This document shows positions 1 to 64,000 of a stretch of DNA of 64,000 nucleotides, piece by piece. The DNA is from an uncultured bacterium (GTDB taxonomy: Bacteria > Bacillota_I > Bacilli_A > RF39 > UBA660). The DNA lies in NCBI GenBank assembly GCA_947646655.1, contig CANSHI010000002.1, positions 147,123 to 211,122 on the forward strand. The letters run 5' to 3'. Under the pieces are notes generated by a model. That model did no database searches. It was not told where the DNA came from and saw nothing but the letters and a program-made list of their open reading frames with translations. The translations under genes and the position numbers were made by a program. Position 1 is the first letter of the stretch; every line of letters begins with the position of its first letter.

Positions 1-697
1 ATACGTTATGGATCACGATAATGTGTACGTAGTAGTAACAGCGAGTGCACTTGAAAAAAAAGTAGTGGAACGAAGAGGAAAAAAGAATTTGGCTTTTTCT
101 TCGAACGGTGTAGATTATAGTTTTTATGAAAATTATGATGAAAATTTTGAGTTTGATGATGACTTTAAAAAAGTATTGGACATTGGAAAGCCAATTGTAT
201 GTTACTACGGAGCTCTTGCAAAATGGTTCGATTATGAGCTTGTGAAAAAAATAGCAAAGACCGATAAATATAGTATAGTTTTATTCGGTATTAAGTATGA
301 TGATGCTTTAGAAAACAGTGGTTTAGAGCAAGAAAAAAATGTTTATTTTATGGGACCGAGAGATTATAAAGTTTTAAAAAATTATGCAAAAAAGTGCGAT
401 GTTTTGACAATTCCATTTTTGTTAAATAGCATAACTGAGGCGACTAGTCCTGTTAAAATATTTGAATATATGGCATTGCATAAACCTATTGTTATCACAG
501 ATCTTTTAGAGTGTAGACAATATGAGAGTGTGATGATAGGTCATAGTCATGAAGAGTTTATACAAAAATTAGATGAGGCTCTTAATAAAAAAGATAATAA
601 AAAATATATAAATCTTTTAGATAAAGAAGCAAAAGAAAACGATTGGAGTAGTAAAGCTCAATCGATAATCGAATTGATAAAAAAGGATGAACATTAG
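1..697 (+). CDS. Glycosyltransferase family 1/4, C-terminal domain; the 5' end probably lies upstream of the window (the first in-window ATG is at 8)
   Basis: ORF 8..697; GT-B C-terminal-like motifs (EYMALHKPIVITD, GxxY core); no RBS context visible at the window edge. Confidence 0.5.
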   Translation, partial: YVMDHDNVYVVVTASALEKKVVERRGKKNLAFSSNGVDYSFYENYDENFEFDDDFKKVLDIGKPIVCYYGALAKWFDYELVKKIAKTDKYSIVLFGIKYDDALENSGLEQEKNVYFMGPRDYKVLKNYAKKCDVLTIPFLLNSITEATSPVKIFEYMALHKPIVITDLLECRQYESVMIGHSHEEFIQKLDEALNKKDNKKYINLLDKEAKENDWSSKAQSIIELIKKDEH

Positions 698-728
698 AGG
701 TTATAAATAGAAGGAAGGAAAAATTTAT

Positions 729-1334
729 ATGAAAAAAAGAGTGTTTACTTTATTAATATTGTTTGTAATGGTTTTAACAATGAGTTCTTGTGGAAAGACT
801 GAAAAGGAACCGAATATCGTTAAAGCAGAAATTACTATAAAAGGTAAAGGAGTAATAAAATTAGATTTAGATGCCGACACTGCGCCTATTACAGTGGCCA
901 ATTTCGTTAAGCTTGCCGATAGTGGATTTTATGATGGCTTGACTTTCCATAGAATCATCAAGGGATTTATGATACAAGGTGGTGATCCTCTAGGGACTGG
1001 TATGGGTGGTTCTGATGAGAAGATTAAAGGAGAGTTTAGTAAAAATGGAGTTGAAAACAATATAAGTCATAAACGTGGGGTTATATCTATGGCACGTTCA
1101 TCAGATAAAAATAGTGCTAGTAGTCAATTCTTTATTGTTCACGAGGATAGCCTTTATTTAGACGGTGAATATGCTGGATTTGGTCATGTTACAGAAGGTA
1201 TGGAAATTGTAGATGATTTAGCAGAAAATACTCCTGTGACTGATGGTGAAGGGACAGTAGCTAAAAAGAAACAGCCGGTTATTGAAAGTATAAAAATAAT
1301 ACATGAGGGAACAACTTTTGATGTAGAAAGCTAA
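729..1334 (+). CDS. Cyclophilin-type peptidyl-prolyl cis-trans isomerase, lipoprotein
   Basis: Signal peptide plus lipobox (LTMSSCG); cyclophilin core FHRIIKGFMIQGGDP; RBS GAAGGAAGGA upstream. Confidence 0.85.
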   Translation: MKKRVFTLLILFVMVLTMSSCGKTEKEPNIVKAEITIKGKGVIKLDLDADTAPITVANFVKLADSGFYDGLTFHRIIKGFMIQGGDPLGTGMGGSDEKIKGEFSKNGVENNISHKRGVISMARSSDKNSASSQFFIVHEDSLYLDGEYAGFGHVTEGMEIVDDLAENTPVTDGEGTVAKKKQPVIESIKIIHEGTTFDVES

Positions 1335-1414
1335 GTCGGCATTATAAGCTGACTTTTTAATTTGGTGAATAATTTTACGAATAAAGCGTAATATAATAAT
1401 GATACAATAAAAAA

Positions 1415-1441
1415 TTAGCACTTAGTATTGACAAGTGCTAA
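1415..1441. promoter_or_regulatory. CIRCE element (HrcA operator) upstream of hsp20
   Basis: TTAGCACTT-N9-AAGTGCTAA is a perfect 9-bp inverted repeat and matches the CIRCE consensus TTAGCACTC-N9-GAGTGCTAA at all but one position per arm; it overlaps the -35 element. Confidence 0.75.
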
Positions 1442-1456
1442 CTATAGTGATATGAT
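1428..1456 (+). promoter_or_regulatory. SigA-type promoter for hsp20 (-35 TTGACA, 17-nt spacer, -10 TATGAT)
   Basis: TTGACA at 1428-1433 and TATGAT at 1451-1456, 26 nt upstream of the hsp20 ATG. Confidence 0.55.
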
Positions 1457-1481
1457 TAGTTCAGAAAGGTGATGAAGAATT

Positions 1482-1874
1482 ATGAATTTAATTCCGAGAA
1501 AATATTTTTTAGACGACGATTTCTTTAACGATTTCTTTGAACCTACTTTAAGGGATCAAATGAAATGCGATATTTATGAGAAAGACGGTAAGTATCATAT
1601 AATTCTCGATGTACCAGGATATGATAAAGATGACATTAAGTTAGAATGTGATAATGGATACTTAACGATTTCTGCTGAAACAAGTTCTGAAGAGAACGAA
1701 GAGAATAAAAATTATATAAGACGTGAAAGACGTTATGGTTCGTTTACTAGATCTTTTTATGTGGGGGATATAGAAACAGATAAAATAGAGGCAGAATTTA
1801 AAAAAGGTACTTTAAAAATTATTGTTCCTAAAATAGATGAAAAGCCAACAAAAAAACAAATAGAAATTAAATAA
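1482..1874 (+). CDS. Hsp20/alpha-crystallin family small heat-shock protein
   Basis: 130 aa; alpha-crystallin domain pattern (DIYEKDGKYHIILDVPGYDKDDIKLE...GTLKIIVPK); CIRCE upstream. Confidence 0.9.
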   Translation: MNLIPRKYFLDDDFFNDFFEPTLRDQMKCDIYEKDGKYHIILDVPGYDKDDIKLECDNGYLTISAETSSEENEENKNYIRRERRYGSFTRSFYVGDIETDKIEAEFKKGTLKIIVPKIDEKPTKKQIEIK

Positions 1875-1980
1875 AAAAGTTTGTATATTTTTGGATTAAC
1901 TATCCATAATAATAGTGTAGATAATATTATCTACATCACTTGTAAGACGGTGAATAGTTTAGGCTCTGGCCTAGAAATTT

Positions 1981-2002
1981 GATAACTTAGGTTATCTTTT
2001 TT
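1981..2002 (+). terminator. Rho-independent terminator after hsp20
   Basis: GATAAC-ttag-GTTATC hairpin followed by TTTTTT. Confidence 0.5.
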
Positions 2003-2042
2003 CTTTAGTAAAATTGAATTGACAATTAAATAGTAAAATGGG

Positions 2043-2072
2043 TTGACCTTTATATAGCATTTCTTATATAAT
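2043..2072 (+). promoter_or_regulatory. Candidate SigA promoter for the tsaE operon (-35 TTGACC, 18-nt spacer, -10 TATAAT)
   Basis: TTGACC at 2043-2048 and TATAAT at 2067-2072. Confidence 0.45.
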
Positions 2073-2091
2073 TAAAATGGAGTGATAAAAT

Positions 2092-2559
2092 ATGAATAAT
2101 GAAAATGAATATAAATATACAAGCCATTGTGAAGAAGATACAATGGAGCTTGCCGAAAATATCGAATCTGAAAAATTTCCTAATATGGTAATTTGCCTCA
2201 AAGGAGAACTTGGAAGTGGGAAAACAGTTTTTGTAAAAGGTTTTGCAAAATCTTTAGGTATAGAAGAAACTATAACTAGTCCAACTTTTAATTTAGTAAA
2301 AGAATATGTGGTAGGAGAAAGCCCTCTTTATCATATGGATGTTTATAGATTAGAGGATGGCGACGACGGAACAGTTGGACTTACTGATTATTTTTCTAAA
2401 CGCGGCGTTACTATAATAGAATGGTCTGACATCATAAAAGATTCATTGCCTGAGGAAAGATTAGAAATAAAATTTAAAGTAATCGATGAAGACACTAGAG
2501 TTTTGACTTTGATTCCTTATGGACAAGTTTATGAAGATTTACTAAGCGCTGTTTTATAA
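2092..2559 (+). CDS. tsaE: tRNA threonylcarbamoyladenosine biosynthesis ATPase TsaE
   Basis: P-loop GELGSGKT; size and position at the head of the tsaE-tsaB-rimI-tsaD operon. Confidence 0.85.
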   Translation: MNNENEYKYTSHCEEDTMELAENIESEKFPNMVICLKGELGSGKTVFVKGFAKSLGIEETITSPTFNLVKEYVVGESPLYHMDVYRLEDGDDGTVGLTDYFSKRGVTIIEWSDIIKDSLPEERLEIKFKVIDEDTRVLTLIPYGQVYEDLLSAVL

Positions 2560-2665
2560 GTGCTTTTTTTGTGAAACAAGATTTAAAAAACTGTACTATA
2601 TAAGTTTAACGTGATAAAATATTAAAAGAAGAAAGCGAAAAAATTAACGTGAGGAGGAATAAAAA

Positions 2666-3229
2666 ATGAAAACTTTATTTATCGATACACATTCTGAAAA
2701 AGTAACAATTATTTTAGATACGGGGGTAGAAAAATTTAGAGGGGAAGCTCTAAGTGACAGAAGTCATAGTGAGACTGTCATTCCATTATTGAATGAATTG
2801 TTAGAAAAAGCTGATTTAAGTTCTAAAGATTTGGAACAGATAATCGTCGTGAATGGACCTGGTAGTTTTACAGGAGTGAGGATAGGAGTTACCATTGCTA
2901 AAACAATAGCTTATTTAGTGAACATTCCTATTAAGTCGATAAGCTCTCTAGAGATGTTTGGCGTAAGTGCTACAGAGGATTTTGATTTAGTGGGAGTATC
3001 TGACTCTAAAGGAGTTTATAGTGCTTTCTTTAAAGATGGGGAGTTTTGTGATTTTCAATATCAGAAACGTAGTATTTTTGAAGAAATGGTAAAAAGTGAA
3101 AATTTAAAAGTGTTAGAAAGTAAAACTATCGATTTAGATAAAATTTATAAATATTTAGAGACTAAAAATAGTGAAAATCCTCATTTAGTAAATCCTATTT
3201 ATATAAAGGAAATTGATGCGTTAAAATGA
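2666..3229 (+). CDS. tsaB: TsaB (YeaZ), the inactive Kae1 paralogue of the t6A pathway
   Basis: 187 aa; ASKHA-like N-terminus MKTLFIDTHSEKVTIIL; RBS GAGGAGGA; operon context. Confidence 0.8.
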   Translation: MKTLFIDTHSEKVTIILDTGVEKFRGEALSDRSHSETVIPLLNELLEKADLSSKDLEQIIVVNGPGSFTGVRIGVTIAKTIAYLVNIPIKSISSLEMFGVSATEDFDLVGVSDSKGVYSAFFKDGEFCDFQYQKRSIFEEMVKSENLKVLESKTIDLDKIYKYLETKNSENPHLVNPIYIKEIDALK

Positions 3230-3630
3230 TAAGAAAATATGAAGATAAAGATAAGATTAGAGTTACGGTACTCGGAAGAGTAATTTCAAGTAGTTACGAT
3301 GTAAGAAGTAAAAATGAAAAAGAAGAAATTTTAGTTTATGAAAAAGATGGGGAAGTTATCGGTTTTATTCAATATTTAAAGCTTTATGAGGTTTGTGATA
3401 TAGTCGATATTGTGGTTGATGAAAGATATAGACGAAGAAATATAGGTACTTACTTTTTGATGTATTTAAGTGAAGATCTAGATATTAAAAAATTTATGTT
3501 AGAGGTTCGTGAGTCTAATACAGTAGCGATTAAATTTTATGAAAAAAATGGATTTAAAAAATTAAGACCGATCGAAAATTACTATAAAAATGGGGAGACA
3601 GCTTTTGTAATGGAAAAGGTGATTAGATGA
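3226..3630 (+). CDS. rimI: Ribosomal-protein-alanine N-acetyltransferase RimI (GNAT)
   Basis: GNAT motif (RRRNIGTYF...KFYEKNGF); ATGA overlap with the tsaB stop. Confidence 0.8.
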   Translation: MIRKYEDKDKIRVTVLGRVISSSYDVRSKNEKEEILVYEKDGEVIGFIQYLKLYEVCDIVDIVVDERYRRRNIGTYFLMYLSEDLDIKKFMLEVRESNTVAIKFYEKNGFKKLRPIENYYKNGETAFVMEKVIR

Positions 3631-4643
3631 AAGATGTTTATATTTTAGGAGTTGAGACTAGTTGTGATGAGACAAGTATTTCCATAGTTAAAAATGGTTT
3701 TGTAGATGTTTATACTTGTGTTGCTACTCAAATGGATACCCATGCAGAGTTTGGTGGGGTTGTTCCTGAAATCGCTAGTAGAATGCATACAGAAAGCATT
3801 ACTTTGGTATTGGAAGATGTTCTTAAAAATTCTAATGTGTCTTGGGATATGATCGATGCCATAGCAGTTACTTATGCACCTGGTTTAATGGGATGTCTAT
3901 TAATAGGACTCGAGTTTGCAAAGACTTTGAGTTTGGTTCATAATAAGCCATTGATTAAAGTTCATCATATTGCTGGGCATATTTATGCTAATAACTTGGT
4001 TGAAAAAATCGAATTTCCGAGTCTAGCATTGGTTGTAAGTGGTGGACATACTGAGTTAGTTTTAATGAAAGATGATTATGACTTCGATGTATTGGGTACT
4101 ACTTTAGATGATGCAGTTGGGGAATGCTTTGATAAAGTGGCTAGAGTTTTAGGTTTAAAATATCCAGGTGGACCTAACGTGGAGAGATGTGCACTTCAAG
4201 GAAAACCTATATACGATTTGCCAATTCCTATGAATGACGATAGTTTGAATTTTTCTTACAGTGGATTAAAGAGCTTTATTATTAATTTAGTTCATAATGA
4301 AAATCAAAGAGGTGTAGAGATAAATTCTTGTGATGTAGCTAAATCTTTTCAAGATGTTGCAATCGAACAATTGGTCCGTAAAACTAAAATGGCTATCGAA
4401 AAGTACGGAATTAACAGAATGGTTGTTGCAGGTGGTGTTAGTGCAAGTCAATATTTAAGAGATGAGTTAACAAAGATGTGCAAAGAAAAAAATGTTCATC
4501 TTTCTATACCACCTTTAAAATATTGTACAGATAATGCAACAATGATTGCGGCAGCTGCATATCCACTTTTCTTAAAAAAAGAATTTAGTGATTATTCAAT
4601 AAATGCTAAAAGTCATGAATACTTTTTCGACAAAAAAGACTAA
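3627..4643 (+). CDS. tsaD: tRNA N6-adenosine threonylcarbamoyltransferase TsaD
   Basis: Kae1/TsaD signatures (GVETSCDETS, metal-binding H..H, VVAGGVSAS); ATGA overlap with rimI. Confidence 0.9.
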   Translation: MKDVYILGVETSCDETSISIVKNGFVDVYTCVATQMDTHAEFGGVVPEIASRMHTESITLVLEDVLKNSNVSWDMIDAIAVTYAPGLMGCLLIGLEFAKTLSLVHNKPLIKVHHIAGHIYANNLVEKIEFPSLALVVSGGHTELVLMKDDYDFDVLGTTLDDAVGECFDKVARVLGLKYPGGPNVERCALQGKPIYDLPIPMNDDSLNFSYSGLKSFIINLVHNENQRGVEINSCDVAKSFQDVAIEQLVRKTKMAIEKYGINRMVVAGGVSASQYLRDELTKMCKEKNVHLSIPPLKYCTDNATMIAAAAYPLFLKKEFSDYSINAKSHEYFFDKKD

Positions 4644-4685
4644 TTGAAATAATTAATAAATCGTAGTAAAATAAATTAGGTGAAA

Positions 4686-5213
4686 ATGATGGAAAACCAA
4701 AATTATTTTGTATTTGCAGTCATGATTGCTATAATCGTACCAGTGGCGATTGGAAGTATTTATTTTATTAATATGTATAAAAAAAGGGGTTCTGGTGTGT
4801 ATATTTCTAATTTGATTACCGAAAATGAAATACTTATATTGGGGGATTTAGAATTGGATAATCTTACAAATAAAAAAGAACAAGTTCATTCTCTCGATTT
4901 AGTAGTTAAATATACATATGGAGTAAGTGAAGTTCAAAATTATAATATTTATTTAGATGAAGTTTTTTTAAAACCTGGTATAAGTCTTAAAAAAATAAAA
5001 TGGGATCTTTTAATGTTAGATGAAGATGACAATAAATATTTACAACTCGATTTTGGGGATTTTGATGAATTGGTTAATGGGAAATTAAGCATAAGTCCAA
5101 ACATTCAAATTGGAAAAGGTCATACTCAGAGATTTAAATTAAACTATTATTATAATTCGGAAGATGAGATTTTTAACAGGACAGATTTTTATGCAAAAGT
5201 AATTTTAGAGTAG
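4686..5213 (+). CDS. Hypothetical protein with an N-terminal transmembrane anchor
   Basis: The ORF-track start at 4680 is GTG; ATG at 4686/4689 follows AGGTGA; one hydrophobic helix, then a soluble domain. Confidence 0.5.
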   Translation: MMENQNYFVFAVMIAIIVPVAIGSIYFINMYKKRGSGVYISNLITENEILILGDLELDNLTNKKEQVHSLDLVVKYTYGVSEVQNYNIYLDEVFLKPGISLKKIKWDLLMLDEDDNKYLQLDFGDFDELVNGKLSISPNIQIGKGHTQRFKLNYYYNSEDEIFNRTDFYAKVILE

Positions 5214-5224
5214 GTGGTAGTTAT

Positions 5225-5956
5225 ATGGCTTTAATAGCAACTTTAATAGCGGGAATGTTTTTTTTAGTAGGAGCAGTCTTAGCGATTTTTGGAAAAAATA
5301 AAAAATGGTTAACAGAGTTTTCTATAGGAATGGCTTTTAGTGTTATAGTATTACTTTTAACATTTGACATTGTACCAGAGGTTACAGAATTATATGGAGA
5401 TTCCAAAATATTTATGTACATTTTTATAGTCATAGGAATAGTTACTTTAAAGCTTATTGATTTGTTAGTTCCTCATCACGATCATGAGAGTGAAATAAAG
5501 ACACATGAAAGACATTTGAAACACATCGGGATTATCAGTTCATTAGCTTTAATCGTGCATAATATTATAGAAGGAATCGGTATATATAATATAACATTAT
5601 TAGATTCGAAAGCTGGCTTATTAATGGCTATTGCCGTAGGACTTCACAATGTGCCTTTTGGAATAGAGATTACTGCAACTTTAAATGAAACAAAAAAAGG
5701 TAAAATTAATACAATAGTAAACGTTTTACTTTTAACATTTAGTACTGTAGTGGGTGCATTATTAATGATGATATTTAAGTCTATAAGCGATTTTGTTTTA
5801 GCATCTTTAATGAGTTTGACTATTGGAATGATTATATATTTAATATTATTTGAATTATTAGTTGAAATCGGTTCTTCTAAAAGTAGAAAGTCATCTACTT
5901 TGGGAATCGTTTTAGGAATAATATTAATGGTTTTAGTTTTGGTTATTGGAGGCTAG
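5225..5956 (+). CDS. ZIP-family divalent metal transporter (ZupT-like)
   Basis: Polytopic; His-rich loop HHDHESE; conserved HNxxEG and GLHNVPFG motifs. Confidence 0.8.
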   Translation: MALIATLIAGMFFLVGAVLAIFGKNKKWLTEFSIGMAFSVIVLLLTFDIVPEVTELYGDSKIFMYIFIVIGIVTLKLIDLLVPHHDHESEIKTHERHLKHIGIISSLALIVHNIIEGIGIYNITLLDSKAGLLMAIAVGLHNVPFGIEITATLNETKKGKINTIVNVLLLTFSTVVGALLMMIFKSISDFVLASLMSLTIGMIIYLILFELLVEIGSSKSRKSSTLGIVLGIILMVLVLVIGG

Positions 5957-5959
5957 TAG

Positions 5960-6862
5960 ATGAGAGATGTTTTGATTACAGGTGGTATTGGTAAAATCGG
6001 TTTTGATTTGGTTAATAGATTATTAGATACAAATTGTAATATTACAATTCTCGATTTAGATAGTAAAAAAGCTTTAAAAAAAATTAGTAAAATAAAAGAT
6101 CGAGTGAGAGTAGTTTATGGAGATATTGAGGATGTAAATCTGATAAGAGATCTAGTTAAAAGAAATGATATTGTAATAAATTATGCTGGTATTATGCCTC
6201 CTTTGGCAAACTTAAATGAGTCACTGGCAAATGCGACTAATTATATTGGTGTTAAAAATATTGTCGATATGATAAATGAAGTAAATCCTGATTGTTTGCT
6301 CATTCAGATGTCATTCATTAGTATATATGGAATAAGTGATAATGTAAAAAGAAAAATAAATGTGGAGTCTTTGAGCACTTATCCCGATGATTATTATTCT
6401 ATCAGTTTAATGAAAAGTGAAAATTATATTAAAGAAAAATTAAAGAAATATTGTATTTTAAGAATGCCAATCGTTCTTACTCAAAAAAATTATTTTATCG
6501 ATCATATGAGTTTAAACAAGAACATCGATTTTATAACTAAAGAAGACTTAAACGAAATAGTTATAAATATTATGAAGAACAAAAATATACATGGAAAAGT
6601 ATTTAATATTAGTGGATTTAAAGTTAATAGCAATAGAATTGTGGAGAAAATGTATAAAGAGACAGGCATCATACATTTGTTAGGAAGAAAGCTTTATTAT
6701 GGGGAATATGAAGATGCTAATAAAATAGAGAAAGTTTATAAAATGGATTATACTCAATTTGAAAAAATTGATAAAAGTAAAACGAGCTTTTTAGTAGTAA
6801 TTCGAAAAGTAATTAATTTACCAAAGTACTGGATTTTTAAGAGTAGATGTAAGAAAAAATAA
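5960..6862 (+). CDS. NAD-dependent epimerase/dehydratase (SDR) family protein
   Basis: Rossmann motif ITGGIGKIGFDL at the N-terminus; RBS GGAGG. Confidence 0.7.
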   Translation: MRDVLITGGIGKIGFDLVNRLLDTNCNITILDLDSKKALKKISKIKDRVRVVYGDIEDVNLIRDLVKRNDIVINYAGIMPPLANLNESLANATNYIGVKNIVDMINEVNPDCLLIQMSFISIYGISDNVKRKINVESLSTYPDDYYSISLMKSENYIKEKLKKYCILRMPIVLTQKNYFIDHMSLNKNIDFITKEDLNEIVINIMKNKNIHGKVFNISGFKVNSNRIVEKMYKETGIIHLLGRKLYYGEYEDANKIEKVYKMDYTQFEKIDKSKTSFLVVIRKVINLPKYWIFKSRCKKK

Positions 6863-6865
6863 TAC

Positions 6866-6895
6866 TTGGCTTATCCAGGCTTTTTTATTATGGTT
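6866..6895 (+). terminator. Possible terminator after the epimerase-family gene
   Basis: CTTGG-cttat-CCAGG hairpin followed by CTTTTTTATT. Confidence 0.4.
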
Positions 6896-6962
6896 AAAAA
6901 TGTACGGGAGTTGACAATCATTTCAAAAACAATTATAGTTAGATTGTTAGGACGTGATCACC

Positions 6963-7733
6963 ATGGAAATAAAAAATTTTAAGAAGCTTCGAGGAAACGT
7001 TTATGAAATAGAGTTGGATGATTTTAGAAAGTTCAAACTTTATGACGATATAATTTTAAAATATGAACTTTTAATCGAGAAAAGACTTACTAAAAAAAAG
7101 TTAGAGACTATTATTAATGAAAACAACTTGTTAGATGCCTATTACCAATCATTAAAATACATAAGTATTAAGATGAGATCTGAGGTTGAAGTTAGAGAAT
7201 ATTTAAGAAAAAAAAGCTTTAGTGTGTTTGAGGCAGACTATGCAGTTACGAGACTGAGAAACGATGGTTATATTAATGAGGTTTTATATGTTCAAGCTTT
7301 CATAAATGATGCTTTAAATTTAAGTTTAGATGGTCCTAAAAAAATAAGTGAAAACTTGAAGCGATTAGGTATTGATGAGTCCTTAGTAAATGAGCATTTA
7401 AACAAAGTGAATAGGAAAGAGTGGCTAAATAGAATTGAGAGAGTCCTTCAAAAAAAAGCTAAGATAAATAAAACTAGTGAGAAAATGTTTAAAAATAAAA
7501 TTACTGCTGATCTTTTAAATTTGGGTTATTTTTATGAGGATATTAAAAATCGTGTAGATGATTTTCATATCGATGCGAGCGGGGCATTTTTAAAAGAAGC
7601 AGATAAAATCTATAGCAAACTAGCCATAAAATACAGTGGTACAGAGCTAGTACTGCGTTTTAAGCAAAAGCTTTTTACTAAAGGTTACGATGCCGATTTA
7701 ATAAATAATTATATAAATGAAAAGAGCTACTAG
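6963..7733 (+). CDS. recX: Recombination regulator RecX-like
   Basis: About 257 aa, with repeated helical modules typical of RecX (..YINEVLYVQAFINDAL.., ..GPKKISENLKRLGIDESLV..); the track start at 6954 is GTG and ATG 6963 follows an RBS. Confidence 0.5.
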   Translation: MEIKNFKKLRGNVYEIELDDFRKFKLYDDIILKYELLIEKRLTKKKLETIINENNLLDAYYQSLKYISIKMRSEVEVREYLRKKSFSVFEADYAVTRLRNDGYINEVLYVQAFINDALNLSLDGPKKISENLKRLGIDESLVNEHLNKVNRKEWLNRIERVLQKKAKINKTSEKMFKNKITADLLNLGYFYEDIKNRVDDFHIDASGAFLKEADKIYSKLAIKYSGTELVLRFKQKLFTKGYDADLINNYINEKSY

Positions 7734-7748
7734 CTCTTTATTTTATGA
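7721..7748. terminator. Possible bidirectional terminator between convergent genes
   Basis: AAAGAGCTA-c-TAGCTCTTT hairpin with T-rich flanks; it overlaps both stop codons, so support is weak. Confidence 0.35.
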
Positions 7749-8121
7749 ATTTATTATTGTTATTATAATTGTCAGAAAAGTTGTCGATTGGAGTATTATC
7801 TTCGGTCCTTTTAGTTAGATCAACACCAAAAGGATTAACTTTTTGTTCTTGTTCCATTACATCACTAGTAACAATGTTGACTTTTTCTTGGTTATTGATA
7901 AATTGGTCTTGATTGTTATTTTTAAATTCTACATTTTTTTTCTCATCCATAATTTTTACTAGTGACTCTTCTTCATGTAGTTTGGTCGGATCGAAAAGGC
8001 TTTTTTCTTTTTTCCCCTGTTTATTTTTGATTAAGAAAGTAATTAGGAAGTAGATCCCTAAAAGTACTATTATACTAATTAATACGACAATTATTATTAA
8101 TATGATCTGATTAATATCCAT
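7738..8121 (-). CDS. Hypothetical small membrane protein
   Basis: The start is moved to the internal Met (MDINQIILIIIVVLISIIVLLG) with RBS GGAGAA, because the longer ORF would run through the prsA terminator; one TM helix. Confidence 0.45.
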   Translation of the reverse strand: MDINQIILIIIVVLISIIVLLGIYFLITFLIKNKQGKKEKSLFDPTKLHEEESLVKIMDEKKNVEFKNNNQDQFINNQEKVNIVTSDVMEQEQKVNPFGVDLTKRTEDNTPIDNFSDNYNNNNKFIK

Positions 8122-8166
8122 AATATCTATTCTCCTATTCAATGAGATTATATCATATTTTTGATC

Positions 8167-8188
8167 AAAAAAAAACCACAATTTGTGG
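8167..8188 (-). terminator. Rho-independent terminator of prsA
   Basis: On the minus strand there is a CCACA/TGTGG hairpin immediately after the prsA stop, followed by a run of 9 T. Confidence 0.6.
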
Positions 8189-9220
8189 CTATTTTGAAGA
8201 GTCTAGATTGCTTTGACGTGCTTGCTCGAGTAATCTATCGACATATCTGTTGTAATCTTTATTAACTTCAGAATCGATAATGTTTACACCTTTTGATTTA
8301 CGCAATTCTGATATTGCTGTTACTTGTAATGTCGCATCTTCTGTTAATTTTTTATCAGCTAGAGTCTTTTTTATATCGTCTTTTTTACTATCCAATGAAG
8401 CTTTTTCATTTTCACTTTTAACGAATACGATTTCGTAGCCATTTGTCGTTTTTACAGGAGTAGTAGAAAACTCTCCAACTTTAAGATTATAAACTTCTTT
8501 GTCAAATTCATCACTACCATAATCGCCTTTGTTGATGAAGCCTAAACTTCCTCCTGATTCTTTAGTAGAATCATCTTGAGAATTTTCTTTAGCTAAATCT
8601 TCAAAAGATTTTTCTCCTTTTTTTAGGCTAGCAATAATGGATTTTGCTTTATTTTCAGCTTCTTCTTCTTTAGATTTCTTTTCTTCATCAGTCATAGAGT
8701 CTTTTACATCTGGAATTATTTGAATATGTAGAACTTCACGATCTCCAACAATTTCATCTTCATAGTATTTCTCAATATCTTTATCAGAAATTAATCCTGC
8801 TGCATAATCGTCAATTGCTTTATTTCTTAAAAAGTTTATTCTGACAGATTCTTGAAATTCTTCTAATGAATTATAACCATAGTATTGTTTAATACTTGCT
8901 AATAGTTCCTGTTCATTGTAATTTCCATTTTCGTCTTTTGAGTAATTTTTTAAAGAATCGATATAGTTTGCTGCGTATGTTTTAGAAGCCTCAATTTCAT
9001 CTTTGTATTGATCCTCCAGTATTTTCTTATCGATCATATCTATTATAAGAGATGTTGCATAAGATTTTTTAAGTTCATTATATAGTTCATCAACACTTAT
9101 TTTAGATCCATCTTCAAAAGTAACTACTGCATTTTGTCCATTTTCAAGTGTTGGTATTGTTTTGCCACAGCCACTCATCAAAGTCAAAATTGCTACTCCT
9201 AAAATTATTTTCTTTTTCAT
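8189..9220 (-). CDS. prsA: Foldase PrsA (parvulin-type PPIase lipoprotein)
   Basis: Lipobox LMSGCG; PpiC/parvulin domain (GGSLGFINKGDYGSDEFDKEVYNLKVGEFS). Confidence 0.85.
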   Translation of the reverse strand: MKKKIILGVAILTLMSGCGKTIPTLENGQNAVVTFEDGSKISVDELYNELKKSYATSLIIDMIDKKILEDQYKDEIEASKTYAANYIDSLKNYSKDENGNYNEQELLASIKQYYGYNSLEEFQESVRINFLRNKAIDDYAAGLISDKDIEKYYEDEIVGDREVLHIQIIPDVKDSMTDEEKKSKEEEAENKAKSIIASLKKGEKSFEDLAKENSQDDSTKESGGSLGFINKGDYGSDEFDKEVYNLKVGEFSTTPVKTTNGYEIVFVKSENEKASLDSKKDDIKKTLADKKLTEDATLQVTAISELRKSKGVNIIDSEVNKDYNRYVDRLLEQARQSNLDSSK

Positions 9221-9402
9221 TTTATTTCCTCCCTAACATTAATTATCATATCAAATTGAAGTTTAAAATACAAGTAAATAAGGGAAATTTTATGAATTTG
9301 ACAAAGTTGAGTAAATAAGGGAATTATTTTAATGCAAGATTAAGAACCTTTTAGATGACTTTGCCATACAATACAATGTAAAGATAAAAAGGAGGGGTAA
9401 TT

Positions 9403-9507
9403 ATGAATCAATGTGGTTGTTCAAACAATACTGGAGTTACTGGTGCAGCATTTATCTTAGTATTATTCATTTTATTAGTTATCATTATCGGTGCAGCTCT
9501 TTACTAA
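9403..9507 (+). CDS. YjcZ-like small sporulation-family membrane peptide (34 aa); below the ORF-track size cutoff
   Basis: The peptide MNQCGCSNNTGVTGAAFILVLFILLVIIIGAALY has strong RBS AAAGGAGGGG 7 nt upstream; its Gly/Cys N-terminus plus FxLIVVLFILLIIxG core resembles the YjcZ family. Confidence 0.55.
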   Translation: MNQCGCSNNTGVTGAAFILVLFILLVIIIGAALY

Positions 9508-9554
9508 GAGTAGCAGTAACACGGTAAAACTTAGTCATTTATTCTTCTAATTTG

Positions 9555-9584
9555 GTTTAGCCAAAAAAAAGTTGCTTGTAATTA
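9555..9584 (-). terminator. Possible terminator of rpmB
   Basis: On the minus strand a TGCTT-aattac-AAGCA hairpin spanning the stop is followed by 8 T. Confidence 0.4.
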
Positions 9585-9758
9585 AGCAGCTTTTTCATTT
9601 TTCTTAAATGTTCTATATTCTCTTGCACTAAGGACAACTTTTTGTCCATTTATAGTAACTTTTTGAGTGTTAACTCCCTGTTTTTTCTTAGTAGCGTTAA
9701 GAGCATGTGATCTTGCATTAGCAAAATTCGGTTTTTTTCTAGTTATTTTTGTTGCCAT
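9582..9758 (-). CDS. rpmB: 50S ribosomal protein L28 (58 aa); not in the ORF track
   Basis: My manual minus-strand translation is MATKITRKKPNFANARSHALNATKKKQGVNTQKVTINGQKVVLSAREYRTFKKNEKAA, which has the L28 pattern (SHALNATKR...NLQKV...SARAL); RBS GGAGGG. Confidence 0.85.
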   Translation of the reverse strand: MATKITRKKPNFANARSHALNATKKKQGVNTQKVTINGQKVVLSAREYRTFKKNEKAA

Positions 9759-10006
9759 AATTTTCCCTCCTTAAGCGACAATTGCTTTTTGATTATAGCA
9801 TTTAAAAGGGCTCTTGTCAAATTTTTTGTTTAAAAATTTTATTTTAAATAAGTTTAATACTGAAAAGTGAAAATAGTTTTTAATTTTTTTTTAAATAAAA
9901 ATTAAATTTAGTAGGTTTAAATTAAGAAATGCATTTGCCTTTTTAATCAATATGTGTTATGATTTGGTTAACAATAACAGGTAGTTTGTTGATGAGGAGA
10001 AGTATT

Positions 10007-10753
10007 ATGAAAAAAGTTTTAACAGTGGTTTGTTTAGGTTTAATGTTGTTGGCGACTGGGTGTGACAAACCTCCAGTAAGTGAAGGTCAAGATGTTAAAG
10101 AGTCTAGAGATGAAAAAGTAGAATTTGAAAAGATTAATTTTAAAGAAATAGATATTGTCGAAAAAGATATAAAGGTACTTTTAGGTTACGATACTATTGA
10201 AGAACTAACTAATAATGACAAACTTTATATTGCTTTAGAAAGTTATGCTAGTAAAAGCGGTCTTAATAATATGTTTGAAATTAAAACAGTGAAAAAAAGT
10301 GACGTTATAAATGCTTTTCAAAATACCATATTTGGTGATTTAGATCTCGAGCACGAAGATGTATTATGTGAATGTAAGAGTAAACTTTTCGTTTATAATA
10401 AAGAAAAAGAAGAATATGTTTACAATGAAGAGCATGGAGGACATGGTTTTTGCAAAGTTTATAAAGAATTTACAAAATTAGTAGATTTTTATGAGAAAGA
10501 TGGCCAATATATTGCTAGTTATAAATATGCTTTTGGAAATTATTGTGAAGATGATTCTACGCAAATTTTTGGTAGTTACTCTGATGCAGAAAAGCAAAAA
10601 AATCCTATTTATAATGATGATATTTTATCTCAGGAAACAGAAGATACTGTAAAGCAAGATTATGAAGAAATAAAAGACAAACTAATGACTTATACTTATA
10701 CTTTTGAAAAAGTAGGTGGCAAAATAAAAATAGTAGATTTTAAAAGAAGTTAA
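10007..10753 (+). CDS. Hypothetical lipoprotein
   Basis: The internal ATG after GAGGAG gives MKKVLTVVCLGLMLLATGCDK (lipobox); the track start at 9959 has no RBS. Confidence 0.6.
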   Translation: MKKVLTVVCLGLMLLATGCDKPPVSEGQDVKESRDEKVEFEKINFKEIDIVEKDIKVLLGYDTIEELTNNDKLYIALESYASKSGLNNMFEIKTVKKSDVINAFQNTIFGDLDLEHEDVLCECKSKLFVYNKEKEEYVYNEEHGGHGFCKVYKEFTKLVDFYEKDGQYIASYKYAFGNYCEDDSTQIFGSYSDAEKQKNPIYNDDILSQETEDTVKQDYEEIKDKLMTYTYTFEKVGGKIKIVDFKRS

Positions 10754-10873
10754 AGTCTTTTTTTTATGTAATTTTGAAACTAAAAACTTTTAACTTTATG
10801 GTGGTTATTTTGATAAAAAGCAGTGTAAAAAATTTATTTGAATGGTATAATTATATTAATTAGGAGGTTTATC

Positions 10874-13741
10874 ATGAAGTACGTACCAATAAGTTTTAAA
10901 AGCGACTATTCACTTCTAAAGAGTATGCTTAAAATGAAAGATATAATTTCTTATGCTTTAGAAAATGATTTTAAATTTGTAGGTATATTAGATGATAACC
11001 CTTATGGAATTATGGATTTTTATGAAAAATGTACATCTAATGGGTTAAAATGTGTATTTGGAATGGTAGTAAAAATTGGAGATAATAAAATTTACTTGTA
11101 TGTAAAAGATTATCAGGGATATAAAAATATTATTAAGATTAATGACTTAGTGCAAGATAATAAACTTACTTTAAACGATATCTTTAAATATAATGAGGGC
11201 ATTATTTGTGTTTTACCATTTGAGCATTATAACTTATTTAATAGATTTAAACCAGTTTTTGAAGTTTATTTGGGATATAAAAATGATATAGAACTTAAAA
11301 ATGCTATCTTGATTACAAAGAAGGTTTTATTTGTAAACGAAATTCAATGTTTTAACAAAAATGATAAAAAATTATTAGATATTTTATATAAAATTGCTGG
11401 TAATCAATTTTGCGAGCATGAAAATTATATTTTGGAGGCGAGCGAGGCGGATATTAAAACTATAGAAGAATTTCAAGAAAATATAGAGTTATATTTTGAA
11501 TTTGATAAACGATATATTAGAAAATATTGTAGGAGTTTGGAAGAATCTCGTAATTTACTTTTTAAATTGTCTAAAAAGGGCTTGGAAAAAAGATTAGATG
11601 GAAAAGTTAGTGAAGAATATAAAAGGCGATTAGAATACGAACTAAGTGTTATCGATTCAATGGGATTTATCGATTATTTTTTGGTTGTTTATGATTATGT
11701 AAAGTTTGCTAAACAAAACAATATATATGTAGGACCTGGTAGGGGTAGTGCTGCGGGTTCTTTGGTCAGTTATACTTTAGGTATAACCGATGTCGATCCG
11801 ATTAAATATGACTTGCTATTTGAAAGATTTTTGAACCCTAAGAGAATTACGATGCCTGATATCGATATCGATTTTGAAGATATTAGAAGAGGAGAGGTTA
11901 TAGACTATGTTCGTCATAAATATGGTGAAAATGCTGTTTCTTTAATCGTTGCATATGGAACTTTTGGCGCGAGACAAGCAGTTAGAGATATTGGAAAAAT
12001 AATGGGTGTTCCTGAAAGTGTGATTAGTGAGCTTTCAAAACAGTTAAATCCAAAATTTTCTTTAAAAGAAAACTTGAATAATAAAAGTTTGGTTGAATTT
12101 ATAAAATCCAAAAAACTTGAAACTGTTTATAAAGTTAGTATGAAGTTTGAAGGATTAAAAAAGAATACGACTATACATGCTGCTGGAGTTTTAATATGTG
12201 ATAGACCTCTTTTGGAGTTAGTACCTACTATGACAAATGGCGATACACTGCTCACAGGGTTTACGAAAGAATATTTGGAAATGTTAGGTCTTTTAAAAAT
12301 GGACTTTTTGGGTGTTAGGAATTTGACAACTTTAAATAATACTGCAAAATTAGTAAAAGGTATAAATAAAAGTTTTAGTCTTAAAGAAATTCCACTTAAT
12401 GATGCTAAGACGTTTAAACTTTTGAGTAGTGGAAACACTGATGGAATATTCCAGTTCGAAACACCTGGAATGACTAAATTCTTAAAAAAGTTAGAGCCTA
12501 GTACATTTGATGATTTAATCGCGGCTGTCGCGCTTTTCAGACCAGGTCCTATGGATAACATAGATGAATACATTAAAAGAAGAAAAGGCTTAATAAAAGT
12601 GTCATATATTCATAAAGATTTGGAAGATATCCTTAAAAGTACATATGGAATAATAATATACCAGGAGCAAATTATGCAAATTCTTGCTCTTATGGGTGGA
12701 TATGATTATGCTGAGGCAGATCTGATTAGACGTGCTATGAGTAAGAAGAAAAAAGATGTCATGGAAAATGAAAGAGTTAAGTTTGTAAGTGAATCAGTAA
12801 AAAGAGGATATGAAGAGAATATTGCCAAAGAGGTTTATGACTTAATAGTCAAGTTTGCTAATTATGGATTTAATAAAGCACATTCAGTTGCATATGCTTT
12901 AATCGGTTATCAAATGGCTTATTTAAAGGCTAATTACATGGAACAGTTTTCTTTAAATACTTTAAATATGAACATTGGAAGTGATGCGAAAACTAAGGAT
13001 GTTATAGAAGATGCTAAAAATAAAGGATTAAAAATAGTTAAGCCTAGTGTTAATAGAAGTCAGCTGAAATATGTCATAGAGAATGGTGAACTTATTTTGC
13101 CTTTAACGGCGATTAAAAATGTCTCATCATTGCAGAGTAAAGTTATTGTAGAAAATGCACCTTACAGAGACTATTTTGACTTTTTTAAAAAAATTAATGG
13201 CAAGGGTATTAATAAGATGTTAGTGGAGACGTTAATTAAGGCTGGTGCGTTGGAAGATTTTAGTAAGTCAAAAAAAACACTTCTGTCTAATATCGATTAT
13301 GCTCTGACATATGTAGAACTTGTAAACAATTTAGATGAATCTTTGGTGATGAAACCTGAATTAGAAGTGTCTCAAATCCCTGATGAAGAGTACTCAGAAT
13401 TAGATATTTTCGGGTTTTATGTGTCTGGACATCCATCTTTAAAGTATCAAGGTACTGATAGAGTCAAAGTTAAAGACGTAGAAAAATTTATGGGAAGAAA
13501 GATATTGTTAGTTGGACTTGTGGAAAAAGTCAAAGTTATCAACACCAAAAAAGGTGAAGAGATGGCTTTTGTCGATATTAACGATGAGACTAAGACTATC
13601 GATTGTGTCATTTTTCCGAGAAATAATGGTTTAATCAAAGATCTTGTCGTGGGAGAATTATATAAAGCATGGGGACAGGTAACAAAAAAAGGAGAAGAAG
13701 TTCAAATTATAATTTCCAATGTCGAGAAAATGGAAAAATAA
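10874..13741 (+). CDS. dnaE: DNA polymerase III alpha subunit DnaE (PHP plus polymerase core)
   Basis: PHP N-terminus (FKSDYSLLKS), GPGRGSAAGSLVSYTLGITDVDP, and PDIDIDF; the track start at 10838 is TTG and ATG 10874 follows AGGAGG. Confidence 0.9.
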   Translation: MKYVPISFKSDYSLLKSMLKMKDIISYALENDFKFVGILDDNPYGIMDFYEKCTSNGLKCVFGMVVKIGDNKIYLYVKDYQGYKNIIKINDLVQDNKLTLNDIFKYNEGIICVLPFEHYNLFNRFKPVFEVYLGYKNDIELKNAILITKKVLFVNEIQCFNKNDKKLLDILYKIAGNQFCEHENYILEASEADIKTIEEFQENIELYFEFDKRYIRKYCRSLEESRNLLFKLSKKGLEKRLDGKVSEEYKRRLEYELSVIDSMGFIDYFLVVYDYVKFAKQNNIYVGPGRGSAAGSLVSYTLGITDVDPIKYDLLFERFLNPKRITMPDIDIDFEDIRRGEVIDYVRHKYGENAVSLIVAYGTFGARQAVRDIGKIMGVPESVISELSKQLNPKFSLKENLNNKSLVEFIKSKKLETVYKVSMKFEGLKKNTTIHAAGVLICDRPLLELVPTMTNGDTLLTGFTKEYLEMLGLLKMDFLGVRNLTTLNNTAKLVKGINKSFSLKEIPLNDAKTFKLLSSGNTDGIFQFETPGMTKFLKKLEPSTFDDLIAAVALFRPGPMDNIDEYIKRRKGLIKVSYIHKDLEDILKSTYGIIIYQEQIMQILALMGGYDYAEADLIRRAMSKKKKDVMENERVKFVSESVKRGYEENIAKEVYDLIVKFANYGFNKAHSVAYALIGYQMAYLKANYMEQFSLNTLNMNIGSDAKTKDVIEDAKNKGLKIVKPSVNRSQLKYVIENGELILPLTAIKNVSSLQSKVIVENAPYRDYFDFFKKINGKGINKMLVETLIKAGALEDFSKSKKTLLSNIDYALTYVELVNNLDESLVMKPELEVSQIPDEEYSELDIFGFYVSGHPSLKYQGTDRVKVKDVEKFMGRKILLVGLVEKVKVINTKKGEEMAFVDINDETKTIDCVIFPRNNGLIKDLVVGELYKAWGQVTKKGEEVQIIISNVEKMEK

Positions 13742-13770
13742 AAAATTCGGTGATCCCGAATTTTTTAATA
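13742..13770. terminator. Bidirectional terminator between dnaE and rubrerythrin
   Basis: AAAAATTCGG-tgatc-CCGAATTTTTT hairpin, T/A-rich on both sides. Confidence 0.5.
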
Positions 13771-14304
13771 GTTAGTTGCTTTTAATTCCATATAACTTTC
13801 TGGATGATTACATACTGGGCAAACTTTTAGAGCATCTTTACCATAGTATACATGCCCGCAGTTTCTGCAGATCCATACAGTGTCTTCGCTTTTGTGGAAA
13901 ACTTCGTTTGATTCAACATTTCCTAAAAGTTTTAAATATCTTTCTTCATGATTTTTTTCGATTTCTCCAACCATTTCAAAAAGTCTAGCGATTTGGTCAA
14001 AGCCTTCTTCTTTAGCAGTTTCTGCAAATTCTTTGTACATGTCAGTCCATTCAAAGTTTTCTCCTGCAGCTGCATCACGTAAATTCTCGGCAGTAGATGG
14101 TACTGAACCTCCATGTAATTGTTTGAACCACATTTTTGCGTGCTCTTTTTCATTATTAGCTGTTTCTTCAAAGATAGCAGCGATTTGTTCATAGCCCTCT
14201 TTCTTTGCTTGACTAGCATAATAAGTGTATTTGTTTCTCGCTTGGGATTCTCCAGCGAATGCAGCCATTAAATTGGCTTCAGTTTTAGAACCTTTTAATT
14301 CCAT
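13765..14304 (-). CDS. rbr: Rubrerythrin
   Basis: Ferritin-like diiron E..H repeats plus a C-terminal rubredoxin-like CxxC...CxxC ([10 protein letters not shown]...CPVCNHP). Confidence 0.9.
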
Positions 14305-14452
14305 ATTGTTTTACTTCCTTTCTTTCACCTGATTTGGTGTTACGTGTTTAAGTATATCATAGTGACATTTATTTTTGAAGAGGCAATTTTTAAGTTCTTA
14401 ATTTTACTTTGCCTTTTCTTATTTTTTTTGTATAATGGAAGTGGTGATAAAT

Positions 14453-15763
14453 ATGTTTGAATACATGGGAGATAGAATTAGTAATGCGATTAAAAATATT
14501 AGAGGGTTAGGTAAGATAACAGAGTCGAATATCGATGATGCTGTTCGTGAAATTCGAATGGCTTTGCTAGAAGCTGATGTCAATTTTTCAGTAGTTAAAG
14601 AATTTGTCGCGAATGTTAAGGAAAAAGCTTTAGGTGAAGAAGTTGGGAAAAGCTTAAAGCCTGATGAAGTTTTTATAAAGATAGTACGAGATGAGTTAGT
14701 TAGTTTACTTGGTGAGAGTGGGGAAGCTCTTAAAACAGATGGAAATCCTACTATAATTATGATGGCTGGATTACAAGGTAGTGGTAAAACAACTCACTCT
14801 GGTAAAATTGCAAACTATGTTCGTAAGAAATGCGGAAAAAAACCTTTGCTCGTTGCGTGTGATGTTTATAGACCCGCGGCAGTTGATCAGTTAAAACAAA
14901 TAGGATCATCGTTAGGCATTCCTGTGTATGATGAGGGGACAGATGTTAAGCCTGTCGAGATTATTAGACATGCTCTAGAATATGCTAAGGAAAATAAAAA
15001 CGACTTCATAATTATAGATACAGCTGGTCGTCTTCAAATAGATGAAGCTTTAATGGATGAATTGGTAGAAATAAGCAATAATTTTAAACTTGATGAAATT
15101 CTTCTCGTTATAGATGCAATGATGGGTCAAGATGCTATAAATGTAATTAATGGATTTAACGATAAATTGAAACTTACTGGTGCAATTTTAACTAAAATGG
15201 ATGGAAATACTAAAGGTGGTGTTGCACTTTCAGTAAGACATCTTACAAATGTTCCAATTAAATTTATTGGAGATTCTGAAAAAATGGATGGTTTGACAGC
15301 ATTTGATCCAAAAAGAATGGCTGATAGAATACTTGATATGGGAGATATTTTGTCAATTGTAGAAAAGGTTGAAGAAAATATCGATATAGATGAAACAACA
15401 AACTTAGCTAAAAAAATGCAAAAAGGTAAATTCGATTTAGATGATTTTTTAAAGACTTTTAAACAAATTAAAAAAATGGGGCCACTTGAGAACTTGTTAA
15501 AGTTAATACCAGGAGCTAGAAACGCTGGGTTAAATAATGTTCAAATAGATCCTAAAGAGATAGCCCATGTAGAAGCAATTATTTTATCGATGACGTCTTA
15601 TGAAAGAAAACACCCTGAAGAAATTAAACATTCGAGAAAACAAAGAATTTCTAAAGGTTCAGGAAGAAGTGTGGAAGAAATTAATAAACTTTTAACACAA
15701 TTCGAGCAGATGAAAAAGATGATGAAGCAACTTACGAGTGGAAATATGAAAATGCCATTTTAA
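14453..15763 (+). CDS. ffh: Signal recognition particle protein Ffh
   Basis: SRP54 N, G and M domains (GLQGSGKTT, DTAGR, Met-rich C-terminus); ATG 14453 follows GGTGA. Confidence 0.9.
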   Translation: MFEYMGDRISNAIKNIRGLGKITESNIDDAVREIRMALLEADVNFSVVKEFVANVKEKALGEEVGKSLKPDEVFIKIVRDELVSLLGESGEALKTDGNPTIIMMAGLQGSGKTTHSGKIANYVRKKCGKKPLLVACDVYRPAAVDQLKQIGSSLGIPVYDEGTDVKPVEIIRHALEYAKENKNDFIIIDTAGRLQIDEALMDELVEISNNFKLDEILLVIDAMMGQDAINVINGFNDKLKLTGAILTKMDGNTKGGVALSVRHLTNVPIKFIGDSEKMDGLTAFDPKRMADRILDMGDILSIVEKVEENIDIDETTNLAKKMQKGKFDLDDFLKTFKQIKKMGPLENLLKLIPGARNAGLNNVQIDPKEIAHVEAIILSMTSYERKHPEEIKHSRKQRISKGSGRSVEEINKLLTQFEQMKKMMKQLTSGNMKMPF

Positions 15764-15863
15764 GTGGGAGCGAAATATGAAAAAATGTATTAATTTAATT
15801 TGTCAAATATGGCTGTATGTATATTTTGTTTTAAAATTATTAATTTAGAAATGAGGAATAAAT

Positions 15864-16445
15864 ATGTTAGAACTAAGTGAAGAAATGAAGGAATATGCTA
15901 GGAAGTCAGCATTGGAATTTCAAAAAAATTTGAATTTTAATCAAACGCTTACGAAGAAATTGCTATCAGACTTCGATTATATTAACTGGTTAGTAAATTT
16001 CTATAGAAGTCATGATTATTTTTATGATGATGATTGGTTGTATACTCCTGAAGCGATAACTGAAGAGGATAGCATGCAATTAAGAAAATTAGATAACTTT
16101 CTTACAGGTATAGTGGAGTATGTCAATAAAATGAATTTGGTATTAGACGAAGATTACTATCTTATTAAGTTTGAGGATGAGATGTTGACATTAAGAGAAT
16201 TTCATGGCCAAGGAGTTCATATTCAGGTTAATAGAGTCGAAGAAAATTTAGAAGGTAAAGTAATCGATATAAAAGATGTGGTAGAATATTATTCTGTGGG
16301 TAATGATTTAAGTCAAATATCTTTTGCAATTAAAAATGCCTTTCGTAATGGTATCTCTGAAGAGGTAATAATCGAGAAAGTTAGTAATACTTTGGAGCAA
16401 TTAAATGTCGAACAACAAAAAAGAATGCTGTTTAATTCAGATTAA
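15864..16445 (+). CDS. Hypothetical cytoplasmic protein, first gene of the kinase cassette
   Basis: 193 aa, no recognisable motif; RBS GAGGAA. Confidence 0.5.
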   Translation: MLELSEEMKEYARKSALEFQKNLNFNQTLTKKLLSDFDYINWLVNFYRSHDYFYDDDWLYTPEAITEEDSMQLRKLDNFLTGIVEYVNKMNLVLDEDYYLIKFEDEMLTLREFHGQGVHIQVNRVEENLEGKVIDIKDVVEYYSVGNDLSQISFAIKNAFRNGISEEVIIEKVSNTLEQLNVEQQKRMLFNSD

Positions 16446-16562
16446 ATTTTTGAGAACATTTAACGATGTTCTTTTTTATACATTGATAATTTTGTCTATA
16501 TGCATTGATTGTAAGTAGATTTCATTTTTGGTATAATGATAATATCAAAGGAGGTCTTTGAA

Positions 16563-17747
16563 ATGAAATGTTTACTTATGAATAAAAATACAGAAGTATT
16601 ATTGGTAGAGTTTAATACGAGTTTTGGAATATTTGATAAAGTGTATGAAATCAGGAATATGGATTATGCACCACTTGTACTAAAAAATTATTATGAAAAA
16701 GAAAAAGATGAAATATTATTACTTAACAGATTAACAGAATGGTTTAAAGGAAGGGGAATACCTAGTTGGAGGGATAAACTCGATATACTTCTGCACCGTC
16801 TTAATGTTGAGACTTCTTGCGAGCTTTTAGATAAATCTTTTGGTTTATCTTTGTCTGACCAATATTGGTTAAAACCTAATGATTTAGATATAAGTTATAA
16901 AGAGATAAACTTTTTTGACAATGACTTCGACTATGCAGAATTTTTAGAAGCCTCCTTGTCTTTAAATGGTGGACCTGTTGAGAGGGAAGAAGCATTAAAA
17001 ACACCTAATAATACTACAGATGGAATGCTAAGAAAAGCTTGGATTATCGAGGGTAAATCAAGGTATTTACTTAAAGGTGGTTATAGGAATGAAATATTGC
17101 AACCATTTAATGAAGTGCTAGCTAGTATGATTTGTGAAAGATTAGGTTTTTATCATGTTGAGTATACTTTGGATACTTATAAAGATTTAGTAGTTTCCAA
17201 ATGTCCGTGTTTTATAACTAAAGATACAGAACTTGTCACTGCATATCAAATAAAAAATGGTATGAAAAAATACGAATCTGAAGATGATTATGAAGATTAT
17301 ATAAAAAAACTTGAAGAAATGGGCATAGAAGATGCTAGAACTCAAATGGAAAATATGTACATTTTAGACTTTCTAATCATGAATGAAGATAGACATTTAA
17401 ATAACTTTGGTATTATAAGAGATGTTAATAATTTAAGATGGATAAGTGTTGCTCCTATATTTGATAATGGAATGGCTTTAAAAGTAGATTATTATAGTGA
17501 AGGAGAGGCTGCTATTTCTGGGTATGGTCGATTATTTTATGAGGTTAAGCCATTTGACGATATCATAAAAGTTGTTAAGAATATTAAAAGAATTGACATA
17601 AGCAAATTAGATGGAATAGTAGAAGAGTTTGAAGCTCTTTTGACTGAATACCAAAGTATTACAAAAATGAGTGATGAAAGAATTCAGTTATTGTGTGTGC
17701 TACTAGATAGGCAAATTAGTAAGCTTAGAGATTTGACAGAAGAATAG
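16563..17747 (+). CDS. HipA-like serine/threonine kinase family protein
   Basis: The C-terminal catalytic motif MNEDRHLNNFG matches HipA D-x-H-x-KN-F-S, and APIFDNG matches HipA aPaYD; a GxxxK P-loop-like motif lies upstream; start after AAAGGAGG. Confidence 0.6.
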   Translation: MKCLLMNKNTEVLLVEFNTSFGIFDKVYEIRNMDYAPLVLKNYYEKEKDEILLLNRLTEWFKGRGIPSWRDKLDILLHRLNVETSCELLDKSFGLSLSDQYWLKPNDLDISYKEINFFDNDFDYAEFLEASLSLNGGPVEREEALKTPNNTTDGMLRKAWIIEGKSRYLLKGGYRNEILQPFNEVLASMICERLGFYHVEYTLDTYKDLVVSKCPCFITKDTELVTAYQIKNGMKKYESEDDYEDYIKKLEEMGIEDARTQMENMYILDFLIMNEDRHLNNFGIIRDVNNLRWISVAPIFDNGMALKVDYYSEGEAAISGYGRLFYEVKPFDDIIKVVKNIKRIDISKLDGIVEEFEALLTEYQSITKMSDERIQLLCVLLDRQISKLRDLTEE

Positions 17748-17835
17748 TTTTCTTCTTTTTATATATGTTTCAAAAAAAATTGATTTTTCTAAAAAATTTG
17801 TTAATATTAAACTTACTGTGAAAAGGGCGGGTTTT

Positions 17836-18627
17836 ATGCAAATAGGTAAGGTTAGTGACAATATTTCATCTATAAAAATAAGTAAAAGAGACTTAGGCAA
17901 TAAATATCATTTAATAGATTATGGCCAAGAAGGAGAAGTTTTTAATTATAATGATATGTATGCTCTAAAGATTTTTAATTTTTGTTCCGACAGCAAGTTT
18001 GAAAAAGTAAAATCATTATTGAGATACTTTGATAAAGATTTTTTGTTTCCCCTTGGTCTAGTTTTCTTCGAGTCAGATTTTTTTGCTGGATATTTTATGA
18101 AGCTTGTTCAGACTAATTATGAAGTTGCCATAGGGAATTTTGAAGATTTAAAGTTAAGTAATATTAAAATGCAGATAGCACTGTTGAGAAAGGCAAGTAT
18201 TGCTTTAAAGAAAGCACACAAAAATGGGATTATCATTGGAGATGTTAAGTCGGATAATATTTTGGTAGACGAGAATTTAAATCCATTGTATGCAGATGTA
18301 GATAATTATAAATATGGTAGAGAGTTTGATTATGATTTGAGACCAGATAGAGCTACGTGGTTAGAGGAATTATATAAAAAAAGTTTTACTGAAGATAATA
18401 ATGATAAATTTCTTTTTGCACTTCTTACACTTGAAGTTATTTTAAATATTTATGAAATAAACTTTTGTAGAGAGTCGATAGACGATGCTTTAAATCGAAT
18501 AAAAAATAAATTATTAAGAGAAGGATTAGAACAAATTTTGGCAGATACCCAAGACAAACCTTATGTTCACGAAATTTTGATGGAAGCTTTAAAAGATCAG
18601 GATCTTCAAAAAATAAAAATAATATAG
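17836..18627 (+). CDS. Protein-kinase-like fold protein (ePK/RIO/Kdo-kinase-like)
   Basis: A VAIK-like Lys (YALKIF), catalytic-loop-like IIIGDVKSDNILVD (D-x-K-x-x-N), and DFG-like ADVDNY; the track start is GTG and ATG 17836 follows AGGGCGGG. Confidence 0.5.
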   Translation: MQIGKVSDNISSIKISKRDLGNKYHLIDYGQEGEVFNYNDMYALKIFNFCSDSKFEKVKSLLRYFDKDFLFPLGLVFFESDFFAGYFMKLVQTNYEVAIGNFEDLKLSNIKMQIALLRKASIALKKAHKNGIIIGDVKSDNILVDENLNPLYADVDNYKYGREFDYDLRPDRATWLEELYKKSFTEDNNDKFLFALLTLEVILNIYEINFCRESIDDALNRIKNKLLREGLEQILADTQDKPYVHEILMEALKDQDLQKIKII

Positions 18628-18712
18628 TTGAAGTTTTAAATTATCGTTAGACTTTTACCTAAACAATATTTTTAATGTTTCATAATATATACTAGAAAGG
18701 AAAGTGTATTTT

Positions 18713-19051
18713 ATGTTCAAAAATAGATGTTGTGAAAGACCTATGTCTTTTAGTCAAGAAACACAAATGAACTTTACAAGTGGAGATGTTTATCCAACTG
18801 CAGTTGATGCAGGAATGATGGGAATGGGAATGGGAATGCCTGGATGTGGTTGCACTATGCCACCAGTTCAAGAATGCCCTCAAGAAAGAGTTTGTCATAA
18901 AGAATTCGTTCATGAAGTTCCTCATATCGTACCAATCAATACTAGAGTTATAAATCATCATATTTATAGACATTCTTATACTCCTTGCTATACTTGCTGT
19001 GAGGAAAATGTAGTTAGTAATGTTTACGATGGATGCCCTAATAAATTCTAA
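18713..19051 (+). CDS. CotD-like Cys/His-rich small protein with a (GM)n tract
   Basis: HKEFVHEVPHIVPINTRVINHHIYRHSYTP resembles the CotD inner-spore-coat family pattern (V.H.VPHI.P...VNHH.Y.H); MMGMGMGMPGCGC repeat; the track start is GTG and ATG 18713 follows AGGAAAG. Confidence 0.5.
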   Translation: MFKNRCCERPMSFSQETQMNFTSGDVYPTAVDAGMMGMGMGMPGCGCTMPPVQECPQERVCHKEFVHEVPHIVPINTRVINHHIYRHSYTPCYTCCEENVVSNVYDGCPNKF

Positions 19052-19193
19052 TGATTAAAAAGTTACATTTTCTCGTAACTTTTTTTGTTCGTTCAAATTA
19101 AAATAAATGTCAAGTTTTGAACATTTTTAATGATAAATAACAAATAAAAAAATAATTGTGTTATAATGTTTTAGAGAATAAAGGGTGATGTTG

Positions 19194-20582
19194 ATGCGTA
19201 AAACTATATTATTACTTATAAATGGATTTGGCATTGAAAGAAAGGATTCTACAGAAGTTTATTCTTCTAAATTGATGCCAAATTTTGACGCGATGATGAA
19301 AAACTATCTTTTTACTAATTTAGCTTCGACTGCTGGAGATTATAACAATGCCTACAGAATGTTTAGTATACCTGAGGTTTCAAAGGGTAGTGAGGATGAA
19401 ATCGATAATTTGATCTTTGATAAAAAATTAGGCGAAAACCCAAATCTACAAGCAGTAAGGGATAATATTGGAACAGAAAACAAATTGCACATTTTTTATA
19501 TTATTGAAAATGCTAATAAACTTCATCATTTTAAGGAATTCGTAAGTGTCATTAATCCTAATAAAGATAAAAAAGTTTTTGTTCATTTAATTTTGACAGC
19601 TACTTCGACTGCAAGTTACGATGCGATTATAAAAGTTATAAGTAAAATCTCTTTTGAACTAAGTGATTATTGTAAAATTGGAATGGTTGTTGGACGAAAT
19701 AGAATTAATGACGATGATGTTAGAAGAGCTTTTTATAGAGAACAAGGTGAGCATTGGAATGAATCTACTAAAAAGTTTGAAATATTAAAAAAAGAAATTG
19801 TTAACCCTGAAGATGCAGGTGTATTTATTATAACAGGGGGATTTGCACTTAAAGAAAATGATTCAGTGCTCTTTATGAATTATGACGAAGTTCAAATGGA
19901 CGTTTTTTATAACGATTTTACTAAAATGCCATTAAAATTATATAGTATCTATCCTTTTAAAGATAATATGCCTTATAGTTTTAAAAAAAATAAAGATGTA
20001 GGCAATTCATTTGCCAGTACAGTGGAAAACTATGGTATTAAAATATTACATATGACAACACCTGAAAGAATAAATGATGTAAACTATTATTTAAATGGAA
20101 TGGAGAAAAAGAAAAGTCCTAATATTACTTTTGCGGTTAATGACAAATCATTATTTTCATCAAAAGAAAGTATAATAAAATTAATAGATGGCAATAATTT
20201 TGATGGATTCATACTCGACTTTTATATCGGTGGCATGAATAGAATGGAAAACATTAAAAAAGAATTGACAGATATAGATAATATAATTAAAAATATAAGT
20301 GAAACAGCAAAAGAAAAAGATTATACTTTTATAGTTAGCAGTTTATATGGAATACATTTGCCTGTAACAGAAGGTGTCATTCAAAAAGTCATAAATTTTT
20401 CAGGAAAGGTGCCTTGCATATTTCAAAGTAATCTCTTTAATAAACAAGAGTATTCATTGAACTCTGCTAATACATATGCTTTAGAACAGACGTTTTTAAC
20501 TAATATTAACGACGAGGTGAAAGCTAATAAGCTTGTACACAAATTGACTTCTTTAGAAAAAATGTTAAATAAAGGAAAATAA
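19194..20582 (+). CDS. Cofactor-independent phosphoglycerate mutase (iPGM)-like protein, probably non-catalytic
   Basis: The N-terminus ILLLINGFGIERKD...KLMPNFDAMMKNY..TNLAS aligns with iPGM ILDGFG...KPNFDRYWNEY..TTLKA, but Asp-to-Asn at the metal site and no GNSEVGH Ser motif; the track start is GTG and ATG 19194 follows AAAGGG. Confidence 0.5.
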   Translation: MRKTILLLINGFGIERKDSTEVYSSKLMPNFDAMMKNYLFTNLASTAGDYNNAYRMFSIPEVSKGSEDEIDNLIFDKKLGENPNLQAVRDNIGTENKLHIFYIIENANKLHHFKEFVSVINPNKDKKVFVHLILTATSTASYDAIIKVISKISFELSDYCKIGMVVGRNRINDDDVRRAFYREQGEHWNESTKKFEILKKEIVNPEDAGVFIITGGFALKENDSVLFMNYDEVQMDVFYNDFTKMPLKLYSIYPFKDNMPYSFKKNKDVGNSFASTVENYGIKILHMTTPERINDVNYYLNGMEKKKSPNITFAVNDKSLFSSKESIIKLIDGNNFDGFILDFYIGGMNRMENIKKELTDIDNIIKNISETAKEKDYTFIVSSLYGIHLPVTEGVIQKVINFSGKVPCIFQSNLFNKQEYSLNSANTYALEQTFLTNINDEVKANKLVHKLTSLEKMLNKGK

Positions 20583-20705
20583 GTTCTTGAAGGAGGACTT
20601 TTTTGTTTGGTTGATTTTTGGAAAAGTAAAAATTTTATAAAAATAGTCTTTACAAAGTTGGTGGTTTTTGTTATCATGTTATCAGAATAAAAAGGTGTGA
20701 GAAAA

Positions 20706-22181
20706 ATGAAACAATTAGATTTTGAAACAAGCAGTTATAAGTTTAAAGAGGAAGTTAAAACATATGTAAATGGTTTTAATGATCTTACTGAGAAGTATTT
20801 GAAGTCTTTTGAGAACAGTGATGCGGATCTTAAAAAAGTTACTGGAAATATAGAGAAAAAAAATTCTGCGATTCAAAAATTAGAAACTTCTTTATTAGAT
20901 TTTAATAATCGTACAGATGAATTAAAAGCCTTAAAGGAGTTATCAAATGCTGATATAAAATCTTTAGAAGCTAAAAAAGCTGAAATTTCTTATACTGATA
21001 GTGAAGTTCAAAAGATGGAAATCGATGATATCAATTCACAAATTTCATCTAAAAAAGGTAAAATTTCTAAGATCGATGCTAAATTAGAATCTACTAAAGC
21101 AAAGATTAAAACTAGTAATGAAGAGAAGAAAACGCAAGAGAAACAGTTAAAAGATTTAGAGAAACAAAGACGTAACGAAGAAGAAGCATTATTCAAAACA
21201 GATGCAATTTTAAATCTTATAAAAGATACAAAAGAAACACTTAATAGTAAAATTTTAGAGATAATAAATGCTACTTATAAGCCTAGTGTAAATGAGATCG
21301 AAGTAGTAAACGATACTGAGAAAAATGCAAAATCTCATAAAGAAAGCAAGGAAAGAAAGAAAACTCAGGTAGAAGAGAAAAATATAGAGTTCAAAAACAA
21401 TGAAGGAAATGCTTTTGGAATTACGGAAGAAGATTTGTCTATTTTGGATTTTGTCGATGAAACTCCTGATTTGGATGCGAAGATATTCTTCCCTACTTTG
21501 GATACTGAATCTAGTAAACAAAAATCTGATAACATTTTTAGTAAGCGTGACGATAAGAAAAAAGAAGTGTCTCCATTAGAAAAAGCTTTGAAGAAAGAAT
21601 CTTTGGATTTGAACAGTTTTAGCAAAAAAGCAAAAGAGAAAATGTTAGAAAATTCTGAAACAGTTTTAGCGAATTTAGAAATTTTGAAAAAACATAATGT
21701 TCCTCTTGAATATACTGTTGAACAAAGTGAGATATTTTATGATATAACTAGTCAAGATTTGGATGATCTATTAAGCATTATTACAACTGATAGTGAAGGT
21801 AATGGAATGGGCTTCAGTATAGATTTTGTATATAATATATTAGGTGAACTTTCTAAAATAAATGTCGATAAATTGATCGATGTATATAATGAAGAATTTA
21901 TGAATATTAATTCAAAAAGTGGTATTATTCATTTATTGAAATTAACTAATCCAAGTTTAACTAGTTTTCCGAAAAATAGAGAAGCTAATATTGAAACTTT
22001 AAAATCTATCGGTACTGCTACAGTGGATAGTATTGTAAAAAAATATCCAGAATTTATAGATATGGATTCTCCTCTATTCTTACAAGTATTGAATGTCTTC
22101 GATAGAAGTGATCTAGTAGATAAGTTGAATTCAGATGTAGAAGTAATTCCTAAAATTATGGATTATTGGAAAAATAACTAA
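20706..22181 (+). CDS. Hypothetical protein with a long N-terminal coiled-coil
   Basis: The first roughly 200 aa are K/E-rich heptad-like, followed by a globular C-terminal region; the track start is GTG and ATG 20706 follows AAAGGTG. Confidence 0.5.
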   Translation: MKQLDFETSSYKFKEEVKTYVNGFNDLTEKYLKSFENSDADLKKVTGNIEKKNSAIQKLETSLLDFNNRTDELKALKELSNADIKSLEAKKAEISYTDSEVQKMEIDDINSQISSKKGKISKIDAKLESTKAKIKTSNEEKKTQEKQLKDLEKQRRNEEEALFKTDAILNLIKDTKETLNSKILEIINATYKPSVNEIEVVNDTEKNAKSHKESKERKKTQVEEKNIEFKNNEGNAFGITEEDLSILDFVDETPDLDAKIFFPTLDTESSKQKSDNIFSKRDDKKKEVSPLEKALKKESLDLNSFSKKAKEKMLENSETVLANLEILKKHNVPLEYTVEQSEIFYDITSQDLDDLLSIITTDSEGNGMGFSIDFVYNILGELSKINVDKLIDVYNEEFMNINSKSGIIHLLKLTNPSLTSFPKNREANIETLKSIGTATVDSIVKKYPEFIDMDSPLFLQVLNVFDRSDLVDKLNSDVEVIPKIMDYWKNN

Positions 22182-22341
22182 GAATTTATGAAGAATAGAT
22201 TCTTTTTTAATGCAATAATCAAAAAGTTGGTGATAAATATTTGAAGAAACACTATTGCAACTATCCAAAATCCCAAAAAGTAATACTTGACATAACCAGG
22301 TGAGGTGATATAATACTTGCCGTATTTGAGGTGTAGAGAAA

Positions 22342-22992
22342 ATGGAAAAATTAAAAAATGAATATAGTTTTGCTCTAAAAAGAGAAAGTAAAAATGGTCG
22401 TTTGTCAAAACCCATAATATTTAATGGTATTAAAAAATTTGTAGCAGGTGTAATGATTGCAGTGACAGCATTATTGCCTCTATCAGCGTGTGAGAATAAG
22501 GAAGAAATAACTAGCGCAGTTGATGAGAGCGGTGTAAATTATGACCTAATAAATGGTTTACAAGATCTTATGGATAGAATAGAAAATGATGATCATTTTG
22601 CTAGTTCTGAAATTCTAATTGTAAGTGTGCGAGATTTAGTGGTCGATGAAAAATATCTAGTAGATGCTTTAACAGATGATTTTATTATGTTAATAAAACT
22701 CAAAACAGAAAGATACAGCGAGGCGGGATTTGATGAATATATAAATCTGTTATCTACAGCACGGGCACTTGTCAGTGATAAATTATTCTTGTATGAGGAT
22801 AAAAATGCATTTTTATCAGCAGAAATGATTTTTAATCGTGATAACATTTATTCTCTTGATGTATTTTTAAAATCATATTGTAGAGAAGACTTAGTGAAAG
22901 AAGATGGCTATACTCGTTCAGATTTGGTTAAAATTATTCAGCAAATTAATGGAATAGAAGTAGAAGAATCTAAAACAATGGCACTTAAATAG
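22342..22992 (+). CDS. Hypothetical lipoprotein
   Basis: TM/signal segment ending in lipobox LPLSAC; RBS GAGGTG. Confidence 0.5.
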   Translation: MEKLKNEYSFALKRESKNGRLSKPIIFNGIKKFVAGVMIAVTALLPLSACENKEEITSAVDESGVNYDLINGLQDLMDRIENDDHFASSEILIVSVRDLVVDEKYLVDALTDDFIMLIKLKTERYSEAGFDEYINLLSTARALVSDKLFLYEDKNAFLSAEMIFNRDNIYSLDVFLKSYCREDLVKEDGYTRSDLVKIIQQINGIEVEESKTMALK

Positions 22993-23063
22993 AAAATGTA
23001 AGCGGGCTTGCATTTTTTCTTTTTGTATTTTATAATTATAACAGTTAAAAGGACGTGAATTAT

Positions 23064-24542
23064 ATGGAAAAAGTTTTATCAGAACAAGAAATAGTTCGAC
23101 GTGGAAAGTTGGAAGAAATTGCAAAAGTTTGCAACCCTTATCCAGAAAAATTTGAAAGAACTCATGAATTAAAAGACGTTAAGTTTTTAGAAGATGGTTT
23201 TACGAATGTCAAAGTTGCTGGACGTATTGTCTTTATGCGCAAAATGGGAAAACTTAGTTTTGTTAGAATACGTGATATCGAAGGAGACTGCCAGTTAGAG
23301 TTAAAGATCGATTTATTGGGCGAGGAAAAATATGGATTTTTTAAGAGCTTAGTTGATGTTGGAGACTTCATTGGAGCAGAGGGGGAAATTTTTACTACTC
23401 AAACGGGTGAAAAAACTATAAGGGTTTCTTCTTTTGAATTTTTAGGTAAAGCTTTGAAGCCGCTTCCTGAGAAATTTCATGGACTTACAGATATTGAGAC
23501 AATTTATAGAAATAGATACCTAGACTTGATTATGAATCAAGAAAGCAGGGAAAGATTTTTATTCAGAAGTCGTTTAATTCGTGAAATAAGAAATTTCATG
23601 GATGATCAAGGATATATTGAAATAGAAACACCTGTACTCAGTTCGAAAGCGAGTGGCGCTCTTGCTAAACCATTCATAACTCATCATAATGCACTCGATA
23701 TCGATGTATATTTAAGAATTGCACCTGAGACATACTTGAAACGTGCTGTTATTGGAGGTTTTACTCGTGTTTATGAAATTGCTAGAAATTTCCGTAATGA
23801 AGGAATGGATGCGAGTCATCTTCAAGATTTTACAGCAATTGAAGGATACGGGGCTTATTTAAATTATGAAGATAACATAAAGCTTATGGAAAACATGATT
23901 AAATCTATCGTTATGAAGTTATTTGGTAAGTTGGAAATAACAGTTGAAGGTGAAATAGTCGATATAAGTGGCGAATGGGAAACAGTATCTATGAGAGATT
24001 TAATATTAAAGCATTCTTCTATAGATATTAAAGAATATAATACTAAAGAGAAACTTTTAAACAAAATAAAAGAAGAAAAATTAGAAATAGATAGCGAAAC
24101 ACCTTTAGAAAATTTAGGCTATGGTAATTTAGTCGATCAGCTTTATAAAAAAGTAGCTCGCAGTAAAGTAGTTAAACCTATTTTCTTAACAGAACATCCA
24201 ATAAGTTTATCTCCACTTGCGCGTGCTAATGATGAGGATAAGAGTCTTACGGATAGATTCCAGCTTGTCATCAATGGGGCTGAAATTATAAATGGATACT
24301 CCGAATTAGTTGATCCAATCGAACAAGAAAGAAGACTAATCGAACAGGCAAGCCTTAAAGATTCTGGCGATGAAGAAGCGATGATGATGGATCAAGATTA
24401 TATAAGTGCCATGGAATATGGAATGCCACCAATTTCAGGTTGGGGGATGGGAATAGATAGATTAGTACAAATATTGACGAGTGCTGAGAATATTCGTGAT
24501 TGTGTAATGTTCCCAATTATGAAACCAGAAGATAAAAGATAA
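23064..24542 (+). CDS. lysS: Lysine--tRNA ligase, class II
   Basis: OB anticodon-binding N-terminus and class II motifs (FRNEG, GMGIDRL); the track start is GTG and ATG 23064 follows AAAGGA. Confidence 0.9.
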   Translation: MEKVLSEQEIVRRGKLEEIAKVCNPYPEKFERTHELKDVKFLEDGFTNVKVAGRIVFMRKMGKLSFVRIRDIEGDCQLELKIDLLGEEKYGFFKSLVDVGDFIGAEGEIFTTQTGEKTIRVSSFEFLGKALKPLPEKFHGLTDIETIYRNRYLDLIMNQESRERFLFRSRLIREIRNFMDDQGYIEIETPVLSSKASGALAKPFITHHNALDIDVYLRIAPETYLKRAVIGGFTRVYEIARNFRNEGMDASHLQDFTAIEGYGAYLNYEDNIKLMENMIKSIVMKLFGKLEITVEGEIVDISGEWETVSMRDLILKHSSIDIKEYNTKEKLLNKIKEEKLEIDSETPLENLGYGNLVDQLYKKVARSKVVKPIFLTEHPISLSPLARANDEDKSLTDRFQLVINGAEIINGYSELVDPIEQERRLIEQASLKDSGDEEAMMMDQDYISAMEYGMPPISGWGMGIDRLVQILTSAENIRDCVMFPIMKPEDKR

Positions 24543-24556
24543 AAAGAGGTAAATTA

Positions 24557-24898
24557 ATGAAAAAAATAACTATAATTTGGACGATTACTTTGGTTATGAT
24601 CGTATCAGGTTTGACTTTTATAGGCTTTCAAATTAAAAAACAAAATATTAATAACTTTATGGAAGAAGCTTTAGTTGAACAAGCTAAAAAATATTTAGGA
24701 ATGTATCCTGGTTTTTATCCGACTCTCGGAAATAGTAAGAAATTTACTAGTGCAGAATTAAAAGATCATGATTATGATCCTAAATTAGAAGAAAATTGTC
24801 GAGGATATGTTGTTGTAGAAAATAAAAACAGTGGGTTTGATTACAAAGCGTATGTATCTTGTCCCAATTATAAGACAGAAGGTTATTCAGAGGAATAG
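24557..24898 (+). CDS. Hypothetical membrane-anchored small protein
   Basis: 113 aa, N-terminal TM, two Cys in the C-terminal half; RBS AAGAGG. Confidence 0.45.
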   Translation: MKKITIIWTITLVMIVSGLTFIGFQIKKQNINNFMEEALVEQAKKYLGMYPGFYPTLGNSKKFTSAELKDHDYDPKLEENCRGYVVVENKNSGFDYKAYVSCPNYKTEGYSEE

Positions 24899-24987
24899 TC
24901 TTTTTTCTTTACGCTTTATGTAAATACTTTTTAATTTCTTAAATTATTTGTCCAACAAAGTGATATACTTAGTTAGAGGTAATTTAT

Positions 24988-25593
24988 ATGAACAAAGATA
25001 CATACAAGATGTTATTAAAAATTATCGGATGTCTGTTGTTGTTATTAGTTTTTTTTACGGTTATTTATTCATGTAATCATTTTAAAAAAGAAGTGTTGGA
25101 TGATGGTATGATAAAAGATCAAGAGGAAATTCAGAATAAAACAGAATATATTAAAGTCAGTGAACTTTGTGCGAACTCAAGTTGTGAAAAAGAATGGAAA
25201 GTAGATTTTTCCAGTGATAAGTTATCGACGTTTTTAGTTAAGCGTTCAAGTTTTGAGGATAATGTGATAGATGTACTTCAAATAGACGGGACAAATATAA
25301 ATATTCCTGAAGGGGCTAGATTGGACGAAATAGGAATATTGCAAAGCAAATACTATGTCATATCCTATGTATTAAATTTTAAGAAAGTTTTTTACTATAT
25401 GGATGTCGAATTTAGAGAAGCTAAGACGGTTAGTGGTATTTTAGGTGAAGTTCATATCGATGATGTTGAATATGAGTATCAAGGATGTTCTACAGTAGAT
25501 GGTGAGATGAAACATACTTATAAAATGAGCATTTTAAGTAATGGAACTTTTTTAAGTAAGATTATAAATTCTGAGCAAGGTACTTGTGAATAA
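24988..25593 (+). CDS. Hypothetical membrane-anchored Cys-containing protein
   Basis: 201 aa, N-terminal TM, several paired Cys; RBS GAGGTAA. Confidence 0.45.
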   Translation: MNKDTYKMLLKIIGCLLLLLVFFTVIYSCNHFKKEVLDDGMIKDQEEIQNKTEYIKVSELCANSSCEKEWKVDFSSDKLSTFLVKRSSFEDNVIDVLQIDGTNINIPEGARLDEIGILQSKYYVISYVLNFKKVFYYMDVEFREAKTVSGILGEVHIDDVEYEYQGCSTVDGEMKHTYKMSILSNGTFLSKIINSEQGTCE

Positions 25594-25609
25594 AAAGTTT
25601 ATTTTTTTC

Positions 25610-25638
25610 TTGACGTGAAGAATAGGATATGCTATATT
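25610..25638 (+). promoter_or_regulatory. SigA promoter of the str operon (-35 TTGACG, 17 nt, -10 TATATT)
   Basis: TTGACG at 25610-25615 and TATATT at 25633-25638, about 95 nt upstream of rpsL. Confidence 0.6.
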
Positions 25639-25732
25639 AGTGTTGCATTTAAATTGTGGTTCTACTTCGGTAGGACCGTGATTTAGGGGAATTTTGATAC
25701 ACCAGGAAGTGTGTACGTAGAAAGGAAATTAT

Positions 25733-26146
25733 ATGGCGACAATTAATCAGCTCGTTAGAAACAAGAGAGGAAAAAAAGTAAGAAAAGGTAAAAGTCCAGC
25801 TTTAAATGTTGGATTAAACAGCTTACGAAGAAAACCTACTGATACAGATCATCCTCAAATGAGAGGAGTTTGTACTCGTGTAGGAACAAAAACACCAAAG
25901 AAACCAAACTCAGCTTTAAGAAAATATGCTCGTGTAAGACTTTCAAATGGACGTGAAGTGGATACTTATATTCCAGGAGAAGGACACAACTTACAAGAAC
26001 ATAGTGTTGTTTTAGTACGTGGTGGACGTGTTAAAGATTTAATCGGTGTACGTTATCATATCGTACGTGGTGCCTTAGATACTCAAGGAGTTAACGAACG
26101 TAAACAAGGACGTAGTAAATATGGTACTAAAAAACCTAAGAAGTAA
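25733..26146 (+). CDS. rpsL: 30S ribosomal protein S12
   Basis: Highly conserved S12 sequence ([23 protein letters not shown]). Confidence 0.95.
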
Positions 26147-26171
26147 AATACAATTATAAAGGAGGAAAATT

Positions 26172-26639
26172 ATGCGTAAGGGACGCGCGGTTAAACGCGA
26201 TGTGTTACCAGATCCTATATATAATTCAAAAGTTGTTACTAAGTTAATCAATCAAATTATGAATGATGGAAAACGTGGTACAGCTGAGAAAATTTTATAT
26301 CAGGCATTTGAAACAATAAAAGAAAAAACTAAACAAGACCCAATGGAAGTTTTTAATAAAGCGATTGAAAATATTACACCTGCTTTAGAAGTTAAAGCTA
26401 GACGTGTAGGTGGTTCAAATGTTCAAGTTCCACTTGAAGTAAGTACTACTCGTGGACAAGCTTTAGCACTTCGTTGGCTTGTAAATTATGCTAGACTTCG
26501 CCCTGGAAAAGGTATGGCAGATAGACTAGCTAGTGAAATTATGGATGCTGCAAATGGTATCGGTGGAGCTGTTAAGAAACGTGAGGATACTCACAAGATG
26601 GCAGAAGCTAATAAGGCGTTTGCACACTATAGATGGTAG
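26172..26639 (+). CDS. rpsG: 30S ribosomal protein S7
   Basis: Conserved S7 sequence; RBS AAGGAGG. Confidence 0.95.
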
Positions 26640-26651
26640 GAGGAAAATCAT

Positions 26652-28727
26652 ATGGGAAAAAGAGATGTACCTATTGAGCAATTAAGAAATTTTGGTATCA
26701 TGGCTCATATCGATGCCGGAAAAACTACTACAACTGAGAGAATTTTATTCCATACTGGAATAACTCATAAAATTGGTGAGACTCACGATGGTGAATCTCA
26801 AATGGACTGGATGGAACAAGAGAAGGAACGTGGAATAACTATTACTAGTGCTGCAACTACTGCTCACTGGAAAGGGTATCGACTAAACATTATCGATACT
26901 CCAGGACACGTAGACTTTACTATCGAAGTTCAAAGAAGTTTGAGAGTATTAGATGGTGCTGTTGCATTAATCGATGCACAAGCAGGTGTTGAACCTCAAA
27001 CTGAGACTGTTTGGAGACAAGCAAATGAATATAAAGTACCTAGAATGATTTGTGCTAACAAAATGGGTAAAATTGGAGCAGACTTCTATTACAGTTTGAC
27101 TACAATTAAAGATAGATTGGGAGCTAAAGCTGCACCTATCGAATTACCTATCGGAGCAGAAAATGAGTTCTGTGGTGTTGTTAACTTAGTTACTATGAAA
27201 GCTTATAAGTTCGATGGAACTGAGCAAGAAAATGCTCAAGAAATCGAAATACCAGCAGACATGGTAGAAAAAGCAAAAGAGTATAGAAGTAAACTAATCG
27301 AAGCAGTTGCTGATTATGATGAAGAATTGATGATGAACTACTTAGATGGAAAAGAAATCGAAGAAGCTCAGTTAAAAGCTGCTATTCGTAAGGCAACATT
27401 GAGTGCTGAATTCCATCCAGTATTATGTGCTGATGCACTATCTAACCAAGGTGTAAAACCATTACTTGATGCAGTAGTAGATTATTTGCCTGCACCAACT
27501 GATATCGAGGCTATCGAATGTACAGATAAAAACGGTAATGATGTTAAACGTCATCCTAGCGATTCTGAACCATTTACTGCACTTGCATTTAAGATTATGG
27601 CTGACCCTTTTGTTGGAAGATTATCTTTCTTCCGTGTTTACTCAGGTGTATTACAAAGTGGTTCTTATGTTTTGAACTCTACTAAGGGTGAGAAAGAGAG
27701 AATTGGACGTGTATTACAAATGCATGCTAACCAAAGAAAAGAGATTACTGAAGTATTTGCAGGAGAGATTGCTGCGGCAGTAGGACTTAAATACACTACT
27801 ACAGCAGATACACTTTGTGATGAGAAAAACTTCTGTATCATGAAGGGTATGGAATTCCCTGAACCAGTTATCGATATAGCAATCGAACCTAAGAGTAAAA
27901 ACGACCAAGATAAGATGGCACTTGCTATTCAAAAACTTGTAGAAGAAGACCCTACTTTAAGAGTTAAAACAGATGCTGAAACTGGTCAAACAGTATTATC
28001 AGGTATGGGTGAATTACACTTAGATGTAATCGTCGACAGAATGAAACGTGAGTTTAACGTTGAATGTAATAAAGGTCGTCCTCAAGTTGCTTATCGTGAA
28101 ACTATTACTCAAACTGCCGATTGTGAAGGTAAATATATTAAACAATCTGGTGGTCGTGGACAATATGGTCACGTTTGGATTAAGTTTGAACCAAATCCTG
28201 GTAAAGGTTATGAGTTCGTAGATGCAGTTGTAGGTGGTGTCGTTCCTCGTGAATATATACCTGTAACTGATAAAGGATTACAAGAAGCTATGGCTGGCGG
28301 AGTACTTGCGGGATATCCTCTAGTAGATGTTAAAGCAACTCTATTCGATGGATCTTATCACGATGTAGACTCAAGCGAAATGGCATTTAAAGTTGCTGCA
28401 AGTTTGGCTTTAAAAGAAGCTAAGACTAAGTGTAATGTCGTTCTATTAGAACCAATAATGAAGGTTGTAGTAGATGTACCTGAAGAATATTTAGGTAACG
28501 TTATGGGTGACTTAACTAGTCGTCGTGGACGTCCTCTAGGACAAGAGTCTATCGGTAATTCTCTACGTATTTCTGCAATGGTTCCATTGTCTGAGATGTT
28601 TGGATATGCTACAGACTTGCGTAGTAATACTCAAGGACGTGGAAACTTCCAAATGGAAAAAGACCATTATGAAGAAGTTCCAAAATCTATCGCTGAAGAA
28701 ATTATAAAGAAAAACGGCGGTAATTAG
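26652..28727 (+). CDS. fusA: Elongation factor G
   Basis: GTPase G1-G4 motifs ([21 protein letters not shown]) and EF-G domain order. Confidence 0.95.
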
Positions 28728-28774
28728 TAGAAGTTAAAAATTCGTCAAAAATTGGCGCTTAAAGTAAATAGTAC

Positions 28775-28805
28775 TTGATATTTTGTCGAGTATTAGATAA
28801 AATAA
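28775..28805 (+). promoter_or_regulatory. Possible internal promoter for tuf (-35 TTGATA, -10 TAAAAT)
   Basis: TTGATA-N17-TAAAAT in the fusA-tuf spacer; weak. Confidence 0.3.
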
Positions 28806-28837
28806 TATTATATTTAAGAAAGGAAAGGAAAAATATT

Positions 28838-30007
28838 ATGGCAAGAGAAAAATATGATCGTAGTAAGCCTCACGTTAATATTGGTACAATTGGTCACGTT
28901 GACCACGGTAAAACAACATTAACTGCTGCTATTACAAAATATTTTAGTAAAACTTTCATGGACTATGCCGAAATCGACAAAGCTCCTGAAGAAAGAGAAC
29001 GTGGTATTACTATTAATACTGCACACGTTGAGTATGAAACTGACAAACGTCACTATGCTCACGTAGACTGTCCAGGACATGCTGACTATGTTAAAAACAT
29101 GATCACAGGTGCTGCACAAATGGATGGAGCAATCTTAGTTATTGCTGCAACTGATGGACCTATGGCCCAAACTAGAGAACACATTCTACTTGCAAGACAA
29201 GTTGGTGTACCTAAAATTGTTGTATTCTTAAATAAATGCGACATGGTTGACGATCCTGAACTAGTTGATCTAGTTGAAATGGAAACTCGTGAACTATTAG
29301 GAGAATATGGATTCGATACTGAATGTCCAATCATTAGAGGTTCTGCTCTTAAAGCTCTTGAAGGTGACGAAGGTTACGCTGAAAAGATTAAAGAACTTAT
29401 GGCTAAGGTTGACGAATATATCGATGACCCAGTTCGTGACGTTGATAAACCATTCTTAATGAGTGTTGAAGACGTATTCACAATTTCTGGACGTGGTACT
29501 GTTGTTACTGGTCGTGTTGAAAGAGGACAATTAAAACTTAACGATGAAGTTGAAATCGTTGGTCTTAAAGATACTCAAAAGACTGTTGCTACTGGTATCG
29601 AGATGTTTAGAAAATCATTAGACTATGCTGAAGCAGGAGATAATGCTGGTGTACTATTACGTGGTATTTCTCGTGATGATGTTGAAAGAGGACAAGTATT
29701 GGCTAAACCAGGAAGTGTTACTCCACATCATAAATTCAAAGCTTCTGTTTACGTTCTATCTAAAGAAGAAGGTGGACGTCATACTCCATTCTTCAGTAAA
29801 TACAGACCTCAGTTCTATTTCAGAACTACAGACGTTACAGGTGTAATTGAACTACCTGCAGGTGTTGAAATGGTTATGCCAGGTGATAACATCGAAATGG
29901 AAGTTGAACTTATCAGCCCAGTAGCTCTTGAAAAAGGTACTAAATTCTCTATCCGTGAGGGTGGTAGAACAGTTGGTGCTGGTTCTGTATCAGAAATTAT
30001 TGAATAA
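28838..30007 (+). CDS. tuf: Elongation factor Tu
   Basis: [28 protein letters not shown]...; ATG 28838 follows AGGAAAGGAA; the track start at 28775 is an upstream extension. Confidence 0.95.
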
Positions 30008-30016
30008 TTAAAATAA

Positions 30017-30041
30017 AGTCTCACTTTGGTGAGATTTTTTA
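30017..30041 (+). terminator. Rho-independent terminator of the str operon
   Basis: TCTCAC-tttg-GTGAGA hairpin followed by TTTTTT. Confidence 0.7.
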
Positions 30042-30112
30042 TGTTTAAGAAAAATTACGTCTTGTCGTAAAAACTGCTTGTTTTAATGTTTTTTTACGGT
30101 ATGGCGTAAATT

Positions 30113-30141
30113 TTGACTTTTGATAAACCATAGTGTATAAT
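30113..30141 (+). promoter_or_regulatory. Near-consensus SigA promoter (-35 TTGACT, 17 nt, extended -10 TGTATAAT)
   Basis: TTGACT at 30113-30118, TG at 30134-30135, TATAAT at 30136-30141. Confidence 0.55.
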
Positions 30142-30255
30142 GTTTGCAGAGATTTAACATTAAAGATGTTGATTTACTAAATAGGGTAGTTACCTATATA
30201 TTGACTAATCCTGCCAAGCTTTTTCTGCGGAAAGTTTAGTTAAGTATTTTAAAGC

Positions 30256-30390
30256 ATGTCTAAAGCTGTTTCATTAGAAACAATTTATAAATATTTAGAC
30301 TATATTACTCGAGCTTACTTGGTTAGTAAAGCAGAGAGATATGATGTTCGAGGAAAGAGAACAAATAGGAGCCTATTTAAAAAATATTGA
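30256..30390 (+). pseudogene. 44-aa remnant resembling the C-terminus of a DUF4143-type AAA ATPase
   Basis: MSKAVSLETIYKYLDYITRAYLVSKAERYDVRGKRTNRSLFKKY* matches the ..L..AYL......YD..GK......KKYY pattern of DUF4143 C-termini and is truncated just before the expected KYY..D.G motif. Confidence 0.3.
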
Positions 30391-30453
30391 ATATAATGAA
30401 CTTATTTCAAGAGCTTATAATGTTTATATAGGTAATGTAGAAAGTGAGAAGTT

Positions 30454-31290
30454 ATGAGAAAAGCTGAAAAGAAAAAAGAAAGTTTTCATAAACAATTAAG
30501 GAGAATTGCCAAGGAAAGTAATAGAAGTTCAATTTGGGTTTATTTTATACTTAGAGGATTAGTAATAGCCTGTATGGTTTTAGAGTTTTTAAGAGGGGAT
30601 ATGAATAATGCTTTTCTATGTTTGTTATCTCTGGTTTTATTCTTAATGCCATTTTTTATAGAAAAACATTTTAAAATTAAATTGCCGAATATGTTAGAAA
30701 TTATTATAATGCTGTTTATATTCTCGGCAGAGATATTGGGTGAGATAAATAATTTTTATGGAATAATTCCATATTGGGATACGACACTTCATACATTAAA
30801 TGGCTTTTTGGCTGCAGGTGTCGGTTTTGCTCTATTCGATTTATTGAATAAAAATACAAAAAATGTAAATTTATCACCTTTGTTTTTATCTATTGTAGCA
30901 TTTTGTTTTTCGATGACAATAGGAGTTTTGTGGGAATTTTTTGAGTTTAGTACAGATATGTATTTTAGGACGGATATGCAAAAAGATAGGTATGTGACTA
31001 GTATAAGTTCGGTATTGATGAATGAAAAAAATGAAAACGTTCCAGTTAAGTTTAAAGATATCGAATATACGATAATTGGCACACGAGACAACGAAAATAA
31101 TATTATCGAGACAAGAATTGATAAAGCATATTTAGATATAGGTTTGATAGATACTATGAAAGATTTACTTGTTAACTTTTTAGGGGCGACAATATTTAGT
31201 ATATTTGGATATTTATATATTAAAAATAGAGATAAATTTAGTTTTGTAAACAATTTCATTCCACTTAGAAATGAAGACTTTAAGGGATAG
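30454..31290 (+). CDS. Hypothetical polytopic membrane protein
   Basis: At least 5 predicted TM helices with basic cytoplasmic loops; RBS GAAAGTGAG; I prefer it over the overlapping antisense ORF 30789..31397. Confidence 0.6.
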   Translation: MRKAEKKKESFHKQLRRIAKESNRSSIWVYFILRGLVIACMVLEFLRGDMNNAFLCLLSLVLFLMPFFIEKHFKIKLPNMLEIIIMLFIFSAEILGEINNFYGIIPYWDTTLHTLNGFLAAGVGFALFDLLNKNTKNVNLSPLFLSIVAFCFSMTIGVLWEFFEFSTDMYFRTDMQKDRYVTSISSVLMNEKNENVPVKFKDIEYTIIGTRDNENNIIETRIDKAYLDIGLIDTMKDLLVNFLGATIFSIFGYLYIKNRDKFSFVNNFIPLRNEDFKG

Positions 31291-31355
31291 AGTTTTTTTA
31301 CTTGATATTCTTTATACAATATATTAATATTAAAGTGTAGAAAGTAGAGGAAAAA

Positions 31356-31586
31356 ATGAGAAAAGAAAGCATAGAAATAGGTAGTAAGTGGCAACATTTT
31401 AAGGGAGATATTATGGAAGTTTTAATGATTGTCAAACATTCTGAAACTTTGGAAGAAATGATTATTTATAAGCACGGCGAGAGTGATTGGGCGAGACCTA
31501 TTAGTAGTTTTTTAGCAGACGAAGATATAAGTAAAAGGGAAGATAATAAAACGGGACAAAAATATAGATTTGAAAAGATCGATTAA
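31356..31586 (+). CDS. DUF1653-like small protein
   Basis: KWQHFKGDIMEVLMIVKHSETLEEMIIYKHGESDWARPISSFL matches the DUF1653 pattern (YRHFKG..Y.V...A.HSET.E..VVY....G..W.RP...F); RBS GAGGAAAAA. Confidence 0.6.
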   Translation: MRKESIEIGSKWQHFKGDIMEVLMIVKHSETLEEMIIYKHGESDWARPISSFLADEDISKREDNKTGQKYRFEKID

Positions 31587-31688
31587 AATTAAAAATATTT
31601 ACATTAAAAATGTAATATTGTTTTAAGTGCCTCAATTTTCTTGAAAAAGATTGGGGCTTTTTGTATAATAATATGTGAGGTGGAAACA

Positions 31689-32867
31689 ATGAAAATATTA
31701 TCAGTAAACGCGGGAAGTTCATCATTAAAATTCACGATGTTTGAATTACCTGCAGGCAATGTTTTAATAAGTGGTAATTTTGAAAAAATTGGAATCGGTA
31801 ACAGTTTTTATAGTATAAAATTAGATGGTGAAAAAATAGTAAAAGAAAAAGACTTGAAAGATCACTCGATTGCAGTTAGTACTTTAATAGAAGAATTAAT
31901 AGATAATAAAATAGTTAATTCTTTAGATGATATCGATGGTATAGGGCATAGAGTGGTCCATGGAGGGCCTAATTTTAAAGAGAGTGTTTTAATTAATAAT
32001 GCTTTTCTTGAGGAATTCAAAAATTGTATAGAATATGCTCCTCTTCATAATCCTGCTCATTTAATGGGAATAAATGCATTTATGGAGGCTTTACCTAATA
32101 CACCTCAAGTAGTCGTGTTTGATACTGCTTTTCATCAATCGATGGATGAAGAGATGTACTTATATCCTTTACCTTATGAGTGGAATGAAAAGTATCATAT
32201 TAGAAGATATGGTGCGCATGGTACAAGTCATAGATTTATTAATAAAACAATTTCGGAGAAGCTTGATAGAAATGATTTAAAAGTAATAAGCTGTCATATT
32301 GGAAATGGTTCTAGCTTATGTGCTATAAATGCTGGTAAGGTTGTGCATACTAGTATGGGATTTACTCCTTTAGCTGGAACTATGATGGGAACTCGTTCAG
32401 GTGATGTAGATGCGAGCATTATTCCATTTATAGTGCAAAAAGAAAATAAAACTTGTGAAGACGTTTTGAACGATTTAAATAAAAAAAGTGGTTTATTAGG
32501 TGTAAGTGGTGTAAGCTCAGATTTTAGAGAAGTCCAAAATGGAATTAATGAAGGCAATCATCGTTGTAAATTAGCATTTAAAATGTTGTGTCAAAGTATA
32601 GCAAATTATATTGCAATGTATAATAATATGCTAGATGGATCCGATGTTATAGTGTTTACAGCAGGTATTGGTGAGAACAGTGTTACAATGAGAAGACAGG
32701 TTATCGAAAATATTAAGAGTCTTGGTGTTACAATCGATGAAGAAGCGAATGGTAAAAGAGGAGAGTTTGTTTTAATCAGTGGTAAAGACTCAAAAATTCC
32801 TGTGTATGTTTTGCCAACTAATGAAGAATTGATGATCGCAACTGATACATATAATATAATAAAATAG
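31689..32867 (+). CDS. ackA: Acetate kinase
   Basis: MKILSVNAGSSSLKF N-terminus and ASKHA motifs (VHGG, DTAFHQS); ATG 31689 follows GAGGTGGA. Confidence 0.9.
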   Translation: MKILSVNAGSSSLKFTMFELPAGNVLISGNFEKIGIGNSFYSIKLDGEKIVKEKDLKDHSIAVSTLIEELIDNKIVNSLDDIDGIGHRVVHGGPNFKESVLINNAFLEEFKNCIEYAPLHNPAHLMGINAFMEALPNTPQVVVFDTAFHQSMDEEMYLYPLPYEWNEKYHIRRYGAHGTSHRFINKTISEKLDRNDLKVISCHIGNGSSLCAINAGKVVHTSMGFTPLAGTMMGTRSGDVDASIIPFIVQKENKTCEDVLNDLNKKSGLLGVSGVSSDFREVQNGINEGNHRCKLAFKMLCQSIANYIAMYNNMLDGSDVIVFTAGIGENSVTMRRQVIENIKSLGVTIDEEANGKRGEFVLISGKDSKIPVYVLPTNEELMIATDTYNIIK

Positions 32868-32883
32868 AAATGAGTGATTTTTT

Positions 32884-33849
32884 ATGAACTCTAAAATTAG
32901 AGCTATAGAAAAGAGAATAAAAGAATATAAGACGATTGTTATTGCAAGACATGTAGGACCTGATCCCGATGCGATAGCGAGTCAAATAGCTTTAAGAGAT
33001 GCAATAAAACTAAGATTTCCTTCTAAGGAAGTTTATGCAGTTGGGACACCTGTTAATAAATTTAAAAGTTATGGTAATTTAGATAAAATTGAAGATGGGA
33101 AACTTAGTGATGCCTTACTGATCGTTTTAGACTGTCCCAATATTGTAAGGATTGATGGAGTAGATATCAACAACTATAAAGAAATTATAAAAATAGATCA
33201 TCATCCTTTTGAAGATAAAATGGGTACAATCGAATGGATAGATACTAACTCTTCTAGTACTTGTGAAATGATTACAGAGTTTTTAATATCGGCAAGATAT
33301 AGAGCAAATAAAGCGATTGCAGAAAATTTGTTTTTAGGTGTTGTTGCAGATTCTGATAGATTTTTACTGTCTTCTGCTAAAACTTTGGAATTAATGGCTG
33401 TTCTTATTAAAAACTCTAAAATTGATATTAGTGAAATATATCCTCGATTGTATTTAAGACCACTCAATGAGGTGAGATTTCAGGCTTATATTACGGAACA
33501 CCTAAATGTTACAAAAAATGGTTTTGCATCGCTTAGAATCGATAAAAAGATTATAGAAAAATATGGAGTAGATGCAGGGACAGCTTCTAATTTGGTGAAC
33601 AATTTTAATCATATTCAAGAAATTATTTGCTGGGCTTTAGTATCTTATGATGAAAAACTAAAACTGTTTAAAGTTAACATTAGAAGTAGAGGTCCTGTAA
33701 TAAATGAAGTGGCATCTAAGCACAATGGTGGCGGACATGCCAAAGCAAGTGGGGCAAGAATTAAAGATAGTAAAGATATTGAAAAACTATTTAACGATTT
33801 AGATCTCGAATGCAAAAAGTATAAAGAAGATCAAAAAAAATTAAAATAA
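32884..33849 (+). CDS. nrnA: DHH/DHHA1 phosphoesterase, NrnA-type oligoribonuclease / pAp phosphatase
   Basis: DHH motifs (ARHVGPDPDAIAS, IDHHP) and a C-terminal DHHA1 GGGH motif. Confidence 0.8.
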   Translation: MNSKIRAIEKRIKEYKTIVIARHVGPDPDAIASQIALRDAIKLRFPSKEVYAVGTPVNKFKSYGNLDKIEDGKLSDALLIVLDCPNIVRIDGVDINNYKEIIKIDHHPFEDKMGTIEWIDTNSSSTCEMITEFLISARYRANKAIAENLFLGVVADSDRFLLSSAKTLELMAVLIKNSKIDISEIYPRLYLRPLNEVRFQAYITEHLNVTKNGFASLRIDKKIIEKYGVDAGTASNLVNNFNHIQEIICWALVSYDEKLKLFKVNIRSRGPVINEVASKHNGGGHAKASGARIKDSKDIEKLFNDLDLECKKYKEDQKKLK

Positions 33850-33968
33850 ATTAAAATGTTATTCTATTGATTCGAATAACTTTTTTTGTTCTCAAGTTTT
33901 GTGAAGTTTGTGTGAGATTGCTTTACAAACTCTTTTTTTTAGGTTAAAATGATACTGGTGAATAGTAT

Positions 33969-34847
33969 ATGAGTAGCAGAGTGAGAAATTACAAGAAAAA
34001 TCATTTATTATCACGTTTAATATGTCTTCTAATAGGTAGTTTTATAATAACTTTTTTATATAATAAATTTTTAGTGCCATATGACATAGTTGTTGGAGGA
34101 TTAAGTGGACTAGCTGTCGTTGTCAAAGAGGCATTTGGAATCAGTACAACGGTTTTTATAAATATTGGAAATGTTATTTTAGTTATATTAAGTTTTATAA
34201 TGCTCGGCAAGAAAAAAACGATAGATCAATTGATCGGTACAGTGATGTATTTAGTTATGTTAAATATAACGTCACCACTTGCTAAAATGGTCAGTTTTGA
34301 GTTTGAGTCCGAAATGTTGATGATGGTTATAGTATCCATTTTTTATGGTATTTGTTTAGGTCTGATATTTAGACCAGGCTATTCTACTGGGGGAAGTGAT
34401 TTTCTCGCGGCTATTATATCAGAAAAAATGAAGATACCGATGACTAAGGTGAGTTTAGTGTTTCAAGTTTTAGTTATTATGTCTAGTATTTTTATATTTA
34501 GTATTCCAAAAGTTATGTATTCATTAATGGTCATTTATTTATCTAATAAAGTAACTAACTTAGTGCTGTTTGGAATAAGTACTAGTAAAATGGTATATGT
34601 CATATCAGATGCGAATGATGAGATCAAAGACTATATCATGAATAAAATAAATACTGGGGCGACTGAGATTAGAGTAAATGGTGGCTTTTTGAAGAAAAAG
34701 AAACAGATGTTATTATGTGTAGTCCATAATGCACAGTATGAAAGATTTAAAAATAATGTAATGGAGATGGATTCTAAAGCATTTATAATAAGTAATAATT
34801 GTTATGAGGTTAGTGGTGGTCAAAGGTTCAGCATATTACCTTTTTAA
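33969..34847 (+). CDS. YitT-family membrane protein (DUF161 membrane domain plus DUF2179)
   Basis: Polytopic N-terminal half and a soluble C-terminal domain typical of YitT; RBS GGTGAA. Confidence 0.75.
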   Translation: MSSRVRNYKKNHLLSRLICLLIGSFIITFLYNKFLVPYDIVVGGLSGLAVVVKEAFGISTTVFINIGNVILVILSFIMLGKKKTIDQLIGTVMYLVMLNITSPLAKMVSFEFESEMLMMVIVSIFYGICLGLIFRPGYSTGGSDFLAAIISEKMKIPMTKVSLVFQVLVIMSSIFIFSIPKVMYSLMVIYLSNKVTNLVLFGISTSKMVYVISDANDEIKDYIMNKINTGATEIRVNGGFLKKKKQMLLCVVHNAQYERFKNNVMEMDSKAFIISNNCYEVSGGQRFSILPF

Positions 34848-34936
34848 AGTGATAAGTTTTACGTAAAGGGAACTTTTGCCAATAGGTAAAATACTTTATC
34901 GATGTTATAATAGAGTGTGAGGAAAGTGATGTAGTC

Positions 34937-35638
34937 ATGAGTTTTATAGAATTGCAAAACGTTTATAAAATATATAAAAATGGTGTAACAGCTATAGCAG
35001 ATATGAATCTTAAAATTAAAAAAGGTGATTTCGTGTTTGTCATCGGGCATACGGCTTGTGGTAAATCGACATTAATTAAAATGCTATATAGGGAAGAGAA
35101 ACCTACTAAGGGTAATGTCTATGTCGGAGGAATTAATGTAGCTAAGTTAAAAAATAGTAAAATTTATAAACTGCGTAGAAAAATAGGAATAGTTTTTCAG
35201 GACTATAAATTGTTACCAAAGCTCACTGCTTATGAAAATGTTGCGTTCGTTTTAGAAAGTTATGGATATAAGGCAAGTGAAATTAAACCAAAAGTAATCG
35301 AGGCACTTACAAGAGTAGGATTGAAAGAGAAGCTTAGGAGCTTTCCTGATGAAATGAGTGGGGGAGAGCAACAAAGAGTTTGCATTGCTAGAGCAATTGT
35401 TAACAAACCTAAAGTTCTCGTGTGTGATGAGCCTACAGGAAATTTAGATCCAGATACATCAAAAGAGATTATGAAAGTTATTGAAACTATTAATAAGGAG
35501 ATGGGAACTACCATTATTATGGCGACTCATGACCGCGATATTGTAAATCGTATGAAAAAACGCGTTATTGTAATTAAAAATGGTGTTCTATCTGGTGATT
35601 ATGCGAAAGGAAGTTATAAAGTAGATGAAGCCCGTTAG
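34937..35638 (+). CDS. ftsE: Cell-division ABC transporter ATP-binding protein FtsE
   Basis: Walker A GHTACGKST, ABC signature MSGGEQQR, Walker B VLVCDEP; followed by ftsX with an overlap. Confidence 0.85.
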   Translation: MSFIELQNVYKIYKNGVTAIADMNLKIKKGDFVFVIGHTACGKSTLIKMLYREEKPTKGNVYVGGINVAKLKNSKIYKLRRKIGIVFQDYKLLPKLTAYENVAFVLESYGYKASEIKPKVIEALTRVGLKEKLRSFPDEMSGGEQQRVCIARAIVNKPKVLVCDEPTGNLDPDTSKEIMKVIETINKEMGTTIIMATHDRDIVNRMKKRVIVIKNGVLSGDYAKGSYKVDEAR

Positions 35639-36524
35639 AATTTTAGGTAGAAGTCTTGCCAGTGCTTACAGAAGTGTTGTAAGAAATTTTAGTTTAAGTT
35701 TGGCTTCTATATCATGTATTATTATCACTTTGATTATCGTATCTTTTGCTATTCTTTTAAGCTATAACGTGAACAATTTTACTAGAGATATCGAATCTGA
35801 TTTAACTATAGTTATGTTTGCGACTAAGAGTGCAACTGATGAACAGATACAGGAATTAAGAAAAAATATAGATGCTGTTCCAAATATAAAAGAGATCGTT
35901 TATAAATCTAAAGATGAGATTAAAAGTGATATGCAAAATCAAAATGAAGCTTTTAGAAAAATAATGGAAGAATGGAAAGATGGAGAAAATCCTCTGCAAG
36001 CGAGTTTTATTATAACCGTAGACAATATAGATAATATGGGAGAGACAGCTAAAACCTTACAAAACTTGCAGTATGTAGATATAGTAAAATATGGAGAGGG
36101 AACTGTTGAACAGTTGGTGTCAATTTTCAATATAGTTAAAAAAGTTATGATAGTCGCGGTGATCGCCTTAGTGTTTGTAACTGCGTTCCTAATTAGTAAT
36201 ACAATTAAAATAACTATTTATAGTAGAAAAAATGAAATAGATATTATGCGACTAGTTGGAACGTCTAATATGGTTATTAGATTGCCGTTTATATTTGAAG
36301 GTTTATTTTTAGGTATTATAGGAAGTATTATACCTATATTAGTAACAATTTATGGATATGTTTTCTTCTATGATAAAATGGGTGGAGTAATGTTTACTAA
36401 TATTATTTCATTGATTAAGCCTTATAATTTTGTATTTTATGTAAGTGCAATTTTGTTGTGTATTGGGGCTGTTGTTGGAATGTTTGGAAGTTACAGATCC
36501 GTTAGAAAGTATTTGAAGATATGA
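35625..36524 (+). CDS. ftsX: Cell-division permease FtsX
   Basis: 4-TM FtsX topology with a large first extracytoplasmic loop; start overlaps the ftsE end. Confidence 0.85.
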   Translation: MKPVRILGRSLASAYRSVVRNFSLSLASISCIIITLIIVSFAILLSYNVNNFTRDIESDLTIVMFATKSATDEQIQELRKNIDAVPNIKEIVYKSKDEIKSDMQNQNEAFRKIMEEWKDGENPLQASFIITVDNIDNMGETAKTLQNLQYVDIVKYGEGTVEQLVSIFNIVKKVMIVAVIALVFVTAFLISNTIKITIYSRKNEIDIMRLVGTSNMVIRLPFIFEGLFLGIIGSIIPILVTIYGYVFFYDKMGGVMFTNIISLIKPYNFVFYVSAILLCIGAVVGMFGSYRSVRKYLKI

Positions 36525-37765
36525 TGAAAAAGATATTTAAAGGTATAGTTATATTTGCCTTTATTGGGGCAATGATTATTAATAGTTTTTTAAACCCTTC
36601 TACTGCTTCGGCTGCTTCGGCATCTAAAGCAAATAATTTAAAGGAGTTGCGAGCTGAGTTGGCAGCTTATCAAGCTAAGATGAATGCTGCTAAACAAGGT
36701 TCACAAAATGCTCAAAATAAAATTAATTCGAATAAAAATTCGATTACAGCTGCTGAGGCAGAAATCAATACTAATAAGCAGAAAATAGAAGATTCTAAAA
36801 AGAAGATAGAAGAGTTAAATGTAGAAATAAAGGACACAGAAGAGCAAATCAAAGAACTTTTGAGATCTTACGAAGTTATGAAAGGTGACAATGTATATTT
36901 AGATTATATTTTTGGCGCTACAAGTGTATCAGATTTTATTATTAGATGTAGTATAAGTGGTCAATTAGCTTCGTATAATGATGAGCTAGTAGCTTCTTAT
37001 GAAGCAAAAATTTCTGAGAATGAGCAATTACAAATCGATTTAAATAATCGTGAGAAGCAGCTCGATACTCAAATCGAAAATTTAGAAAATTCGATAACTT
37101 CGCTTGGAGAACAAATAAGACAGTTCGATAGTGAGGCTGTAAAATTTGAAGATGAAGTTAAGGCTACACAGGAGTCGATTAATTATTATGTTAAACAAGG
37201 TTGTAAGGAAACGGAGTCATTTGATTCTTGTGTATCTATGAGAAGTGATACAGGTTTTGTCAGACCTTTAAAAAAAGGTGTTAGAACTAGTAACTTCGGT
37301 TATCGTGGTACTAATCCAGCAACAGGTGCTCCAAATGATTATCATAGTGGAGTCGATATCGGAGGTAATGGTGAAGGAACGAATGTTTATTCTGTTGCGA
37401 ATGGAAGAGTAGGTAAAATTGTTAGACGTTCAAGCTGCGGTGGAAATGTCGTTTATGTTTATCATACTATCAATGGTACTAAGTACACATCAGCTTATAT
37501 GCATTTATTGTCAATTAAGGTAAATGTAGGTGATTTAGTAACAAATACAACAGTAGTTGGAACTGTTGGGGGTGGAGCAGGTACAAGAAGTTATGATAAA
37601 TGTAGTACTGGTCCACATCTTCACTTAAGTTTAGGAACAGGTTGGTATGGAAGTACTTATGTTTCATATTCTTCTTGGAGAAGTCATTTAGTAGATCCTG
37701 GTAAAAAGGATTATGTAAATATTCCAGCTAAAGGGAAATGGTTCTATTCTAGAACTTGGAACTAA
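36521..37765 (+). CDS. Coiled-coil M23 metallopeptidase (EnvC/PcsB-like FtsEX-coupled hydrolase)
   Basis: Signal peptide, roughly 200-aa coiled-coil, C-terminal M23 LytM domain (HxxxD: YHSGVDIGG; HLH: GPHLHLS); ATGA overlap with ftsX. Confidence 0.8.
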   Translation: MMKKIFKGIVIFAFIGAMIINSFLNPSTASAASASKANNLKELRAELAAYQAKMNAAKQGSQNAQNKINSNKNSITAAEAEINTNKQKIEDSKKKIEELNVEIKDTEEQIKELLRSYEVMKGDNVYLDYIFGATSVSDFIIRCSISGQLASYNDELVASYEAKISENEQLQIDLNNREKQLDTQIENLENSITSLGEQIRQFDSEAVKFEDEVKATQESINYYVKQGCKETESFDSCVSMRSDTGFVRPLKKGVRTSNFGYRGTNPATGAPNDYHSGVDIGGNGEGTNVYSVANGRVGKIVRRSSCGGNVVYVYHTINGTKYTSAYMHLLSIKVNVGDLVTNTTVVGTVGGGAGTRSYDKCSTGPHLHLSLGTGWYGSTYVSYSSWRSHLVDPGKKDYVNIPAKGKWFYSRTWN

Positions 37766-37790
37766 AGAGTTATCTTTAGTTTCTTTTTTT
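37762..37790 (+). terminator. Rho-independent terminator after the ftsEX-M23 operon
   Basis: CTAAAGA-gtta-TCTTTAG hairpin followed by TTTCTTTTTTT. Confidence 0.55.
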
Positions 37791-38168
37791 GACAAAGTTT
37801 TAGTCTGACAAGTGTTATACTAAGATATATTTATTATTGGCTTGAAAAAATTGTGTATAACGTATATAATTAATAATAGAAAAAGACCATTGAGAATAGC
37901 ACTTGATTGGAGAAGATTTTAGTATGGAAGAAAAGACTAGAATAAGAAAACAGTATTAATAGTGGTTATAGTGTGTGCTTTAATTTTGGTAGGAAATTTA
38001 GGATCATACGCTTTCTTCATAGGTCAAGTAGGACAAAATAGGAACGATATTTTTAGCACTAGAATATGTGGATGATTGGCAATGGCACTATAGAATTTCC
38101 GTTTGAAGTAAAGAACGGACAGTATTGAATAAAACATGTATTATATAAAAGGGAGAGTACGAAGAAGA

Positions 38169-39500
38169 ATGAATAAAAAGAAAAAAATAATACTTGCTTC
38201 TATTTTAGGAATTTTAATAAGTTTTCTATTAATAAATTATGATAGTTCTTTTGTCACAAAGCCTTCTAGCAGTAAAACTTTAGCAGTGTATATACAAGAT
38301 GATAATAGTGAGACAGGATATAGTAAAAATGAATCCACAAACTTTCCGACAGATGGGTATGTATTAAATTTAGAAAAGAGTACATGTACAAATGGAGGAG
38401 AATTGAGTCAAGATTCAAATACAAAAAAGATTTCATTAAGTGTAGGATACAAGAGTAAATGTTCATTGTATTTTGATAAGGAAATAAAGTTGGATTCTTC
38501 AACAACTTTAGCAAAATTAGGCAAAACAGTCAAAGAGGATGTACCAAATTTTGCAGAGGCTGCAACAACAGATGAAACAGTCGATGGCTTGTATGCTACG
38601 GAAGATGATTATGGGACAAGCTATTACTATCGAGGAGCTACCACAGATAACTATGTAAAATTTGCAAATTTTTATTGGAGAATCATCAGGATCAATGGGG
38701 ATGGAAGCTTGAGAATAATATATGATGGGACGAGTGTGCATGCAAATGGAACGAATAATACGAATAGATTGGCAATAACAAATCATAAATATAATGCACA
38801 TAACTTTGATGCAAAATATGTCGGATACATGTATGGTCCGAGTGGAACAGGGGCAAGTACAAGTAAAAGTCTAGCACAGACTAATACAGCTGACTCAGAT
38901 ATTAAAAAAGCTATAGAGGCTTGGTATAAGACAAATATATCAGAAAAAGGGTATGATGCCTTTGTAAGCGACAACATATTTTGTAATGATAGAACGACAC
39001 CAGGAAAAGAAAAAACTGGATGGAGTAGTGATACATCTTTAGGGTACGGAAAAAATGCAACAGGATATGGTGCATTGTCACGAATAATGACAGGAAATAA
39101 TAGTACGAGTTTAAGTGGAAAGGATAATCTAGAACTGAAGTTTAAATGTGAGAATAAGAATGATGCATTTACAAAGGAAGATATGGATAAAGGAAATGGA
39201 AAGTTAGAACAAAAAGTAGGGATGATAACAGCAGATGAGATAGTAGCAGCAGGAAGTGGAAAATACGGAGCATCAAATAGTCAATATTATTTATATAAAG
39301 GGAATAGCTATTTCTCTCTTTCACCATATTCTATGCTCAATAATGATGCAAATGTATTTTACGTTAGTAATACTGGAGGAATAAGTGGTTTATATGCTTA
39401 TTACTCATCAGGTGCGGCTCCAGTTATAAATTTAAGTGTAGAATACGTAAGCACAATGAGTGGAAACGGTTCTATGGAAAGTCCATATGAAGTGAAATAA
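38169..39500 (+). CDS. Membrane-anchored extracellular protein, tandem paralogue A
   Basis: N-terminal basic region plus TM (MNKKKKIILASILGILISFLL); conserved Cys pairs; about 60% identical to the downstream paralogue; the track start at 38136 has a less plausible N-terminal extension. Confidence 0.6.
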   Translation: MNKKKKIILASILGILISFLLINYDSSFVTKPSSSKTLAVYIQDDNSETGYSKNESTNFPTDGYVLNLEKSTCTNGGELSQDSNTKKISLSVGYKSKCSLYFDKEIKLDSSTTLAKLGKTVKEDVPNFAEAATTDETVDGLYATEDDYGTSYYYRGATTDNYVKFANFYWRIIRINGDGSLRIIYDGTSVHANGTNNTNRLAITNHKYNAHNFDAKYVGYMYGPSGTGASTSKSLAQTNTADSDIKKAIEAWYKTNISEKGYDAFVSDNIFCNDRTTPGKEKTGWSSDTSLGYGKNATGYGALSRIMTGNNSTSLSGKDNLELKFKCENKNDAFTKEDMDKGNGKLEQKVGMITADEIVAAGSGKYGASNSQYYLYKGNSYFSLSPYSMLNNDANVFYVSNTGGISGLYAYYSSGAAPVINLSVEYVSTMSGNGSMESPYEVK

Positions 39501-39558
39501 GTGATGAACAACATTGAATAAAACATGTATTATATGAAAGTAAGAGGATAAAAGAGAA

Positions 39559-40923
39559 ATGAAAAAAAATAAAAAAATAATTCTTATTTCTGTTTTAGTA
39601 GTGACAATGAGTTTTTTAGTCTTGGTAAAATTATTAGATGATAAATTAGTAAAAAGGGAGGACTCTTTTATCGAACCTTTTTCCAAACAAAATCAAGCCT
39701 TAGCGGTATACATAGAAGACGAGAATAGTGACATAGGATATATTAAAAATGAATCTACAATCTTTCCGACAGAAGGATATATATTAAACATGGAAAAAAG
39801 TACGTGTACAAATGGTGGATCACTAAGTCAGGATTTGAGTACAAAAAAGATATCGCTAAGAATAGAACATAAAAGTAGTTGCTCATTGTACTTTGATAAA
39901 GAAATGCTTAGTGCTTCTGAAGTACTAGAAGCAAAGATTGCAAACGCAAAATCATCAGATAATCTAAATTTTGCAGAGCCAGCGACGACTGATGAAACGT
40001 CCGATGGATTTTATGTCATGGAAGATGACTATGGAACGAGCTATTATTATCGAGGTGCCACAACAGATAACTATGTCAAATTTGCAGGGTTCTATTGGAG
40101 AATTATACGAATCAATGGAGACGGTTCATTACGTATTTTATATGATGGAACTGAAGCTCATGCAAATGGAGTGAGTAGTGCGAATAGATTAGCATTACAA
40201 AGAATGGCATGGAATACACCAAACTACAACGATGCAAAATATGTAGGATATATGTATGGAGGAGCAAACGGGGTAGCAAGTACAAATAAAAGTGAAGCAC
40301 AGGCAAATGAGACAAATACTAATATAAAAACTGAGCTAGAGAATTGGTATAAGATGAACATAGCAGATAAAGGATATGGTGAGTTTGTAAGTGACGTCAT
40401 ATATTGTAATGACCGGACAACACCAGGGAGTAGTGTAACATTATGGACAAGTGATACAGGATTAGGATATGGATGGCAAACAACAGGATATGGTGCACTG
40501 TCACGAATAATGACAGGGAATAATAGTACAAGTTTAAGTGGAAAGGATAATCCAAAACCGAAGTTCAAATGTGAGAATAAGAATGATGCATTCACAAAGG
40601 AAGATACAGAGAAAGGAAATGGAAAGCTAGAACAAAAAGTGGGAATGATAACAGCAGATGAAATATTAGCAGCAGGAAGTGGAAAGTATAATACAAATAA
40701 TAGCAGTTATTACTTATATAAAGGGAATTGGTATTGGTCGCTCTCGCCTTGTGATGTATATGGCTGGTATGCTCGTGCGTTTATTGTCGATAATAGTGGG
40801 TATATTTACGATACTAATGTTAATAGCTTGGGCGGTGTCGCCCCAGTAATCTCGCTGAGTGCAGAATATGTAAGTACAATGAAGGGAAATGGTACCATGA
40901 AAAAACCATTTGAAGTGAAATAA
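39559..40923 (+). CDS. Membrane-anchored extracellular protein, tandem paralogue B
   Basis: Same architecture and shared blocks (GYGALSRIMTGNNSTSLSGKDN, KFKCENKNDAFTKED, KGNGKLEQKVGMITADEI); RBS AGAGGA. Confidence 0.6.
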   Translation: MKKNKKIILISVLVVTMSFLVLVKLLDDKLVKREDSFIEPFSKQNQALAVYIEDENSDIGYIKNESTIFPTEGYILNMEKSTCTNGGSLSQDLSTKKISLRIEHKSSCSLYFDKEMLSASEVLEAKIANAKSSDNLNFAEPATTDETSDGFYVMEDDYGTSYYYRGATTDNYVKFAGFYWRIIRINGDGSLRILYDGTEAHANGVSSANRLALQRMAWNTPNYNDAKYVGYMYGGANGVASTNKSEAQANETNTNIKTELENWYKMNIADKGYGEFVSDVIYCNDRTTPGSSVTLWTSDTGLGYGWQTTGYGALSRIMTGNNSTSLSGKDNPKPKFKCENKNDAFTKEDTEKGNGKLEQKVGMITADEILAAGSGKYNTNNSSYYLYKGNWYWSLSPCDVYGWYARAFIVDNSGYIYDTNVNSLGGVAPVISLSAEYVSTMKGNGTMKKPFEVK

Positions 40924-41062
40924 GCAAAAAACTTATTTCTTTTTTCTTACCGAAAAAATAAATACTTTATTTGTTAATAATTTACATTAATATAAATTTG
41001 TGCTAGAATATAGCTTGTCAATGAAAGGGCGAGTAAATAATTTAGCTAAGGAGGGCGACTAT

Positions 41063-41833
41063 ATGAGTAGAAAGAAAAAAAAGTTAATAGGTAATATTGT
41101 TCTTTCTGTTACAGTTGTAATAAGTATTATTTTGTTGATGTTTGCTATTAGAATATATTTAGGTAGAGTTGATGAGAAAACAAAAGAAATCATGAAAGAG
41201 ACTGATGCTACATATACTTCTAAAGAGAATGCTCTAAATGATAAAGGTTTTTATGTTGCGGAGTTAAAACGAGATTTAAGTGATTATTTAGAAGATTTTG
41301 ATGTAAAAACGATTACTTATAAAATAGAAGGAGAACCTTTTTATTTAGATATTCAGATTGTAGAAGATGAAACAGGTGAGAAAATATTTTCTATACAAAG
41401 AATAATAAATGAAGAAAAGAAAGTTTTTGCTAGAATGAATATGGAAGGTATCGAATCTATTGAATATAGAACGGGAAATGTAAATGGTGCATCTGTGCTT
41501 AAAATCAATACAGAGTATTATAGTGATTACTTTGTAATAACTAATGAAAATCATTACTTTTTAGGTTCTGATATCGAAAATGTTAGTTTTTCTGAAGATC
41601 AATTTTATTATTTAAGCTATAATCCAAATTATAGAATATTAGATAAAGCTAAGCTATGTAATAAAGAATTAAAAAGTCAGATTGACGGTTTTAGTAATAA
41701 AGATTTTTACTATAAATATGGAAAGATAAATTTCTTATCAGATTATTATCAGAAGTTATCATCTAAGAAGTTTACTGTAGGAGAACGTTGTGAAGAATTG
41801 AAAGCAGTAGCAGAGAAAGAAGATGAAGACTAA
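41063..41833 (+). CDS. Hypothetical membrane-anchored protein
   Basis: The internal ATG after AGGAGGG gives MSRKKKKLIGNIVLSVTVVISIILLMFAI (TM anchor); the track start at 41000 lacks an RBS. Confidence 0.5.
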   Translation: MSRKKKKLIGNIVLSVTVVISIILLMFAIRIYLGRVDEKTKEIMKETDATYTSKENALNDKGFYVAELKRDLSDYLEDFDVKTITYKIEGEPFYLDIQIVEDETGEKIFSIQRIINEEKKVFARMNMEGIESIEYRTGNVNGASVLKINTEYYSDYFVITNENHYFLGSDIENVSFSEDQFYYLSYNPNYRILDKAKLCNKELKSQIDGFSNKDFYYKYGKINFLSDYYQKLSSKKFTVGERCEELKAVAEKEDED

Positions 41834-42462
41834 TGCCTAATAGGGGATTTGAAGTTGAACTAGTGCTAGCGTTACATGGATTGTTAAGAGGTAGATTTCT
41901 TGAAAAAAGTGAATTTCAAGTTATAAATTGTGCGACAGAAGAAGAAAAGTTTAAAGCTTTTGATAAAGTTGTTAGTAGATTGCTATATGCAAATTCTGAA
42001 CAAGCAATGCAGAAAGTCAGGAATTTTAAATTAGCTTTAGGTTTAATACAAATTCTTAAAAATGGTAGTACTATCACTTTAAAAACAGCATCAGGTTTTG
42101 AAAAAATAAGCTTAATGTCTAAACAAGAGTTTATGAATACTTATGTTCACTTGTATGATAGCTTTTTAGAAAAGTCTCTCAGACGTTTGATAAGTGGTGA
42201 ACAACTAACAGAAATAGAAATTTTAGGTATAAGCGTTGCTGAAGAGATTGAGCTGTTTGATATTTTTTCTATAATATTAATAGATATATTATCTAAAATA
42301 GATGATAATTTAGGTGAGGTAGCGGATTTAAATATTTTTATACTTAAGTCATTGAAACTTACAAACTCTTTTGAAATGAATGGAATAAACATAGATTCTA
42401 TATCGAGAGAAGACTATGAGTTAGCTATGACTAAATCCGAGGGAGTTTCCGCTAGATTATAA
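41833..42462 (+). CDS. Hypothetical cytoplasmic protein, translationally coupled to the upstream gene
   Basis: TAATG stop/start overlap; no recognisable motif. Confidence 0.5.
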   Translation: MPNRGFEVELVLALHGLLRGRFLEKSEFQVINCATEEEKFKAFDKVVSRLLYANSEQAMQKVRNFKLALGLIQILKNGSTITLKTASGFEKISLMSKQEFMNTYVHLYDSFLEKSLRRLISGEQLTEIEILGISVAEEIELFDIFSIILIDILSKIDDNLGEVADLNIFILKSLKLTNSFEMNGINIDSISREDYELAMTKSEGVSARL

Positions 42463-42473
42463 TATAAAAAAAA

Positions 42474-42502
42474 TTGAATTTTTATGTTATTTGTGATACA
42501 AT
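42474..42502 (+). promoter_or_regulatory. SigA promoter of the pheST leader (-35 TTGAAT, 17 nt, -10 TACAAT)
   Basis: TTGAAT at 42474-42479 and TACAAT at 42497-42502. Confidence 0.5.
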
Positions 42503-42509
42503 TAGCATG

Positions 42510-42730
42510 TTATTTACGAAGATTATGAATTTTAGTAGTAGTTTATATTTTCTTATAGAGAGAAGTGGATTAGCTGGAAGCACTTTAGAAAATAAACTTA
42601 CGAATTTCAATCATAGGAGTAAAACGTAGTTGGGCGTTAACCAAAAAGAGAGCTAGAGATTCTAGAAATTGGGTGGTACCGCGGTTTTTAAAAATCGTCC
42701 CATGATCTGGATTTTTTTTAATGGAAAGGA
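42510..42730 (+). ncRNA. T-box riboswitch leader (Phe specifier) controlling pheS-pheT
   Basis: The canonical T-box sequence AAATTGGGTGGTACCGCGG lies at 42666-42684; AGAGAG (AG-box-like) and a UUC-containing loop (GAATTTCAAT) lie upstream; a T-run follows at 42711-42719. Confidence 0.75.
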
Positions 42731-42737
42731 AAAGTTT

Positions 42738-43775
42738 ATGAAAGAAAAAGTTGAAAAGATAAAAGTAGAATTAAAGGCTTCTTTAGAAGGAAATATTTCT
42801 ATACAAGATCTTGCGAATATTAAAGCAGAATATTTAGGGAAGAAAGGAAAGATTACAGAGTTATCAAATCAGTTAAAAGACTTAAGTAATGAAGAAAAAA
42901 AAGAGTTTGGTAAAAGTTTAAATGAAATTAAAACTTATGCAATTTCTTTGATCGATGAGAAAAGTAAAAGTATAGAAGAAGCGATTTTAAACGAAAAACT
43001 AGAGAAAGAAAAAATAGATATAAGTTTGCCTGGAGTTACTGTAAAAAATGGTGCTCCTAGTATGATCGAAGGGTTAATAGAAAGCTTAGAAGAACTATTT
43101 TTAAGTATGGGTTATGATGTAGTAGAAGGACCTGAAGTTGAAAAGGATTTATATAACTTTGAACTACTTAATTTGCCGAAAGGACATCCAGCAAGAGATG
43201 CACAAGATACATTTTATATTAAAGATGAAGAAATTCTTTTGCGCAGTCAGACTAGTCCAGTTCAAATTAGAACTATGCTTTCAAATGAAGATAAAAGTTC
43301 TATAAGAATTATTTGTCCAGGAAAAACTTATAGACGTGATGATGACGATGCGACTCACACACATCAGTTTACACAAATGGAAGGTTTATTGATCGATAAG
43401 GGAATAAGTCTTGCCGATTTGAAGGGTACATTAGATATCATAGCAAAATATTTGTTTGGAGAGAAAACAGAAACGAGATTTAGAAGTTCATTTTATCCTT
43501 TTACTGAACCAAGTGTTGAGTTCGATGTAAGCTGTCATGCATGTAGTGGAAAGGGTTGTCCTATATGTAAGCATACAGGGTGGATAACTGTTGGAGGTGC
43601 TGGAATGGTACATCCTAAAGTTTTGACTAATTGTGGATATAATCCGGATATAGTTTCAGGATTCGCGTTTGGTTTTGGCATTGAAAGATTAGCAATGTTA
43701 AAGTATGGCGTTACTGATGCGAGAACTTTTTATACAAATGATTTAAGGGTTAATCCCGATAGAAGGGAAGTGTAG
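42738..43775 (+). CDS. pheS: Phenylalanine--tRNA ligase alpha subunit
   Basis: Class II core motifs (FRSSFYPFTEPS, GFAFGFGIERLAML); ATG 42738 follows GGAAAGGAAAAG; the track start at 42669 would run through the T-box. Confidence 0.9.
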   Translation: MKEKVEKIKVELKASLEGNISIQDLANIKAEYLGKKGKITELSNQLKDLSNEEKKEFGKSLNEIKTYAISLIDEKSKSIEEAILNEKLEKEKIDISLPGVTVKNGAPSMIEGLIESLEELFLSMGYDVVEGPEVEKDLYNFELLNLPKGHPARDAQDTFYIKDEEILLRSQTSPVQIRTMLSNEDKSSIRIICPGKTYRRDDDDATHTHQFTQMEGLLIDKGISLADLKGTLDIIAKYLFGEKTETRFRSSFYPFTEPSVEFDVSCHACSGKGCPICKHTGWITVGGAGMVHPKVLTNCGYNPDIVSGFAFGFGIERLAMLKYGVTDARTFYTNDLRVNPDRREV

Positions 43776-43779
43776 GAAG

Positions 43780-46158
43780 ATGATGCGAATTAGTACAAGT
43801 TGGCTTAACGACTATGTCGATATTAGTGATGAAAATTTAAAAGAGCTTGCCGATAAAATTACTAATGCTGGTGTTAATGTTGAGACTGTTGAAGAATATA
43901 ATACACCTAATCTAGTCGTTGGACATGTATTGGAATGTGAAATGCATCCCGATTCAGATCATTTACATGTTTGTAAGGTCGATGTAGGGGATGAAGTATT
44001 ACAAATAGTTTGTGGTGCCCCAAATGTAGGAGCTGATAAGAAAGTTATCGTATCTAAAGTAGGGTGCCTGTTACCTGGTGACATCGAAATTAAAAAGTCA
44101 GTAATGCGTGGTGTAGAATCTAATGGTATGTTATGTGCTTTGTCAGAGTTAGGATTAGAAGAAGATACTCCTGAAAATCATGCAAAAGGTATCCATATTT
44201 TGCCTGATGAAGCGATTGTAGGTAGTAATCCATATAATTATTTAGGATTAGATGATACGATTTATAATTTAGATTTGAACCCTAATAGAGAAGCAGATTG
44301 TACGAATCATATCGGATTTGCCTATGAAGTTGCAAGTGTACTAGGTCGCAGGGTTGAGATGCCTGAAACATGGAGCAATCCTGTAAAAGAAAGTGTGACT
44401 GATGAATTAGAAGTCGATGTTATTACAGACAATTGTACAATGTATAATGCTAGAAAAGTTAAAAATGTAGTTATTAAAGAAAGTCCTGAATTTATTAGAA
44501 ATAGACTAACGAATTGTGGGATGAGATCGATCAACAATGTAGTCGATATAAGCAATTATATTATGTTGGAATATGGTCAACCTCTTCACTTTTTCGATGC
44601 TAAAAAATTAGGTAATAGTATACTAGTTAGAATGGCCGAAGATGGTGAAGAGATAGTTACGTTGGATAATGAAACAAGAAAGTTAACTGGCGAAGATATT
44701 GTTATTACTGACGGAGAAAAACCAGTTGCTATCGCTGGTATAATGGGAGGAATAAATAGTTGTATCGATGAAAACACTACCGATGTAGTTATCGAGTCTG
44801 CTATATTTGATCCTTTAAAAATTAGATATACTTCTAAGAGATTAGATTTAAAAAGTGAAGCTAGTAGAAGATATGAACATGGATTAAATCATGAGTATAC
44901 GATGAATGCAATTGACAGGGCATGTTATTTACTAGAAAAATATGCTGATGCAGAAGTATTGTCTGATACGATTACACACGATATAATAGATAAAACTCCT
45001 AAAGTAGCCAAAGTATCATTAGAAAAAATTAATACACTTTTAGGATTAGAATTAACTTTGGAGGATGCAAAAAGATCTTTAGAAAATTTACAGTTTCCAT
45101 ATGAATTAAAAGAATCTGAATTTATCGTTACAATTCCGATTAGAAGAGGCGATGTTTCTATGAGAGAAGATCTTGTAGAAGAGATTGGAAGACTTTATGG
45201 TTATGATAAAATTGTTGGTAAACTTCCTAAGTTAGATGTAAGACGTGGAGTATATGTCGGTAATGTCGGTTTAAGAAAAAGCATTTCTAAAAGACTAAGA
45301 TCTTTAGGTCTTAATGAAACTAGAACTTATACTTTGATCAGTCCTAGTATGGACAGTCTATTTCAATATAATCGTGGCAATTCTATTACTCTTTTAAAAC
45401 CTATGAGTGTCGATAAATCTATTGTTAGACAAACACTTTTACTGTCATTATTAAATGTTTATGATTATAATATTGCCCATGGAGTAAAAAATATTAATAT
45501 ATATGAAATCGCAAATACTTATAGTGATGTCGATATAGAAGATGAAAAGTTGACAGTTTTAATGAGTGGCGAATATATGAGTAATATGTGGCAAGGGATT
45601 AAAGTTAAAGCTGATTTTTACTTATTAAAAGGTATTATAGAAAATACTCTTGAGTATTTAGGTTATAAAGGTAGAATTAGTTTTGCCGAATCGTGTGATA
45701 TACCAAATATGCATCCAGGTGCTACGGCAATTATAAATATTGATAATAGGGAAGTAGGATTTATAGGTAAAATTCATCCTTTACTTTGTAAGCAAGAAGT
45801 TTACTGCTTAGAGATTTCTCTTAAAAAATTAGCGGAGAAAAAAACACGTGGATTTAAGTTTAAGGAAATGAATAAATTCCCTAGCATTGTTAAAGATGTT
45901 GCCTTTGTAATGCCAGATGATATGTCTTCTTCAGTTGTGGAAAAAGAGATTAAAAGAAGTGGCGGTAAACTATTATTAGATATTCAAGTGTTCGATTTAT
46001 ATAAGGGAGATAATATTGGAAATAATGAAAAATCTATTGCCTATTCTTTAACTTTTGAAAGTGAAGAGAGAACTCTTACAAGTGATGAAGTAAATGATCT
46101 TTTCAACAGAGTTATCGATGAAGTTTGCACGAAGTTAAATCTTAGAATTAGAAATTAG
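43780..46158 (+). CDS. pheT: Phenylalanine--tRNA ligase beta subunit
   Basis: 792 aa; tRNA-binding OB N-terminus, B3/B4, B5 and FDX-ACB order; ATGATG start right after pheS. Confidence 0.9.
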   Translation: MMRISTSWLNDYVDISDENLKELADKITNAGVNVETVEEYNTPNLVVGHVLECEMHPDSDHLHVCKVDVGDEVLQIVCGAPNVGADKKVIVSKVGCLLPGDIEIKKSVMRGVESNGMLCALSELGLEEDTPENHAKGIHILPDEAIVGSNPYNYLGLDDTIYNLDLNPNREADCTNHIGFAYEVASVLGRRVEMPETWSNPVKESVTDELEVDVITDNCTMYNARKVKNVVIKESPEFIRNRLTNCGMRSINNVVDISNYIMLEYGQPLHFFDAKKLGNSILVRMAEDGEEIVTLDNETRKLTGEDIVITDGEKPVAIAGIMGGINSCIDENTTDVVIESAIFDPLKIRYTSKRLDLKSEASRRYEHGLNHEYTMNAIDRACYLLEKYADAEVLSDTITHDIIDKTPKVAKVSLEKINTLLGLELTLEDAKRSLENLQFPYELKESEFIVTIPIRRGDVSMREDLVEEIGRLYGYDKIVGKLPKLDVRRGVYVGNVGLRKSISKRLRSLGLNETRTYTLISPSMDSLFQYNRGNSITLLKPMSVDKSIVRQTLLLSLLNVYDYNIAHGVKNINIYEIANTYSDVDIEDEKLTVLMSGEYMSNMWQGIKVKADFYLLKGIIENTLEYLGYKGRISFAESCDIPNMHPGATAIINIDNREVGFIGKIHPLLCKQEVYCLEISLKKLAEKKTRGFKFKEMNKFPSIVKDVAFVMPDDMSSSVVEKEIKRSGGKLLLDIQVFDLYKGDNIGNNEKSIAYSLTFESEERTLTSDEVNDLFNRVIDEVCTKLNLRIRN

Positions 46159-46159
46159 A

Positions 46160-46195
46160 GGTTAGTTTTAAACTAGCTCCTTTTTTATAAATCGT
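46160..46195 (+). terminator. Probable terminator after pheT
   Basis: An imperfect GTTAGTTT-taaa-AAACTAGC hairpin followed by TCCTTTTTTA. Confidence 0.4.
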
Positions 46196-46285
46196 ATAGT
46201 GCAACTAAAAAGTTACACAAATACAACTTAAATTTGGTAGAATGCAACCCGCGTTCCATGTTATATTTTTTACGAGGTGAAAGAA

Positions 46286-47818
46286 ATGAGTTTTAATGAA
46301 AAGTTACAAACTTTAAGAAAAGAAAAGAAATTATCACAAGAGCAACTAGCGGATATGCTCGATGTAACGAGACAGTCAGTTTCGAAGTGGGAATCAGGTA
46401 CAACTTATCCTGAAATGGATAAATTGATTATGTTGTGCAAAATATTTAAATGTAGTTTAGACGACTTAACTAATGATGAAGTTACGAATCTCAATATTTC
46501 TGAAAAGAGAGAAGGGACACAAAATAATTTTTTAAGAAGCATATTAGATATTATTACGAAAACGGTTTATATGTTTAAAGCGATGAGTTTTAAGCAAATT
46601 ATCGGTTGCATTATTTCGATGTTTATACTAGCTTTAATATTGTTAATATTTAGGATTCCTTTTAGTTTAATTGAAGAAGGTTTTAGAGATGTAATTTATT
46701 CTTTACTTACAAATATTAGGGCACAAAAGATAGTGATGGGGTTATTTTGTTTTATACTTGATATAATTTACTATGCACTTTATATACTCGTTTATGTATA
46801 TATTTATAAGTTAGCTTTTTTAGACAAATATGAGTTTGTCGATAAGGTTGAGAAGAAAACACTAATAACTAATGAGACCGATACTGTAAGTGAGAAACAT
46901 GAATCTGTTAAAGAAGTCATTATAACGAATAAAGAGTCACATGAAAATTCTTTATTTAAGCTTTTAGGAACTTTAGCACTTGGTTTTATAAAATTTTTAA
47001 CTATAGTGTTTAGTTTTCCAATAATATTTATTTTAATAATATTATTTTTCTTCATTGTATTTGCATTATATTTTATGTTAGAAGGAATATTCTTTTTTGG
47101 TATATTGTTGGGATTAATTTTTGCAGCTATATTAGTTATATGGTTCTTAGTTTTAGTTAGTAGTTTTATATTTAACAAAAAGGTATCTTTTAAAAAAATG
47201 CTTTTAGTTTTTCTTATCAGTCTTATAGGATTAGGAATATCAAGTGGTATTACCGTTTTAGAGATTTCTAAGTTAAATTATAAATCTGATGTACTGGTTG
47301 ATGCAGAAGAGAAAAATGTGACTTTTGAAAAAAGCATGAGTGAAAGTTTATATATCGATATGTACAACCATTATGGAAATTTATTATATGAAGAAAATGA
47401 AACACTGGACAATGTTTTAATCGAAGTTCATTATTATGGTAAGATGTATAAAATAGATTTGCTAGAAAGTAAAGATGTAATAGATTTTGATATATATTAT
47501 AGTGATGAGTTTGATAGAACGAAGTTTATGTTTAAAACAATTAAAGATGGATTAAAAAAACGAGAAATATATAATTTAGATAAAATTTTACGTTATGATA
47601 TTAAAATAAAAGCTAATAGTAAAAACATAAATAAAATAAAACAAAACACTATAAGTTATTGGGAAAGTGTTAGAGAAAAAGAAAGAGAAGATAGTTGCAA
47701 TTCTTATAATATATCTATTTTGGATTACGAAAATAGATATAATGAATTGTTAGAAGAAAACGAATATTTAAAAGAGAGAATAGACATATTAGAAGAAGAA
47801 ATACGAGAAAATGAGTGA
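46286..47818 (+). CDS. Membrane-tethered XRE-family transcriptional regulator
   Basis: The N-terminal HTH_XRE (LRKEKKLSQEQLADMLDVTRQSVSKWESG) is followed by multiple TM helices and a C-terminal coiled-coil (EENEYLKERIDILEEEIREN); the track start is GTG and ATG 46286 follows GAGGTGA. Confidence 0.65.
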   Translation: MSFNEKLQTLRKEKKLSQEQLADMLDVTRQSVSKWESGTTYPEMDKLIMLCKIFKCSLDDLTNDEVTNLNISEKREGTQNNFLRSILDIITKTVYMFKAMSFKQIIGCIISMFILALILLIFRIPFSLIEEGFRDVIYSLLTNIRAQKIVMGLFCFILDIIYYALYILVYVYIYKLAFLDKYEFVDKVEKKTLITNETDTVSEKHESVKEVIITNKESHENSLFKLLGTLALGFIKFLTIVFSFPIIFILIILFFFIVFALYFMLEGIFFFGILLGLIFAAILVIWFLVLVSSFIFNKKVSFKKMLLVFLISLIGLGISSGITVLEISKLNYKSDVLVDAEEKNVTFEKSMSESLYIDMYNHYGNLLYEENETLDNVLIEVHYYGKMYKIDLLESKDVIDFDIYYSDEFDRTKFMFKTIKDGLKKREIYNLDKILRYDIKIKANSKNINKIKQNTISYWESVREKEREDSCNSYNISILDYENRYNELLEENEYLKERIDILEEEIRENE

Positions 47819-47836
47819 CTCGTATTTTTTAATGTT

Positions 47837-48265
47837 TTATAATAAAAGTTGTATTTTTATATATAAATTATTTTCTTCATTTTTTAAATTGTTTATATGA
47901 GTTTGGAGTATTTGGTTAATCGATGTATTTTCATATTTCGCTTGTAAATCATTCATATATGTTAGGGCATCCTTTTTAAAGTTAAAAACTTTAATTTCAT
48001 AATAGTCAGATACGACATGGTTTTTTGAGTAAAAGACACCAACTCGATAGTCTAGAAGATTGATTGTTTCTAAACAGATTAAAACTTTTATATTAGAAAA
48101 ATGGTATTCATTGATAATAAGCTTTTTAGCATTTTCAGCGGATATATTTTTAATTTTTGTTTTTGGATCGTAATGTTTTAATAAAGTATAATATTGTTTA
48201 CGAAGGTTTTTAACTGATAATTCTTTTTGTATCAGGTAATCGAATGTGTCATCAATAATATGCAT
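47837..48265 (-). CDS. Hypothetical 142-aa protein (repeat copy A)
   Basis: Identical to 51602..52030 except for the last residue; no recognisable motif. Confidence 0.55.
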   Translation of the reverse strand: MHIIDDTFDYLIQKELSVKNLRKQYYTLLKHYDPKTKIKNISAENAKKLIINEYHFSNIKVLICLETINLLDYRVGVFYSKNHVVSDYYEIKVFNFKKDALTYMNDLQAKYENTSINQILQTHINNLKNEENNLYIKIQLLL

Positions 48266-48368
48266 AGGCTGGCCTTTCTTGACTTTATTATATCACATTC
48301 TGCTCGTATTTAGGTCATTTTATCGAATAAAATAAAATTTTTTGCGAAAATTGTATATAAGGTGGTAT

Positions 48369-48830
48369 ATGATGAATAGCACAAGATTTACTGATTTACG
48401 TGAAGAATTGGAGCTAAGTAGGAAAGAGTTAGCTCAAAAGCTAGATGTTTCACCTTCTGTATATGGAAGATGGGAGAGAGCTAAGGCTACTATTCCAACA
48501 GAAAGAATGTATCAATTATCTAATTTTTATCGTGTTAATTTAGACTATTTACTTTCTTTTATAGATGATAAAGTTGAAATATTAAGTGATGACGAAATCG
48601 ATATGGACTTAGTTTCTAAAAGAATAAAAGAGATTAGAACTGACACAGGTGAAACTTTAAGAGCTTTTGTCAAAAGATTAAATACTACAAATTCTACTTG
48701 GAGTGCATATGAAACAGGTAAAGTTCTAATATTAGCAGACTTTTTGTTGGAGATATGTAAAAAGTATAATTATTCTGCTGATTGGATTTTAGGTAGATCT
48801 GATGTAAAGTTTAGAAATATTGAAGACTAA
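48369..48830 (+). CDS. Tandem-HTH XRE-family transcriptional regulator (repeat copy A)
   Basis: Two consecutive HTH_XRE domains (LSRKELAQKLDVSPSVYGRWER; TGETLRAFVKRLNTTNSTWSAYETG); ATG after AAGGTGG; divergent from the 142-aa gene. Confidence 0.7.
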   Translation: MMNSTRFTDLREELELSRKELAQKLDVSPSVYGRWERAKATIPTERMYQLSNFYRVNLDYLLSFIDDKVEILSDDEIDMDLVSKRIKEIRTDTGETLRAFVKRLNTTNSTWSAYETGKVLILADFLLEICKKYNYSADWILGRSDVKFRNIED

Positions 48831-48980
48831 AAAATCTATTTTTGAAAATTTTGTTACTAATTAAATACTATATTCAGATTAAATATAGTGTTTTTTATTA
48901 TATTAAATAATTATAACTTTTATTTTAAGTTTTCTGTTTTTGTGATAAAATATAACTAGAAGAAAGGAAGAAGACATTTT

Positions 48981-49628
48981 ATGAAAATAACTAAATACCC
49001 TCAATCATGTTTATTGGTTGAAACAAATAACAAAAAAATATTAGTAGATGCAGGAGGATTAAAATACAAAGAAAAATATTTTGATATATGGAAACAAGCT
49101 GATATTATTTTATTAACTCATAAGCATGGCGATCATGTAAATTATGATGTTTTAAAAAATATTGATGTTCCTATTTATTCTACTTTAGAGGTACAAAATA
49201 CTTACCCTGAATTAAAAATTAATATTATTAAAGAAAATGATAATATTCCTTTAGATAATATAAATATTGAAGTTGTTAAAGCCGTTCATGGCTATAATCC
49301 AAATTTAAAAAATGGTGGCGAAGTATTTGAAAATGTAGGTTATATAATTAATGATAATAAAACAAGACTTTATATAACAAGCGATACAATATGTTTTAAC
49401 AATGATTATAAAGCCGATATTGTTGCTTTACCTGTTACAGCCTATGGATTAACAATGTCTAGTTATGAAGCATCTTTATTCGCAAAGGATTTAGGCGCTA
49501 AATTAGTTCTACCTATTCACATGGATAATGAAAAATATCCTACTAATTTAGAATATATGAAAAATAATTTTGAAATATTTGATATAAATTATGAAGTATT
49601 AGAAATTGAAGAAAGTTTGGAGGTTTAG
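48981..49628 (+). CDS. Small MBL-fold metallo-hydrolase
   Basis: HxHxDH motif LTHKHGDHVNYD; 215 aa; RBS GAAAGGAAG. Confidence 0.7.
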   Translation: MKITKYPQSCLLVETNNKKILVDAGGLKYKEKYFDIWKQADIILLTHKHGDHVNYDVLKNIDVPIYSTLEVQNTYPELKINIIKENDNIPLDNINIEVVKAVHGYNPNLKNGGEVFENVGYIINDNKTRLYITSDTICFNNDYKADIVALPVTAYGLTMSSYEASLFAKDLGAKLVLPIHMDNEKYPTNLEYMKNNFEIFDINYEVLEIEESLEV

Positions 49629-50011
49629 ATAGGGAAAAAAATTATTAAGTTTATGACAAGTGACAGAGAAATAATATATTCAAACTTTTGTAAGAATTTT
49701 TAAAAATATCGCTTACAAATATATCATGAATTTAAAAATTCAAATATAAGTAATTTACATAAATCCTTTTTCAACTCAGAATATTGTCGGATTATTAAAT
49801 TATAATCATACTTATTACAAAAGATTTGAAAGTGGTTAAAGAAAATCTTATAAATAATTACCTTTTTTATGTTTTTGCATAAAATTTCTTTTTTTATAAG
49901 GAGAAAAAATTTTGATGCATCAAATAGTAACATTTAATCAACTTATTCCAAAGTTGACGACCTTTGGCAATTTATAATTGAAGGTGGTTTATACGAAATT
50001 TATCATTTGTA

Positions 50012-50941
50012 TTATAAATCTTTTAATTTTTCAAAATTTTCTGGTAAATGTATTATAGATAGTAATTGATTTCTATTAAGTGAACCGATTTCTTCATCAT
50101 ATTTAGTTATTAAATCTGATAAATTATCTATTAATATATTAAACTTATTTTTACTTGAAAAAATCTTAATAGATATTAAAATCGCAAACAAATCTTTTTT
50201 ACCTTGTATTATATTATTATTTTTATCTTTCTTTAAATTAAATTCATTATGATATTTAGTTGTTTTAATACCTAATTTATCATCAATAAATGATAAAAGA
50301 ATATCATCGTGGCAGCATATATTCCTTACTCTAACAAGTAATCTTAACATATTGGCAACTTCATTACTATTAATTTTTTCACTAGTTAATTTTTTCTTCA
50401 TATAATCTTTATCATTAGTTTTAGATACATAGAACATATCACGTATCATACCAAATGATAATATTTTCATATATACCCATAATGGAATAAATGAATGATT
50501 ATTCCTATAAAACATTACAGCTTTATTTTTATTACCAAAATCATTTAATTGTTTATCTAAATTAGATAATGTATCACTTAAGTAATTATTTGATAAATTA
50601 TAATTATTGCTATTTAATATATCATTAACTTTAAATCCATATCTATAACAATAATTGTTAATGTAAATTGTTTTTAATTTTTGTTCTATTTCAAGTATAG
50701 AATCTAAAACAATTAACTTTAACATTTTATCAAATATATATAATGAGTATATATCTTCAAAAGAAGTATTATCTTTATAAGTTCCATCAATATTTTTGAA
50801 AGCAAACTTATAACCCATAATAAAATAATAATTATTAGTTTCCAAAATGTTTCTAACATTATTTTCGTTTTTAATATTAATATTTTTAGATTTAATGTTA
50901 TTTATTAATTCATCAATAGTTAAAAAAGTTTTTTCTGACAT
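50012..50941 (-). CDS. Abi_2 (AbiD/AbiF-like) abortive-infection family protein
   Basis: The N-terminus LTIDELINNIKSKNINIKNENNVRNILETNNYYFIMGYKFAF follows the Abi_2 pattern (..eq...L..rGl.i.d...a...L..i.YYrl.gY); about 310 aa; the internal ATG after AGGTGA is preferred over the track start. Confidence 0.6.
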   Translation of the reverse strand: MSEKTFLTIDELINNIKSKNINIKNENNVRNILETNNYYFIMGYKFAFKNIDGTYKDNTSFEDIYSLYIFDKMLKLIVLDSILEIEQKLKTIYINNYCYRYGFKVNDILNSNNYNLSNNYLSDTLSNLDKQLNDFGNKNKAVMFYRNNHSFIPLWVYMKILSFGMIRDMFYVSKTNDKDYMKKKLTSEKINSNEVANMLRLLVRVRNICCHDDILLSFIDDKLGIKTTKYHNEFNLKKDKNNNIIQGKKDLFAILISIKIFSSKNKFNILIDNLSDLITKYDEEIGSLNRNQLLSIIHLPENFEKLKDL

Positions 50942-51062
50942 ATAATCATCACCTGTAATTATTATATCAGAAAAAGACACAAAAGAATAATCCTTTGTGT
51001 GCTCACTTGCAGGAAATTATATTCCTACACTAATAATATATGCAAATATTGAATAAATATAC

Positions 51063-51093
51063 AAAAAAGACTGGAAGACCGTAGTTCTTTCCA
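51063..51093 (-). terminator. Candidate minus-strand terminator upstream of the Abi gene
   Basis: CTGGAAGA...TCTTTCCAG hairpin; on the minus strand it is followed by TCTTTTTTG. Confidence 0.4.
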
Positions 51094-51511
51094 GTGCTCA
51101 CAACTAAATATTACCAAAAATAGATGGTTTTGTCAAATCATTTTGTAAAAGTTTTATGATAATGTCAGTATAAATAGTTTTTTGAAAATGACAGTAAATT
51201 GATAAAATAAATAATGGTAATATCCCATATATATTATTTGGCTTTCTTTGTGATATTTGTTTATCTATTGGCCAAATAAAGGTAATAATAAATCTAACGA
51301 AATTGCTACAATACCTGAACTTTTAGGTATACGATGTTAAAGGCAAGATTATAACAATTAATGCTATCGGTACTCAAGAAGAAATTGACTCGTTATCTTT
51401 ATGATTTTCACAATATTGAGAATTTTATTTTCAACATTATTCCTTTTCTTTAGTATTTCTCTTTACGTCTTTTTTTATGTGATTGCCTTATGCGTTTGAT
51501 ATTAAAATACA

Positions 51512-51544
51512 AGTAGTAAATTAGTAGTAAATTAGTAGTAAACT
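51512..51544. repeat. 3 tandem copies of an 11-nt unit (AGTAGTAAATT)
   Basis: Seen directly, in the roughly 600-bp non-coding stretch between the Abi gene and repeat copy B. Confidence 0.8.
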
Positions 51545-51601
51545 GGTATATTCTTTTGCATAAGTCTATAAATAAAGTTTTTAATAATTAAATTACAATT
51601 T

Positions 51602-52030
51602 TTATGATAAAAGTTGTATTTTTATATATAAATTATTTTCTTCATTTTTTAAATTGTTTATATGAGTTTGGAGTATTTGGTTAATCGATGTATTTTCATA
51701 TTTCGCTTGTAAATCATTCATATATGTTAGGGCATCCTTTTTAAAGTTAAAAACTTTAATTTCATAATAGTCAGATACGACATGGTTTTTTGAGTAAAAG
51801 ACACCAACTCGATAGTCTAGAAGATTGATTGTTTCTAAACAGATTAAAACTTTTATATTAGAAAAATGGTATTCATTGATAATAAGCTTTTTAGCATTTT
51901 CAGCGGATATATTTTTAATTTTTGTTTTTGGATCGTAATGTTTTAATAAAGTATAATATTGTTTACGAAGGTTTTTAACTGATAATTCTTTTTGTATCAG
52001 GTAATCGAATGTGTCATCAATAATATGCAT
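51602..52030 (-). CDS. Hypothetical 142-aa protein (repeat copy B)
   Basis: Duplicate of 47837..48265. Confidence 0.55.
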   Translation of the reverse strand: MHIIDDTFDYLIQKELSVKNLRKQYYTLLKHYDPKTKIKNISAENAKKLIINEYHFSNIKVLICLETINLLDYRVGVFYSKNHVVSDYYEIKVFNFKKDALTYMNDLQAKYENTSINQILQTHINNLKNEENNLYIKIQLLS

Positions 52031-52133
52031 AGGCTGGCCTTTCTTGACTTTATTATATCACATTCTGCTCGTATTTAGGTCATTTTATCGAATAAAATAA
52101 AATTTTTTGCGAAAATTGTATATAAGGTGGTAT

Positions 52134-52595
52134 ATGATGAATAGCACAAGATTTACTGATTTACGTGAAGAATTGGAGCTAAGTAGGAAAGAGTTAGCTC
52201 AAAAGCTAGATGTTTCACCTTCTGTATATGGAAGATGGGAGAGAGCTAAGGCTACTATTCCAACAGAAAGAATGTATCAATTATCTAATTTTTATCGTGT
52301 TAATTTAGACTATTTACTTTCTTTTATAGATGATAAAGTTGAAATATTAAGTGATGACGAAATCGATATGGACTTAGTTTCTAAAAGAATAAAAGAGATT
52401 AGAACTGACACAGGTGAAACTTTAAGAGCTTTTGTCAAAAGATTAAATACTACGAATTCTACTTGGAGTGCATATGAAACTGGTAAAGTATTAATATTAG
52501 CAGACTTTTTGTTGGAAATATGTAAAAAGTATAATTATTCTGCTGATTGGATTTTAGGAAGATCTGATGTAAAGTTTAGAAATAATGAAGACTAA
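52134..52595 (+). CDS. Tandem-HTH XRE-family transcriptional regulator (repeat copy B)
   Basis: Duplicate of 48369..48830 with 2 aa substitutions. Confidence 0.7.
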   Translation: MMNSTRFTDLREELELSRKELAQKLDVSPSVYGRWERAKATIPTERMYQLSNFYRVNLDYLLSFIDDKVEILSDDEIDMDLVSKRIKEIRTDTGETLRAFVKRLNTTNSTWSAYETGKVLILADFLLEICKKYNYSADWILGRSDVKFRNNED

Positions 52596-52757
52596 AAATT
52601 CTTTTTAAAGTAAAGAAGAAAAATACGTGAAATAAATGAGATATTTAATCTTTAGATTAGTTATAAGAAAATATTTAAATAGTATTTTTTTTTTAAATTA
52701 TTTATTGTATAATATCCATAATGCATAGGTATTTTAGATTTTATACGGGAGGAACGC

Positions 52758-55058
52758 ATGTTAAAACTAACAAATATAAAAAAAGAATATCAGGGAAAAG
52801 TAGTTTTAGAAGATATAAATTTAGAGTTACCAAATAAAGGGTTAGTTTTATTAAAGGGTCAAAACGGCTCAGGTAAAACTACTTTATTAAATATAATTGG
52901 TGGACTTGAGACTCCCACAAGAGGTTATATAGAGATAGATAATAAAAAACTATCAGTAAGAGAAAAAGAACTTTGTAAGTATCGAGAGGAATATATAAGC
53001 TATATATTTCAAGAAAATAATTTATTTGATAATTTGAGTGTAGAAGAGAATATAAATATAACAGGTAAATCTGAAAAATTTGACGAGATAGTAGAAATAT
53101 TAAAACTAAGAAAACTATTAAATCAAAAGGCAAAAAGTTTATCAGGAGGGGAAAAACAGAGAGTAGCAATAGCAAGAGCAATTACAAAAAAGTCAAAAAT
53201 AATATTAGCGGATGAGCCGACTGCATCAATAGATGCGGAGTCTAAAGATATAATATTAAAATTACTTAAAGAGCTGAGTGAAAGTAGATTAGTAATTTTA
53301 ATATCTCATGATAAAATAGAAATACCTTATTTTGTAGATGAGACTATGTGTTTAAGTCAAGGTAAAGTAACTTTTATGAACAAAAAGAAAGAAAAAAAAG
53401 AAGAATTAGAAGATATTTCAAAATATTATAATAATTTTAACTGTTATCAGTTTACTTTTAAACATCTTTTTGTTAACAAAAAAATGCTAATAAGAAATAG
53501 CATAATTTTAATCTTTCTTATTTTCATACTTTTTATATCATTAATTATCTCTTTTGAGAATATAATGGATGTTCATATTAACACTTTGTTAGCAGAAAAC
53601 GATACTTCATTGATGATTAGTAAACAAAAAGAGTTGGAAGATTTTTCGTGGATAAATGATCGTGATGGCTTTTTAGAAGAGGATCTTGAATATTTTGATG
53701 ATTTAAAATTTAAAAATTCTTTTATTGATCTTAAAACTATACAAGCTCATTACGAACCGGTAAAGTTTGAGATACCTTTTTTACCAGGAAATAGTTATTT
53801 GATCAATCTTAATCAGTTATATTATGCTTCCGATAATTATATTAATCCGAAATATGGAAAAAAGCCTACCTATAAAAATGAAATTGTAATTTCTACATAT
53901 TTAGCAGATAGTATAGTAGAATTTGGAATAATTGATAGTCAAGAAGAAACATTTTATCCTAAAAATTATGAAGATTTATTAAAAACAGATAAATATTTAA
54001 AATTAGGGCCTGCAGACGTTAAAATTGTAGGAATATACGAACTAGATTTGAATAATTATAATAACATAAAAACTGGTAATTTTAATGCAGAACAATATGA
54101 AATATTTAAAAGATATGTTAATAAGTATGCTAGTATTGTGTATGTAAAAGACAGTTTTTATGATCTGTATAAGGATTTAGAATCTTTGCTATATCAAGAT
54201 ACAAAATTTTACATATTAGAAGAAGAATTTACTTATAATATAAATGTTTTTAATAAACCTATAATATTGGAGAATGGAAATACTATAAATGAATTAGCTG
54301 ATAACGAAATTATAATTGGTGAAGAGATTATAAAATTATTAAATGTTAGTAGTAATAGCGTAGACGAAAGTATAGTCTTAACTATAAAATCAAATACTGC
54401 AGGAGTAAAAAAAGATTTATCATTTAAAATAGTTGGAGTATCACAAGCTAATGAAATATATATTAACGAAAGAAATGTTAGTGATTTTTATTCTAAAAAT
54501 ATTGTAGTTAGCAATGTTTTAGTCAACGGATATAGTAAAGAAGATTTAAAAAATATTTTTAATATTTTTCCTTACTACAATAATAAATATATATTATCAA
54601 CTTGTTTTAGTGAAAAATATATTATTATAGAAAAAGAGATAAAAATTATTAAAATTGTGTTAATTATTTTTTCTATAATTTTAATAAGTATAATTATAAT
54701 TTGTGTTATAAATTATTTATTTGATAGTATTGAATTGCACAAATCTGATATATCAATACTTAAATCGTTAGGTATACATGATTCAAAAATAATGTCTTTA
54801 TTTTTTATCGAATCATTTATTGTATTGTTTATTTCTTATATAATAGCTATAGGAATATTTTTACCGATCAGATTGATGTTTAATGTTTATTTTTCTACTA
54901 AAGTAGCATTTAAATGTGAGATTATTCATAATAGTATTTTTATAATAATATTATCGGGAATAATATTATTAATGGCTGATTCGGCTATATTATTTCGTAT
55001 ATTAAATAAAATTAAAAATATATCTCCTAAGGTTATTACAGGAAGTAGTGAATTATAA
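52758..55058 (+). CDS. Fused ABC transporter: ATP-binding domain plus FtsX/MacB-like permease, paralogue 1
   Basis: Walker A GQNGSGKTT, signature LSGGEKQR, Walker B ILADEP; the C-terminal half has an N-proximal TM, a large extracytoplasmic domain and a C-terminal 3-TM bundle; RBS GGGAGGAA. Confidence 0.8.
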   Translation: MLKLTNIKKEYQGKVVLEDINLELPNKGLVLLKGQNGSGKTTLLNIIGGLETPTRGYIEIDNKKLSVREKELCKYREEYISYIFQENNLFDNLSVEENINITGKSEKFDEIVEILKLRKLLNQKAKSLSGGEKQRVAIARAITKKSKIILADEPTASIDAESKDIILKLLKELSESRLVILISHDKIEIPYFVDETMCLSQGKVTFMNKKKEKKEELEDISKYYNNFNCYQFTFKHLFVNKKMLIRNSIILIFLIFILFISLIISFENIMDVHINTLLAENDTSLMISKQKELEDFSWINDRDGFLEEDLEYFDDLKFKNSFIDLKTIQAHYEPVKFEIPFLPGNSYLINLNQLYYASDNYINPKYGKKPTYKNEIVISTYLADSIVEFGIIDSQEETFYPKNYEDLLKTDKYLKLGPADVKIVGIYELDLNNYNNIKTGNFNAEQYEIFKRYVNKYASIVYVKDSFYDLYKDLESLLYQDTKFYILEEEFTYNINVFNKPIILENGNTINELADNEIIIGEEIIKLLNVSSNSVDESIVLTIKSNTAGVKKDLSFKIVGVSQANEIYINERNVSDFYSKNIVVSNVLVNGYSKEDLKNIFNIFPYYNNKYILSTCFSEKYIIIEKEIKIIKIVLIIFSIILISIIIICVINYLFDSIELHKSDISILKSLGIHDSKIMSLFFIESFIVLFISYIIAIGIFLPIRLMFNVYFSTKVAFKCEIIHNSIFIIILSGIILLMADSAILFRILNKIKNISPKVITGSSEL

Positions 55059-55217
55059 AGTTTTCTTGTCTTGTAATTATTCTTAAAAAAAAACTGTCAA
55101 AATGGTTTTTGGCAGATATTAGAAACTTTTTATAGACTTTATTCGTTATTTGAGTTATACTTGTCCTAGAAATACTAAACTATAAAATAGTGGTATAGAA
55201 TTAGGATAGTGAATAGC

Positions 55218-57500
55218 ATGTTAAAGCTAACAAATATAAAAAAAGAATATCAGGGAAAAGTAGTTTTAGAAGATATAAATTTAGAGTTACCAAATAAAGG
55301 GTTAGTTTTATTAAAGGGTCAAAACGGCTCAGGTAAAACTACTTTATTAAATATAATTGGTGGACTTGAGACTCCCACAAGAGGTTATATAGAGATAGAT
55401 AATAAAAAACTATCAGTAAGAGAAAAAGAACTTTGTAAGTATCGAGAGGAATATATAAGCTATATATTTCAAGAAAATAATTTATTTGATAATTTGAGTG
55501 TAGAAGAGAATATAAATATAACAGGTAAATCTGAAAAATTTGACGAGATAGTAGAAATATTAAAACTAAGAAAACTATTAAATCAAAAGGCAAAAAGTTT
55601 ATCAGGAGGGGAAAAACAGAGAGTAGCAATAGCAAGAGCAATTACAAAAAAGTCAAAAATAATATTAGCGGATGAGCCGACTGCATCAATAGATGCGGAG
55701 TCTAAAGATATAATATTAAAATTACTTAAAGAGCTGAGTGAAAGTAGATTAGTAATTTTAATATCTCATGATAAAATAGAAATACCTTATTTTGTAGATG
55801 AGACTATATGTTTAAGTCATGGTAAAGTAAGTTTTATGAGAAGACTAAATATTGATATTGCAACTTCTAAAATAAACAATAGAAATAATGTATACAATTT
55901 TAATATCTTAAGTTTTACGAAAAAAAATTTTATAACTGACAAAAAGAAAACTGTCAGAAACAGTATTTTACTGCTGATTACATTTTTGTTTCTGCTGTTA
56001 ATATCCTCTATCTCAAGCATCGATTTTAAAATGATGTTAGTTGACACCTTAACTTTGGAAAAAGATAATTTGTTAATGTTTAATAAATCAAACAGTACAA
56101 TTAATGATTTCAAGGAACAAGAAATAGTTTTTTTTAAAAATAATATTAATTCGGAAAAATTAGAATTAGGCTATAGTATAGAAGATAATTATAAATCAAT
56201 CAATTTTGAGATTAACTATAATTTTGGCAAATCATTAAATAATTTATATTTTTTGAATGCTAAGTTTATAGAACCAGATTACGGAACTAAGCCAATGAAA
56301 GATGATGAAATTGTTATATCGTCATACTTAGCTGATTTAATTATTCAGTCTAATGTTGATAACAATATAAATAGTTCTACTAATTATGAAACTTTAGTTA
56401 ATGGATTTTCGTTGAAATTAGGTAATCACTTAGTTCGTATTGTTGGAATATATAAAGTTAATTTGCCATCGTTACAAGAAATGAAAGTAAAAAATATTTA
56501 TAAGCAAGAAATATATGAAGAGATTATTAAAAATAGTGCAAGTAACATATATGTAACAGATAACTTTTTTAATATTTATGATGACTTAAATAAAGTAATT
56601 GATGTGGAGAATTATGTTTTTCCTTATAAAGAGTTTCAACCTAATCAAACTTCCTTTGGTGGATATGATCCGCATTCATTTAAAATTTTTAAAAATTCCG
56701 TAAATCTAGTAGATGGGACACTTATAAAAGGCATAGATGATCATGAAATTATTGTAAACACTGATGTATTAAATTATGAACATTTAAAGGTTAATGATTG
56801 TATTGGTAAAGAAATAATATTTAATATAGGTGATAATAATTATAATAACATTGGTAAAATTAAAGGTGTTATTAAGGGAGTATCAGCTGATAATAATATA
56901 TATATAAATCAGAGCAATATTCCTGAATATTTGACTAGTAATATAAAAATTAGAAAAGTAATGATTCATGAGGATAATCGAGAATTATTAGAAAGTTTAA
57001 TTACAAATGATCCTTTATCTTTTAATGAAAATACTTATGTAGTTTGGACTAATTATAGTAAAAAATTTGAAAATTTGAAATATACAATTGAAGTATTAAA
57101 AAATATTTCAATCGTAATCACAATAATTTTTTTAGTAATATCTGTAGCGTTCTTATTTAATTATGTTAAATCTAATATTGAATTACATAAAAAAGATATA
57201 GCCATTTTAAAATCATTAGGCATATCAAATGTTAAAATAATGCAATCTTTTCTTTATAAATCGATAAACTTAACTATAGTGGCATTAATTTATTCTTTAT
57301 TTTCATTTGTTATCATACGATTTATAATCAATGTGACAGTTAGTAATATTTTGGCCTTTAAAACAAATATTATTCCATTACGCTGGTATCTGTTATTGTT
57401 AATCCCTATTTTATCTTTATTGATAAATTGTTTAATATCTTTATTAACCTTTAATAAGATTAATAAGATATATCCTCAAACTTTATTAAAGAAGTTTTAA
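55218..57500 (+). CDS. Fused ABC transporter: ATP-binding domain plus FtsX/MacB-like permease, paralogue 2
   Basis: The first roughly 200 aa are identical to paralogue 1 and the permease half is divergent; the start is placed at MLKLTN by analogy, whereas the track starts 3 codons earlier. Confidence 0.8.
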   Translation: MLKLTNIKKEYQGKVVLEDINLELPNKGLVLLKGQNGSGKTTLLNIIGGLETPTRGYIEIDNKKLSVREKELCKYREEYISYIFQENNLFDNLSVEENINITGKSEKFDEIVEILKLRKLLNQKAKSLSGGEKQRVAIARAITKKSKIILADEPTASIDAESKDIILKLLKELSESRLVILISHDKIEIPYFVDETICLSHGKVSFMRRLNIDIATSKINNRNNVYNFNILSFTKKNFITDKKKTVRNSILLLITFLFLLLISSISSIDFKMMLVDTLTLEKDNLLMFNKSNSTINDFKEQEIVFFKNNINSEKLELGYSIEDNYKSINFEINYNFGKSLNNLYFLNAKFIEPDYGTKPMKDDEIVISSYLADLIIQSNVDNNINSSTNYETLVNGFSLKLGNHLVRIVGIYKVNLPSLQEMKVKNIYKQEIYEEIIKNSASNIYVTDNFFNIYDDLNKVIDVENYVFPYKEFQPNQTSFGGYDPHSFKIFKNSVNLVDGTLIKGIDDHEIIVNTDVLNYEHLKVNDCIGKEIIFNIGDNNYNNIGKIKGVIKGVSADNNIYINQSNIPEYLTSNIKIRKVMIHEDNRELLESLITNDPLSFNENTYVVWTNYSKKFENLKYTIEVLKNISIVITIIFLVISVAFLFNYVKSNIELHKKDIAILKSLGISNVKIMQSFLYKSINLTIVALIYSLFSFVIIRFIINVTVSNILAFKTNIIPLRWYLLLLIPILSLLINCLISLLTFNKINKIYPQTLLKKF

Positions 57501-57558
57501 TTGGTTTGTATTTTAATTTAATATATTAGAATATAAATAGAAAGAAGGTAAAGACTTT

Positions 57559-58035
57559 ATGAAAATGAAAAAAATTTTGTTAATTGCTTTTGCATTTGTT
57601 GCTAGCATATTTGTGGCACAAGATGTTCATGCTGCGTCATATACAATAAATTTTAATAATTTTAACAATTATCAAAATCTTGGAGCTGCTTCGACTTTTG
57701 GTGGAATTAGCCGGATTAAATATGTCAAAGTTAATGTAACTAGTACAACAGGTAAATATACCGTTGAATTTGGAAGACAAATAGCATCTGCTGGCAGTTA
57801 TGAGATGGTTTCACAAGCTATTTCTACCTATAATGGTGCAAGCACTATTTATTTCATTCCTCAAAGCATGAGTTGTCCATCAGGATATACAACATGTGTG
57901 ACAGTTTCAGAATCAAAGCCAGGAGTTAGTCATGATTATATTTCTGATAATACATTAAGATCAATCGTATATCTAAAGAGTAAAGCAGTTTTAGGATCAT
58001 CAAAGATGACGGGTTCAATTACAGTATATAATTAA
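57559..58035 (+). CDS. Small secreted protein (signal peptide, Cys pair)
   Basis: MKMKKILLIAFAFVASIFVAQDVHA/AS signal peptide; about 130-aa mature part with CPSGYTTC; RBS GAAAGAAGG. Confidence 0.55.
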   Translation: MKMKKILLIAFAFVASIFVAQDVHAASYTINFNNFNNYQNLGAASTFGGISRIKYVKVNVTSTTGKYTVEFGRQIASAGSYEMVSQAISTYNGASTIYFIPQSMSCPSGYTTCVTVSESKPGVSHDYISDNTLRSIVYLKSKAVLGSSKMTGSITVYN

Positions 58036-58239
58036 AAAGTTAAACTATCAATTGATAAAATTGGTAGTTTTATTAATAGCTTTCGAATTTTATTGCTATT
58101 ATTTTTGCTCGTAACCATTAACATTTTTAAAATTCTTTTTATATCCTATAATTGGCATTTTTACCTTCTAAAATTAAAACCACTTATCTAGTTTAAGTGG
58201 TTCATATATTAACTACAAAATTTTGTAGTACCAGTCTAT

Positions 58240-58314
58240 TGGAGGAACCGACCAGATTTGAACTGGTGATCAGGGTGTTGCAGACCCACGCCTTACCACT
58301 TGGCTACGGTTCCA
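58240..58314 (-). tRNA. tRNA-Cys (anticodon GCA)
   Basis: The minus strand reads GGAACCG-TA-GCCAAGTGGTAAGGC-G-TGGGT-CTGCAAC-ACCCT-GATC-ACCAGTTCAAATCTGGT-CGGTTCC-T-CCA, a cloverleaf with a TTCAAAT T-loop, anticodon loop CU-GCA-AC, and encoded CCA. Confidence 0.85.
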
Positions 58315-58547
58315 TTATTGTGAAAATAGAGTTTTCACAGATAATTGTATTTTACAATATTATATTATTAAAGTCAATGCATTTTGTTGTCTGACCATTA
58401 TATTTTATGCGATTTTAAACTGAAAATGATTATAAATTTATTTTCATTATTATTTTTGCTGAAATTCTAACAATCATAATTAATTTTAATATATAAATAT
58501 ATTTATATTTAAGTAATAAAAAAGAGTCTAATAATAAACTCAAATAT

Positions 58548-59057
58548 TTATTCAAAGTAAATAGAATTAAGAATCATTTTTATATCTTCTAAATCATAAA
58601 ATTGCTTAGTTATACGGATAAGATATACTTTTCCGTTATGATATAAATTTAACTCGTTAAAAGAATCTATATTTAAAGTTTCATTACTATAAAGGCCTTT
58701 TAAATCACCCTTTATTTCATAAAAAATTTTGTGTGATTGATTTTTTCCTGAACTCGTGAAATATTTTGACCAGTGTAACATCTTAATTTTAGAAATGCTT
58801 GATAATATATTTGGTTTTTTATCTTTATTAGTTTCGGCATATTTTACTAAATCTAATTCTTCTTTTATATCATATTTTTTGGTTAGATAATTAATATCTT
58901 TTTCAGTCGTATTTTCTATTACATAAGGAAAGTCATCGTCATAAACTGTTACCCAAAAATGAATTTTACCTTCGGCTTTATAAAAGTATCCAATTTCTCC
59001 TCTATCCGAAGTTACCGAAGTCTCTTCATAAATTTTATCTCCTAAACGAATATGCAT
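58548..59057 (-). CDS. Hypothetical protein
   Basis: 169 aa, no motif; weak RBS. Confidence 0.45.
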   Translation of the reverse strand: MHIRLGDKIYEETSVTSDRGEIGYFYKAEGKIHFWVTVYDDDFPYVIENTTEKDINYLTKKYDIKEELDLVKYAETNKDKKPNILSSISKIKMLHWSKYFTSSGKNQSHKIFYEIKGDLKGLYSNETLNIDSFNELNLYHNGKVYLIRITKQFYDLEDIKMILNSIYFE

Positions 59058-59075
59058 ACCTTCAATTATTTTGTT

Positions 59076-59255
59076 TTAAAGACTTCTGTCAGTTTGCACA
59101 TTAATCGGATCCGCTAGCTCTACTTTAGTATCATAGTTTGCACATGGGTACTTTATATTTAAAAGATATAACTTAAATACTATAAAACTTCCTGTTAGGA
59201 TAAATAATATTAGACTAAATACGATTATATATACTATTTTTTTACTATGTTTCAT
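59076..59255 (-). CDS. Possible 59-aa single-TM small protein; below the track cutoff
   Basis: My manual minus-strand translation is MKHSKKIVYIIVFSLILFILTGSFIVFKLYLLNIKYPCANYDTKVELADPINVQTDRSL; it ends 18 nt before the start of the next gene. Confidence 0.3.
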   Translation of the reverse strand: MKHSKKIVYIIVFSLILFILTGSFIVFKLYLLNIKYPCANYDTKVELADPINVQTDRSL

Positions 59256-59436
59256 TAATATTCTCTAAACTTTCTATCATAACTATATCATACTTTAGTC
59301 TCTTTTCCTACGAGATATTTAGAAGGTTGACAAAGTTGATGGTAAAAGCACCTAATAATATGTGATAAATGTAATTTATTGCTTAACTAAATGATCCTAT
59401 GTTATAATATGAACTGATCACTGAGGTGAGATTCCG

Positions 59437-60777
59437 ATGAAAAAAATAGTAATTATTATTTTATTTTTAATGATGGTTTCAGGTTGCTCTCTTAAGTTAA
59501 AAAGTGAAGAAGAATTGAAGAAAAGTATTATTTATAACATAGAAAAAATTTCACATAGAGCCACCAAAAATTCTAGTTATGATTATGTAAACAATAAATA
59601 CTTTAGAAAAATCATAAAGAATGGCTACGATGTAGTCCCAATAATGTTACAAATGTATTATGATGATGAATTTAATGAAGTGGGTAAATATGTGGCAGCT
59701 TTTGCTATTCAAGAAGTTACAGATTGTAATATTTTTGAAATTTATGGACTAATTTGGGATCATCCTGATGAATTTTTTGAAATATGGAAAAACAATAATT
59801 GCTATGGAATGCAAGATTCGATGAATGAAAATTTTAATGCCTTGCTAGAAAAATATTCTGACTTTTCTAAAGTTGTTAAAGAATGTAAAATTAACTTACC
59901 AATATTTCATAATATGATTCCACAGGGTATAACTGAAATGGGTAAATATTATTTAATCACAGCTTACGACAGCATGGAAGAAAATAATTCTCAGGTTTAT
60001 GTATTAGATAAAGAAGGGAAAATTTTTAATATAGTAAATTTAGATACCAACTCACATGTGGGCGGTATAGAATATGACAAATATAATGACTTCGTATGGA
60101 TACCAGGAAATAAGGGGAAACTAAATGTTTATAATGGTAAAGATTTTTTAACTAATAAAGAAGTTAAGTCTATATTTAAAATTGAAAATATGAGTGAGGG
60201 GTTAGTTAATTATCAAAATAAAGGAAAAAATCAAATAGCTTATTTAAGTGTTATAGAAAATCGTCTTTATATAGGAAGTTTTTCTTTATTTAAAAAAGGG
60301 TTAGTGAAAGAATATAAAATTACTAATGAAAATAATAATCTAGAATTAATTTTTAATCGTTCTTTTTCAGTTCCAAGTAAAGTTCAAGGAATAACTTTTT
60401 ATAAAAAGAGTGATATATATTTTATGATTTTAAGTAGATCATATGGAAGGCATAATTCTTCATATTTAAATGTTTTTGAGTTTGATGAAAATATTGAAGA
60501 TTATACTTCTTCTGATATCATTAAGCTATCTTTAAAACTTCCTCCTATGTTGGAACAAGTTTCTATGAAAAGTGAATTATATTCTATATTTGAATCCAAT
60601 GCGAAGAAGTATAATAACTGTTTAGAAAAGATAGGAAATATATGTATTTTGAATGTGGAAGATTTAATCGAAAGCTTTATTGTACAAAAAAATATTAAAG
60701 AAGAAGAACTGGCAAAAAAGGAAAAGGAAGCTGATCGATTAAAAGATAAAGCTAAGAAAAGTAAAGGGAAAAAATGA
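59437..60777 (+). CDS. Hypothetical lipoprotein with a Lys-rich C-terminal tail
   Basis: Lipobox MMVSGCS; 446 aa; RBS GAGGTGAG; ATGA overlap with ogt. Confidence 0.6.
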   Translation: MKKIVIIILFLMMVSGCSLKLKSEEELKKSIIYNIEKISHRATKNSSYDYVNNKYFRKIIKNGYDVVPIMLQMYYDDEFNEVGKYVAAFAIQEVTDCNIFEIYGLIWDHPDEFFEIWKNNNCYGMQDSMNENFNALLEKYSDFSKVVKECKINLPIFHNMIPQGITEMGKYYLITAYDSMEENNSQVYVLDKEGKIFNIVNLDTNSHVGGIEYDKYNDFVWIPGNKGKLNVYNGKDFLTNKEVKSIFKIENMSEGLVNYQNKGKNQIAYLSVIENRLYIGSFSLFKKGLVKEYKITNENNNLELIFNRSFSVPSKVQGITFYKKSDIYFMILSRSYGRHNSSYLNVFEFDENIEDYTSSDIIKLSLKLPPMLEQVSMKSELYSIFESNAKKYNNCLEKIGNICILNVEDLIESFIVQKNIKEEELAKKEKEADRLKDKAKKSKGKK

Positions 60778-61292
60778 AGTATAAGAAATTATATAGTTCC
60801 CCTATTGGTGATTTAGTTTTGACAAGTGATGGAGAATTTTTGACAGGATTATATTTCTTGAAAGCCTTAAAAAGTAAAATTGATTATTTAGAAGAAGATC
60901 TTGAAGTATTTAAAGATACAATTAGTTGGTTGAATATTTATTTCTGTGGAAAAGTGCCGGGTTTTACACCGAAAATTAAACTTGAGAATTTAACTCCTTT
61001 TAGAGAAGACGTGTTAAAAATACTTTTAGATATTCCTTATGGCACTACTGTAAGTTATGGCGACATTGCTAAAACTATTGCAAAAAAGCGTGGAATTAAA
61101 AAGATGTCTAGTCAGGCTATTGGAGGAGCAGTAGGGTGGAATCCAATTTGTATTATAATTCCTTGTCATAGAGTTATAGGATCAAATAATCGTTTAACTG
61201 GTTATAGTGGTGGAATAGAAAATAAGATTGCTTTATTAAAATTAGAAAATGTGGATCTAAAAAGTTTGCGGGAAGGAAAAGTAAAAATATGA
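60774..61292 (+). CDS. ogt: Methylated-DNA--protein-cysteine methyltransferase
   Basis: Active-site IPCHRVIG motif; 172 aa. Confidence 0.8.
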   Translation: MKYKKLYSSPIGDLVLTSDGEFLTGLYFLKALKSKIDYLEEDLEVFKDTISWLNIYFCGKVPGFTPKIKLENLTPFREDVLKILLDIPYGTTVSYGDIAKTIAKKRGIKKMSSQAIGGAVGWNPICIIIPCHRVIGSNNRLTGYSGGIENKIALLKLENVDLKSLREGKVKI

Positions 61293-61846
61293 TGAGAAAA
61301 ATAAGATGTAAATGGTGTAATTTAAAAAATGAGGTGTATGTAAAATATCACGATGAAGAGTGGTGTCGTCCAAATTTTAGTGATGCATATTTGTTCGAAA
61401 TGTTAATATTAGAATCGTTTCAAGCTGGATTGTCTTGGGAATGTGTTTTAAATAAGAGAGAGTATTTTAGAAGGGCTTTTGATAATTTTGACATAGAAAA
61501 AATAATCAAGTATGATAATGCAAAGATAGAGATGCTATTAAGCGATGAGAAAATAATTCGTAATAAGTTAAAAATTAATGCAACTATAAGTAATGCAAAA
61601 ATTTTTAAAAGTATTGTTTTAGAATTTAGTTCTTTTTATGAATATTTAAAACAATTTGCAAAAGATGAAATCATATACGAGATTGGCAAGGCTACAAACG
61701 AAGTATCTGATGCTATTTCTAATGATTTGAAAAAACGTGGAATGAAGTTTGTGGGAAGTACAATTATTTATTCTTTTTTGCAAGCTGTAGGCATTATTTA
61801 TTCACATGAAAATGATTGTTTTTTATACAAGGGGGAGTATTTATGA
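61289..61846 (+). CDS. tag: DNA-3-methyladenine glycosylase I
   Basis: Tag signature YHDEEWCRP with zinc-binding Cys/His; ATGA overlap with ogt. Confidence 0.85.
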   Translation: MMRKIRCKWCNLKNEVYVKYHDEEWCRPNFSDAYLFEMLILESFQAGLSWECVLNKREYFRRAFDNFDIEKIIKYDNAKIEMLLSDEKIIRNKLKINATISNAKIFKSIVLEFSSFYEYLKQFAKDEIIYEIGKATNEVSDAISNDLKKRGMKFVGSTIIYSFLQAVGIIYSHENDCFLYKGEYL

Positions 61847-62724
61847 ATAATAATTTTAACGAATTAAAAAAATATATTGAGTATTCTGAGGTGCGAAAGT
61901 TTAACGAAGAGATCAGTGTAAGATTATCAAAAGAGTTAGCAATTAAATATGATAAGGGTAGCTATTATAATCGTTTAGAAAGAATAGGATTTTGGTTTAA
62001 AAAGTTGAAAGCACTAAACATTTTATATCCAGGAAACGCACATCCTGTTTTATATATTTATATAGTTCCCGATGAAAACTATCAAAAGCTTTTAAATTTT
62101 CCGGCAATTTTTGATAAAGGTAAAGGAGGAGGAAAGGCAGTACCATGTTTTGATTTGAATGGCTTTAATTCTGCGTATGCAATTAGTCAAAATTTAGTTG
62201 AAGATTTTATAAATAATAATATAGCTCATGATGTAAATACGGTTCATGAATTAGCGCATGTAATTCATAGTCAGTTTTTTTATAAAAACTCTATTATTTG
62301 TGAAGGATTTGCAGACATGGTACCTTTGTATATTTTAGATTTAAAGGATCAATTTCTTGAGTATAAAATGATGTTAGCTAGCTTGGATATTGAGCACGTT
62401 CTTTCGGCTGAAGAAATAATAGATTCTGAAAGAAAAGGTACTTTTGGTAAAGATGATGGCAATAATCGAAGAATGTGTTCTTTTAGAATTTCGTATGTAT
62501 CTTCATTTTTATTTGTAATGGTTTGCATGAAATTAATAGAGAAACAGTATGGGCTTTCGAAAGTTCAAGCTATGCAAAAATTTTTAACGATGATAAGGCA
62601 ATGTAATGGTGTTAATGATTATCTTATTTACGAAATTGCTGATAGTCTTTTTGTACCTAGAGAAGAATTGTTGAGTGGAAAAAGATTACAACTAAATATA
62701 TTGAACGATTTAATAAAAAAATAA
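61843..62724 (+). CDS. Hypothetical protein with an HExxH motif (possible zinc metalloprotein)
   Basis: VHELAHVIH; the track start is TTG and ATG 61843 follows AGGGGGAG, overlapping the tag stop (ATGA). Confidence 0.5.
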   Translation: MNNNFNELKKYIEYSEVRKFNEEISVRLSKELAIKYDKGSYYNRLERIGFWFKKLKALNILYPGNAHPVLYIYIVPDENYQKLLNFPAIFDKGKGGGKAVPCFDLNGFNSAYAISQNLVEDFINNNIAHDVNTVHELAHVIHSQFFYKNSIICEGFADMVPLYILDLKDQFLEYKMMLASLDIEHVLSAEEIIDSERKGTFGKDDGNNRRMCSFRISYVSSFLFVMVCMKLIEKQYGLSKVQAMQKFLTMIRQCNGVNDYLIYEIADSLFVPREELLSGKRLQLNILNDLIKK

Positions 62725-63378
62725 AGCTTCGGGATATAATGTTTATTATTGGTTTATAAATAAAAGTCGATTACATTCATTTTTATGATTGATTTTTTTG
62801 CTACAGTTTTTCTTTGAAATAATATAACTTTTTTACTATTGAAGAATAGTTGACTAAAGATAGATCCATTTTTTTAATCTCAGCAATTTTTTTGCATAAA
62901 AACATACTTAAATATGTAAAATAAAAATCATTAATTATATCATCATCGCATTTTTTATCTAATATAATTTCATCATTATAATAGTTTTTTGCAATTCTTT
63001 TATATATCTCATCTATTTCACTATTGGTGCTTAACAATATTAAGTGACCATTGTAATTATGACTTAATGTGCTTTTGCCATGACAATAATCATATTTGTC
63101 ATGAATAATAGGTATTCCTATTCCTGATTCTGTTAACGTCGATTCAATGACTCTTGCTGTAGTGCTTGTTTCAAAACTAGATATTCCTTTCTTTGTGTAA
63201 GTTTCCTTGTCATATTTATAACATCATAAAAACGACTTTTTTACAAGTCGGTTTGCTATTTTAACTCGAAGTTTGAGTATCAATCAAATTTGGTGCCCGA
63301 AAGAGAGAAGTACAACAACTCCTTAGACAAAAGAAAATAGTTAGTAATAAATTTAACTAACTAAGTATATCATATTTT

Positions 63379-64000
63379 TTATAATATTGCTTTTATTTTT
63401 TCTTTATCTATTGCCATCAAGAATAATCCTAATTTTGGGCCTTGATCTGTACCTAAAAGCATATTATATAAAATTTGGAAATATCTTTTTTGTGCCTGTT
63501 TTAATTCCTTATCGGCTAAAATACCATCTTTAACTACATCATATAATGCTGTTTGCAAATCATTAGTTGTCTTAAAATTCTCTTCTAACAATAATATTGT
63601 ATTTTTTAACCATTCTTTTTCTAAATTACTTAAAGATTCATAATATTCAATGTTTCTTTCATTTAAAAGATTAACTTGATAGTCTGCACCATAATTATTT
63701 ACCCAATTTGTTGCTAGTTCTAATCTTTGATTAAATTCTTTAGTATTAACATTAATATTTTCTTTGCTTAATAACTCTTTTAATAAGTCGATGTCAAAAT
63801 TAACTATCGGAAGAAATGTCGCTAAATAACTAAAATTTGGATTGTTTAAATATTCTTCTTTTACATTTGTTAAATCTAAAATGCTTTTATTTTTGTCATC
63901 AATGTTACCATTAAAATATAGTTTTACCCATCTATCAAATTCACTATAATATCTAATAACATCATTATCTAGTGCAATATCAAAAGCATGCATGTTATCA
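63379..64000 (-). CDS. C-terminal part of a larger protein that runs off the window; possibly class I lysyl-tRNA synthetase (weak)
   Basis: The ORF is open to the window edge; the C-terminal ..YFQILYNMLLGTDQGPKLGLFLMAIDKEKIKAIL is reminiscent of class I LysRS C-termini, recalled from memory and not verified. Confidence 0.3.
   Translation of the reverse strand, partial: DNMHAFDIALDNDVIRYYSEFDRWVKLYFNGNIDDKNKSILDLTNVKEEYLNNPNFSYLATFLPIVNFDIDLLKELLSKENINVNTKEFNQRLELATNWVNNYGADYQVNLLNERNIEYYESLSNLEKEWLKNTILLLEENFKTTNDLQTALYDVVKDGILADKELKQAQKRYFQILYNMLLGTDQGPKLGLFLMAIDKEKIKAIL

What the first reader, a model, noticed from the sequence alone, without database searches (positions are those of the whole stretch)
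15864..18627. Three-gene cassette with two different kinase-fold proteins (HipA-like plus ePK/RIO-like) and an unknown partner
Between ffh and the CotD-like gene lies a same-strand trio: an unknown 193-aa protein, a 394-aa protein with the HipA catalytic signature (D-R-H-L-N-N-F plus a downstream aP-x-x-D) and a P-loop-like GxxxK, and a 263-aa protein with ePK-like VAIK-Lys, D-x-K-x-x-N catalytic loop and DVD (DFG-like) motifs. HipA kinases are toxins that are normally paired with a HipB HTH antitoxin. Here no HTH gene is present. Instead there is a second, unrelated kinase-fold gene. This arrangement resembles neither hipBA nor hipBST, so it may be an undescribed toxin/antitoxin or phospho-signalling module. 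Alternatively, given the adjacent CotD-like gene, it could be a set of spore-coat (CotS/BSK-like) kinases.
Basis: partly seen in the sequence, partly recalled or inferred. Interest (0 to 1): 0.6.

Follow-up and report, generated by a model that had tools for sequence, protein, structure and literature searches.

The report
Solitary HipA-like kinase, not a trio
The three genes are real and two do encode kinase folds, but they are separate transcription units with separate histories: a self-contained accessory HipA-family kinase gene beside a species-specific orphan gene and an unrelated resident small protein kinase.

Summary
Three same-strand ORFs lie at the stated coordinates. The 394-aa protein is a HipA_C-superfamily kinase with every catalytic motif intact, and CtkA is its closest solved relative. 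The 263-aa protein belongs to a divergent family of small Hanks-type (ePK) kinases.

The interpretation as one cassette does not hold. A 94%-identical strain has ffh followed directly by the ePK-like gene. It lacks the 193-aa gene and nearly all of the HipA-like gene, of which only a ~55-bp 3' relic remains. None of 80 other species-level loci carrying a 67-78% identical HipA-like gene has the 193-aa gene or an ePK-family gene within 6 kb.

The HipA-like gene nearly always carries its own TGnTATAAT promoter and RBS, and commonly a hairpin with a T-run at the stop codon. It has no conserved partner. In about a quarter of loci it is the only cargo of a ~3-kb large-serine-recombinase element that splits a host gene.

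The 193-aa protein is an orphan with its own terminator (two clusters in 5.8 billion proteins, both from this species).

Best reading: a monocistronic, antitoxin-less Hip-family kinase carried as an accessory gene. The spore-coat kinase idea is not supported. This is a new variant of a known kind, of moderate interest.

The parts
15792..17707 (.). Segment present in the window strain and absent from a 94%-identical strain of the same species (L010-L013). It holds the 193-aa gene and nearly all of the HipA-like gene.
   Evidence: blastn of L011 and L010 against the window leaves this gap. Junction alignments show that L011 keeps a relic of about 55 bp of the HipA-like 3' end plus hairpin.
15864..16445 (+). 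193-aa orphan protein gene. It is acidic and has no recognisable domain.
   Evidence: ORF. No hit in Pfam, NCBIfam, PADLOC, PHROGs or PDB. Only two clusters in 5.8 billion proteins, both at this locus of this species. dN/dS 0.33 against L015. The AF2 model is unusable, pLDDT 40.5.
16452..16479 (+). Terminator-like hairpin (9-bp stem) plus T-run, directly after the 193-aa gene.
   Evidence: strand folding gives -7.9 kcal/mol, z -3.5, and 0 of 200 shuffles fold as well. Sequence.
16509..16554 (+). Own promoter and RBS of the HipA-like gene: TTGTAA, 17 nt, then the extended -10 TGGTATAAT (16529-16537), and GGAGG at 16550-16554.
   Evidence: Promoter scan, 10 of 12 matches with the TG extension. 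A TGnTATAAT-like box plus RBS sits at the same distance upstream in nearly all of about 85 loci from other genomes.
16563..17747 (+). 394-aa HipA_C-superfamily Ser/Thr kinase gene, CtkA-like, with a HipA-length N-terminal region.
   Evidence: Pfam HipA_C 35.3 bits, above the gathering score of 30.5. PDB: CtkA at 4e-10 and HipT at 5e-4. AF2 pTM 0.70, and Foldseek finds CtkA, HipT and full-length HipA. Catalytic motifs are invariant. 224 species genomes carry a relative.
17738..17761 (+). Hairpin overlapping the HipA-like stop codon, followed by a T-run (terminator-like).
   Evidence: strand folding gives -6.4 kcal/mol, which is weak on its own (z -1.1). Hairpins that overlap or directly follow the stop codon, built from different sequences, recur in many other loci.
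17771..17835 (+). Promoter-like region and RBS of the ePK-like gene (TTGATT ... TGTTAATAT). It is conserved in the strain that lacks the upstream pair.
   Evidence: Read from the sequence. The same stretch precedes the gene in L011, directly downstream of ffh. Not verified by a scan or by experiment.
17836..18627 (+). 263-aa divergent Hanks-type (ePK) kinase gene, part of the conserved chromosomal backbone.
   Evidence: 87%-identical orthologue lies next to ffh in L010-L013. 94 representative clusters at E<=1e-10. Catalytic residues conserved. The family profile matches ePK structures, and 43 of 50 members hit Pkinase.

Best explanation
The interval holds three independent genes, not one module.

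(1) HipA-like gene (16563-17747). It is a self-contained promoter-RBS-ORF-terminator cassette encoding a full-length HipA-family Ser/Thr kinase. It belongs to a large, highly conserved family found in reduced-genome gut Bacilli. In that family the gene stands alone, sits in hypervariable accessory neighbourhoods, and is often the sole cargo of a ~3-kb large-serine-recombinase integrative element.

Inferred mechanism: an active kinase that phosphorylates a cellular target, by analogy a component of the translation machinery, to arrest growth or to block phage or competing elements. It would be held in check in cis rather than by a dedicated antitoxin, for example through its N-terminal subdomain or through autophosphorylation at the invariant T151/T152 next to the Gly-rich-loop equivalent.

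(2) 193-aa gene. It is a species-restricted orphan that happens to lie upstream and has its own terminator. It was lost together with the kinase gene in one deletion in a sister strain.

(3) 263-aa gene. It encodes a resident, lineage-specific small Hanks-type kinase that belongs with the downstream backbone genes.

Shown: gene boundaries, family assignments, the intraspecies indel, lack of co-occurrence, and the cassette anatomy. Inferred: kinase activity, toxicity or defence role, the target, and regulation in cis.

The confidence of 0.65 is for the whole statement. The claim that the three genes are not one module stands at about 0.85. The inferred toxin or defence mechanism stands at about 0.4.
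For: Fold and family of the HipA-like protein:
- Pfam HipA_C above the gathering score.
- CtkA and HipT by sequence.
- CtkA, HipT and full-length HipA by Foldseek on a pTM 0.70 model.
- Motifs invariant.

Not a unit:
- Strains L010-L013 have ffh followed directly by the ePK-like gene. The segment 15792-~17707 is missing and a relic of the HipA-like 3' end remains.
- Of 80 other-species loci, none has a 193-aa homologue (tblastn and jackhmmer).
- None has an ePK-family gene (tblastn and a family HMM).

Solitary cassette:
- Neighbour clustering finds no conserved partner.
- A TGnTATAAT-like box plus RBS is present upstream in nearly all loci.
- A hairpin at or just after the stop codon, followed by a T-run, is seen in many loci.
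- The 193-aa gene has its own strong terminator hairpin.

Mobility:
- A large serine recombinase (Resolvase + Recombinase + Zn_ribbon_recom) lies 49-62 bp upstream in about 20 loci. The pair splits an NMT1-type substrate-binding gene or a PBP gene.

Toxin-like character of the wider family:
- A 35%-identical plasmid homologue overlaps a HicB antitoxin gene by 4 bp.
- A 31%-identical homologue carries an N-terminal HTH_17 domain.
- Relatives occur on phage contigs and plasmids.
- PADLOC PDC-M03A matches at 1e-17.

ePK-like gene as a backbone gene.
Against: - No experiment shows kinase activity, toxicity or a defence role.
- The family is 67-78% identical across species whose Ffh is about 68% identical. 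That degree of conservation also fits a non-toxic conserved cellular function.
- The 193-aa gene occupies the classical antitoxin position (upstream, same strand). It is under purifying selection (dN/dS 0.33). It was deleted together with the kinase gene. A strain-specific antitoxin role therefore cannot be excluded.
- The HipA-like terminator hairpin in the window is weak on its own (z -1.1).
- The AF2 model is only moderate (pLDDT 67.8), so the assignment of the N-terminal subdomain is tentative.
- The neighbourhood survey used a simple ORF caller and +/-6 kb flanks.
Confidence: 0.65

Rival explanations
1. The 193-aa gene and the HipA-like gene form a new two-gene toxin-antitoxin pair. The orphan 193-aa protein would be a lineage-specific, non-HTH antitoxin that replaces HipB.
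For: - It has the upstream, same-strand position found in hipBA.
- Both genes are present together in the window, L015 and L017, and absent together in L010-L013.
- dN/dS 0.33 shows a functional but fast-evolving protein, as many antitoxins are.
- Distant relatives of the kinase pair with varied antitoxins, either a HicB gene or a fused HTH.
Against: - A terminator hairpin (z -3.5) follows the 193-aa gene, and a separate extended -10 promoter precedes the kinase gene.
- The same kinase, 67-78% identical, lives without any homologue of the 193-aa protein in 80 other genomes.
- There is no DNA-binding or known antitoxin domain.
- Between the window and L015 the two genes have different divergence (dS 0.23 against 0.013), with a breakpoint near 16550.
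Confidence: 0.12
2. The HipA-like kinase is not a toxin or defence gene. It would be a conserved regulatory or effector kinase of this bacterial lineage, comparable to CtkA, which is a secreted kinase, or to a housekeeping Ser/Thr kinase. Its variable neighbourhood would then only reflect genome shuffling.
For: - CtkA is the closest solved relative.
- Sequence conservation is very high, with mean column identity 82%.
- There appears to be one copy per genome in 224 species.
- There is no antitoxin.
Against: - The gene is dispensable within the species.
- It rides as the cargo of a serine-recombinase element that disrupts host genes.
- Fic and other accessory genes are recurrent neighbours.
- Relatives occur on plasmids and phage contigs, with HicB or HTH partners.
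Confidence: 0.2
3. One reading: the three genes act together as one toxin/antitoxin or phospho-signalling cassette with two kinases.
For: Same strand, short intergenic gaps (91-117 bp and 88 bp), and two kinase folds side by side.
Against: - The ePK-like gene stays next to ffh in strains that lack the other two genes.
- There is no co-occurrence in 80 other genomes.
- Promoter-like and terminator-like elements separate the three genes.
Confidence: 0.03
4. The genes encode spore-coat kinases (CotS/BSK-like) linked to a CotD-like coat protein.
For: A weak Pfam CotD hit on the downstream 115-aa Cys/His-rich protein (E 0.055). 12 of 50 ePK-family members give weak APH hits.
Against: - The CotD hit is below threshold (14.4 bits against 22).
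- No CotS model in NCBIfam matches.
- The catalytic loop is the ePK type D-x-K-x-x-N, and 43 of 50 members match Pkinase.
- Carriers of the HipA-like family include uncultured Bacilli MAGs with 1.2-1.5 Mb chromosomes, a size not expected of sporeformers (my inference).
Confidence: 0.02

Closest known systems
HipA of the hipBA type II toxin-antitoxin system (E. coli K-12, Shewanella)
   Same: Both have the HipA_C kinase core with the Gly-rich-loop equivalent, the lysine, the D-R-H-x-x-N catalytic loop and the Mg-binding Asp. The overall length is similar. The model aligns over 460-500 columns with full-length HipA structures.
   Different: There is no HipB HTH gene next to it, here or in 80 other genomes. 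Sequence identity is only 10-14%. The gene is a monocistronic cassette with its own promoter and terminator.
CtkA (JHP0940), the proinflammatory Ser/Thr kinase of Helicobacter pylori (PDB 3akj, 3akk, 3akl)
   Same: It is the closest solved relative by sequence (4e-10, or 1.5e-11 with the family profile) and by fold (Foldseek 1.6e-6, 21% identity). It is also a stand-alone accessory-genome kinase with no cognate antitoxin (the latter from my own knowledge).
   Different: CtkA is 325 aa, and its match starts only at residue ~180 of the 394-aa protein. The extra N-terminal region here is HipA-like. Nothing here suggests secretion.
Monocistronic Hip kinases HipH (YjjJ) and HipL (Gerdes et al. 2021, PMC8262856)
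   Same: These are Hip-family kinases encoded without a separate antitoxin gene.
   Different: HipH carries an N-terminal HTH. HipL carries HipS-like and HIRAN domains. Either could act in cis. The window protein has neither by Pfam. A 31%-identical Collinsella relative does carry an HTH_17 fusion.
PADLOC candidate defence system PDC-M03 (HipA-like kinase + HIRAN protein; the hipIN type)
   Same: The kinase core matches model PDC-M03A at 1.3e-17.
   Different: The system needs a HIRAN-domain partner. No such gene is adjacent here or in the other loci.
Hanks-type (eukaryotic-like) bacterial Ser/Thr kinases such as PknB/Stk1 (for the 263-aa protein)
   Same: The Gly-rich loop, the VAIK-type Lys, the D-x-K-x-x-N catalytic loop and a DFG-position Asp are conserved. 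The family profile matches ePK structures from the N-lobe to the C-lobe.
   Different: It is only about 260 aa, with no sensor or membrane domains. The catalytic loop is non-RD (I-G-D) and D-x-D-N replaces DFG. It is very divergent: the window protein alone scores 15.6 bits against the 31.7 cut-off.

Membership tests
HipA_C kinase superfamily (Pfam PF07804) | Domain match at or above the curated gathering score | tested here: met
   35.3 bits against a cut-off of 30.5, residues 164-311 of the 403-aa ORF. The precomputed PF07804 assignment is present on all 120 listed homologues.
HipA_C kinase superfamily (Pfam PF07804) | Catalytic motifs: Gly-rich-loop equivalent, ATP lysine, D-x-H-x-x-N catalytic loop, Mg-binding Asp | tested here: met
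   G154, K158, K171, D276-R-H-L-N-N281 and D301 are invariant in 22 homologues. The motifs align with the CtkA motifs.
HipA_C kinase superfamily (Pfam PF07804) | HipA/CtkA/PI3-4K-like fold | tested here: met
   AF2 pTM 0.70. The top 29 Foldseek hits (E<=1e-3) are all CtkA, HipT or HipA, followed by PI4K. TM-scores are moderate (0.35-0.54).
hipBA type II toxin-antitoxin module | Adjacent, co-transcribed HipB HTH antitoxin gene | tested here: not met
   No HTH domain in the 193-aa or 263-aa proteins. No conserved neighbour in about 85 loci. The gene has its own promoter and terminator.
hipBA type II toxin-antitoxin module | Kinase causes growth arrest that the antitoxin neutralises | not testable with these tools
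   This needs expression experiments.
hipBST tripartite module | Short HipT kinase lacking N-subdomain 1, preceded by hipB and hipS genes | tested here: not met
   The protein is 394 aa, with about 150 residues N-terminal to the core, and it aligns with full-length HipA. The upstream gene has no similarity to anything, HipS included.
HipH (YjjJ) monocistronic kinases | N-terminal HTH domain fused to the kinase | tested here: not met
   No HTH hit in the window protein at E<=1. An HTH_17 fusion is found only in a 31%-identical Collinsella relative.
PDC-M03 / hipIN candidate defence system | Kinase plus a HIRAN-domain partner gene | tested here: not met
   The kinase matches PDC-M03A at 1.3e-17. 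No HIRAN gene is adjacent.
Hanks-type (ePK) protein kinases, Pfam PF00069 (263-aa protein) | Pkinase domain match | tested here: inconclusive
   The window protein alone scores 15.6 bits against a cut-off of 31.7. At family level, 43 of 50 members hit Pkinase (best 8e-9), and the family profile hits CDKL3 at 2.6e-10 over positions 21-245.
Hanks-type (ePK) protein kinases, Pfam PF00069 (263-aa protein) | Conserved catalytic residues (Gly-rich loop, VAIK Lys, catalytic Asp and Asn, DFG Asp) | tested here: met
   G30, E32, K45, D136 and D154 are invariant, and N141, D156 and N157 are nearly invariant, in 50 sequences.
CotS/BSK spore-coat kinases | APH/CotS-type domain and a sporulation context | tested here: not met
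   No NCBIfam CotS model matches. The catalytic loop is the ePK type. There are only weak APH hits, in 12 of 50 members.
CotD inner spore coat protein (115-aa neighbour) | Pfam PF11122 match at the gathering score | tested here: not met
   14.4 bits against a cut-off of 22, E 0.055.

The most novel reading that the evidence does not exclude
The conserved solitary HipA-like cassettes would be a new class of Hip-family kinase that works without any dedicated antitoxin. Each is a promoter-ORF-terminator unit. They are found in more than 200 species of reduced-genome gut Bacilli, often as the only cargo of a ~3-kb large-serine-recombinase element. In this reading they serve as a single-gene defence or addiction function that minimal integrative elements carry with them.
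Probability: 0.3. Interest if true: 0.55.

Novelty: new variant of a known kind. Interest (0 to 1): 0.3.

Why it matters
Hip kinases are the textbook persistence toxins, and their known families are defined by their antitoxin partners (Gerdes et al. 2021, PMC8262856).

The family found here is large, tightly conserved and solitary. It has neither an antitoxin gene nor a fused HTH or HIRAN domain. If these kinases are toxic, they must be controlled in cis. If they are not, the usual reading of HipA_C as a toxin does not apply to a whole branch of gut Bacilli.

Their recurrent role as the only passenger of a minimal serine-recombinase element gives a simple system for asking what a single kinase gene does for a mobile element.

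For the finding as written, the value is mainly corrective. Adjacency of two kinase folds here is a by-product of an accessory-gene indel next to a backbone gene.

Tried and rejected
- **AF2 on the 193-aa protein.** With only two sequences the model had pLDDT 40.5. It was unusable, so no fold search was run on it.
- **Homology searches for the 193-aa protein.** phmmer against PDB, plus Pfam, NCBIfam, PADLOC and PHROGs, found nothing. jackhmmer against 963 neighbour ORFs found nothing beyond its own species.
- **Loci for the ePK family from metagenome contigs.** Two attempts failed because no 7-10-column stretch was conserved enough. The context of this family in other species therefore remains unknown.
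- **Consensus terminator scan.** It returned 0 sites, which I attribute to its demand for at least 3 G-C pairs in a 29% GC genome. I replaced it with folding of the individual hairpins and comparison across loci.
- **N-terminal HipA subdomain by sequence.** The HipA-like family profile against PDB added nothing beyond CtkA and HipT. The N-terminal subdomain could not be confirmed by sequence. It rests only on full-length Foldseek alignments and on motif reading.
- **Recombinase as a HipP-like antitoxin.** I considered this by analogy to hipMP. I rejected it as the main reading because the recombinase is a full large serine recombinase and the two-gene unit splits host genes.
- **Independent mobility of the cassette within the species.** I considered this because dS is 0.013 for the kinase gene but 0.23 for its upstream neighbour. 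The low-divergence block runs on into the ePK-like gene, so it may be ordinary recombination mosaicism.
- **Literature.** Searches for orphan or monocistronic HipA and for CtkA found nothing relevant.
Full report
**1. Observation**

The window is AT-rich (about 29% GC). Between ffh (14435-15763) and a small Cys/His-rich ORF (18704-19051) it carries three + strand ORFs: 15864-16445 (193 aa), 16536-17747 and 17818-18627.

Homologue lengths and an RBS place the start of the second gene at 16563, giving 394 aa: GGAGG at 16550-16554, and homologues of 394-399 aa covering 98% of the ORF. The third gene starts at 17836 in the databases, giving 263 aa.

- HipA-like protein: G154-M-L-R-K158, K171, D276-R-H-L-N-N281 and A-P-I-F-D301. 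All of these positions except the variable fourth residue of G-M-L-x-K are invariant among 22 homologues.
- ePK-like protein: G30/E32, the A-L-K45 lysine, G135-D136-x-K-x-x-N141 and D154-x-D156-N157. All are invariant or nearly so among 50 family members.

**2. What the three proteins are**

*The 394-aa protein* passes the Pfam HipA_C gathering score (35.3 against 30.5 bits).

- Its best solved relative by sequence is the Helicobacter pylori kinase CtkA (4e-10). Legionella HipT follows at 5e-4.
- An AF2 model built on 22 homologues (pLDDT 67.8, pTM 0.70) finds CtkA, HipT and full-length HipA structures and nothing else at E<=1e-3. PI4-kinases come after them.
- The alignments to full-length HipA span 460-500 columns. 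The segment W-F-K-G-R-G-I-P-x-x-R...L-L-x-K-x-F-G-L-S-L-S-D-Q-Y-W resembles the HipA N-terminal region. I therefore infer a HipA-like N-terminal subdomain, although no sequence profile confirmed it.

*The 263-aa protein* alone gives only catalytic-loop hits to protein kinases.

- An exhaustive HMMER search found 94 representative clusters at E<=1e-10, mostly 250-290 aa and 30-40% identical.
- Their profile matches eukaryotic-type kinase structures from N-lobe to C-lobe (CDKL3 at 2.6e-10).
- 43 of 50 members hit Pfam Pkinase.
- It is a divergent, minimal Hanks-type kinase: non-RD, with D-x-D-N in place of DFG.

*The 193-aa protein* matches nothing in Pfam, NCBIfam, PADLOC, PHROGs or PDB.

- It has only two clusters among 5.8 billion proteins. 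One is itself, and the other is an 84%-identical copy at the same locus of a sister strain.
- Its AF2 model is unusable.
- dN/dS against the sister copy is 0.33, with dS 0.23. It is therefore a real gene under relaxed constraint.

**3. The trio is not a unit**

*Intraspecies comparison.* The only other cluster of the ePK-like protein (87% identical) lies on contigs that are 94% identical in DNA to the window.

- There ffh is followed directly by the ePK-like gene, then the same 112-aa, 462-aa, 491-aa, 216-aa and tRNA-synthetase genes.
- Window bases 15792 to about 17707 are missing.
- The junction keeps a relic of about 55 bp of the HipA-like 3' end plus its hairpin. The simplest history is therefore a single deletion of the 193-aa gene and most of the kinase gene.
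- The promoter-like region and RBS of the ePK-like gene are retained in those strains.

*Comparison across species.* A scan of one genome per species found relatives of the HipA-like protein in 224 genomes.

- The best 80 are 67-78% identical. Nearly all are uncultured gut Bacilli, 'Tenericutes' or Erysipelotrichaceae MAGs, two of them with 1.2-1.5 Mb chromosomes.
- In none of these loci (+/-6 kb) is there a homologue of the 193-aa protein, by tblastn and jackhmmer.
- None has a member of the ePK family, by tblastn and a family HMM.

*Signals between the genes.*

- A 9-bp hairpin with a T-run follows the 193-aa gene (-7.9 kcal/mol, z -3.5).
- An extended -10 promoter (TTGTAA, 17 nt, TGGTATAAT) and an RBS precede the kinase gene.
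- A hairpin overlapping the kinase stop codon, with a T-run, follows it.

**4. Anatomy and lifestyle of the HipA-like family**

I clustered 963 neighbour ORFs from about 85 loci. There is no conserved partner on either side, and the commonest class of neighbour is 'unique'.

- Nearly every locus has a TGnTATAAT-like box and an RBS about 30 nt upstream of the ATG.
- Many have a hairpin at or just after the stop codon, followed by Ts. These hairpins are built from different sequences in different lineages.
- The unit is therefore a single-gene promoter-ORF-terminator cassette.

The one recurrent neighbour is a large serine recombinase, in about 20 loci. It has Resolvase, Recombinase and Zn_ribbon_recom domains and ends 49-62 bp upstream of the kinase gene.

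- The two genes together, about 3 kb, split an NMT1-type ABC substrate-binding gene. The N-terminal half lies 11-37 bp beyond the kinase stop codon and the C-terminal half lies before the recombinase, in about 14 loci.
- In other loci they split a penicillin-binding-protein gene at its S-T-F-K motif.

Fic-domain genes and other accessory genes recur nearby.

Close relatives are rare on viral contigs. Homologues at 25-37% identity occur on gut phage contigs and on plasmids.

- A Selenomonas plasmid copy overlaps a HicB-family antitoxin gene by 4 bp.
- A Collinsella copy carries an N-terminal HTH_17 domain.

PADLOC's best match is PDC-M03A (1.3e-17). This is the kinase of a two-gene HipA+HIRAN candidate system, but no HIRAN gene is present here.

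**5. How it most likely works**

*Shown.* The kinase gene is an autonomous, dispensable accessory cassette of a conserved family with intact catalytic residues. Its two neighbours have independent histories.

*Inferred.* The protein is an active Ser/Thr kinase. Like other Hip kinases, it probably arrests growth or blocks invading or competing elements by phosphorylating a cellular target. By analogy with HipA (GltX) and HipT (TrpS), listed in PMC8262856, that target may be in the translation machinery.

Because no antitoxin accompanies the kinase, control would be in cis. Candidates are the N-terminal subdomain and autophosphorylation of the invariant T151/T152 beside the Gly-rich-loop equivalent, as with HipA Ser150 (my knowledge).

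Its pairing with a serine recombinase suggests that it benefits a minimal integrative element, through addiction or defence.

*Rivals.*

- The 193-aa protein is a strain-specific antitoxin. Its position, its co-deletion with the kinase gene and its purifying selection favour this. Its own terminator, the kinase's separate promoter and its absence from 80 other genomes argue against.
- The kinase is a non-toxic conserved regulator or effector, like CtkA. Its high conservation favours this. Its dispensability and its association with mobile elements argue against.

**6. Comparison with known systems**

The protein is a member of the HipA_C superfamily: the domain score, the motifs and the fold were all tested and met. 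It does not qualify as any of the following.

- hipBA: no HipB.
- hipBST: not a short kinase, and no HipS or HipB.
- HipH: no fused HTH.
- HipL, or PDC-M03/hipIN: no HIRAN.

These comparisons rest.

It resembles the monocistronic Hip families in organisation and CtkA in sequence.

The 263-aa protein is a divergent Hanks-type kinase. It is not a CotS/APH-type coat kinase. The 'CotD-like' neighbour is a sub-threshold hit.

**7. Verdict**

What remains is a solitary, antitoxin-less Hip-family kinase cassette, widespread in reduced-genome gut Bacilli and often the only cargo of a small serine-recombinase element. This is a new variant of a known kind.

All copies are annotated as hypothetical proteins where they are named at all. 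Interest is moderate to low (0.3) for the finding as posed. The solitary-cassette family itself would deserve more if it were shown to act without an antitoxin.

Noticed in passing
L026 4233-7222 (also L023, L025, L030, L034, L035, L038, L041, L043, L059); L006 4033-7187 (also L003, L004, L007, L008): A ~3-kb two-gene element carries a large serine recombinase plus the HipA-like cassette. It splits an NMT1-type ABC substrate-binding gene into a 155-aa N-terminal ORF and a 180-aa C-terminal ORF. In other genomes it splits a penicillin-binding-protein gene exactly at its S-T-F-K active-site motif. The adjacent ABC ATPase ORF is also truncated in the loci with the split gene (141 aa, against 214-250 aa elsewhere).
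   Followed up: partly
window 47835-48841 and 51600-52606: A 1,007-bp direct repeat at 99% identity. Each copy holds a 142-aa unknown ORF (-) and a 162-aa double XRE-type HTH protein (+). The repeats flank an MBL-fold hydrolase (48981-49628) and an Abi_2 abortive-infection-type protein (50012-50980, - strand). This looks like a small duplicated defence or accessory island.
   Followed up: partly
L011 about 1425-1475, against window 17695-17760: The strain that lacks the 193-aa/HipA-like pair keeps a degenerate relic of the last ~55 bp of the HipA-like gene and its hairpin. It also has an extra ~45 bp that the window lacks. This points to loss by deletion rather than gain by insertion.
   Followed up: yes
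window 14765-18043 against L015: Divergence between two strains that both carry the pair is a mosaic. Differences are dense up to 16549 (dS about 0.23-0.28 in ffh and the 193-aa gene). From about 16550 onward the sequences are almost identical (dS 0.013 in the kinase gene), and this continues into the ePK-like gene. The recombination breakpoint lies at the kinase promoter.
   Followed up: partly
L102 3642-5155 (Selenomonas plasmid NZ_CP017043); L101 3794-5134 (Collinsella NZ_OY725717): Distant homologues (31-35% identical) of the HipA-like kinase have antitoxin-like partners. One has a HicB-family gene overlapping by 4 bp. The other has an N-terminal HTH_17 domain fused to the kinase, and the record annotates it only as 'DNA-binding protein'.
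   Followed up: partly
L001 7250-7774 and 14110-15168; clusters c9 and c23 in L050, L056, L057, L065, L070, L071, L077, L089, L094: Fic/DOC-domain genes are recurrent neighbours of the HipA-like cassette in different species. This suggests shared accessory or defence islands.
   Followed up: no
window 19185-20582 and 18704-19051: The 465-aa protein resembles cofactor-independent phosphoglycerate mutase only weakly (TIGR01307 32.7 bits against a cut-off of 330). It is probably a divergent paralogue. The 115-aa Cys/His-rich protein upstream of it reaches only a sub-threshold CotD score. Both are conserved (96-98%) in the sister strain.
   Followed up: no
window 42510-42705 (+) and 58243-58313 (-): A T-box leader (101 bits) lies upstream of the 368-aa ORF at 42669-43775, and there is one tRNA gene. 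These are the only Rfam matches in the window.
   Followed up: no

Follow-up and report, generated by a model that had tools for sequence, protein, structure and literature searches.

A probable integrase-free gene-turnover hotspot between a regulator cassette and tRNA-Cys in an uncultured Bacilli genome

Genomic islands associated with tRNA genes carry an integrase and a direct repeat of the tRNA 3′ end. BceAB-like modules can include a small secreted partner, as in B. subtilis yxdLM-yxeA, and lactococcin 972-type clusters combine a Sec-dependent bacteriocin and a TIGR03608 ABC ATPase with a 7-TM immunity protein. In many hotspots of horizontal gene transfer no mobile element can be recognised, and the flanking DNA bears marks of homologous recombination (PMC5635113). 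AbiF_Cd is an AbiD/AbiF (Abi_2, PF07751) protein with an RNA antitoxin, RCd22, and the ribosome-binding site of its gene is reported as AGGTGA (PMC12373285).

The locus described here lies in a 64-kb stretch (the window) of an uncultured low-GC gut Bacilli genome, on a single metagenome-derived contig; the comparison sequences (L-numbered) are metagenome contigs throughout. Like the integrase-free hotspots of Oliveira et al. 2017 (PMC5635113), the locus holds strain-differing accessory content at one spot flanked by conserved genes and a tRNA, has no recognisable self-mobile element, and bears signs of homologous recombination and IS debris. It differs from them in its source, metagenome contigs alone from an uncultured Bacilli lineage, and in that one allele stacks two alternative cargos behind a duplicated flanking regulator cassette. 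With tRNA-associated islands it shares a tRNA 3′ end at its edge, atypical base composition and presence/absence among strains, but it lacks both an integrase and an att-type repeat, and its tRNA-proximal module is syntenic across species. The locus is a known kind of genome hotspot and not a new system. We read it, with a probability of about 0.7, as an integrase-free gene-turnover hotspot between regulator cassette H and the tRNA-Cys 3′ end, produced by homologous and IS-associated recombination. The window allele has the order H-X-H′-Y-tRNA, with at least three pieces (X, H′ and Y) in its strain-variable part.

Boundaries and strain alleles

The left core anchor is pheT (43780..46158, +), whose product, aligned over its whole length, has 66-77% amino acid identity to PheT of the nearest MAGs at genus level and 37% to that of distant ones; pheS (42669-43775) and a T-box leader (42510-42705; RF00230, 101 bits) lie upstream. 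HTHmem513 (46277..47818, +) follows, with an N-terminal XRE HTH (HTH_3, 61 bits) and then about 5-6 hydrophobic segments in a hydropathy scan. Seven genus-level relatives (L001, L002, L003, L006, L007, L008 and L012) also have a homologue downstream of pheT, at 30-61% amino acid identity, and in related strains the gene is about 88-98% identical at the nucleotide level. Next comes the resident copy A of repeat H (47835..48830), made of two divergent genes: u142 (47837-48265, −), encoding an orphan protein of 142 aa whose family comprises only three clusters at 86-97% identity, and HTH162 (48342-48830, +), a tandem-HTH regulator with two HTH_3/HTH_19 domains. Homologues of u142 led to 12 related-strain contigs, and in every one of them cassette H follows the HTHmem gene; the order pheT-HTHmem-u142-HTH162 is unbroken on every related strain contig that extends that far. 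HTHmem513 and the first cassette H are conserved backbone rather than accessory DNA.

The first-pass annotation had proposed an accessory block at 46200-58320. A strain-variable part does abut the tRNA-Cys 3′ end, but the left boundary at 46.2 kb was misplaced, the first 2.7 kb of that block being the backbone just described. The variable segment itself spans 48915..58239 (about 9.3 kb), as delimited by blastn of strain contigs against the window, direct sequence reading and fine mapping of the left junction, where homology to the empty-site allele of L034 ends at about 48913. Presence/absence polymorphism with defined junctions is shown for this segment among related strains. The tRNA-Cys(GCA) gene said to lie at the right end is real (58240..58313, −; ARAGORN, and Rfam tRNA at 62.4 bits), and its 3′ end faces the variable segment. 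Three alleles diverge from the first base past that 3′ end.

The emptiest allele, in L034 and L039 (about 90% nucleotide identity), reads pheS-pheT-HTHmem-u142-HTH, then about 150 nt, then tRNA-Cys, so that about 135 nt take the place of the variable segment. Even here pheT is not directly followed by tRNA-Cys, the arrangement for which a synteny check had been suggested, since the HTH-membrane gene, u142 and HTH162 stand between them. A second allele, in L040, L042 and L043 (about 98% identity), has about 1.2 kb in place of the 9.3-kb segment: the end of HTH162 (48833) is fused to a 229-nt copy of 50922-51150, followed by an ISNCY transposase remnant, beyond which L043 reaches tRNA-Cys. The scar keeps the leader and the first ~60 nt of the Abi2 gene described below. 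Retention of this remnant clearly marks the L040-type allele as derived by deletion, so module Y could be an ancestral part lost in other lineages and not a gain of this one. Five contigs (L034, L039, L043, L063 and L064) end within tRNA-Cys, so the empty allele and the right flank are joined on no single contig. The window architecture is reproduced from 38981 to 57769 by L057 (99.77% identity, an independent assembly), and the H′-ABC junction is seen independently in L055, L056 and L057.

A scan of the ORFs between 46.2 kb and the window end revealed no integrase or recombinase, as the first reading had it. That reading also raised the possibility of an integrase just outside, and the Pfam-marked gene calls of L062, which matches the right flank and extends about 5 kb beyond the window, include none. 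The tRNA-Cys 3′ end, for which no copy had been noticed near 46.2 kb, has none in the whole 64 kb, whether 24 nt were compared with as many as 3 mismatches or shared k-mers of at least 12 nt were sought.

The pieces of the window allele

Every gene listed for the block by the first-pass annotation is present. Its proposed check of base composition also bore out an atypical content: against 44 upstream ORFs (mean GC 0.309 ± 0.033, GC3 0.212 ± 0.029), Abi2 has GC/GC3 of 0.185/0.115, the MBL hydrolase gene 0.245/0.125 and ABC766 0.228/0.140. In GC3 these three genes fall short of the upstream genes by 2.5-3.3 SD, and the GC of Abi2 has z = −3.7.

Module X (48.9-51.6 kb) has very low GC and comprises an MBL hydrolase gene, an AbiD/AbiF-type gene and a decayed ISAs1 transposase fragment. 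The MBL-fold metal-dependent hydrolase (48981..49628, +; 215 aa) matches Lactamase_B_3 at 73.9 bits, scores under the model cut-off of NF001911 ('metal-dependent hydrolase') and has as its nearest PDB entry 3kl7, a putative metal-dependent hydrolase. The transposase fragment (51287..51400, +; frameshifted, about 38 aa), recovered by three-frame translation, matches positions 120-152 of 314 of NF033564 transpos_ISAs1 (E=1.2e-8); an earlier statement that the block held no transposase does not survive this find.

Abi2 (50012..50980, −) is the only match to a known defence family in the block (PADLOC). It matches Abi_2 (117.9 bits), PADLOC AbiD (E=7.6e-45), phrog_2158 (E=5.7e-55) and PDB 8vz6, 'Abi family protein' (E=3.4e-13), and its true start is likely the ATG at 50941, with the RBS AGGTGA upstream. 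The strong Abi_2/AbiD profile matches, the R-x4-H motif (RNICCH, residue 219) and the single-gene module are features of AbiD/AbiF proteins including AbiF_Cd, and Abi2 may act as a HEPN-type abortive-infection RNase. Its identity to phage-borne homologues is only about 26%, and unlike those systems it lies outside a prophage lysis module and is convergent with an MBL hydrolase gene. In the near-identical strain L057 the gene is frameshifted by a 1-nt deletion. In L033 it occurs at 100% nucleotide identity in a second context, adjoining what seems to be a different tRNA; past window position 51191 that contig shows an apparent different tRNA 3′ end, about 60 nt from Abi2.

A promoter/terminator scan places a predicted promoter and structured 5′ leader of Abi2 at 50935..51136 (−), with a −35 TTGACA at 51136-51131 and a TG-extended −10 at 51113-51108. 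Hairpins are predicted at about 51099-51067, 51029-51008, 51004-50974 and 50970-50935, the last covering the RBS and ATG; hairpins 1 and 3 each have GUGAGCAC before them and a U-run after them. The leader RNA folds at −43.7 kcal/mol (z = −3.9) and persists, at 92.6% identity, in L040-type alleles, which have lost the Abi2 ORF. The promoter, the ~160 nt structured leader with terminator-like hairpins and the RBS AGGTGA are shared with AbiF_Cd, but the leader has no match to the abiF motif of Rfam (RF03085).

H′ (51.6-52.6 kb) is a second ~1 kb copy of the resident cassette, so that repeats flank module X on both sides, with the ISAs1 fragment at the X/H′ side. This copy B (51600..52595; u142b at 51602-52030, −, and HTH162b at 52107-52595, +) lies directly upstream of the ABC genes. 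It forms a 996-nt direct repeat with copy A and differs from it at eight sites (one at 47841, seven within 48689-48820).

Module Y (52.6-58.2 kb) contains two tandem MacB-type fused ABC genes and the gene of a small secreted protein. ABC766 (52758..55058, +; ABC_tran 119 bits, FtsX 36 bits) shows in a hydropathy scan the layout of MacB-type (type VII, FtsX-fold) transporters: an N-terminal NBD, TM1 (about 248-266), an extracytoplasmic domain of about 365 aa, and TM2-4 in the FtsX domain; MacB 5lil matches residues 16-238. Its paralogue ABC763 (55209..57500, +), likewise a fused ABC_tran and FtsX protein, likely starts at the ATG at 55218. The two share 48% amino acid identity over the whole protein (BLASTP), with identical NBD-coding parts and a far more diverged remainder; the duplicated exporters recognised at first pass are reflected in a DNA repeat (52756-53370 and 55216-55830) that is 100% identical over 615 nt. 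The NBDs are most similar to bacteriocin-export, DevA, FtsE, LolD and MacB ATPases. In contrast to MacB systems, module Y has no membrane-fusion partner, neither MacB_PCD nor any other Pfam domain is recognisable in its extracytoplasmic part, its two tandem paralogues have near-identical NBDs, and its secreted partner comes from an undescribed family.

That partner is sec158 (57559..58035, +; 158 aa). Its signal peptide ends VHA|AS, and its two cysteines C106 and C113 are invariant. The protein has no match in Pfam, NCBIfam or PADLOC and one weak PHROG match (E=0.0044), and its family is small and extremely narrow, with proteins of 150-170 aa. An AF2 model (pLDDT 81.6; best PDB matches TM ≤0.45) predicts a beta-sandwich. 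By gene neighbourhood, the family appears linked to MacB-type ABC genes elsewhere too. A small secreted protein encoded alongside a transporter recalls yxdLM-yxeA. As in lactococcin 972-type clusters, a beta-rich small protein with a Sec signal sits beside the transporter and TIGR03608 is the best NCBIfam match of both NBDs, but at 169-172 bits, well under the 254.85 cut-off. Moreover, sec158 matches no lactococcin-972 model, lactococcin 972 is about half its size, and the 7-TM immunity protein is absent at module Y.

A second Bacilli species (L046-L053; 77.6% nucleotide identity over 5.3 kb) has orthologues of ABC766 (70.7% identity) and ABC763 (75.5%), then sec157 and tRNA-Cys(−), in the order of the window; its contig breaks in the repeated NBD, and the comparison covers module Y from that point to tRNA-Cys. 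Each ABC paralogue has its own orthologue in L046, and module Y proteins are 66-75% identical to their second-species counterparts. The NBD-coding parts are about 84% identical between the species and 97-100% within each genome, the two of L046 being 97.4% identical over 269 nt (7/269 nt differ). The earlier description of the block as a single 'defence/competition islet' is not supported. The MBL-Abi and ABC-ABC-secreted-protein modules differ in history: the Abi module is partly deleted in the 98% identical lineage and its Abi gene occurs at 100% identity elsewhere, and in the second species the ABC module stands in synteny with tRNA-Cys.

Origin of the layout and possible roles

Could the locus be one or more classical tRNA-targeting islands that entered by an integrase, since lost along with the distal att repeat? 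The variable DNA begins exactly at the tRNA-Cys 3′ end, where three alleles differ from the first base, the composition is atypical, and the identical Abi2 of L033 lies about 60 nt from an apparent other tRNA 3′ end. L062 diverges within tRNA-Cys past the T arm, like a hybrid att site, but the acceptor stem of that hybrid tRNA is unable to pair, and an assembly chimera fits better. Against an island stand also the absence of any integrase or recombinase between 46.2 kb and the window end and on L062, that of a partial tRNA copy in the window, and the tRNA-proximal module Y, which keeps its synteny with tRNA-Cys in another species, with orthologue-typical divergence; we consider this origin improbable. 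It is also unlikely that the whole block is ancestral to the species group, its short alleles being deletions with no horizontal acquisition. The L040-type scar, with the Abi2 start and leader fused to the HTH162 end, and the position of Y beside tRNA-Cys in another species would suit such a history. The low GC3 of MBL, Abi2 and ABC766, the IS remnants and the second context of Abi2 argue against it, as do the lack of X and Y genes downstream of pheT/HTHmem in genus-level relatives with enough flank and the extreme narrowness of the u142, ABC-permease and sec158 families.

The repeated parts, H/H′ as well as the identical NBDs, might instead be assembly artefacts of a single-copy locus. The middle of both repeats is exactly identical, the short contigs L055 and L056 begin and end at repeat edges, and 40 of the 44 differences between L057 and the window fall in the repeats, identical in both copies, with unique DNA near-identical to the window, a pattern that a collapsed graph edge traversed twice would give. 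The 100% repeat identity could partly reflect such repeat collapse in short-read assembly. Nevertheless, we regard a wholly artefactual duplication as very improbable: the H copies are told apart by eight sites and by the unique DNA to the left and right of each, the two ABC genes have full-length ORFs, strongly dissimilar permease halves and one L046 orthologue each, the L046 NBD parts were assembled separately and are still 7/269 nt apart, and L057, independently assembled, has the same order.

The ~1 kb direct repeat around X and the IS remnants in two alleles (ISAs1 in the window, ISNCY in the L040 type) point to assembly by recombination rather than by a site-specific integrase, one of two origins suggested at first pass. 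Under the hotspot reading, and at its strength, X would be an acquired low-GC module, mobile or foreign, whose Abi2 has its own predicted promoter and structured leader; H′ would be a duplicate of the resident cassette, and Y an older module tied to tRNA-Cys. The tandem layout may go back to two alternative alleles, H-X-tRNA and H-Y-tRNA, that recombined by homology or with the help of an IS, or else to Campbell-type insertion of an H-bearing circular fragment, and gene conversion may keep the identical stretches identical.

Gene order suggests that each HTH162 copy may regulate the next downstream operon, copy A the MBL hydrolase gene and copy B the ABC-ABC-sec158 genes. On the same grounds, the ABC pair and sec158 might cooperate at the cell envelope, in export or resistance. 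On an unrelated contig, a sec158 homologue (P0012, 37% identity) is encoded between a gene ending in FtsX and a gene starting with ABC_tran.

Strain alleles and the extent of the variable DNA

Comparison of strain alleles places the variable DNA at 48915-58239, and assigns the gene for an XRE-HTH membrane protein (HTHmem) and the first regulator cassette to the backbone. Starting from the three known clusters of u142 homologues, we obtained 12 contigs. Between HTH162 and tRNA-Cys three alleles were distinguished; decayed IS fragments are the only traces of self-mobile elements in them. The empty allele (contigs L034 and L039, a lineage of ~90% nucleotide identity) reads pheS, pheT, HTHmem, u142, HTH and tRNA-Cys, the last two separated by ~150 nt that contain a bidirectional terminator; homology to the window ends at ~48913 and restarts at 58240. 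In the short allele (L040, L042 and L043, from three samples of a ~98% lineage), HTH162 runs at its end (48833) directly into a 229-nt segment copied from window 50922-51150, which comprises the first ~60 nt of Abi2 together with the DNA upstream of it. On L043 this segment is followed by ~950 nt with an ISNCY-family transposase remnant (L043 ~62-1017; NF033594, E=3.3e-8), not of the same IS family as the window's ISAs1 fragment, and then by tRNA-Cys. The full allele is that of L057, an independent 28.7 kb assembly with 99.77% identity and the window's gene order over 38981-57769, and the junction from the second cassette to the ABC genes is confirmed by contigs L055 and L056.

The first-pass annotation had described a single defence and competition islet at 46200-58320, between pheT and tRNA-Cys. 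Its observations largely stand, and its boundaries do not. An HTHmem homologue lies downstream of pheT in seven genus-level relatives (30-61% amino acid identity), with tRNA-Cys 1-3 kb beyond it in two of the seven, and in the empty allele HTHmem, u142 and HTH separate pheT from tRNA-Cys; whether these two adjoin in related genomes was a check that the annotation had proposed. The place where gene content changes, 46.2 kb, is thus not the island boundary, which was found only by comparison at the strain level. In the genus-level relatives, pheT and HTHmem are separated by 0.1-5.3 kb of unrelated inserted DNA, which includes MatE, TetR and MMPL genes. Scanning metagenomes with the HTHmem protein returned two unrelated HTH matches only, and exact-protein look-ups of PheT and u142 found neither recorded. 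The GTDB species-representative collection offers only matches of 66-77% identity to PheT, in MAGs with the labels uncultured Bacilli, Erysipelotrichaceae or Tenericutes, so the source species is not represented there.

The gene content reported earlier holds up in the ORFs and profile matches. Upstream of pheS is a T-box leader (42510-42705; RF00230, 101 bits), an ordinary feature of Firmicute pheST operons. Beyond pheT lie HTHmem513, with several hydrophobic segments (46277-47818, + strand), the 142 aa orphan u142 (47837-48265, -) and, divergent from it, the tandem-HTH regulator HTH162 (48342-48830, +). A small MBL hydrolase (48981-49628, +) and the Abi_2/AbiD protein Abi2 (50012-50980, -) precede a second u142/HTH162 pair (51602-52595, -/+). 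The fused ABC_tran+FtsX proteins ABC766 and ABC763 (52758-55058 and 55209-57500, both +) are followed by sec158, a 158 aa protein of no family with a signal peptide (57559-58035, +), and by tRNA-Cys(GCA) (58240-58313, -). No informative homologue of u142 was found, and its predicted structure (pLDDT 58) is of too low a quality for fold searching. Further upstream, two neighbouring ORFs of 454 aa (38136-39500 and 39559-40923) are ~72-75% identical in DNA and are tandem paralogues; neither had a Pfam match.

The whole window is AT-rich (~29% GC), and in the comparison with the flanks that the first-pass annotation had proposed, GC and GC3 of the block are low. Mean GC3 is 0.212 +/- 0.029 in 44 upstream ORFs, as against 0.115 in Abi2, 0.125 in the MBL gene and 0.140 in ABC766. 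The overall GC of HTH162 and sec158 is not unusual. Within the variable DNA, composition is most deviant in module X, the stretch with the MBL hydrolase, Abi2 and the IS fragment (48.9-51.6 kb).

The Abi_2 gene and its structured leader

By its profile matches and an R-x4-H motif, Abi2 is a clear member of the Abi_2/AbiD family. It scores 117.9 bits against PF07751 (cut-off 25.6) and E=7.6e-45 against the PADLOC AbiD model, and carries RNICCH, a HEPN-type R-x4-6-H motif, at residues 219-224. The Abi_2 family was reportedly assigned to HEPN in one study. The likely start codon is the ATG at 50941, which has an AGGTGA ribosome binding site in front of it.

Module X is damaged in other strains, by a deletion in the 98% lineage and by a frameshift of Abi2 in L057, and given the latter, Abi2 may be decaying in part of the population. 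The L057 lesion is a 1-nt deletion at window 50195 (L057 11214), which leaves ORFs of 59 aa and 267 aa. Upstream of Abi2 lies an ISAs1-family transposase fragment of ~38 aa, frameshifted, at ~51287-51400; Pfam gave no match to the transposase-like peptides, which NCBIfam did detect. The claim that the block holds no integrase or transposase is right for integrases, none being found between 46.2 kb and the window end, and not quite right for transposases.

Abi2 also occurs in a second context, at 100% nucleotide identity on contig L033, and its leader is there with it. Positions 1-77 of this contig, which joins the window at 51191, consist of a terminator hairpin and then the contig end, TGGCGGAGTAGGAGAGATTTG, in appearance the 3′ end of a different tRNA gene read from the opposite strand. 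A scan of IMG/VR with Abi2 gave no relative, and tblastn against phages and plasmids gave homologues at ~25-28% identity only, so these searches did not identify the donor element of Abi2.

The region upstream of Abi2 (50935-51136, - strand) contains a TTGACA/TG-TAATAT promoter and a ~160 nt leader with four predicted hairpins (fold z = -3.9), the last of which covers the ribosome binding site and ATG. Two of the four are GUGAGCAC-hairpin-U-run units, which resemble terminators. In abiF_Cd, a promoter, a structured leader of ~100-170 nt with a terminator, a ribosome binding site and the abi gene follow in that order, and the RNA antitoxin is RCd22 (PMC12373285). The layout at Abi2 is similar, which is a resemblance only and not membership. 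The Rfam abiF motif RF03085, however, was not detected in the Abi2 leader: there was no match at E<=10 in 50850-51650 or in 50935-51125. It is absent also upstream of two phage Abi_2 homologues, and is thus of no use as a family-wide test.

The lineage that has lost Abi2 keeps the leader (L043 1017-1241) at 92.6% identity, with promoter and hairpins intact and the ribosome binding site mutated. Retention of the leader in the absence of the ORF is compatible with an antitoxin-like RNA and is no proof of one. Were the ~160-nt leader to act like RCd22 of AbiF_Cd, despite the missing Rfam motif, this would explain why leader and promoter are kept where the toxin ORF is deleted.

A MacB-type transporter pair and a small secreted protein

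Module Y, which consists of ABC766, ABC763 and sec158 (52.6-58.2 kb), recurs with conserved order and orientation in another species of Bacilli (contigs L046-L053; GCA_022792775.1), where it immediately precedes tRNA-Cys on the minus strand. Across 5.3 kb the two versions share 77.6% nucleotide identity, and their three proteins are 71%, 75.5% and 66% identical. From domain and hydropathy analysis, both ABC proteins consist of an ATPase domain (NBD), a first transmembrane segment at ~250, an extracytoplasmic domain of ~365 aa with no recognisable family, and three transmembrane segments after ~632. This matches the MacB (type VII) arrangement, in which NBD, TM1 and extracytoplasmic domain are followed by TM2-4 with the FtsX domain, and an alignment to MacB (5lil) covers the NBD into TM1. 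Such transporters have an adaptor of MacA/HlyD type, whereas no HlyD-type family occurs among the neighbours of ABC766 and ABC763.

Overall identity between the two ABC paralogues is 48%, with the first 196 alignment residues identical and the rest far more diverged. The DNA at 52756-53370 and 55216-55830, exactly the two ATPase-coding parts, is 100% identical over 615 nt. In L046 the corresponding segments (1-269 and 2464-2732) are 97.4% identical over the 269 nt available, as compared to ~84% between species, and each paralogue has its own orthologue there. This indicates that the duplication is older than the species split and that the NBD has been homogenised since in both lineages. On sequence comparison, then, it looks as if gene conversion has acted in two lineages on the ATPase domain alone.

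The sec158 family comprises small secreted proteins of 150-170 aa with two invariant cysteines. The AF2 model of sec158 (pLDDT 81.6) is a beta-sandwich with weak PDB neighbours only. Weaker matches in multiple stretches were seen to three larger proteins, one of which, 3972 aa long, has 13 matched stretches. On an unrelated contig, a homologue with 37% identity lies between a gene ending in FtsX and one starting with ABC, which supports a functional link between the sec158 family and MacB-type transporters.

Two other identities were considered for sec158. For both NBDs the best NCBIfam match is TIGR03608, the lactococcin-972-group export ATPase, at 168.8 and 172.0 bits, far below the cut-off of 254.85. 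A lactococcin 972 cluster has a TIGR03608 ATPase above cut-off and a precursor of the lactococcin-972 family, and this locus has neither: sec158 had no Pfam or NCBIfam match, and lactococcin 972 is not in its top 50 Foldseek matches in the PDB, so a lactococcin-972-like bacteriocin was rejected. A Big_14 lipoprotein occupies the corresponding place in L008, another comparison contig; it has no similarity to sec158 and was also ruled out.

Taken jointly, the envelope cassette and an Abi module of RNA-antitoxin type might be undescribed functional units and not loose cargo, a tentative reading to which we would give roughly three chances in ten. The cassette would consist of tandem fused ABC transporters of MacB type, with ATPase domains kept identical by gene conversion while the extracytoplasmic and permease halves diverge. 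Its other component would be a family of small beta-sandwich proteins that are secreted and disulfide-bonded.

Probable assembly of the locus beside tRNA-Cys

Rather than a single unit, the variable DNA is a composite that lies at a hotspot of turnover, and modules X and Y have different histories. An integrative genomic island targeting the tRNA is an alternative. The last base of the variable DNA, 58239, adjoins the 3′ end of tRNA-Cys at 58240, and empty, short and full alleles occur among close relatives; both adjacency to a tRNA 3′ end and presence or absence among close relatives are typical of such islands. Those islands also have an integrase and attL/attR-type repeats of the tRNA, and both are missing here. 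No integrase or recombinase family was found in the ORFs scanned from 46.2 to 64 kb, nor any integrase in the gene calls of L062, which comes from another sample and reaches ~5 kb beyond the window end. The first-pass annotation had found the tRNA 3′ end uncopied near 46.2 kb, and no copy exists there or elsewhere: across the whole window there is no second 24-nt match with <=3 mismatches, no shared k-mer of >=12 nt, and nothing by sliding 30-mer.

Hotspots of horizontal gene transfer without recognisable mobile elements, where turnover proceeds by homologous recombination at the flanks, have been described (PMC5635113). Our locus resembles these in carrying different accessory content between conserved genes with no recognisable self-mobile element, and the variable pheT-HTHmem inserts of the genus-level relatives (0.1-5.3 kb) are a further likeness. 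The first-pass annotation did not recognise the combination of modules as a described system; the kind is known. An islet assembled by recombination and lacking an integrase was correct in spirit; the single defence and competition islet gives way to the composite hotspot.

Assembly of the composite can be proposed from the repeat that flanks module X. The resident u142/HTH162 cassette H (47835-48830) and its copy H′ (51600-52595) differ at eight of 996 nt, seven of which fall in the last 145 nt, and the eight differences form a mosaic pattern relative to other lineages. Against the 98% lineage the copies show 27 and 29 differences in 996 nt, most of them in common. This equal distance indicates either duplication within this lineage or homogenisation of the copies since. 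Two alternative alleles, H-X-tRNA and H-Y-tRNA, could have been joined by unequal recombination to give H-X-H′-Y; alternatively, a circular fragment with H could have recombined into the resident H. The X/H′ junction adjoins the ISAs1 remnant, which makes recombination at an IS copy plausible as well. Near this junction, just left of the second repeat copy, is a short tandem repeat of ~3 copies of GTAGTAAATTA (51520-51552).

The repeats of L057 should be read with caution. Over 38981-57769 this contig has 44 differences from the window, 40 of which fall within the H or NBD repeats, each of them shared by the two copies. The ~16 kb of unique DNA holds the other four, three of them clustered at 40608-40627 in the second 454 aa ORF. 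Conversion alone does not predict such an excess in the repeats, and short-read repeat collapse or a mixed-strain consensus may contribute. The repeat differences could stem from concerted evolution involving imported alleles, or be an artefact of repeat collapse in short-read assembly.

The locus illustrates, for an uncultured gut lineage of low-GC Bacilli, how accessory genes accumulate beside a tRNA without an integrase. Alternative hotspot cargos would here have been stacked in tandem via a duplicated flanking regulator cassette. Three side findings can be tested cheaply: the apparent domain-restricted gene conversion, the orphan secreted family tied to MacB-type transporters, and the Abi_2 leader that outlives its gene. 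Neither the locus nor these findings alter a general principle, and their interest is modest.

Finally, the right flank is rearranged too. Beyond tRNA-Cys, the L046-L053 species encodes a 169 aa protein, an S41 peptidase and Spo0A. The pair of 169/176 aa gene and S41 peptidase adjoins tRNA-Cys in L046, lies near it in L008, and is ~10 kb away in the window's species. Window 58314-64000 contains two small orphans, a 446 aa lipoprotein-like protein, ogt, tag, another orphan and lysK, an order not syntenic with relatives. L062 is 99.98% identical to this flank and extends ~5 kb beyond the window, via lysK, gpr, spoIID and the S41 peptidase. Several contigs stop inside tRNA-Cys (L034, L039, L043, L063 and L064, besides L062). 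L062 diverges inside the gene after the T arm (L062 10808-11030, joining at window 58251), and its 3′ acceptor strand, TGTCGCC, is unable to pair with the 5′ GGAACCG. Beyond the T arm it carries 223 nt of unmatched, more GC-rich DNA, for which neither IMG/VR nor any fetched locus gave a match. This divergence is either an assembly chimera or another allele.

Follow-up and report, generated by a model that had tools for sequence, protein, structure and literature searches.

A duplicated regulator-orphan gene pair with signs of concerted evolution at a tRNA-adjacent variable junction in an uncultured bacterium

Among known systems, CapH/CapP is the model closest to the idea of a portable regulatory switch, and the partner of the repressor in systems of this type is a Zn-metallopeptidase of the M78/COG2856 type (HExxH) that cleaves the repressor. 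The tufA/tufB genes and the rRNA operons, for their part, evolve in concert through gene conversion. In bacterial repeats, conversion has been documented to act faster than point mutation (PMC12046097). The locus described here invites comparison with both kinds of system. It lies in a 64,000-nt stretch of DNA from an uncultured bacterium (the window) and consists of a direct repeat, each copy of which holds one minus-strand open reading frame of 142 codons (p142), a 103-bp promoter region, and one plus-strand regulator gene with two HTH_XRE domains (Table 1). We read it, with a probability of roughly 0.6, as a local duplication at a tRNA-adjacent variable junction, in which the copies of a self-regulating, lineage-specific module have been homogenised by copy-correction.

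Table 1. Features of the duplicated gene pair and its surroundings, in window positions.
Feature	Position	Strand	Remarks
Membrane-anchored HTH_XRE protein	46277-47818	+	513 aa; conserved on the left of the pair
Repeat copy A	47835-48835		read as the resident copy; ancestral flanks left and right
p142, copy A	47837-48265	-	142 aa, pI 8.8; orphan
Identical core	47842-48688 = 51607-52453		847 nt, 100% identity; candidate gene-conversion tract or collapsed repeat
Shared promoter/operator region, copy A	48266-48368		103 bp between the divergent genes; from alignment of orthologous intergenic regions
Extended -10 for p142, TGATATAAT	48295-48287	-	predicted from sequence alignment
Invariant 21-nt block, TGCTCGTATTTAGGTCATTTT	48301-48321		operator-like
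Second invariant block (16-mer), TTTGCGAAAATTGTAT	48341-48356
Regulator, copy A	48369-48830	+	153 aa, pI 5.2; two HTH_XRE domains
Accessory DNA	48894-58122		about 9.3 kb, separating the ancestral flank downstream of the regulator from the tRNA-Cys region; includes copy B
MBL-fold hydrolase	48981-49628	+	Pfam Lactamase_B_3, E = 1.9e-20; 150 nt past copy A
AbiD/F-type (Abi_2) gene	50007-51152	-	Pfam Abi_2, E = 8e-34; PADLOC AbiD, E = 7.6e-45
AT-rich spacer, Abi cassette to copy B	51153-51599		anonymous; 11-nt unit three times at 51512-51548
Repeat copy B	51600-52600		read as the extra copy; inside the accessory insertion
p142, copy B	51602-52030	-	differs from copy A in the last residue only (S instead of L)
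Shared promoter/operator region, copy B	52031-52133		identical to copy A; operator-like block at 52066-52086
Regulator, copy B	52134-52595	+	differs from copy A in one residue near the C-terminus (N instead of I) and at six synonymous sites
Extended -10 of the first ABC gene (ABC1), TGTATAAT	about 52706-52713		its own predicted promoter
Two tandem fused ABC-ATPase/FtsX exporters	52758-55058, 55209-57500	+	downstream of copy B, 162 nt
tRNA-Cys	58240-58313	-	adjoins the pair on the right in single-copy sister strains

Alignment of the two copies bears out the claim of an earlier sequence-only reading that a two-gene unit of about 1 kb is present twice at about 99% identity. The copies are collinear at a constant offset of 3765 nt and 99.1% identical, with nine mismatches at 47841, 48689, 48716, 48725, 48726, 48752, 48794, 48820, and 48834 (copy A numbering), and beyond the repeat limits identity drops to background within a few bases. 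The left limit lies 2 nt past the p142 stop codon and the right limit 3-7 nt past that of the regulator; the duplicated unit is indeed the complete divergent gene pair, and the payload that follows is a different one for each copy, an MBL hydrolase for A and ABC exporters for B. Eight of the nine mismatches fall in the last 146 nt of the repeat (binomial P = 1.6e-6). The identical core ends sharply against this older divergence, and at the divergence of the last 146 nt the chance of finding no mismatch over its 847 nt is about 2e-21. All differences between the regulator genes, six synonymous and one non-synonymous, lie within the last 48 codons. For this pattern, the earlier proposal that the duplication is recent or gene conversion still under way is a reasonable one.

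The regulator most likely starts at the ATG at 48369 (52134 in copy B), behind the ribosome-binding site AAGGTGG. Its product exceeds the Pfam cut-offs for both HTH_3 (E = 1.4e-18, 67.1 bits, cut-off 23; residues 10-61) and HTH_19 (E = 2.1e-18, 66.4 bits, cut-off 30.2; residues 84-141), with each model matching two stretches, and the HTH_3-type domain makes it a member of the XRE/Cro-C1 family. Among solved structures, the nearest sequence relative is the ICEBs1 ImmR HTH (7t8i, E = 5e-5). NCBIfam models for MqsA, PezA, and HigA match below threshold, and PADLOC returns a weak match to capH (E = 8.7e-7, residues 3-63). The dN/dS ratio of the gene is 0.09.

No family had been recognisable for p142 at first sight, and the searches agree: Pfam, NCBIfam, PHROGs, PADLOC, and PDB sequences yielded nothing significant. 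The sole PADLOC match is a weak one to the Menshen effector NsnC (E = 7e-4, 17 bits). Neither M78 nor any other peptidase was matched in Pfam, NCBIfam, or PADLOC, and the sequence has no HExxH motif. The family comprises six clusters among 5.8 billion; a search of 1.84 billion representatives gave three close and three distant homologs, to which a profile search added none, and scans of viral, JGI metagenome, and GTDB representative sequences gave no matches. AlphaFold2 predicts a helix, a four-stranded beta-meander, and two helices (pLDDT 85.9), a fold for which no structural match was found. With a dN/dS of about 0.13 against the L001 lineage, p142 is a real gene and a narrow orphan. It evolves quickly: between the window and the L048 lineage, amino-acid identity is 82% for pheT, 72.5% for the regulator, and 29% for p142. 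Residues 31-45 form a variable loop.

Between the two genes, the 21-nt block is unchanged at every one of the 19 homologous loci, and 32 genus-level loci without p142 all lack it. Even with three mismatches allowed, neither this block nor the 16-mer occurs in the window outside the two copies, and operator-like blocks are absent upstream of the MBL, AbiD/F-type, and ABC1 genes. The regulator is predicted to bind the invariant block, which lies between the divergent promoters and overlaps the spacer and -35 region of the predicted p142 promoter, and it would repress p142 and control its own transcription. After regulator A there is only a weak AU-rich hairpin and after regulator B no clear terminator structure, and regulator transcripts may run on into the MBL or ABC genes.

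We compared the locus with 19 loci that carry a p142 homolog, from five sequence lineages besides the window's own. Wherever contigs extend far enough, the pair is present once and the chromosomal order is pheS-pheT, the membrane HTH gene, p142, and the regulator, and tRNA-Cys comes next in five contigs, which are those that reach so far. The membrane HTH_XRE gene is also found in genus-level relatives without the pair. In sister strains the pair is single-copy. Immediately after it comes tRNA-Cys in L001 and L006 and, in L007, L009, and L010, an Abi remnant left by deletion; the tRNA-Cys matches at the ends of L001, L006, and L010 cover 41-62 nt at 100% identity. The pair can therefore stand without any payload. 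Overall, these comparisons suggest a module of a small group of uncultured gut bacteria that is normally single-copy near a tRNA gene.

The flanks distinguish the two copies in the window. Copy A has flanks common to single-copy strains such as L001, namely the membrane HTH gene on the left and 58 nt downstream (48836-48893), whereas copy B has anonymous AT-rich DNA on its left and runs into the ABC genes on its right, neither of which is present in the single-copy strains. The accessory DNA that contains copy B is absent from L001 and L006 and has a GC content of 21-26%, against about 31% upstream. Besides the second pair, it encodes the MBL hydrolase, two MacB-like ABC exporters, a secreted protein, and an AbiD/F-type toxin whose gene has a leader RNA. 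The Abi gene has an Abi_2 domain (117.9 bits in Pfam, cut-off 25.6), and its segment matches L051, located among unrelated genes, at 91.8% identity; gene and leader appear to behave as a discrete cassette. The leader (172 nt, structured, folding z = -3.5) contains a promoter-like site, two units of GTGAGCAC followed by a hairpin and a U-run, and one further hairpin. An AbiF/Abi_2 toxin with an RNA antitoxin is known from the RCd22-type system (PMC12373285). The layout here is analogous, but the abiF ncRNA model (Rfam RF03085) found no match in the leader even at E <= 10, and membership is unproven. The spacer that separates copy B from the Abi cassette has no open reading frame of at least 35 aa.

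The sequence-only reading had gone further and seen in the pair a portable regulatory switch put before two operons. Such a cassette, comparable to the CapH/CapP or BrxR-type modules that lie upstream of defence operons, would control both the MBL and the ABC payloads. Each regulator does point towards its payload, 150-162 nt away with no strong terminator between, the surroundings resemble a defence island with its AbiD/F-type gene, and the weak capH match fits the comparison. A second regulator with its own operator-like copy follows the first in L047, and an operator and regulator can thus duplicate as a unit. The claim of portability is nevertheless unsupported on several counts. The pair has the same neighbours wherever the contigs of relatives extend far enough, and in sister strains tRNA-Cys or an Abi remnant rather than a payload comes after it; the operator-like blocks are missing at the supposed targets, ABC1 has its own extended -10, and p142 is not a peptidase. 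Pfam detected neither an integrase nor a transposase in 46277-59057, and no partial, att-like repeat of tRNA-Cys or inverted terminal repeat at the repeat limits was found. The regulator proteins of the two copies, with a single C-terminal residue to tell them apart, could not act as independent switches for two operons. We regard control of both payloads by a portable cassette as very improbable.

How far the identity of the copies reflects biology is a separate question, since the evidence on the copies consists of assemblies and an assembler working from short reads may pass through a collapsed repeat two times (path L-R-M-R-N), in which case interior identity and parallel differences between assemblies arise by construction. 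In a second, independent public assembly (ENA ERZ14425207 NODE_868, loci L052-L054), the same duplicated layout is 99.77% identical to that of the window. The copies in L053 differ only at 47841, 48820, and 48834. The two assemblies differ by 43 substitutions, all of which lie in repeat families; between the window and L053 the repeats carry 40. Of the substitutions 34 are parallel in both copies, and about 13.6 kb of unique DNA has none. The parallel differences, of which the pair has nine and the ABC repeat eight, could come from either gene conversion or short-read collapse of copy differences, and repeat collapse gives the same pattern. The ABC genes, whose first 590 nt or so are mutually identical (52756-53347 and 55216-55807), behave like repeat copies in this comparison. 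Differences between copies survive only near the repeat edge, within 146 nt in the window and 15 nt in L053, as would also be expected from assembly collapse. Two near-identical assemblies that differ almost only in repeats are a useful caution: differences between copies can be generated or masked in short-read contigs.

Taken to its full extent, an assembly effect would leave one chromosomal pair and derive the second from graph resolution, for example from a 3765-bp circle with the pair, MBL, and Abi beside a pair-ABC chromosome, or from a strain mixture. A tandem arrangement and a chromosome with a circle give the same graph, and the L053 contig is a SPAdes node of low coverage (4.9) across a 978-nt identical repeat. 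On the other hand, the left junction of copy B (51599|51600) shares no long k-mer with other sites and so must exist in the reads, the flanks of the two copies are different and intact, and the spacer segment has no replication gene. Three relatives (L007, L009, and L010) link the Abi leader behind the pair and then tRNA-Cys, which makes the MBL-Abi segment chromosomal in a sister lineage. In a milder form, two real copies would have collapsed interiors and a true identity nearer 98%. At 48794, L053 has T in both copies only 26 nt from the retained difference at 48820, which k-mer collapse alone hardly explains. We consider an assembly origin of the observed arrangement unlikely, although part of the interior identity may be an assembly effect.

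For copy B, in-situ duplication and recombination of two island variants are both candidates. Both repeat limits lie within a few bases of stop codons, as the ends of a random duplication would only rarely do, which counts against one. Under the second alternative, copy B would be another strain's allele that arrived with the ABC cassette through recombination of two tRNA-Cys island variants (pair-MBL-Abi and pair-ABC), with a homology anchor at the tRNA side, an illegitimate joint at 51599|51600, and later conversion of the interior. Strains do vary in island content at exactly this junction, and over the 3' 146 nt copies A and B are as divergent as separate lineages are: synonymous divergence of the regulator copies is about 0.2 (an estimate from the last 48 codons), against 0.22 over the whole gene to the L001 lineage. 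Over these 146 nt, each copy is nearer the L007 allele than the other copy (five differences for A, four for B, and eight between A and B). The alleles at the eight variable sites nevertheless form a mosaic without a clear donor, no strain with pair-ABC alone was found, and a later conversion event would still be required for the 847-nt identity. Such an origin seems to us a minor possibility beside local duplication.

Local duplication followed by copy-correction would account for the locus as follows. The pair would be a self-regulating chromosomal module of a tandem-HTH XRE-family repressor and a divergent, fast-evolving 142-aa protein, whose normal, single-copy site is between the pheST and membrane-HTH genes and tRNA-Cys. 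Here the junction would have gained the accessory DNA together with a second full-length pair, with copy A as the resident and copy B as its paralog, both probably under purifying selection. Intrachromosomal gene conversion would keep the interior identical, and the last 146 nt or so would hold older, mostly synonymous divergence. As the copies are presumably interchangeable, the second would double the dosage rather than provide two switches, and the MBL and ABC genes would be neighbours of the pair and not demonstrated targets. The 1-kb direct repeats predict that the 3765-bp unit with the MBL gene and the AbiD/F-type defence gene could loop out or be amplified. Overall, the locus appears to be an ordinary case of genome dynamics with signs of concerted evolution and one small new gene family, p142, which combines a confidently predicted fold with a perfectly conserved operator-like block beside the gene. 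The pair offers a clean system for work on regulators and operators in uncultured gut Bacilli.

It is a long shot that p142 and the tandem-HTH regulator form a new effector module, toxic or defensive and gated by the repressor, similar to toxin-antitoxin or abortive-infection systems, in this small gut Bacilli clade. Compatible with it, the acidic regulator could both repress by binding the operator and neutralise the basic p142, p142 evolves rapidly and has a variable loop, the second copy lies in a defence-type island, and conversion between copies could spread loop variants.

Type II toxin-antitoxin systems with an XRE antitoxin (HigBA, MqsRA, and PezAT) likewise place an acidic HTH_XRE protein beside a small basic one. 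The genes here are on opposite strands and divergent across 103 bp instead of co-transcribed, and p142 matches no recognised toxin family or fold. The recombinase or integrase and the terminal or att repeats of a mobile cassette were not found at this locus either. In lambda CI/Cro and ICEBs1 ImmR, as here, an HTH_XRE regulator diverges from its presumed target across a short operator-like region. Unlike these, the regulator carries both its HTH domains on a single chain, which lacks a C-terminal domain for oligomerisation or cleavage. The pair also has a fixed chromosomal locus, in whose vicinity there are no genes of phages or ICEs, no integrase, and no ImmA-like protease. CapH/CapP, like ImmR/ImmA and DdrO/IrrE, also joins an XRE repressor to a partner beside defence-type genes (bioRxiv 10.1101/2022.04.27.489752). 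CapH, however, binds the promoter of the associated operon (bioRxiv 10.1101/2022.04.27.489752), whereas the operator-like block here is confined to the pair's own promoter region, p142 lacks the peptidase signature of such partners, and CapH/CapP modules accompany many different systems whereas the p142 pair has one gene order. Although the repeat is a small regulator-orphan pair in an accessory island, known from assemblies, it shares with tufA/tufB, the rRNA operons, and repeats in Mycobacterium tuberculosis outbreak strains (PMC12046097) near-identical direct repeats and a sharp tract edge, and possibly also strain differences common to both copies.

The 142-aa orphan gene (p142) and its divergently transcribed regulator form a pair that is present twice as a direct repeat. 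The sequence-only reading had described a repeat of about 99% identity at an offset of 3765 nt, and alignment bears this out: copies A (47835-48835) and B (51600-52600) are collinear at that fixed offset with nine mismatches (99.1% identity), and beyond these limits the flanks of the two copies are unrelated to each other. Each copy contains, as had been described, one minus-strand p142 gene, one regulator with two HTH_XRE domains, and their shared intergenic region. The claim that the repeat ends within a few bases of the two gene ends likewise holds, with limits 2 nt past the p142 stop codon and 3-7 nt past the regulator stop codon. The payloads differ as proposed, in that an MBL-fold hydrolase gene comes after copy A and two fused ABC-ATPase/FtsX exporters come after copy B (Pfam). 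The 64-kb window holds no third copy of the pair.

Features of the duplicated pair and its surroundings (window coordinates unless a contig is named)
Feature	Position	Strand	Remarks
pheT	43780-46158
p142, copies A / B	47837-48265 / 51602-52030	minus	142-aa ORF
Variable p142 loop, residues 31-45	~48130-48175 and 51895-51940
Intergenic region of the pair			103 bp in each copy
Extended -10 of p142	reverse complement of 48287-48295		predicted; form TGNTATAAT
Regulator, copies A / B	likeliest start ATG 48369 / 52134	plus	153 aa; ribosome-binding site AAGGTGG in front
AbiD/F-type (Abi_2) gene	50012-50980	minus
Abi cassette with 172-nt leader	50007-51152	minus	counterparts: L051 (unrelated context) 7417-8566; L010 (p142 contig) ~940-1240
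tRNA-Cys	58240-58313	minus

Comparison across contigs suggests that the pair is a fixed chromosomal locus rather than a portable unit. The two genes do occur together elsewhere, a point that the sequence-only reading had proposed to check: among 19 p142-carrying loci, which represent five sequence lineages besides the window's own and include one with a 29%-identical p142, every contig that extends far enough has the order pheS, pheT, a membrane-anchored HTH protein (~510 aa), p142, regulator. Genus-level relatives still have the membrane-HTH gene beside pheT and lack the pair. What follows the regulator varies from strain to strain. In L001 and L006, ~200 nt with a strong terminator hairpin lead to tRNA-Cys. 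In L007, L009, and L010, the regulator is followed by the first ~17 Abi codons, the Abi leader, and ~760 nt of non-coding DNA, and tRNA-Cys is then reached in L010, the sole one of the three to extend that far; deletion has removed the MBL gene and the greater part of the Abi gene in these strains. In L048 and L049, the most distant lineage, the regulator is followed by an inverted 82-83% match to the tRNA-Cys 5' half and its upstream flank (window 58269-58378), and the regulator-tRNA-Cys junction has therefore undergone an inversion in evolution as well. Copy A is the resident copy, because the 58 nt downstream of it (48836-48893) also occur in L001 and the flanks of copy B do not. Copy B sits inside ~9.3 kb of strain-specific DNA. 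No integrase, att-like duplication of tRNA-Cys, or terminal inverted repeats were found. A remnant of the membrane-HTH gene, as expected from a larger original duplication, was sought in the spacer left of copy B and not found. Overlapping BLAST matches that made the regulator 3' end resemble the Abi 5' region proved to be an alignment artefact.

The window derives from an uncultured member of the Bacilli and has a GC content of ~30%, and its closest relatives by pheT (≤77% identity) come from gut MAGs that carry the labels Bacilli, Erysipelotrichaceae, or Tenericutes. GC is lower, at 21-26%, between pheT and tRNA-Cys. Copies A and B are separated by the MBL gene, the Abi gene with its structured leader, and 447 nt of anonymous AT-rich DNA, in which an 11-nt unit, AGTAGTAAATT, occurs three times in tandem (51512-51548) left of copy B; after copy B, the two ABC genes precede a gene for a 158-aa protein whose N-terminus resembles a signal peptide. 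The MBL protein (48981-49628) returns only general MBL families when scanned itself, and a faint precomputed Pfam match to Anti-Pycsar_Apyc1 (PF23023) exists for the identical protein of a second assembly, L053. Look-ups of identical MBL and 158-aa proteins each gave one further public contig of the 0.2-1 Mb class, possibly part of a long and well-assembled genome that has this island too. A T-box leader (42510-42705; Rfam, 101 bits) lies ~1.1 kb upstream of pheT and presumably precedes pheS.

The Abi cassette is 91.8% identical to a copy beside a UvrD helicase gene in an unrelated context and travels as a discrete cassette. Its leader consists of a promoter-like TTGACA-17-TAATAT, two units of "GTGAGCAC + hairpin + U-run", and a third hairpin (fold z = -3.5), and is kept in sister strains in which the gene is deleted. 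The layout is similar to that of RCd22, the RNA antitoxin of C. difficile AbiF (PMC12373285), although Rfam gives no match to the leader here, the abiF motif included.

The differences between copies A and B are unevenly distributed (P = 1.6e-6): the final 146 nt contain eight of the nine mismatches, and a tract of 847 nt contains none. The regulators differ by six synonymous changes and one non-synonymous change, all within the last 48 codons, and the estimated local synonymous divergence there (~0.2) is on a par with the distance to the L001 lineage measured over the whole gene. Across the 146-nt tract, A and B show 5 and 4 differences, respectively, from a single L007 allele and 8 from each other. 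We read this pattern as the probable signature of older functional paralogues whose interior was recently homogenised; as an alternative, one of the 3' ends may have been acquired from a different strain. The identical tract beside a divergent one also supports the earlier suggestion of recent duplication or ongoing conversion, subject to an assembly caveat that emerges from L053.

L053 (ENA ERZ14425207 NODE_868, 28.7 kb) was recovered by exact look-up with each of three proteins, namely regulators A and B and the MBL hydrolase. It shares the two-pair layout, and an 18.8-kb comparison with the window gives 99.77% identity. The two assemblies differ by 43 substitutions and one indel, a 1-nt frameshift that disrupts the L053 Abi gene at 50195, and ~13.6 kb of unique DNA contains no substitutions. 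The pair copies account for 24 substitutions (nine sites parallel in A and B, five further sites in copy A only, where L053 has the copy B allele, and one in copy B only, where L053 has the copy A allele), and the ABC 5' repeat for 16 (eight sites, parallel in both genes). The remaining three, at 40608-40627, fall in a third, tandem paralogous gene family (38104-40924; period ~1420 nt, 74-84% identity), and only one of them matches the base of the paralogous copy. Within L053, A and B differ at 47841, 48820, and 48834 only.

These data fit real concerted evolution, in which conversion outruns point mutation and different haplotypes and tract ends are fixed in each strain. Conversion between copies at a rate above that of point mutation has been reported for other bacteria (PMC12046097), and very rapid conversion would fit the lack of substitutions in unique DNA. 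That lack fits a collapse of copy differences, whereby a short-read assembler represents both repeats by one collapsed sequence as it runs through the loop L-R-M-R-N. Collapse also accords with where copy differences survive, which is no farther from a repeat edge than 146 nt in the window and 15 nt in L053; however, position 48794 is homogenised in L053 though it lies 26 nt from a retained difference, which favors concerted evolution. If the differences did collapse, the true identity of A and B would still be ~98% or higher. A circle coexisting with the chromosome would give the same assembly graph as tandem copies, but this arrangement is unlikely because in L007, L009, and L010 the pair is followed on the chromosome by the Abi leader, and L010 continues into tRNA-Cys. 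The first ~590 nt of the ABC genes (52756-53347 and 55216-55807), a stretch that takes in the start codon and the complete ATPase domain, are identical, and amino-acid identity drops to ~33% beyond it; with their eight parallel sites relative to L053, these repeats behave like the pair, either concerted or collapsed.

The p142 gene is a real one, as its dN/dS relative to the L001 lineage is 0.13, equal to that of neighboring genes, and its distribution is very narrow. A word-indexed search of 5.8 billion clusters gave three relatives (86-97% identity), and exhaustive phmmer on 1.84 billion representatives gave three further, distant ones (41%, 37%, and 30%); a profile built on all seven sequences recovered no additional members. 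No relatives were found in GTDB species representatives, JGI metagenomes, or IMG/VR, and an exact look-up of the window's own p142 proteins returned no record. No match in Pfam, NCBIfam, PHROGs, or PDB sequences reached significance, and the sub-threshold leads (DacZ_A, 18 bits; the PADLOC NsnC model, 17 bits) leave intact the original description of a protein without a recognizable family. An AlphaFold2 model from the seven-sequence alignment is confident (pLDDT 85.9, pTM 0.77) and predicts a long helix at the N-terminus, followed by a poorly ordered loop (residues 33-46), a four-stranded antiparallel beta-meander, and two C-terminal helices. Between the window and L053, five of six nucleotide differences in p142 are non-synonymous, and all three in the 5' part of the regulator are synonymous. 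These non-synonymous p142 changes are concentrated in the loop that joins helix 1 to strand 1, which is modelled at low confidence (H31Y, T36 with two changes in one codon, I41T, and N45T).

The regulator contains two HTH_XRE-type domains (residues 10-61 and 84-141; Pfam), and its closest solved relative is the HTH of ICEBs1 ImmR; a single-sequence structure model was unusable (pLDDT 43). Because regulators A and B differ by a single residue near the C-terminus (I in A, N in B), they are interchangeable. Amino-acid identity between the window and the L048 lineage is 82% for pheT, 72.5% for the regulator, 58% for the membrane-HTH protein, and 29% for p142. Despite that divergence, the intergenic region stays partly invariant, retaining GCTCGTATTT.G.TCA, TTT.TGCGAAAATT, the ribosome-binding site, and the p142 extended -10. 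The 21-mer TGCTCGTATTTAGNTCATTTT is exact in all 19 p142-carrying loci and in none of 32 genus-level loci without p142, and an exact search of JGI metagenomes for this operator gave no matches. On the minus strand, the 21-mer covers the spacer and -35 region of the predicted p142 promoter, and it lies ~25-40 nt upstream of a second invariant block, TGCGAAAAT, a candidate for either the extended -10 of the regulator itself or a further operator. L047 (Logan SRR24717549, 3-1363), from the lineage with a 119-aa p142 homolog, has two regulator genes in tandem, both ~70-72% identical to that of the window. The second is accompanied by a separate copy of each block but by no p142 gene, which suggests that the blocks also serve the regulator's own expression.

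Elsewhere in the window, both blocks are absent outside the two copies, even with three mismatches allowed, and the first ABC gene has its own predicted extended -10 upstream, TGTATAAT. A promoter and terminator scan was uninformative in this AT-rich DNA, with as many promoter-like matches as in shuffled sequence. The best-supported mechanism would be a self-contained module whose repressor gates both p142 and its own expression. No support emerged for control of MBL or ABC expression by the regulator, read-through being a possible exception. The proposal of a portable switch placed ahead of two operons is therefore not sustained, given the single gene order, the confinement of the operator blocks to the pair copies, and the interchangeable regulators.

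Paralogous repeats undergoing gene conversion are a well-known class, to which the duplication of the pair probably belongs. The pair is not a canonical type II toxin-antitoxin operon, given the divergent orientation of its genes and the lack of any toxin-fold match for p142. The charges (pI 5.2 for the regulator and 8.8 for p142) and the fast evolution of p142 are the basis for a further, novel idea, of low probability, that p142 is a repressor-gated toxin or defense effector. The pair can be likened to phage- and ICE-type XRE repressors with divergent promoters, the regulator being closest to the ImmR HTH. Unlike in CapH/CapP and ImmR/ImmA, however, where the partner is a metallopeptidase, p142 is not one, and the predicted operator is not in the promoter of the neighboring operon (bioRxiv 10.1101/2022.04.27.489752); these two differences rule out a pair of that type. 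Overall, the arrangement is of a known kind, and what is new in it is the small gene family of p142.
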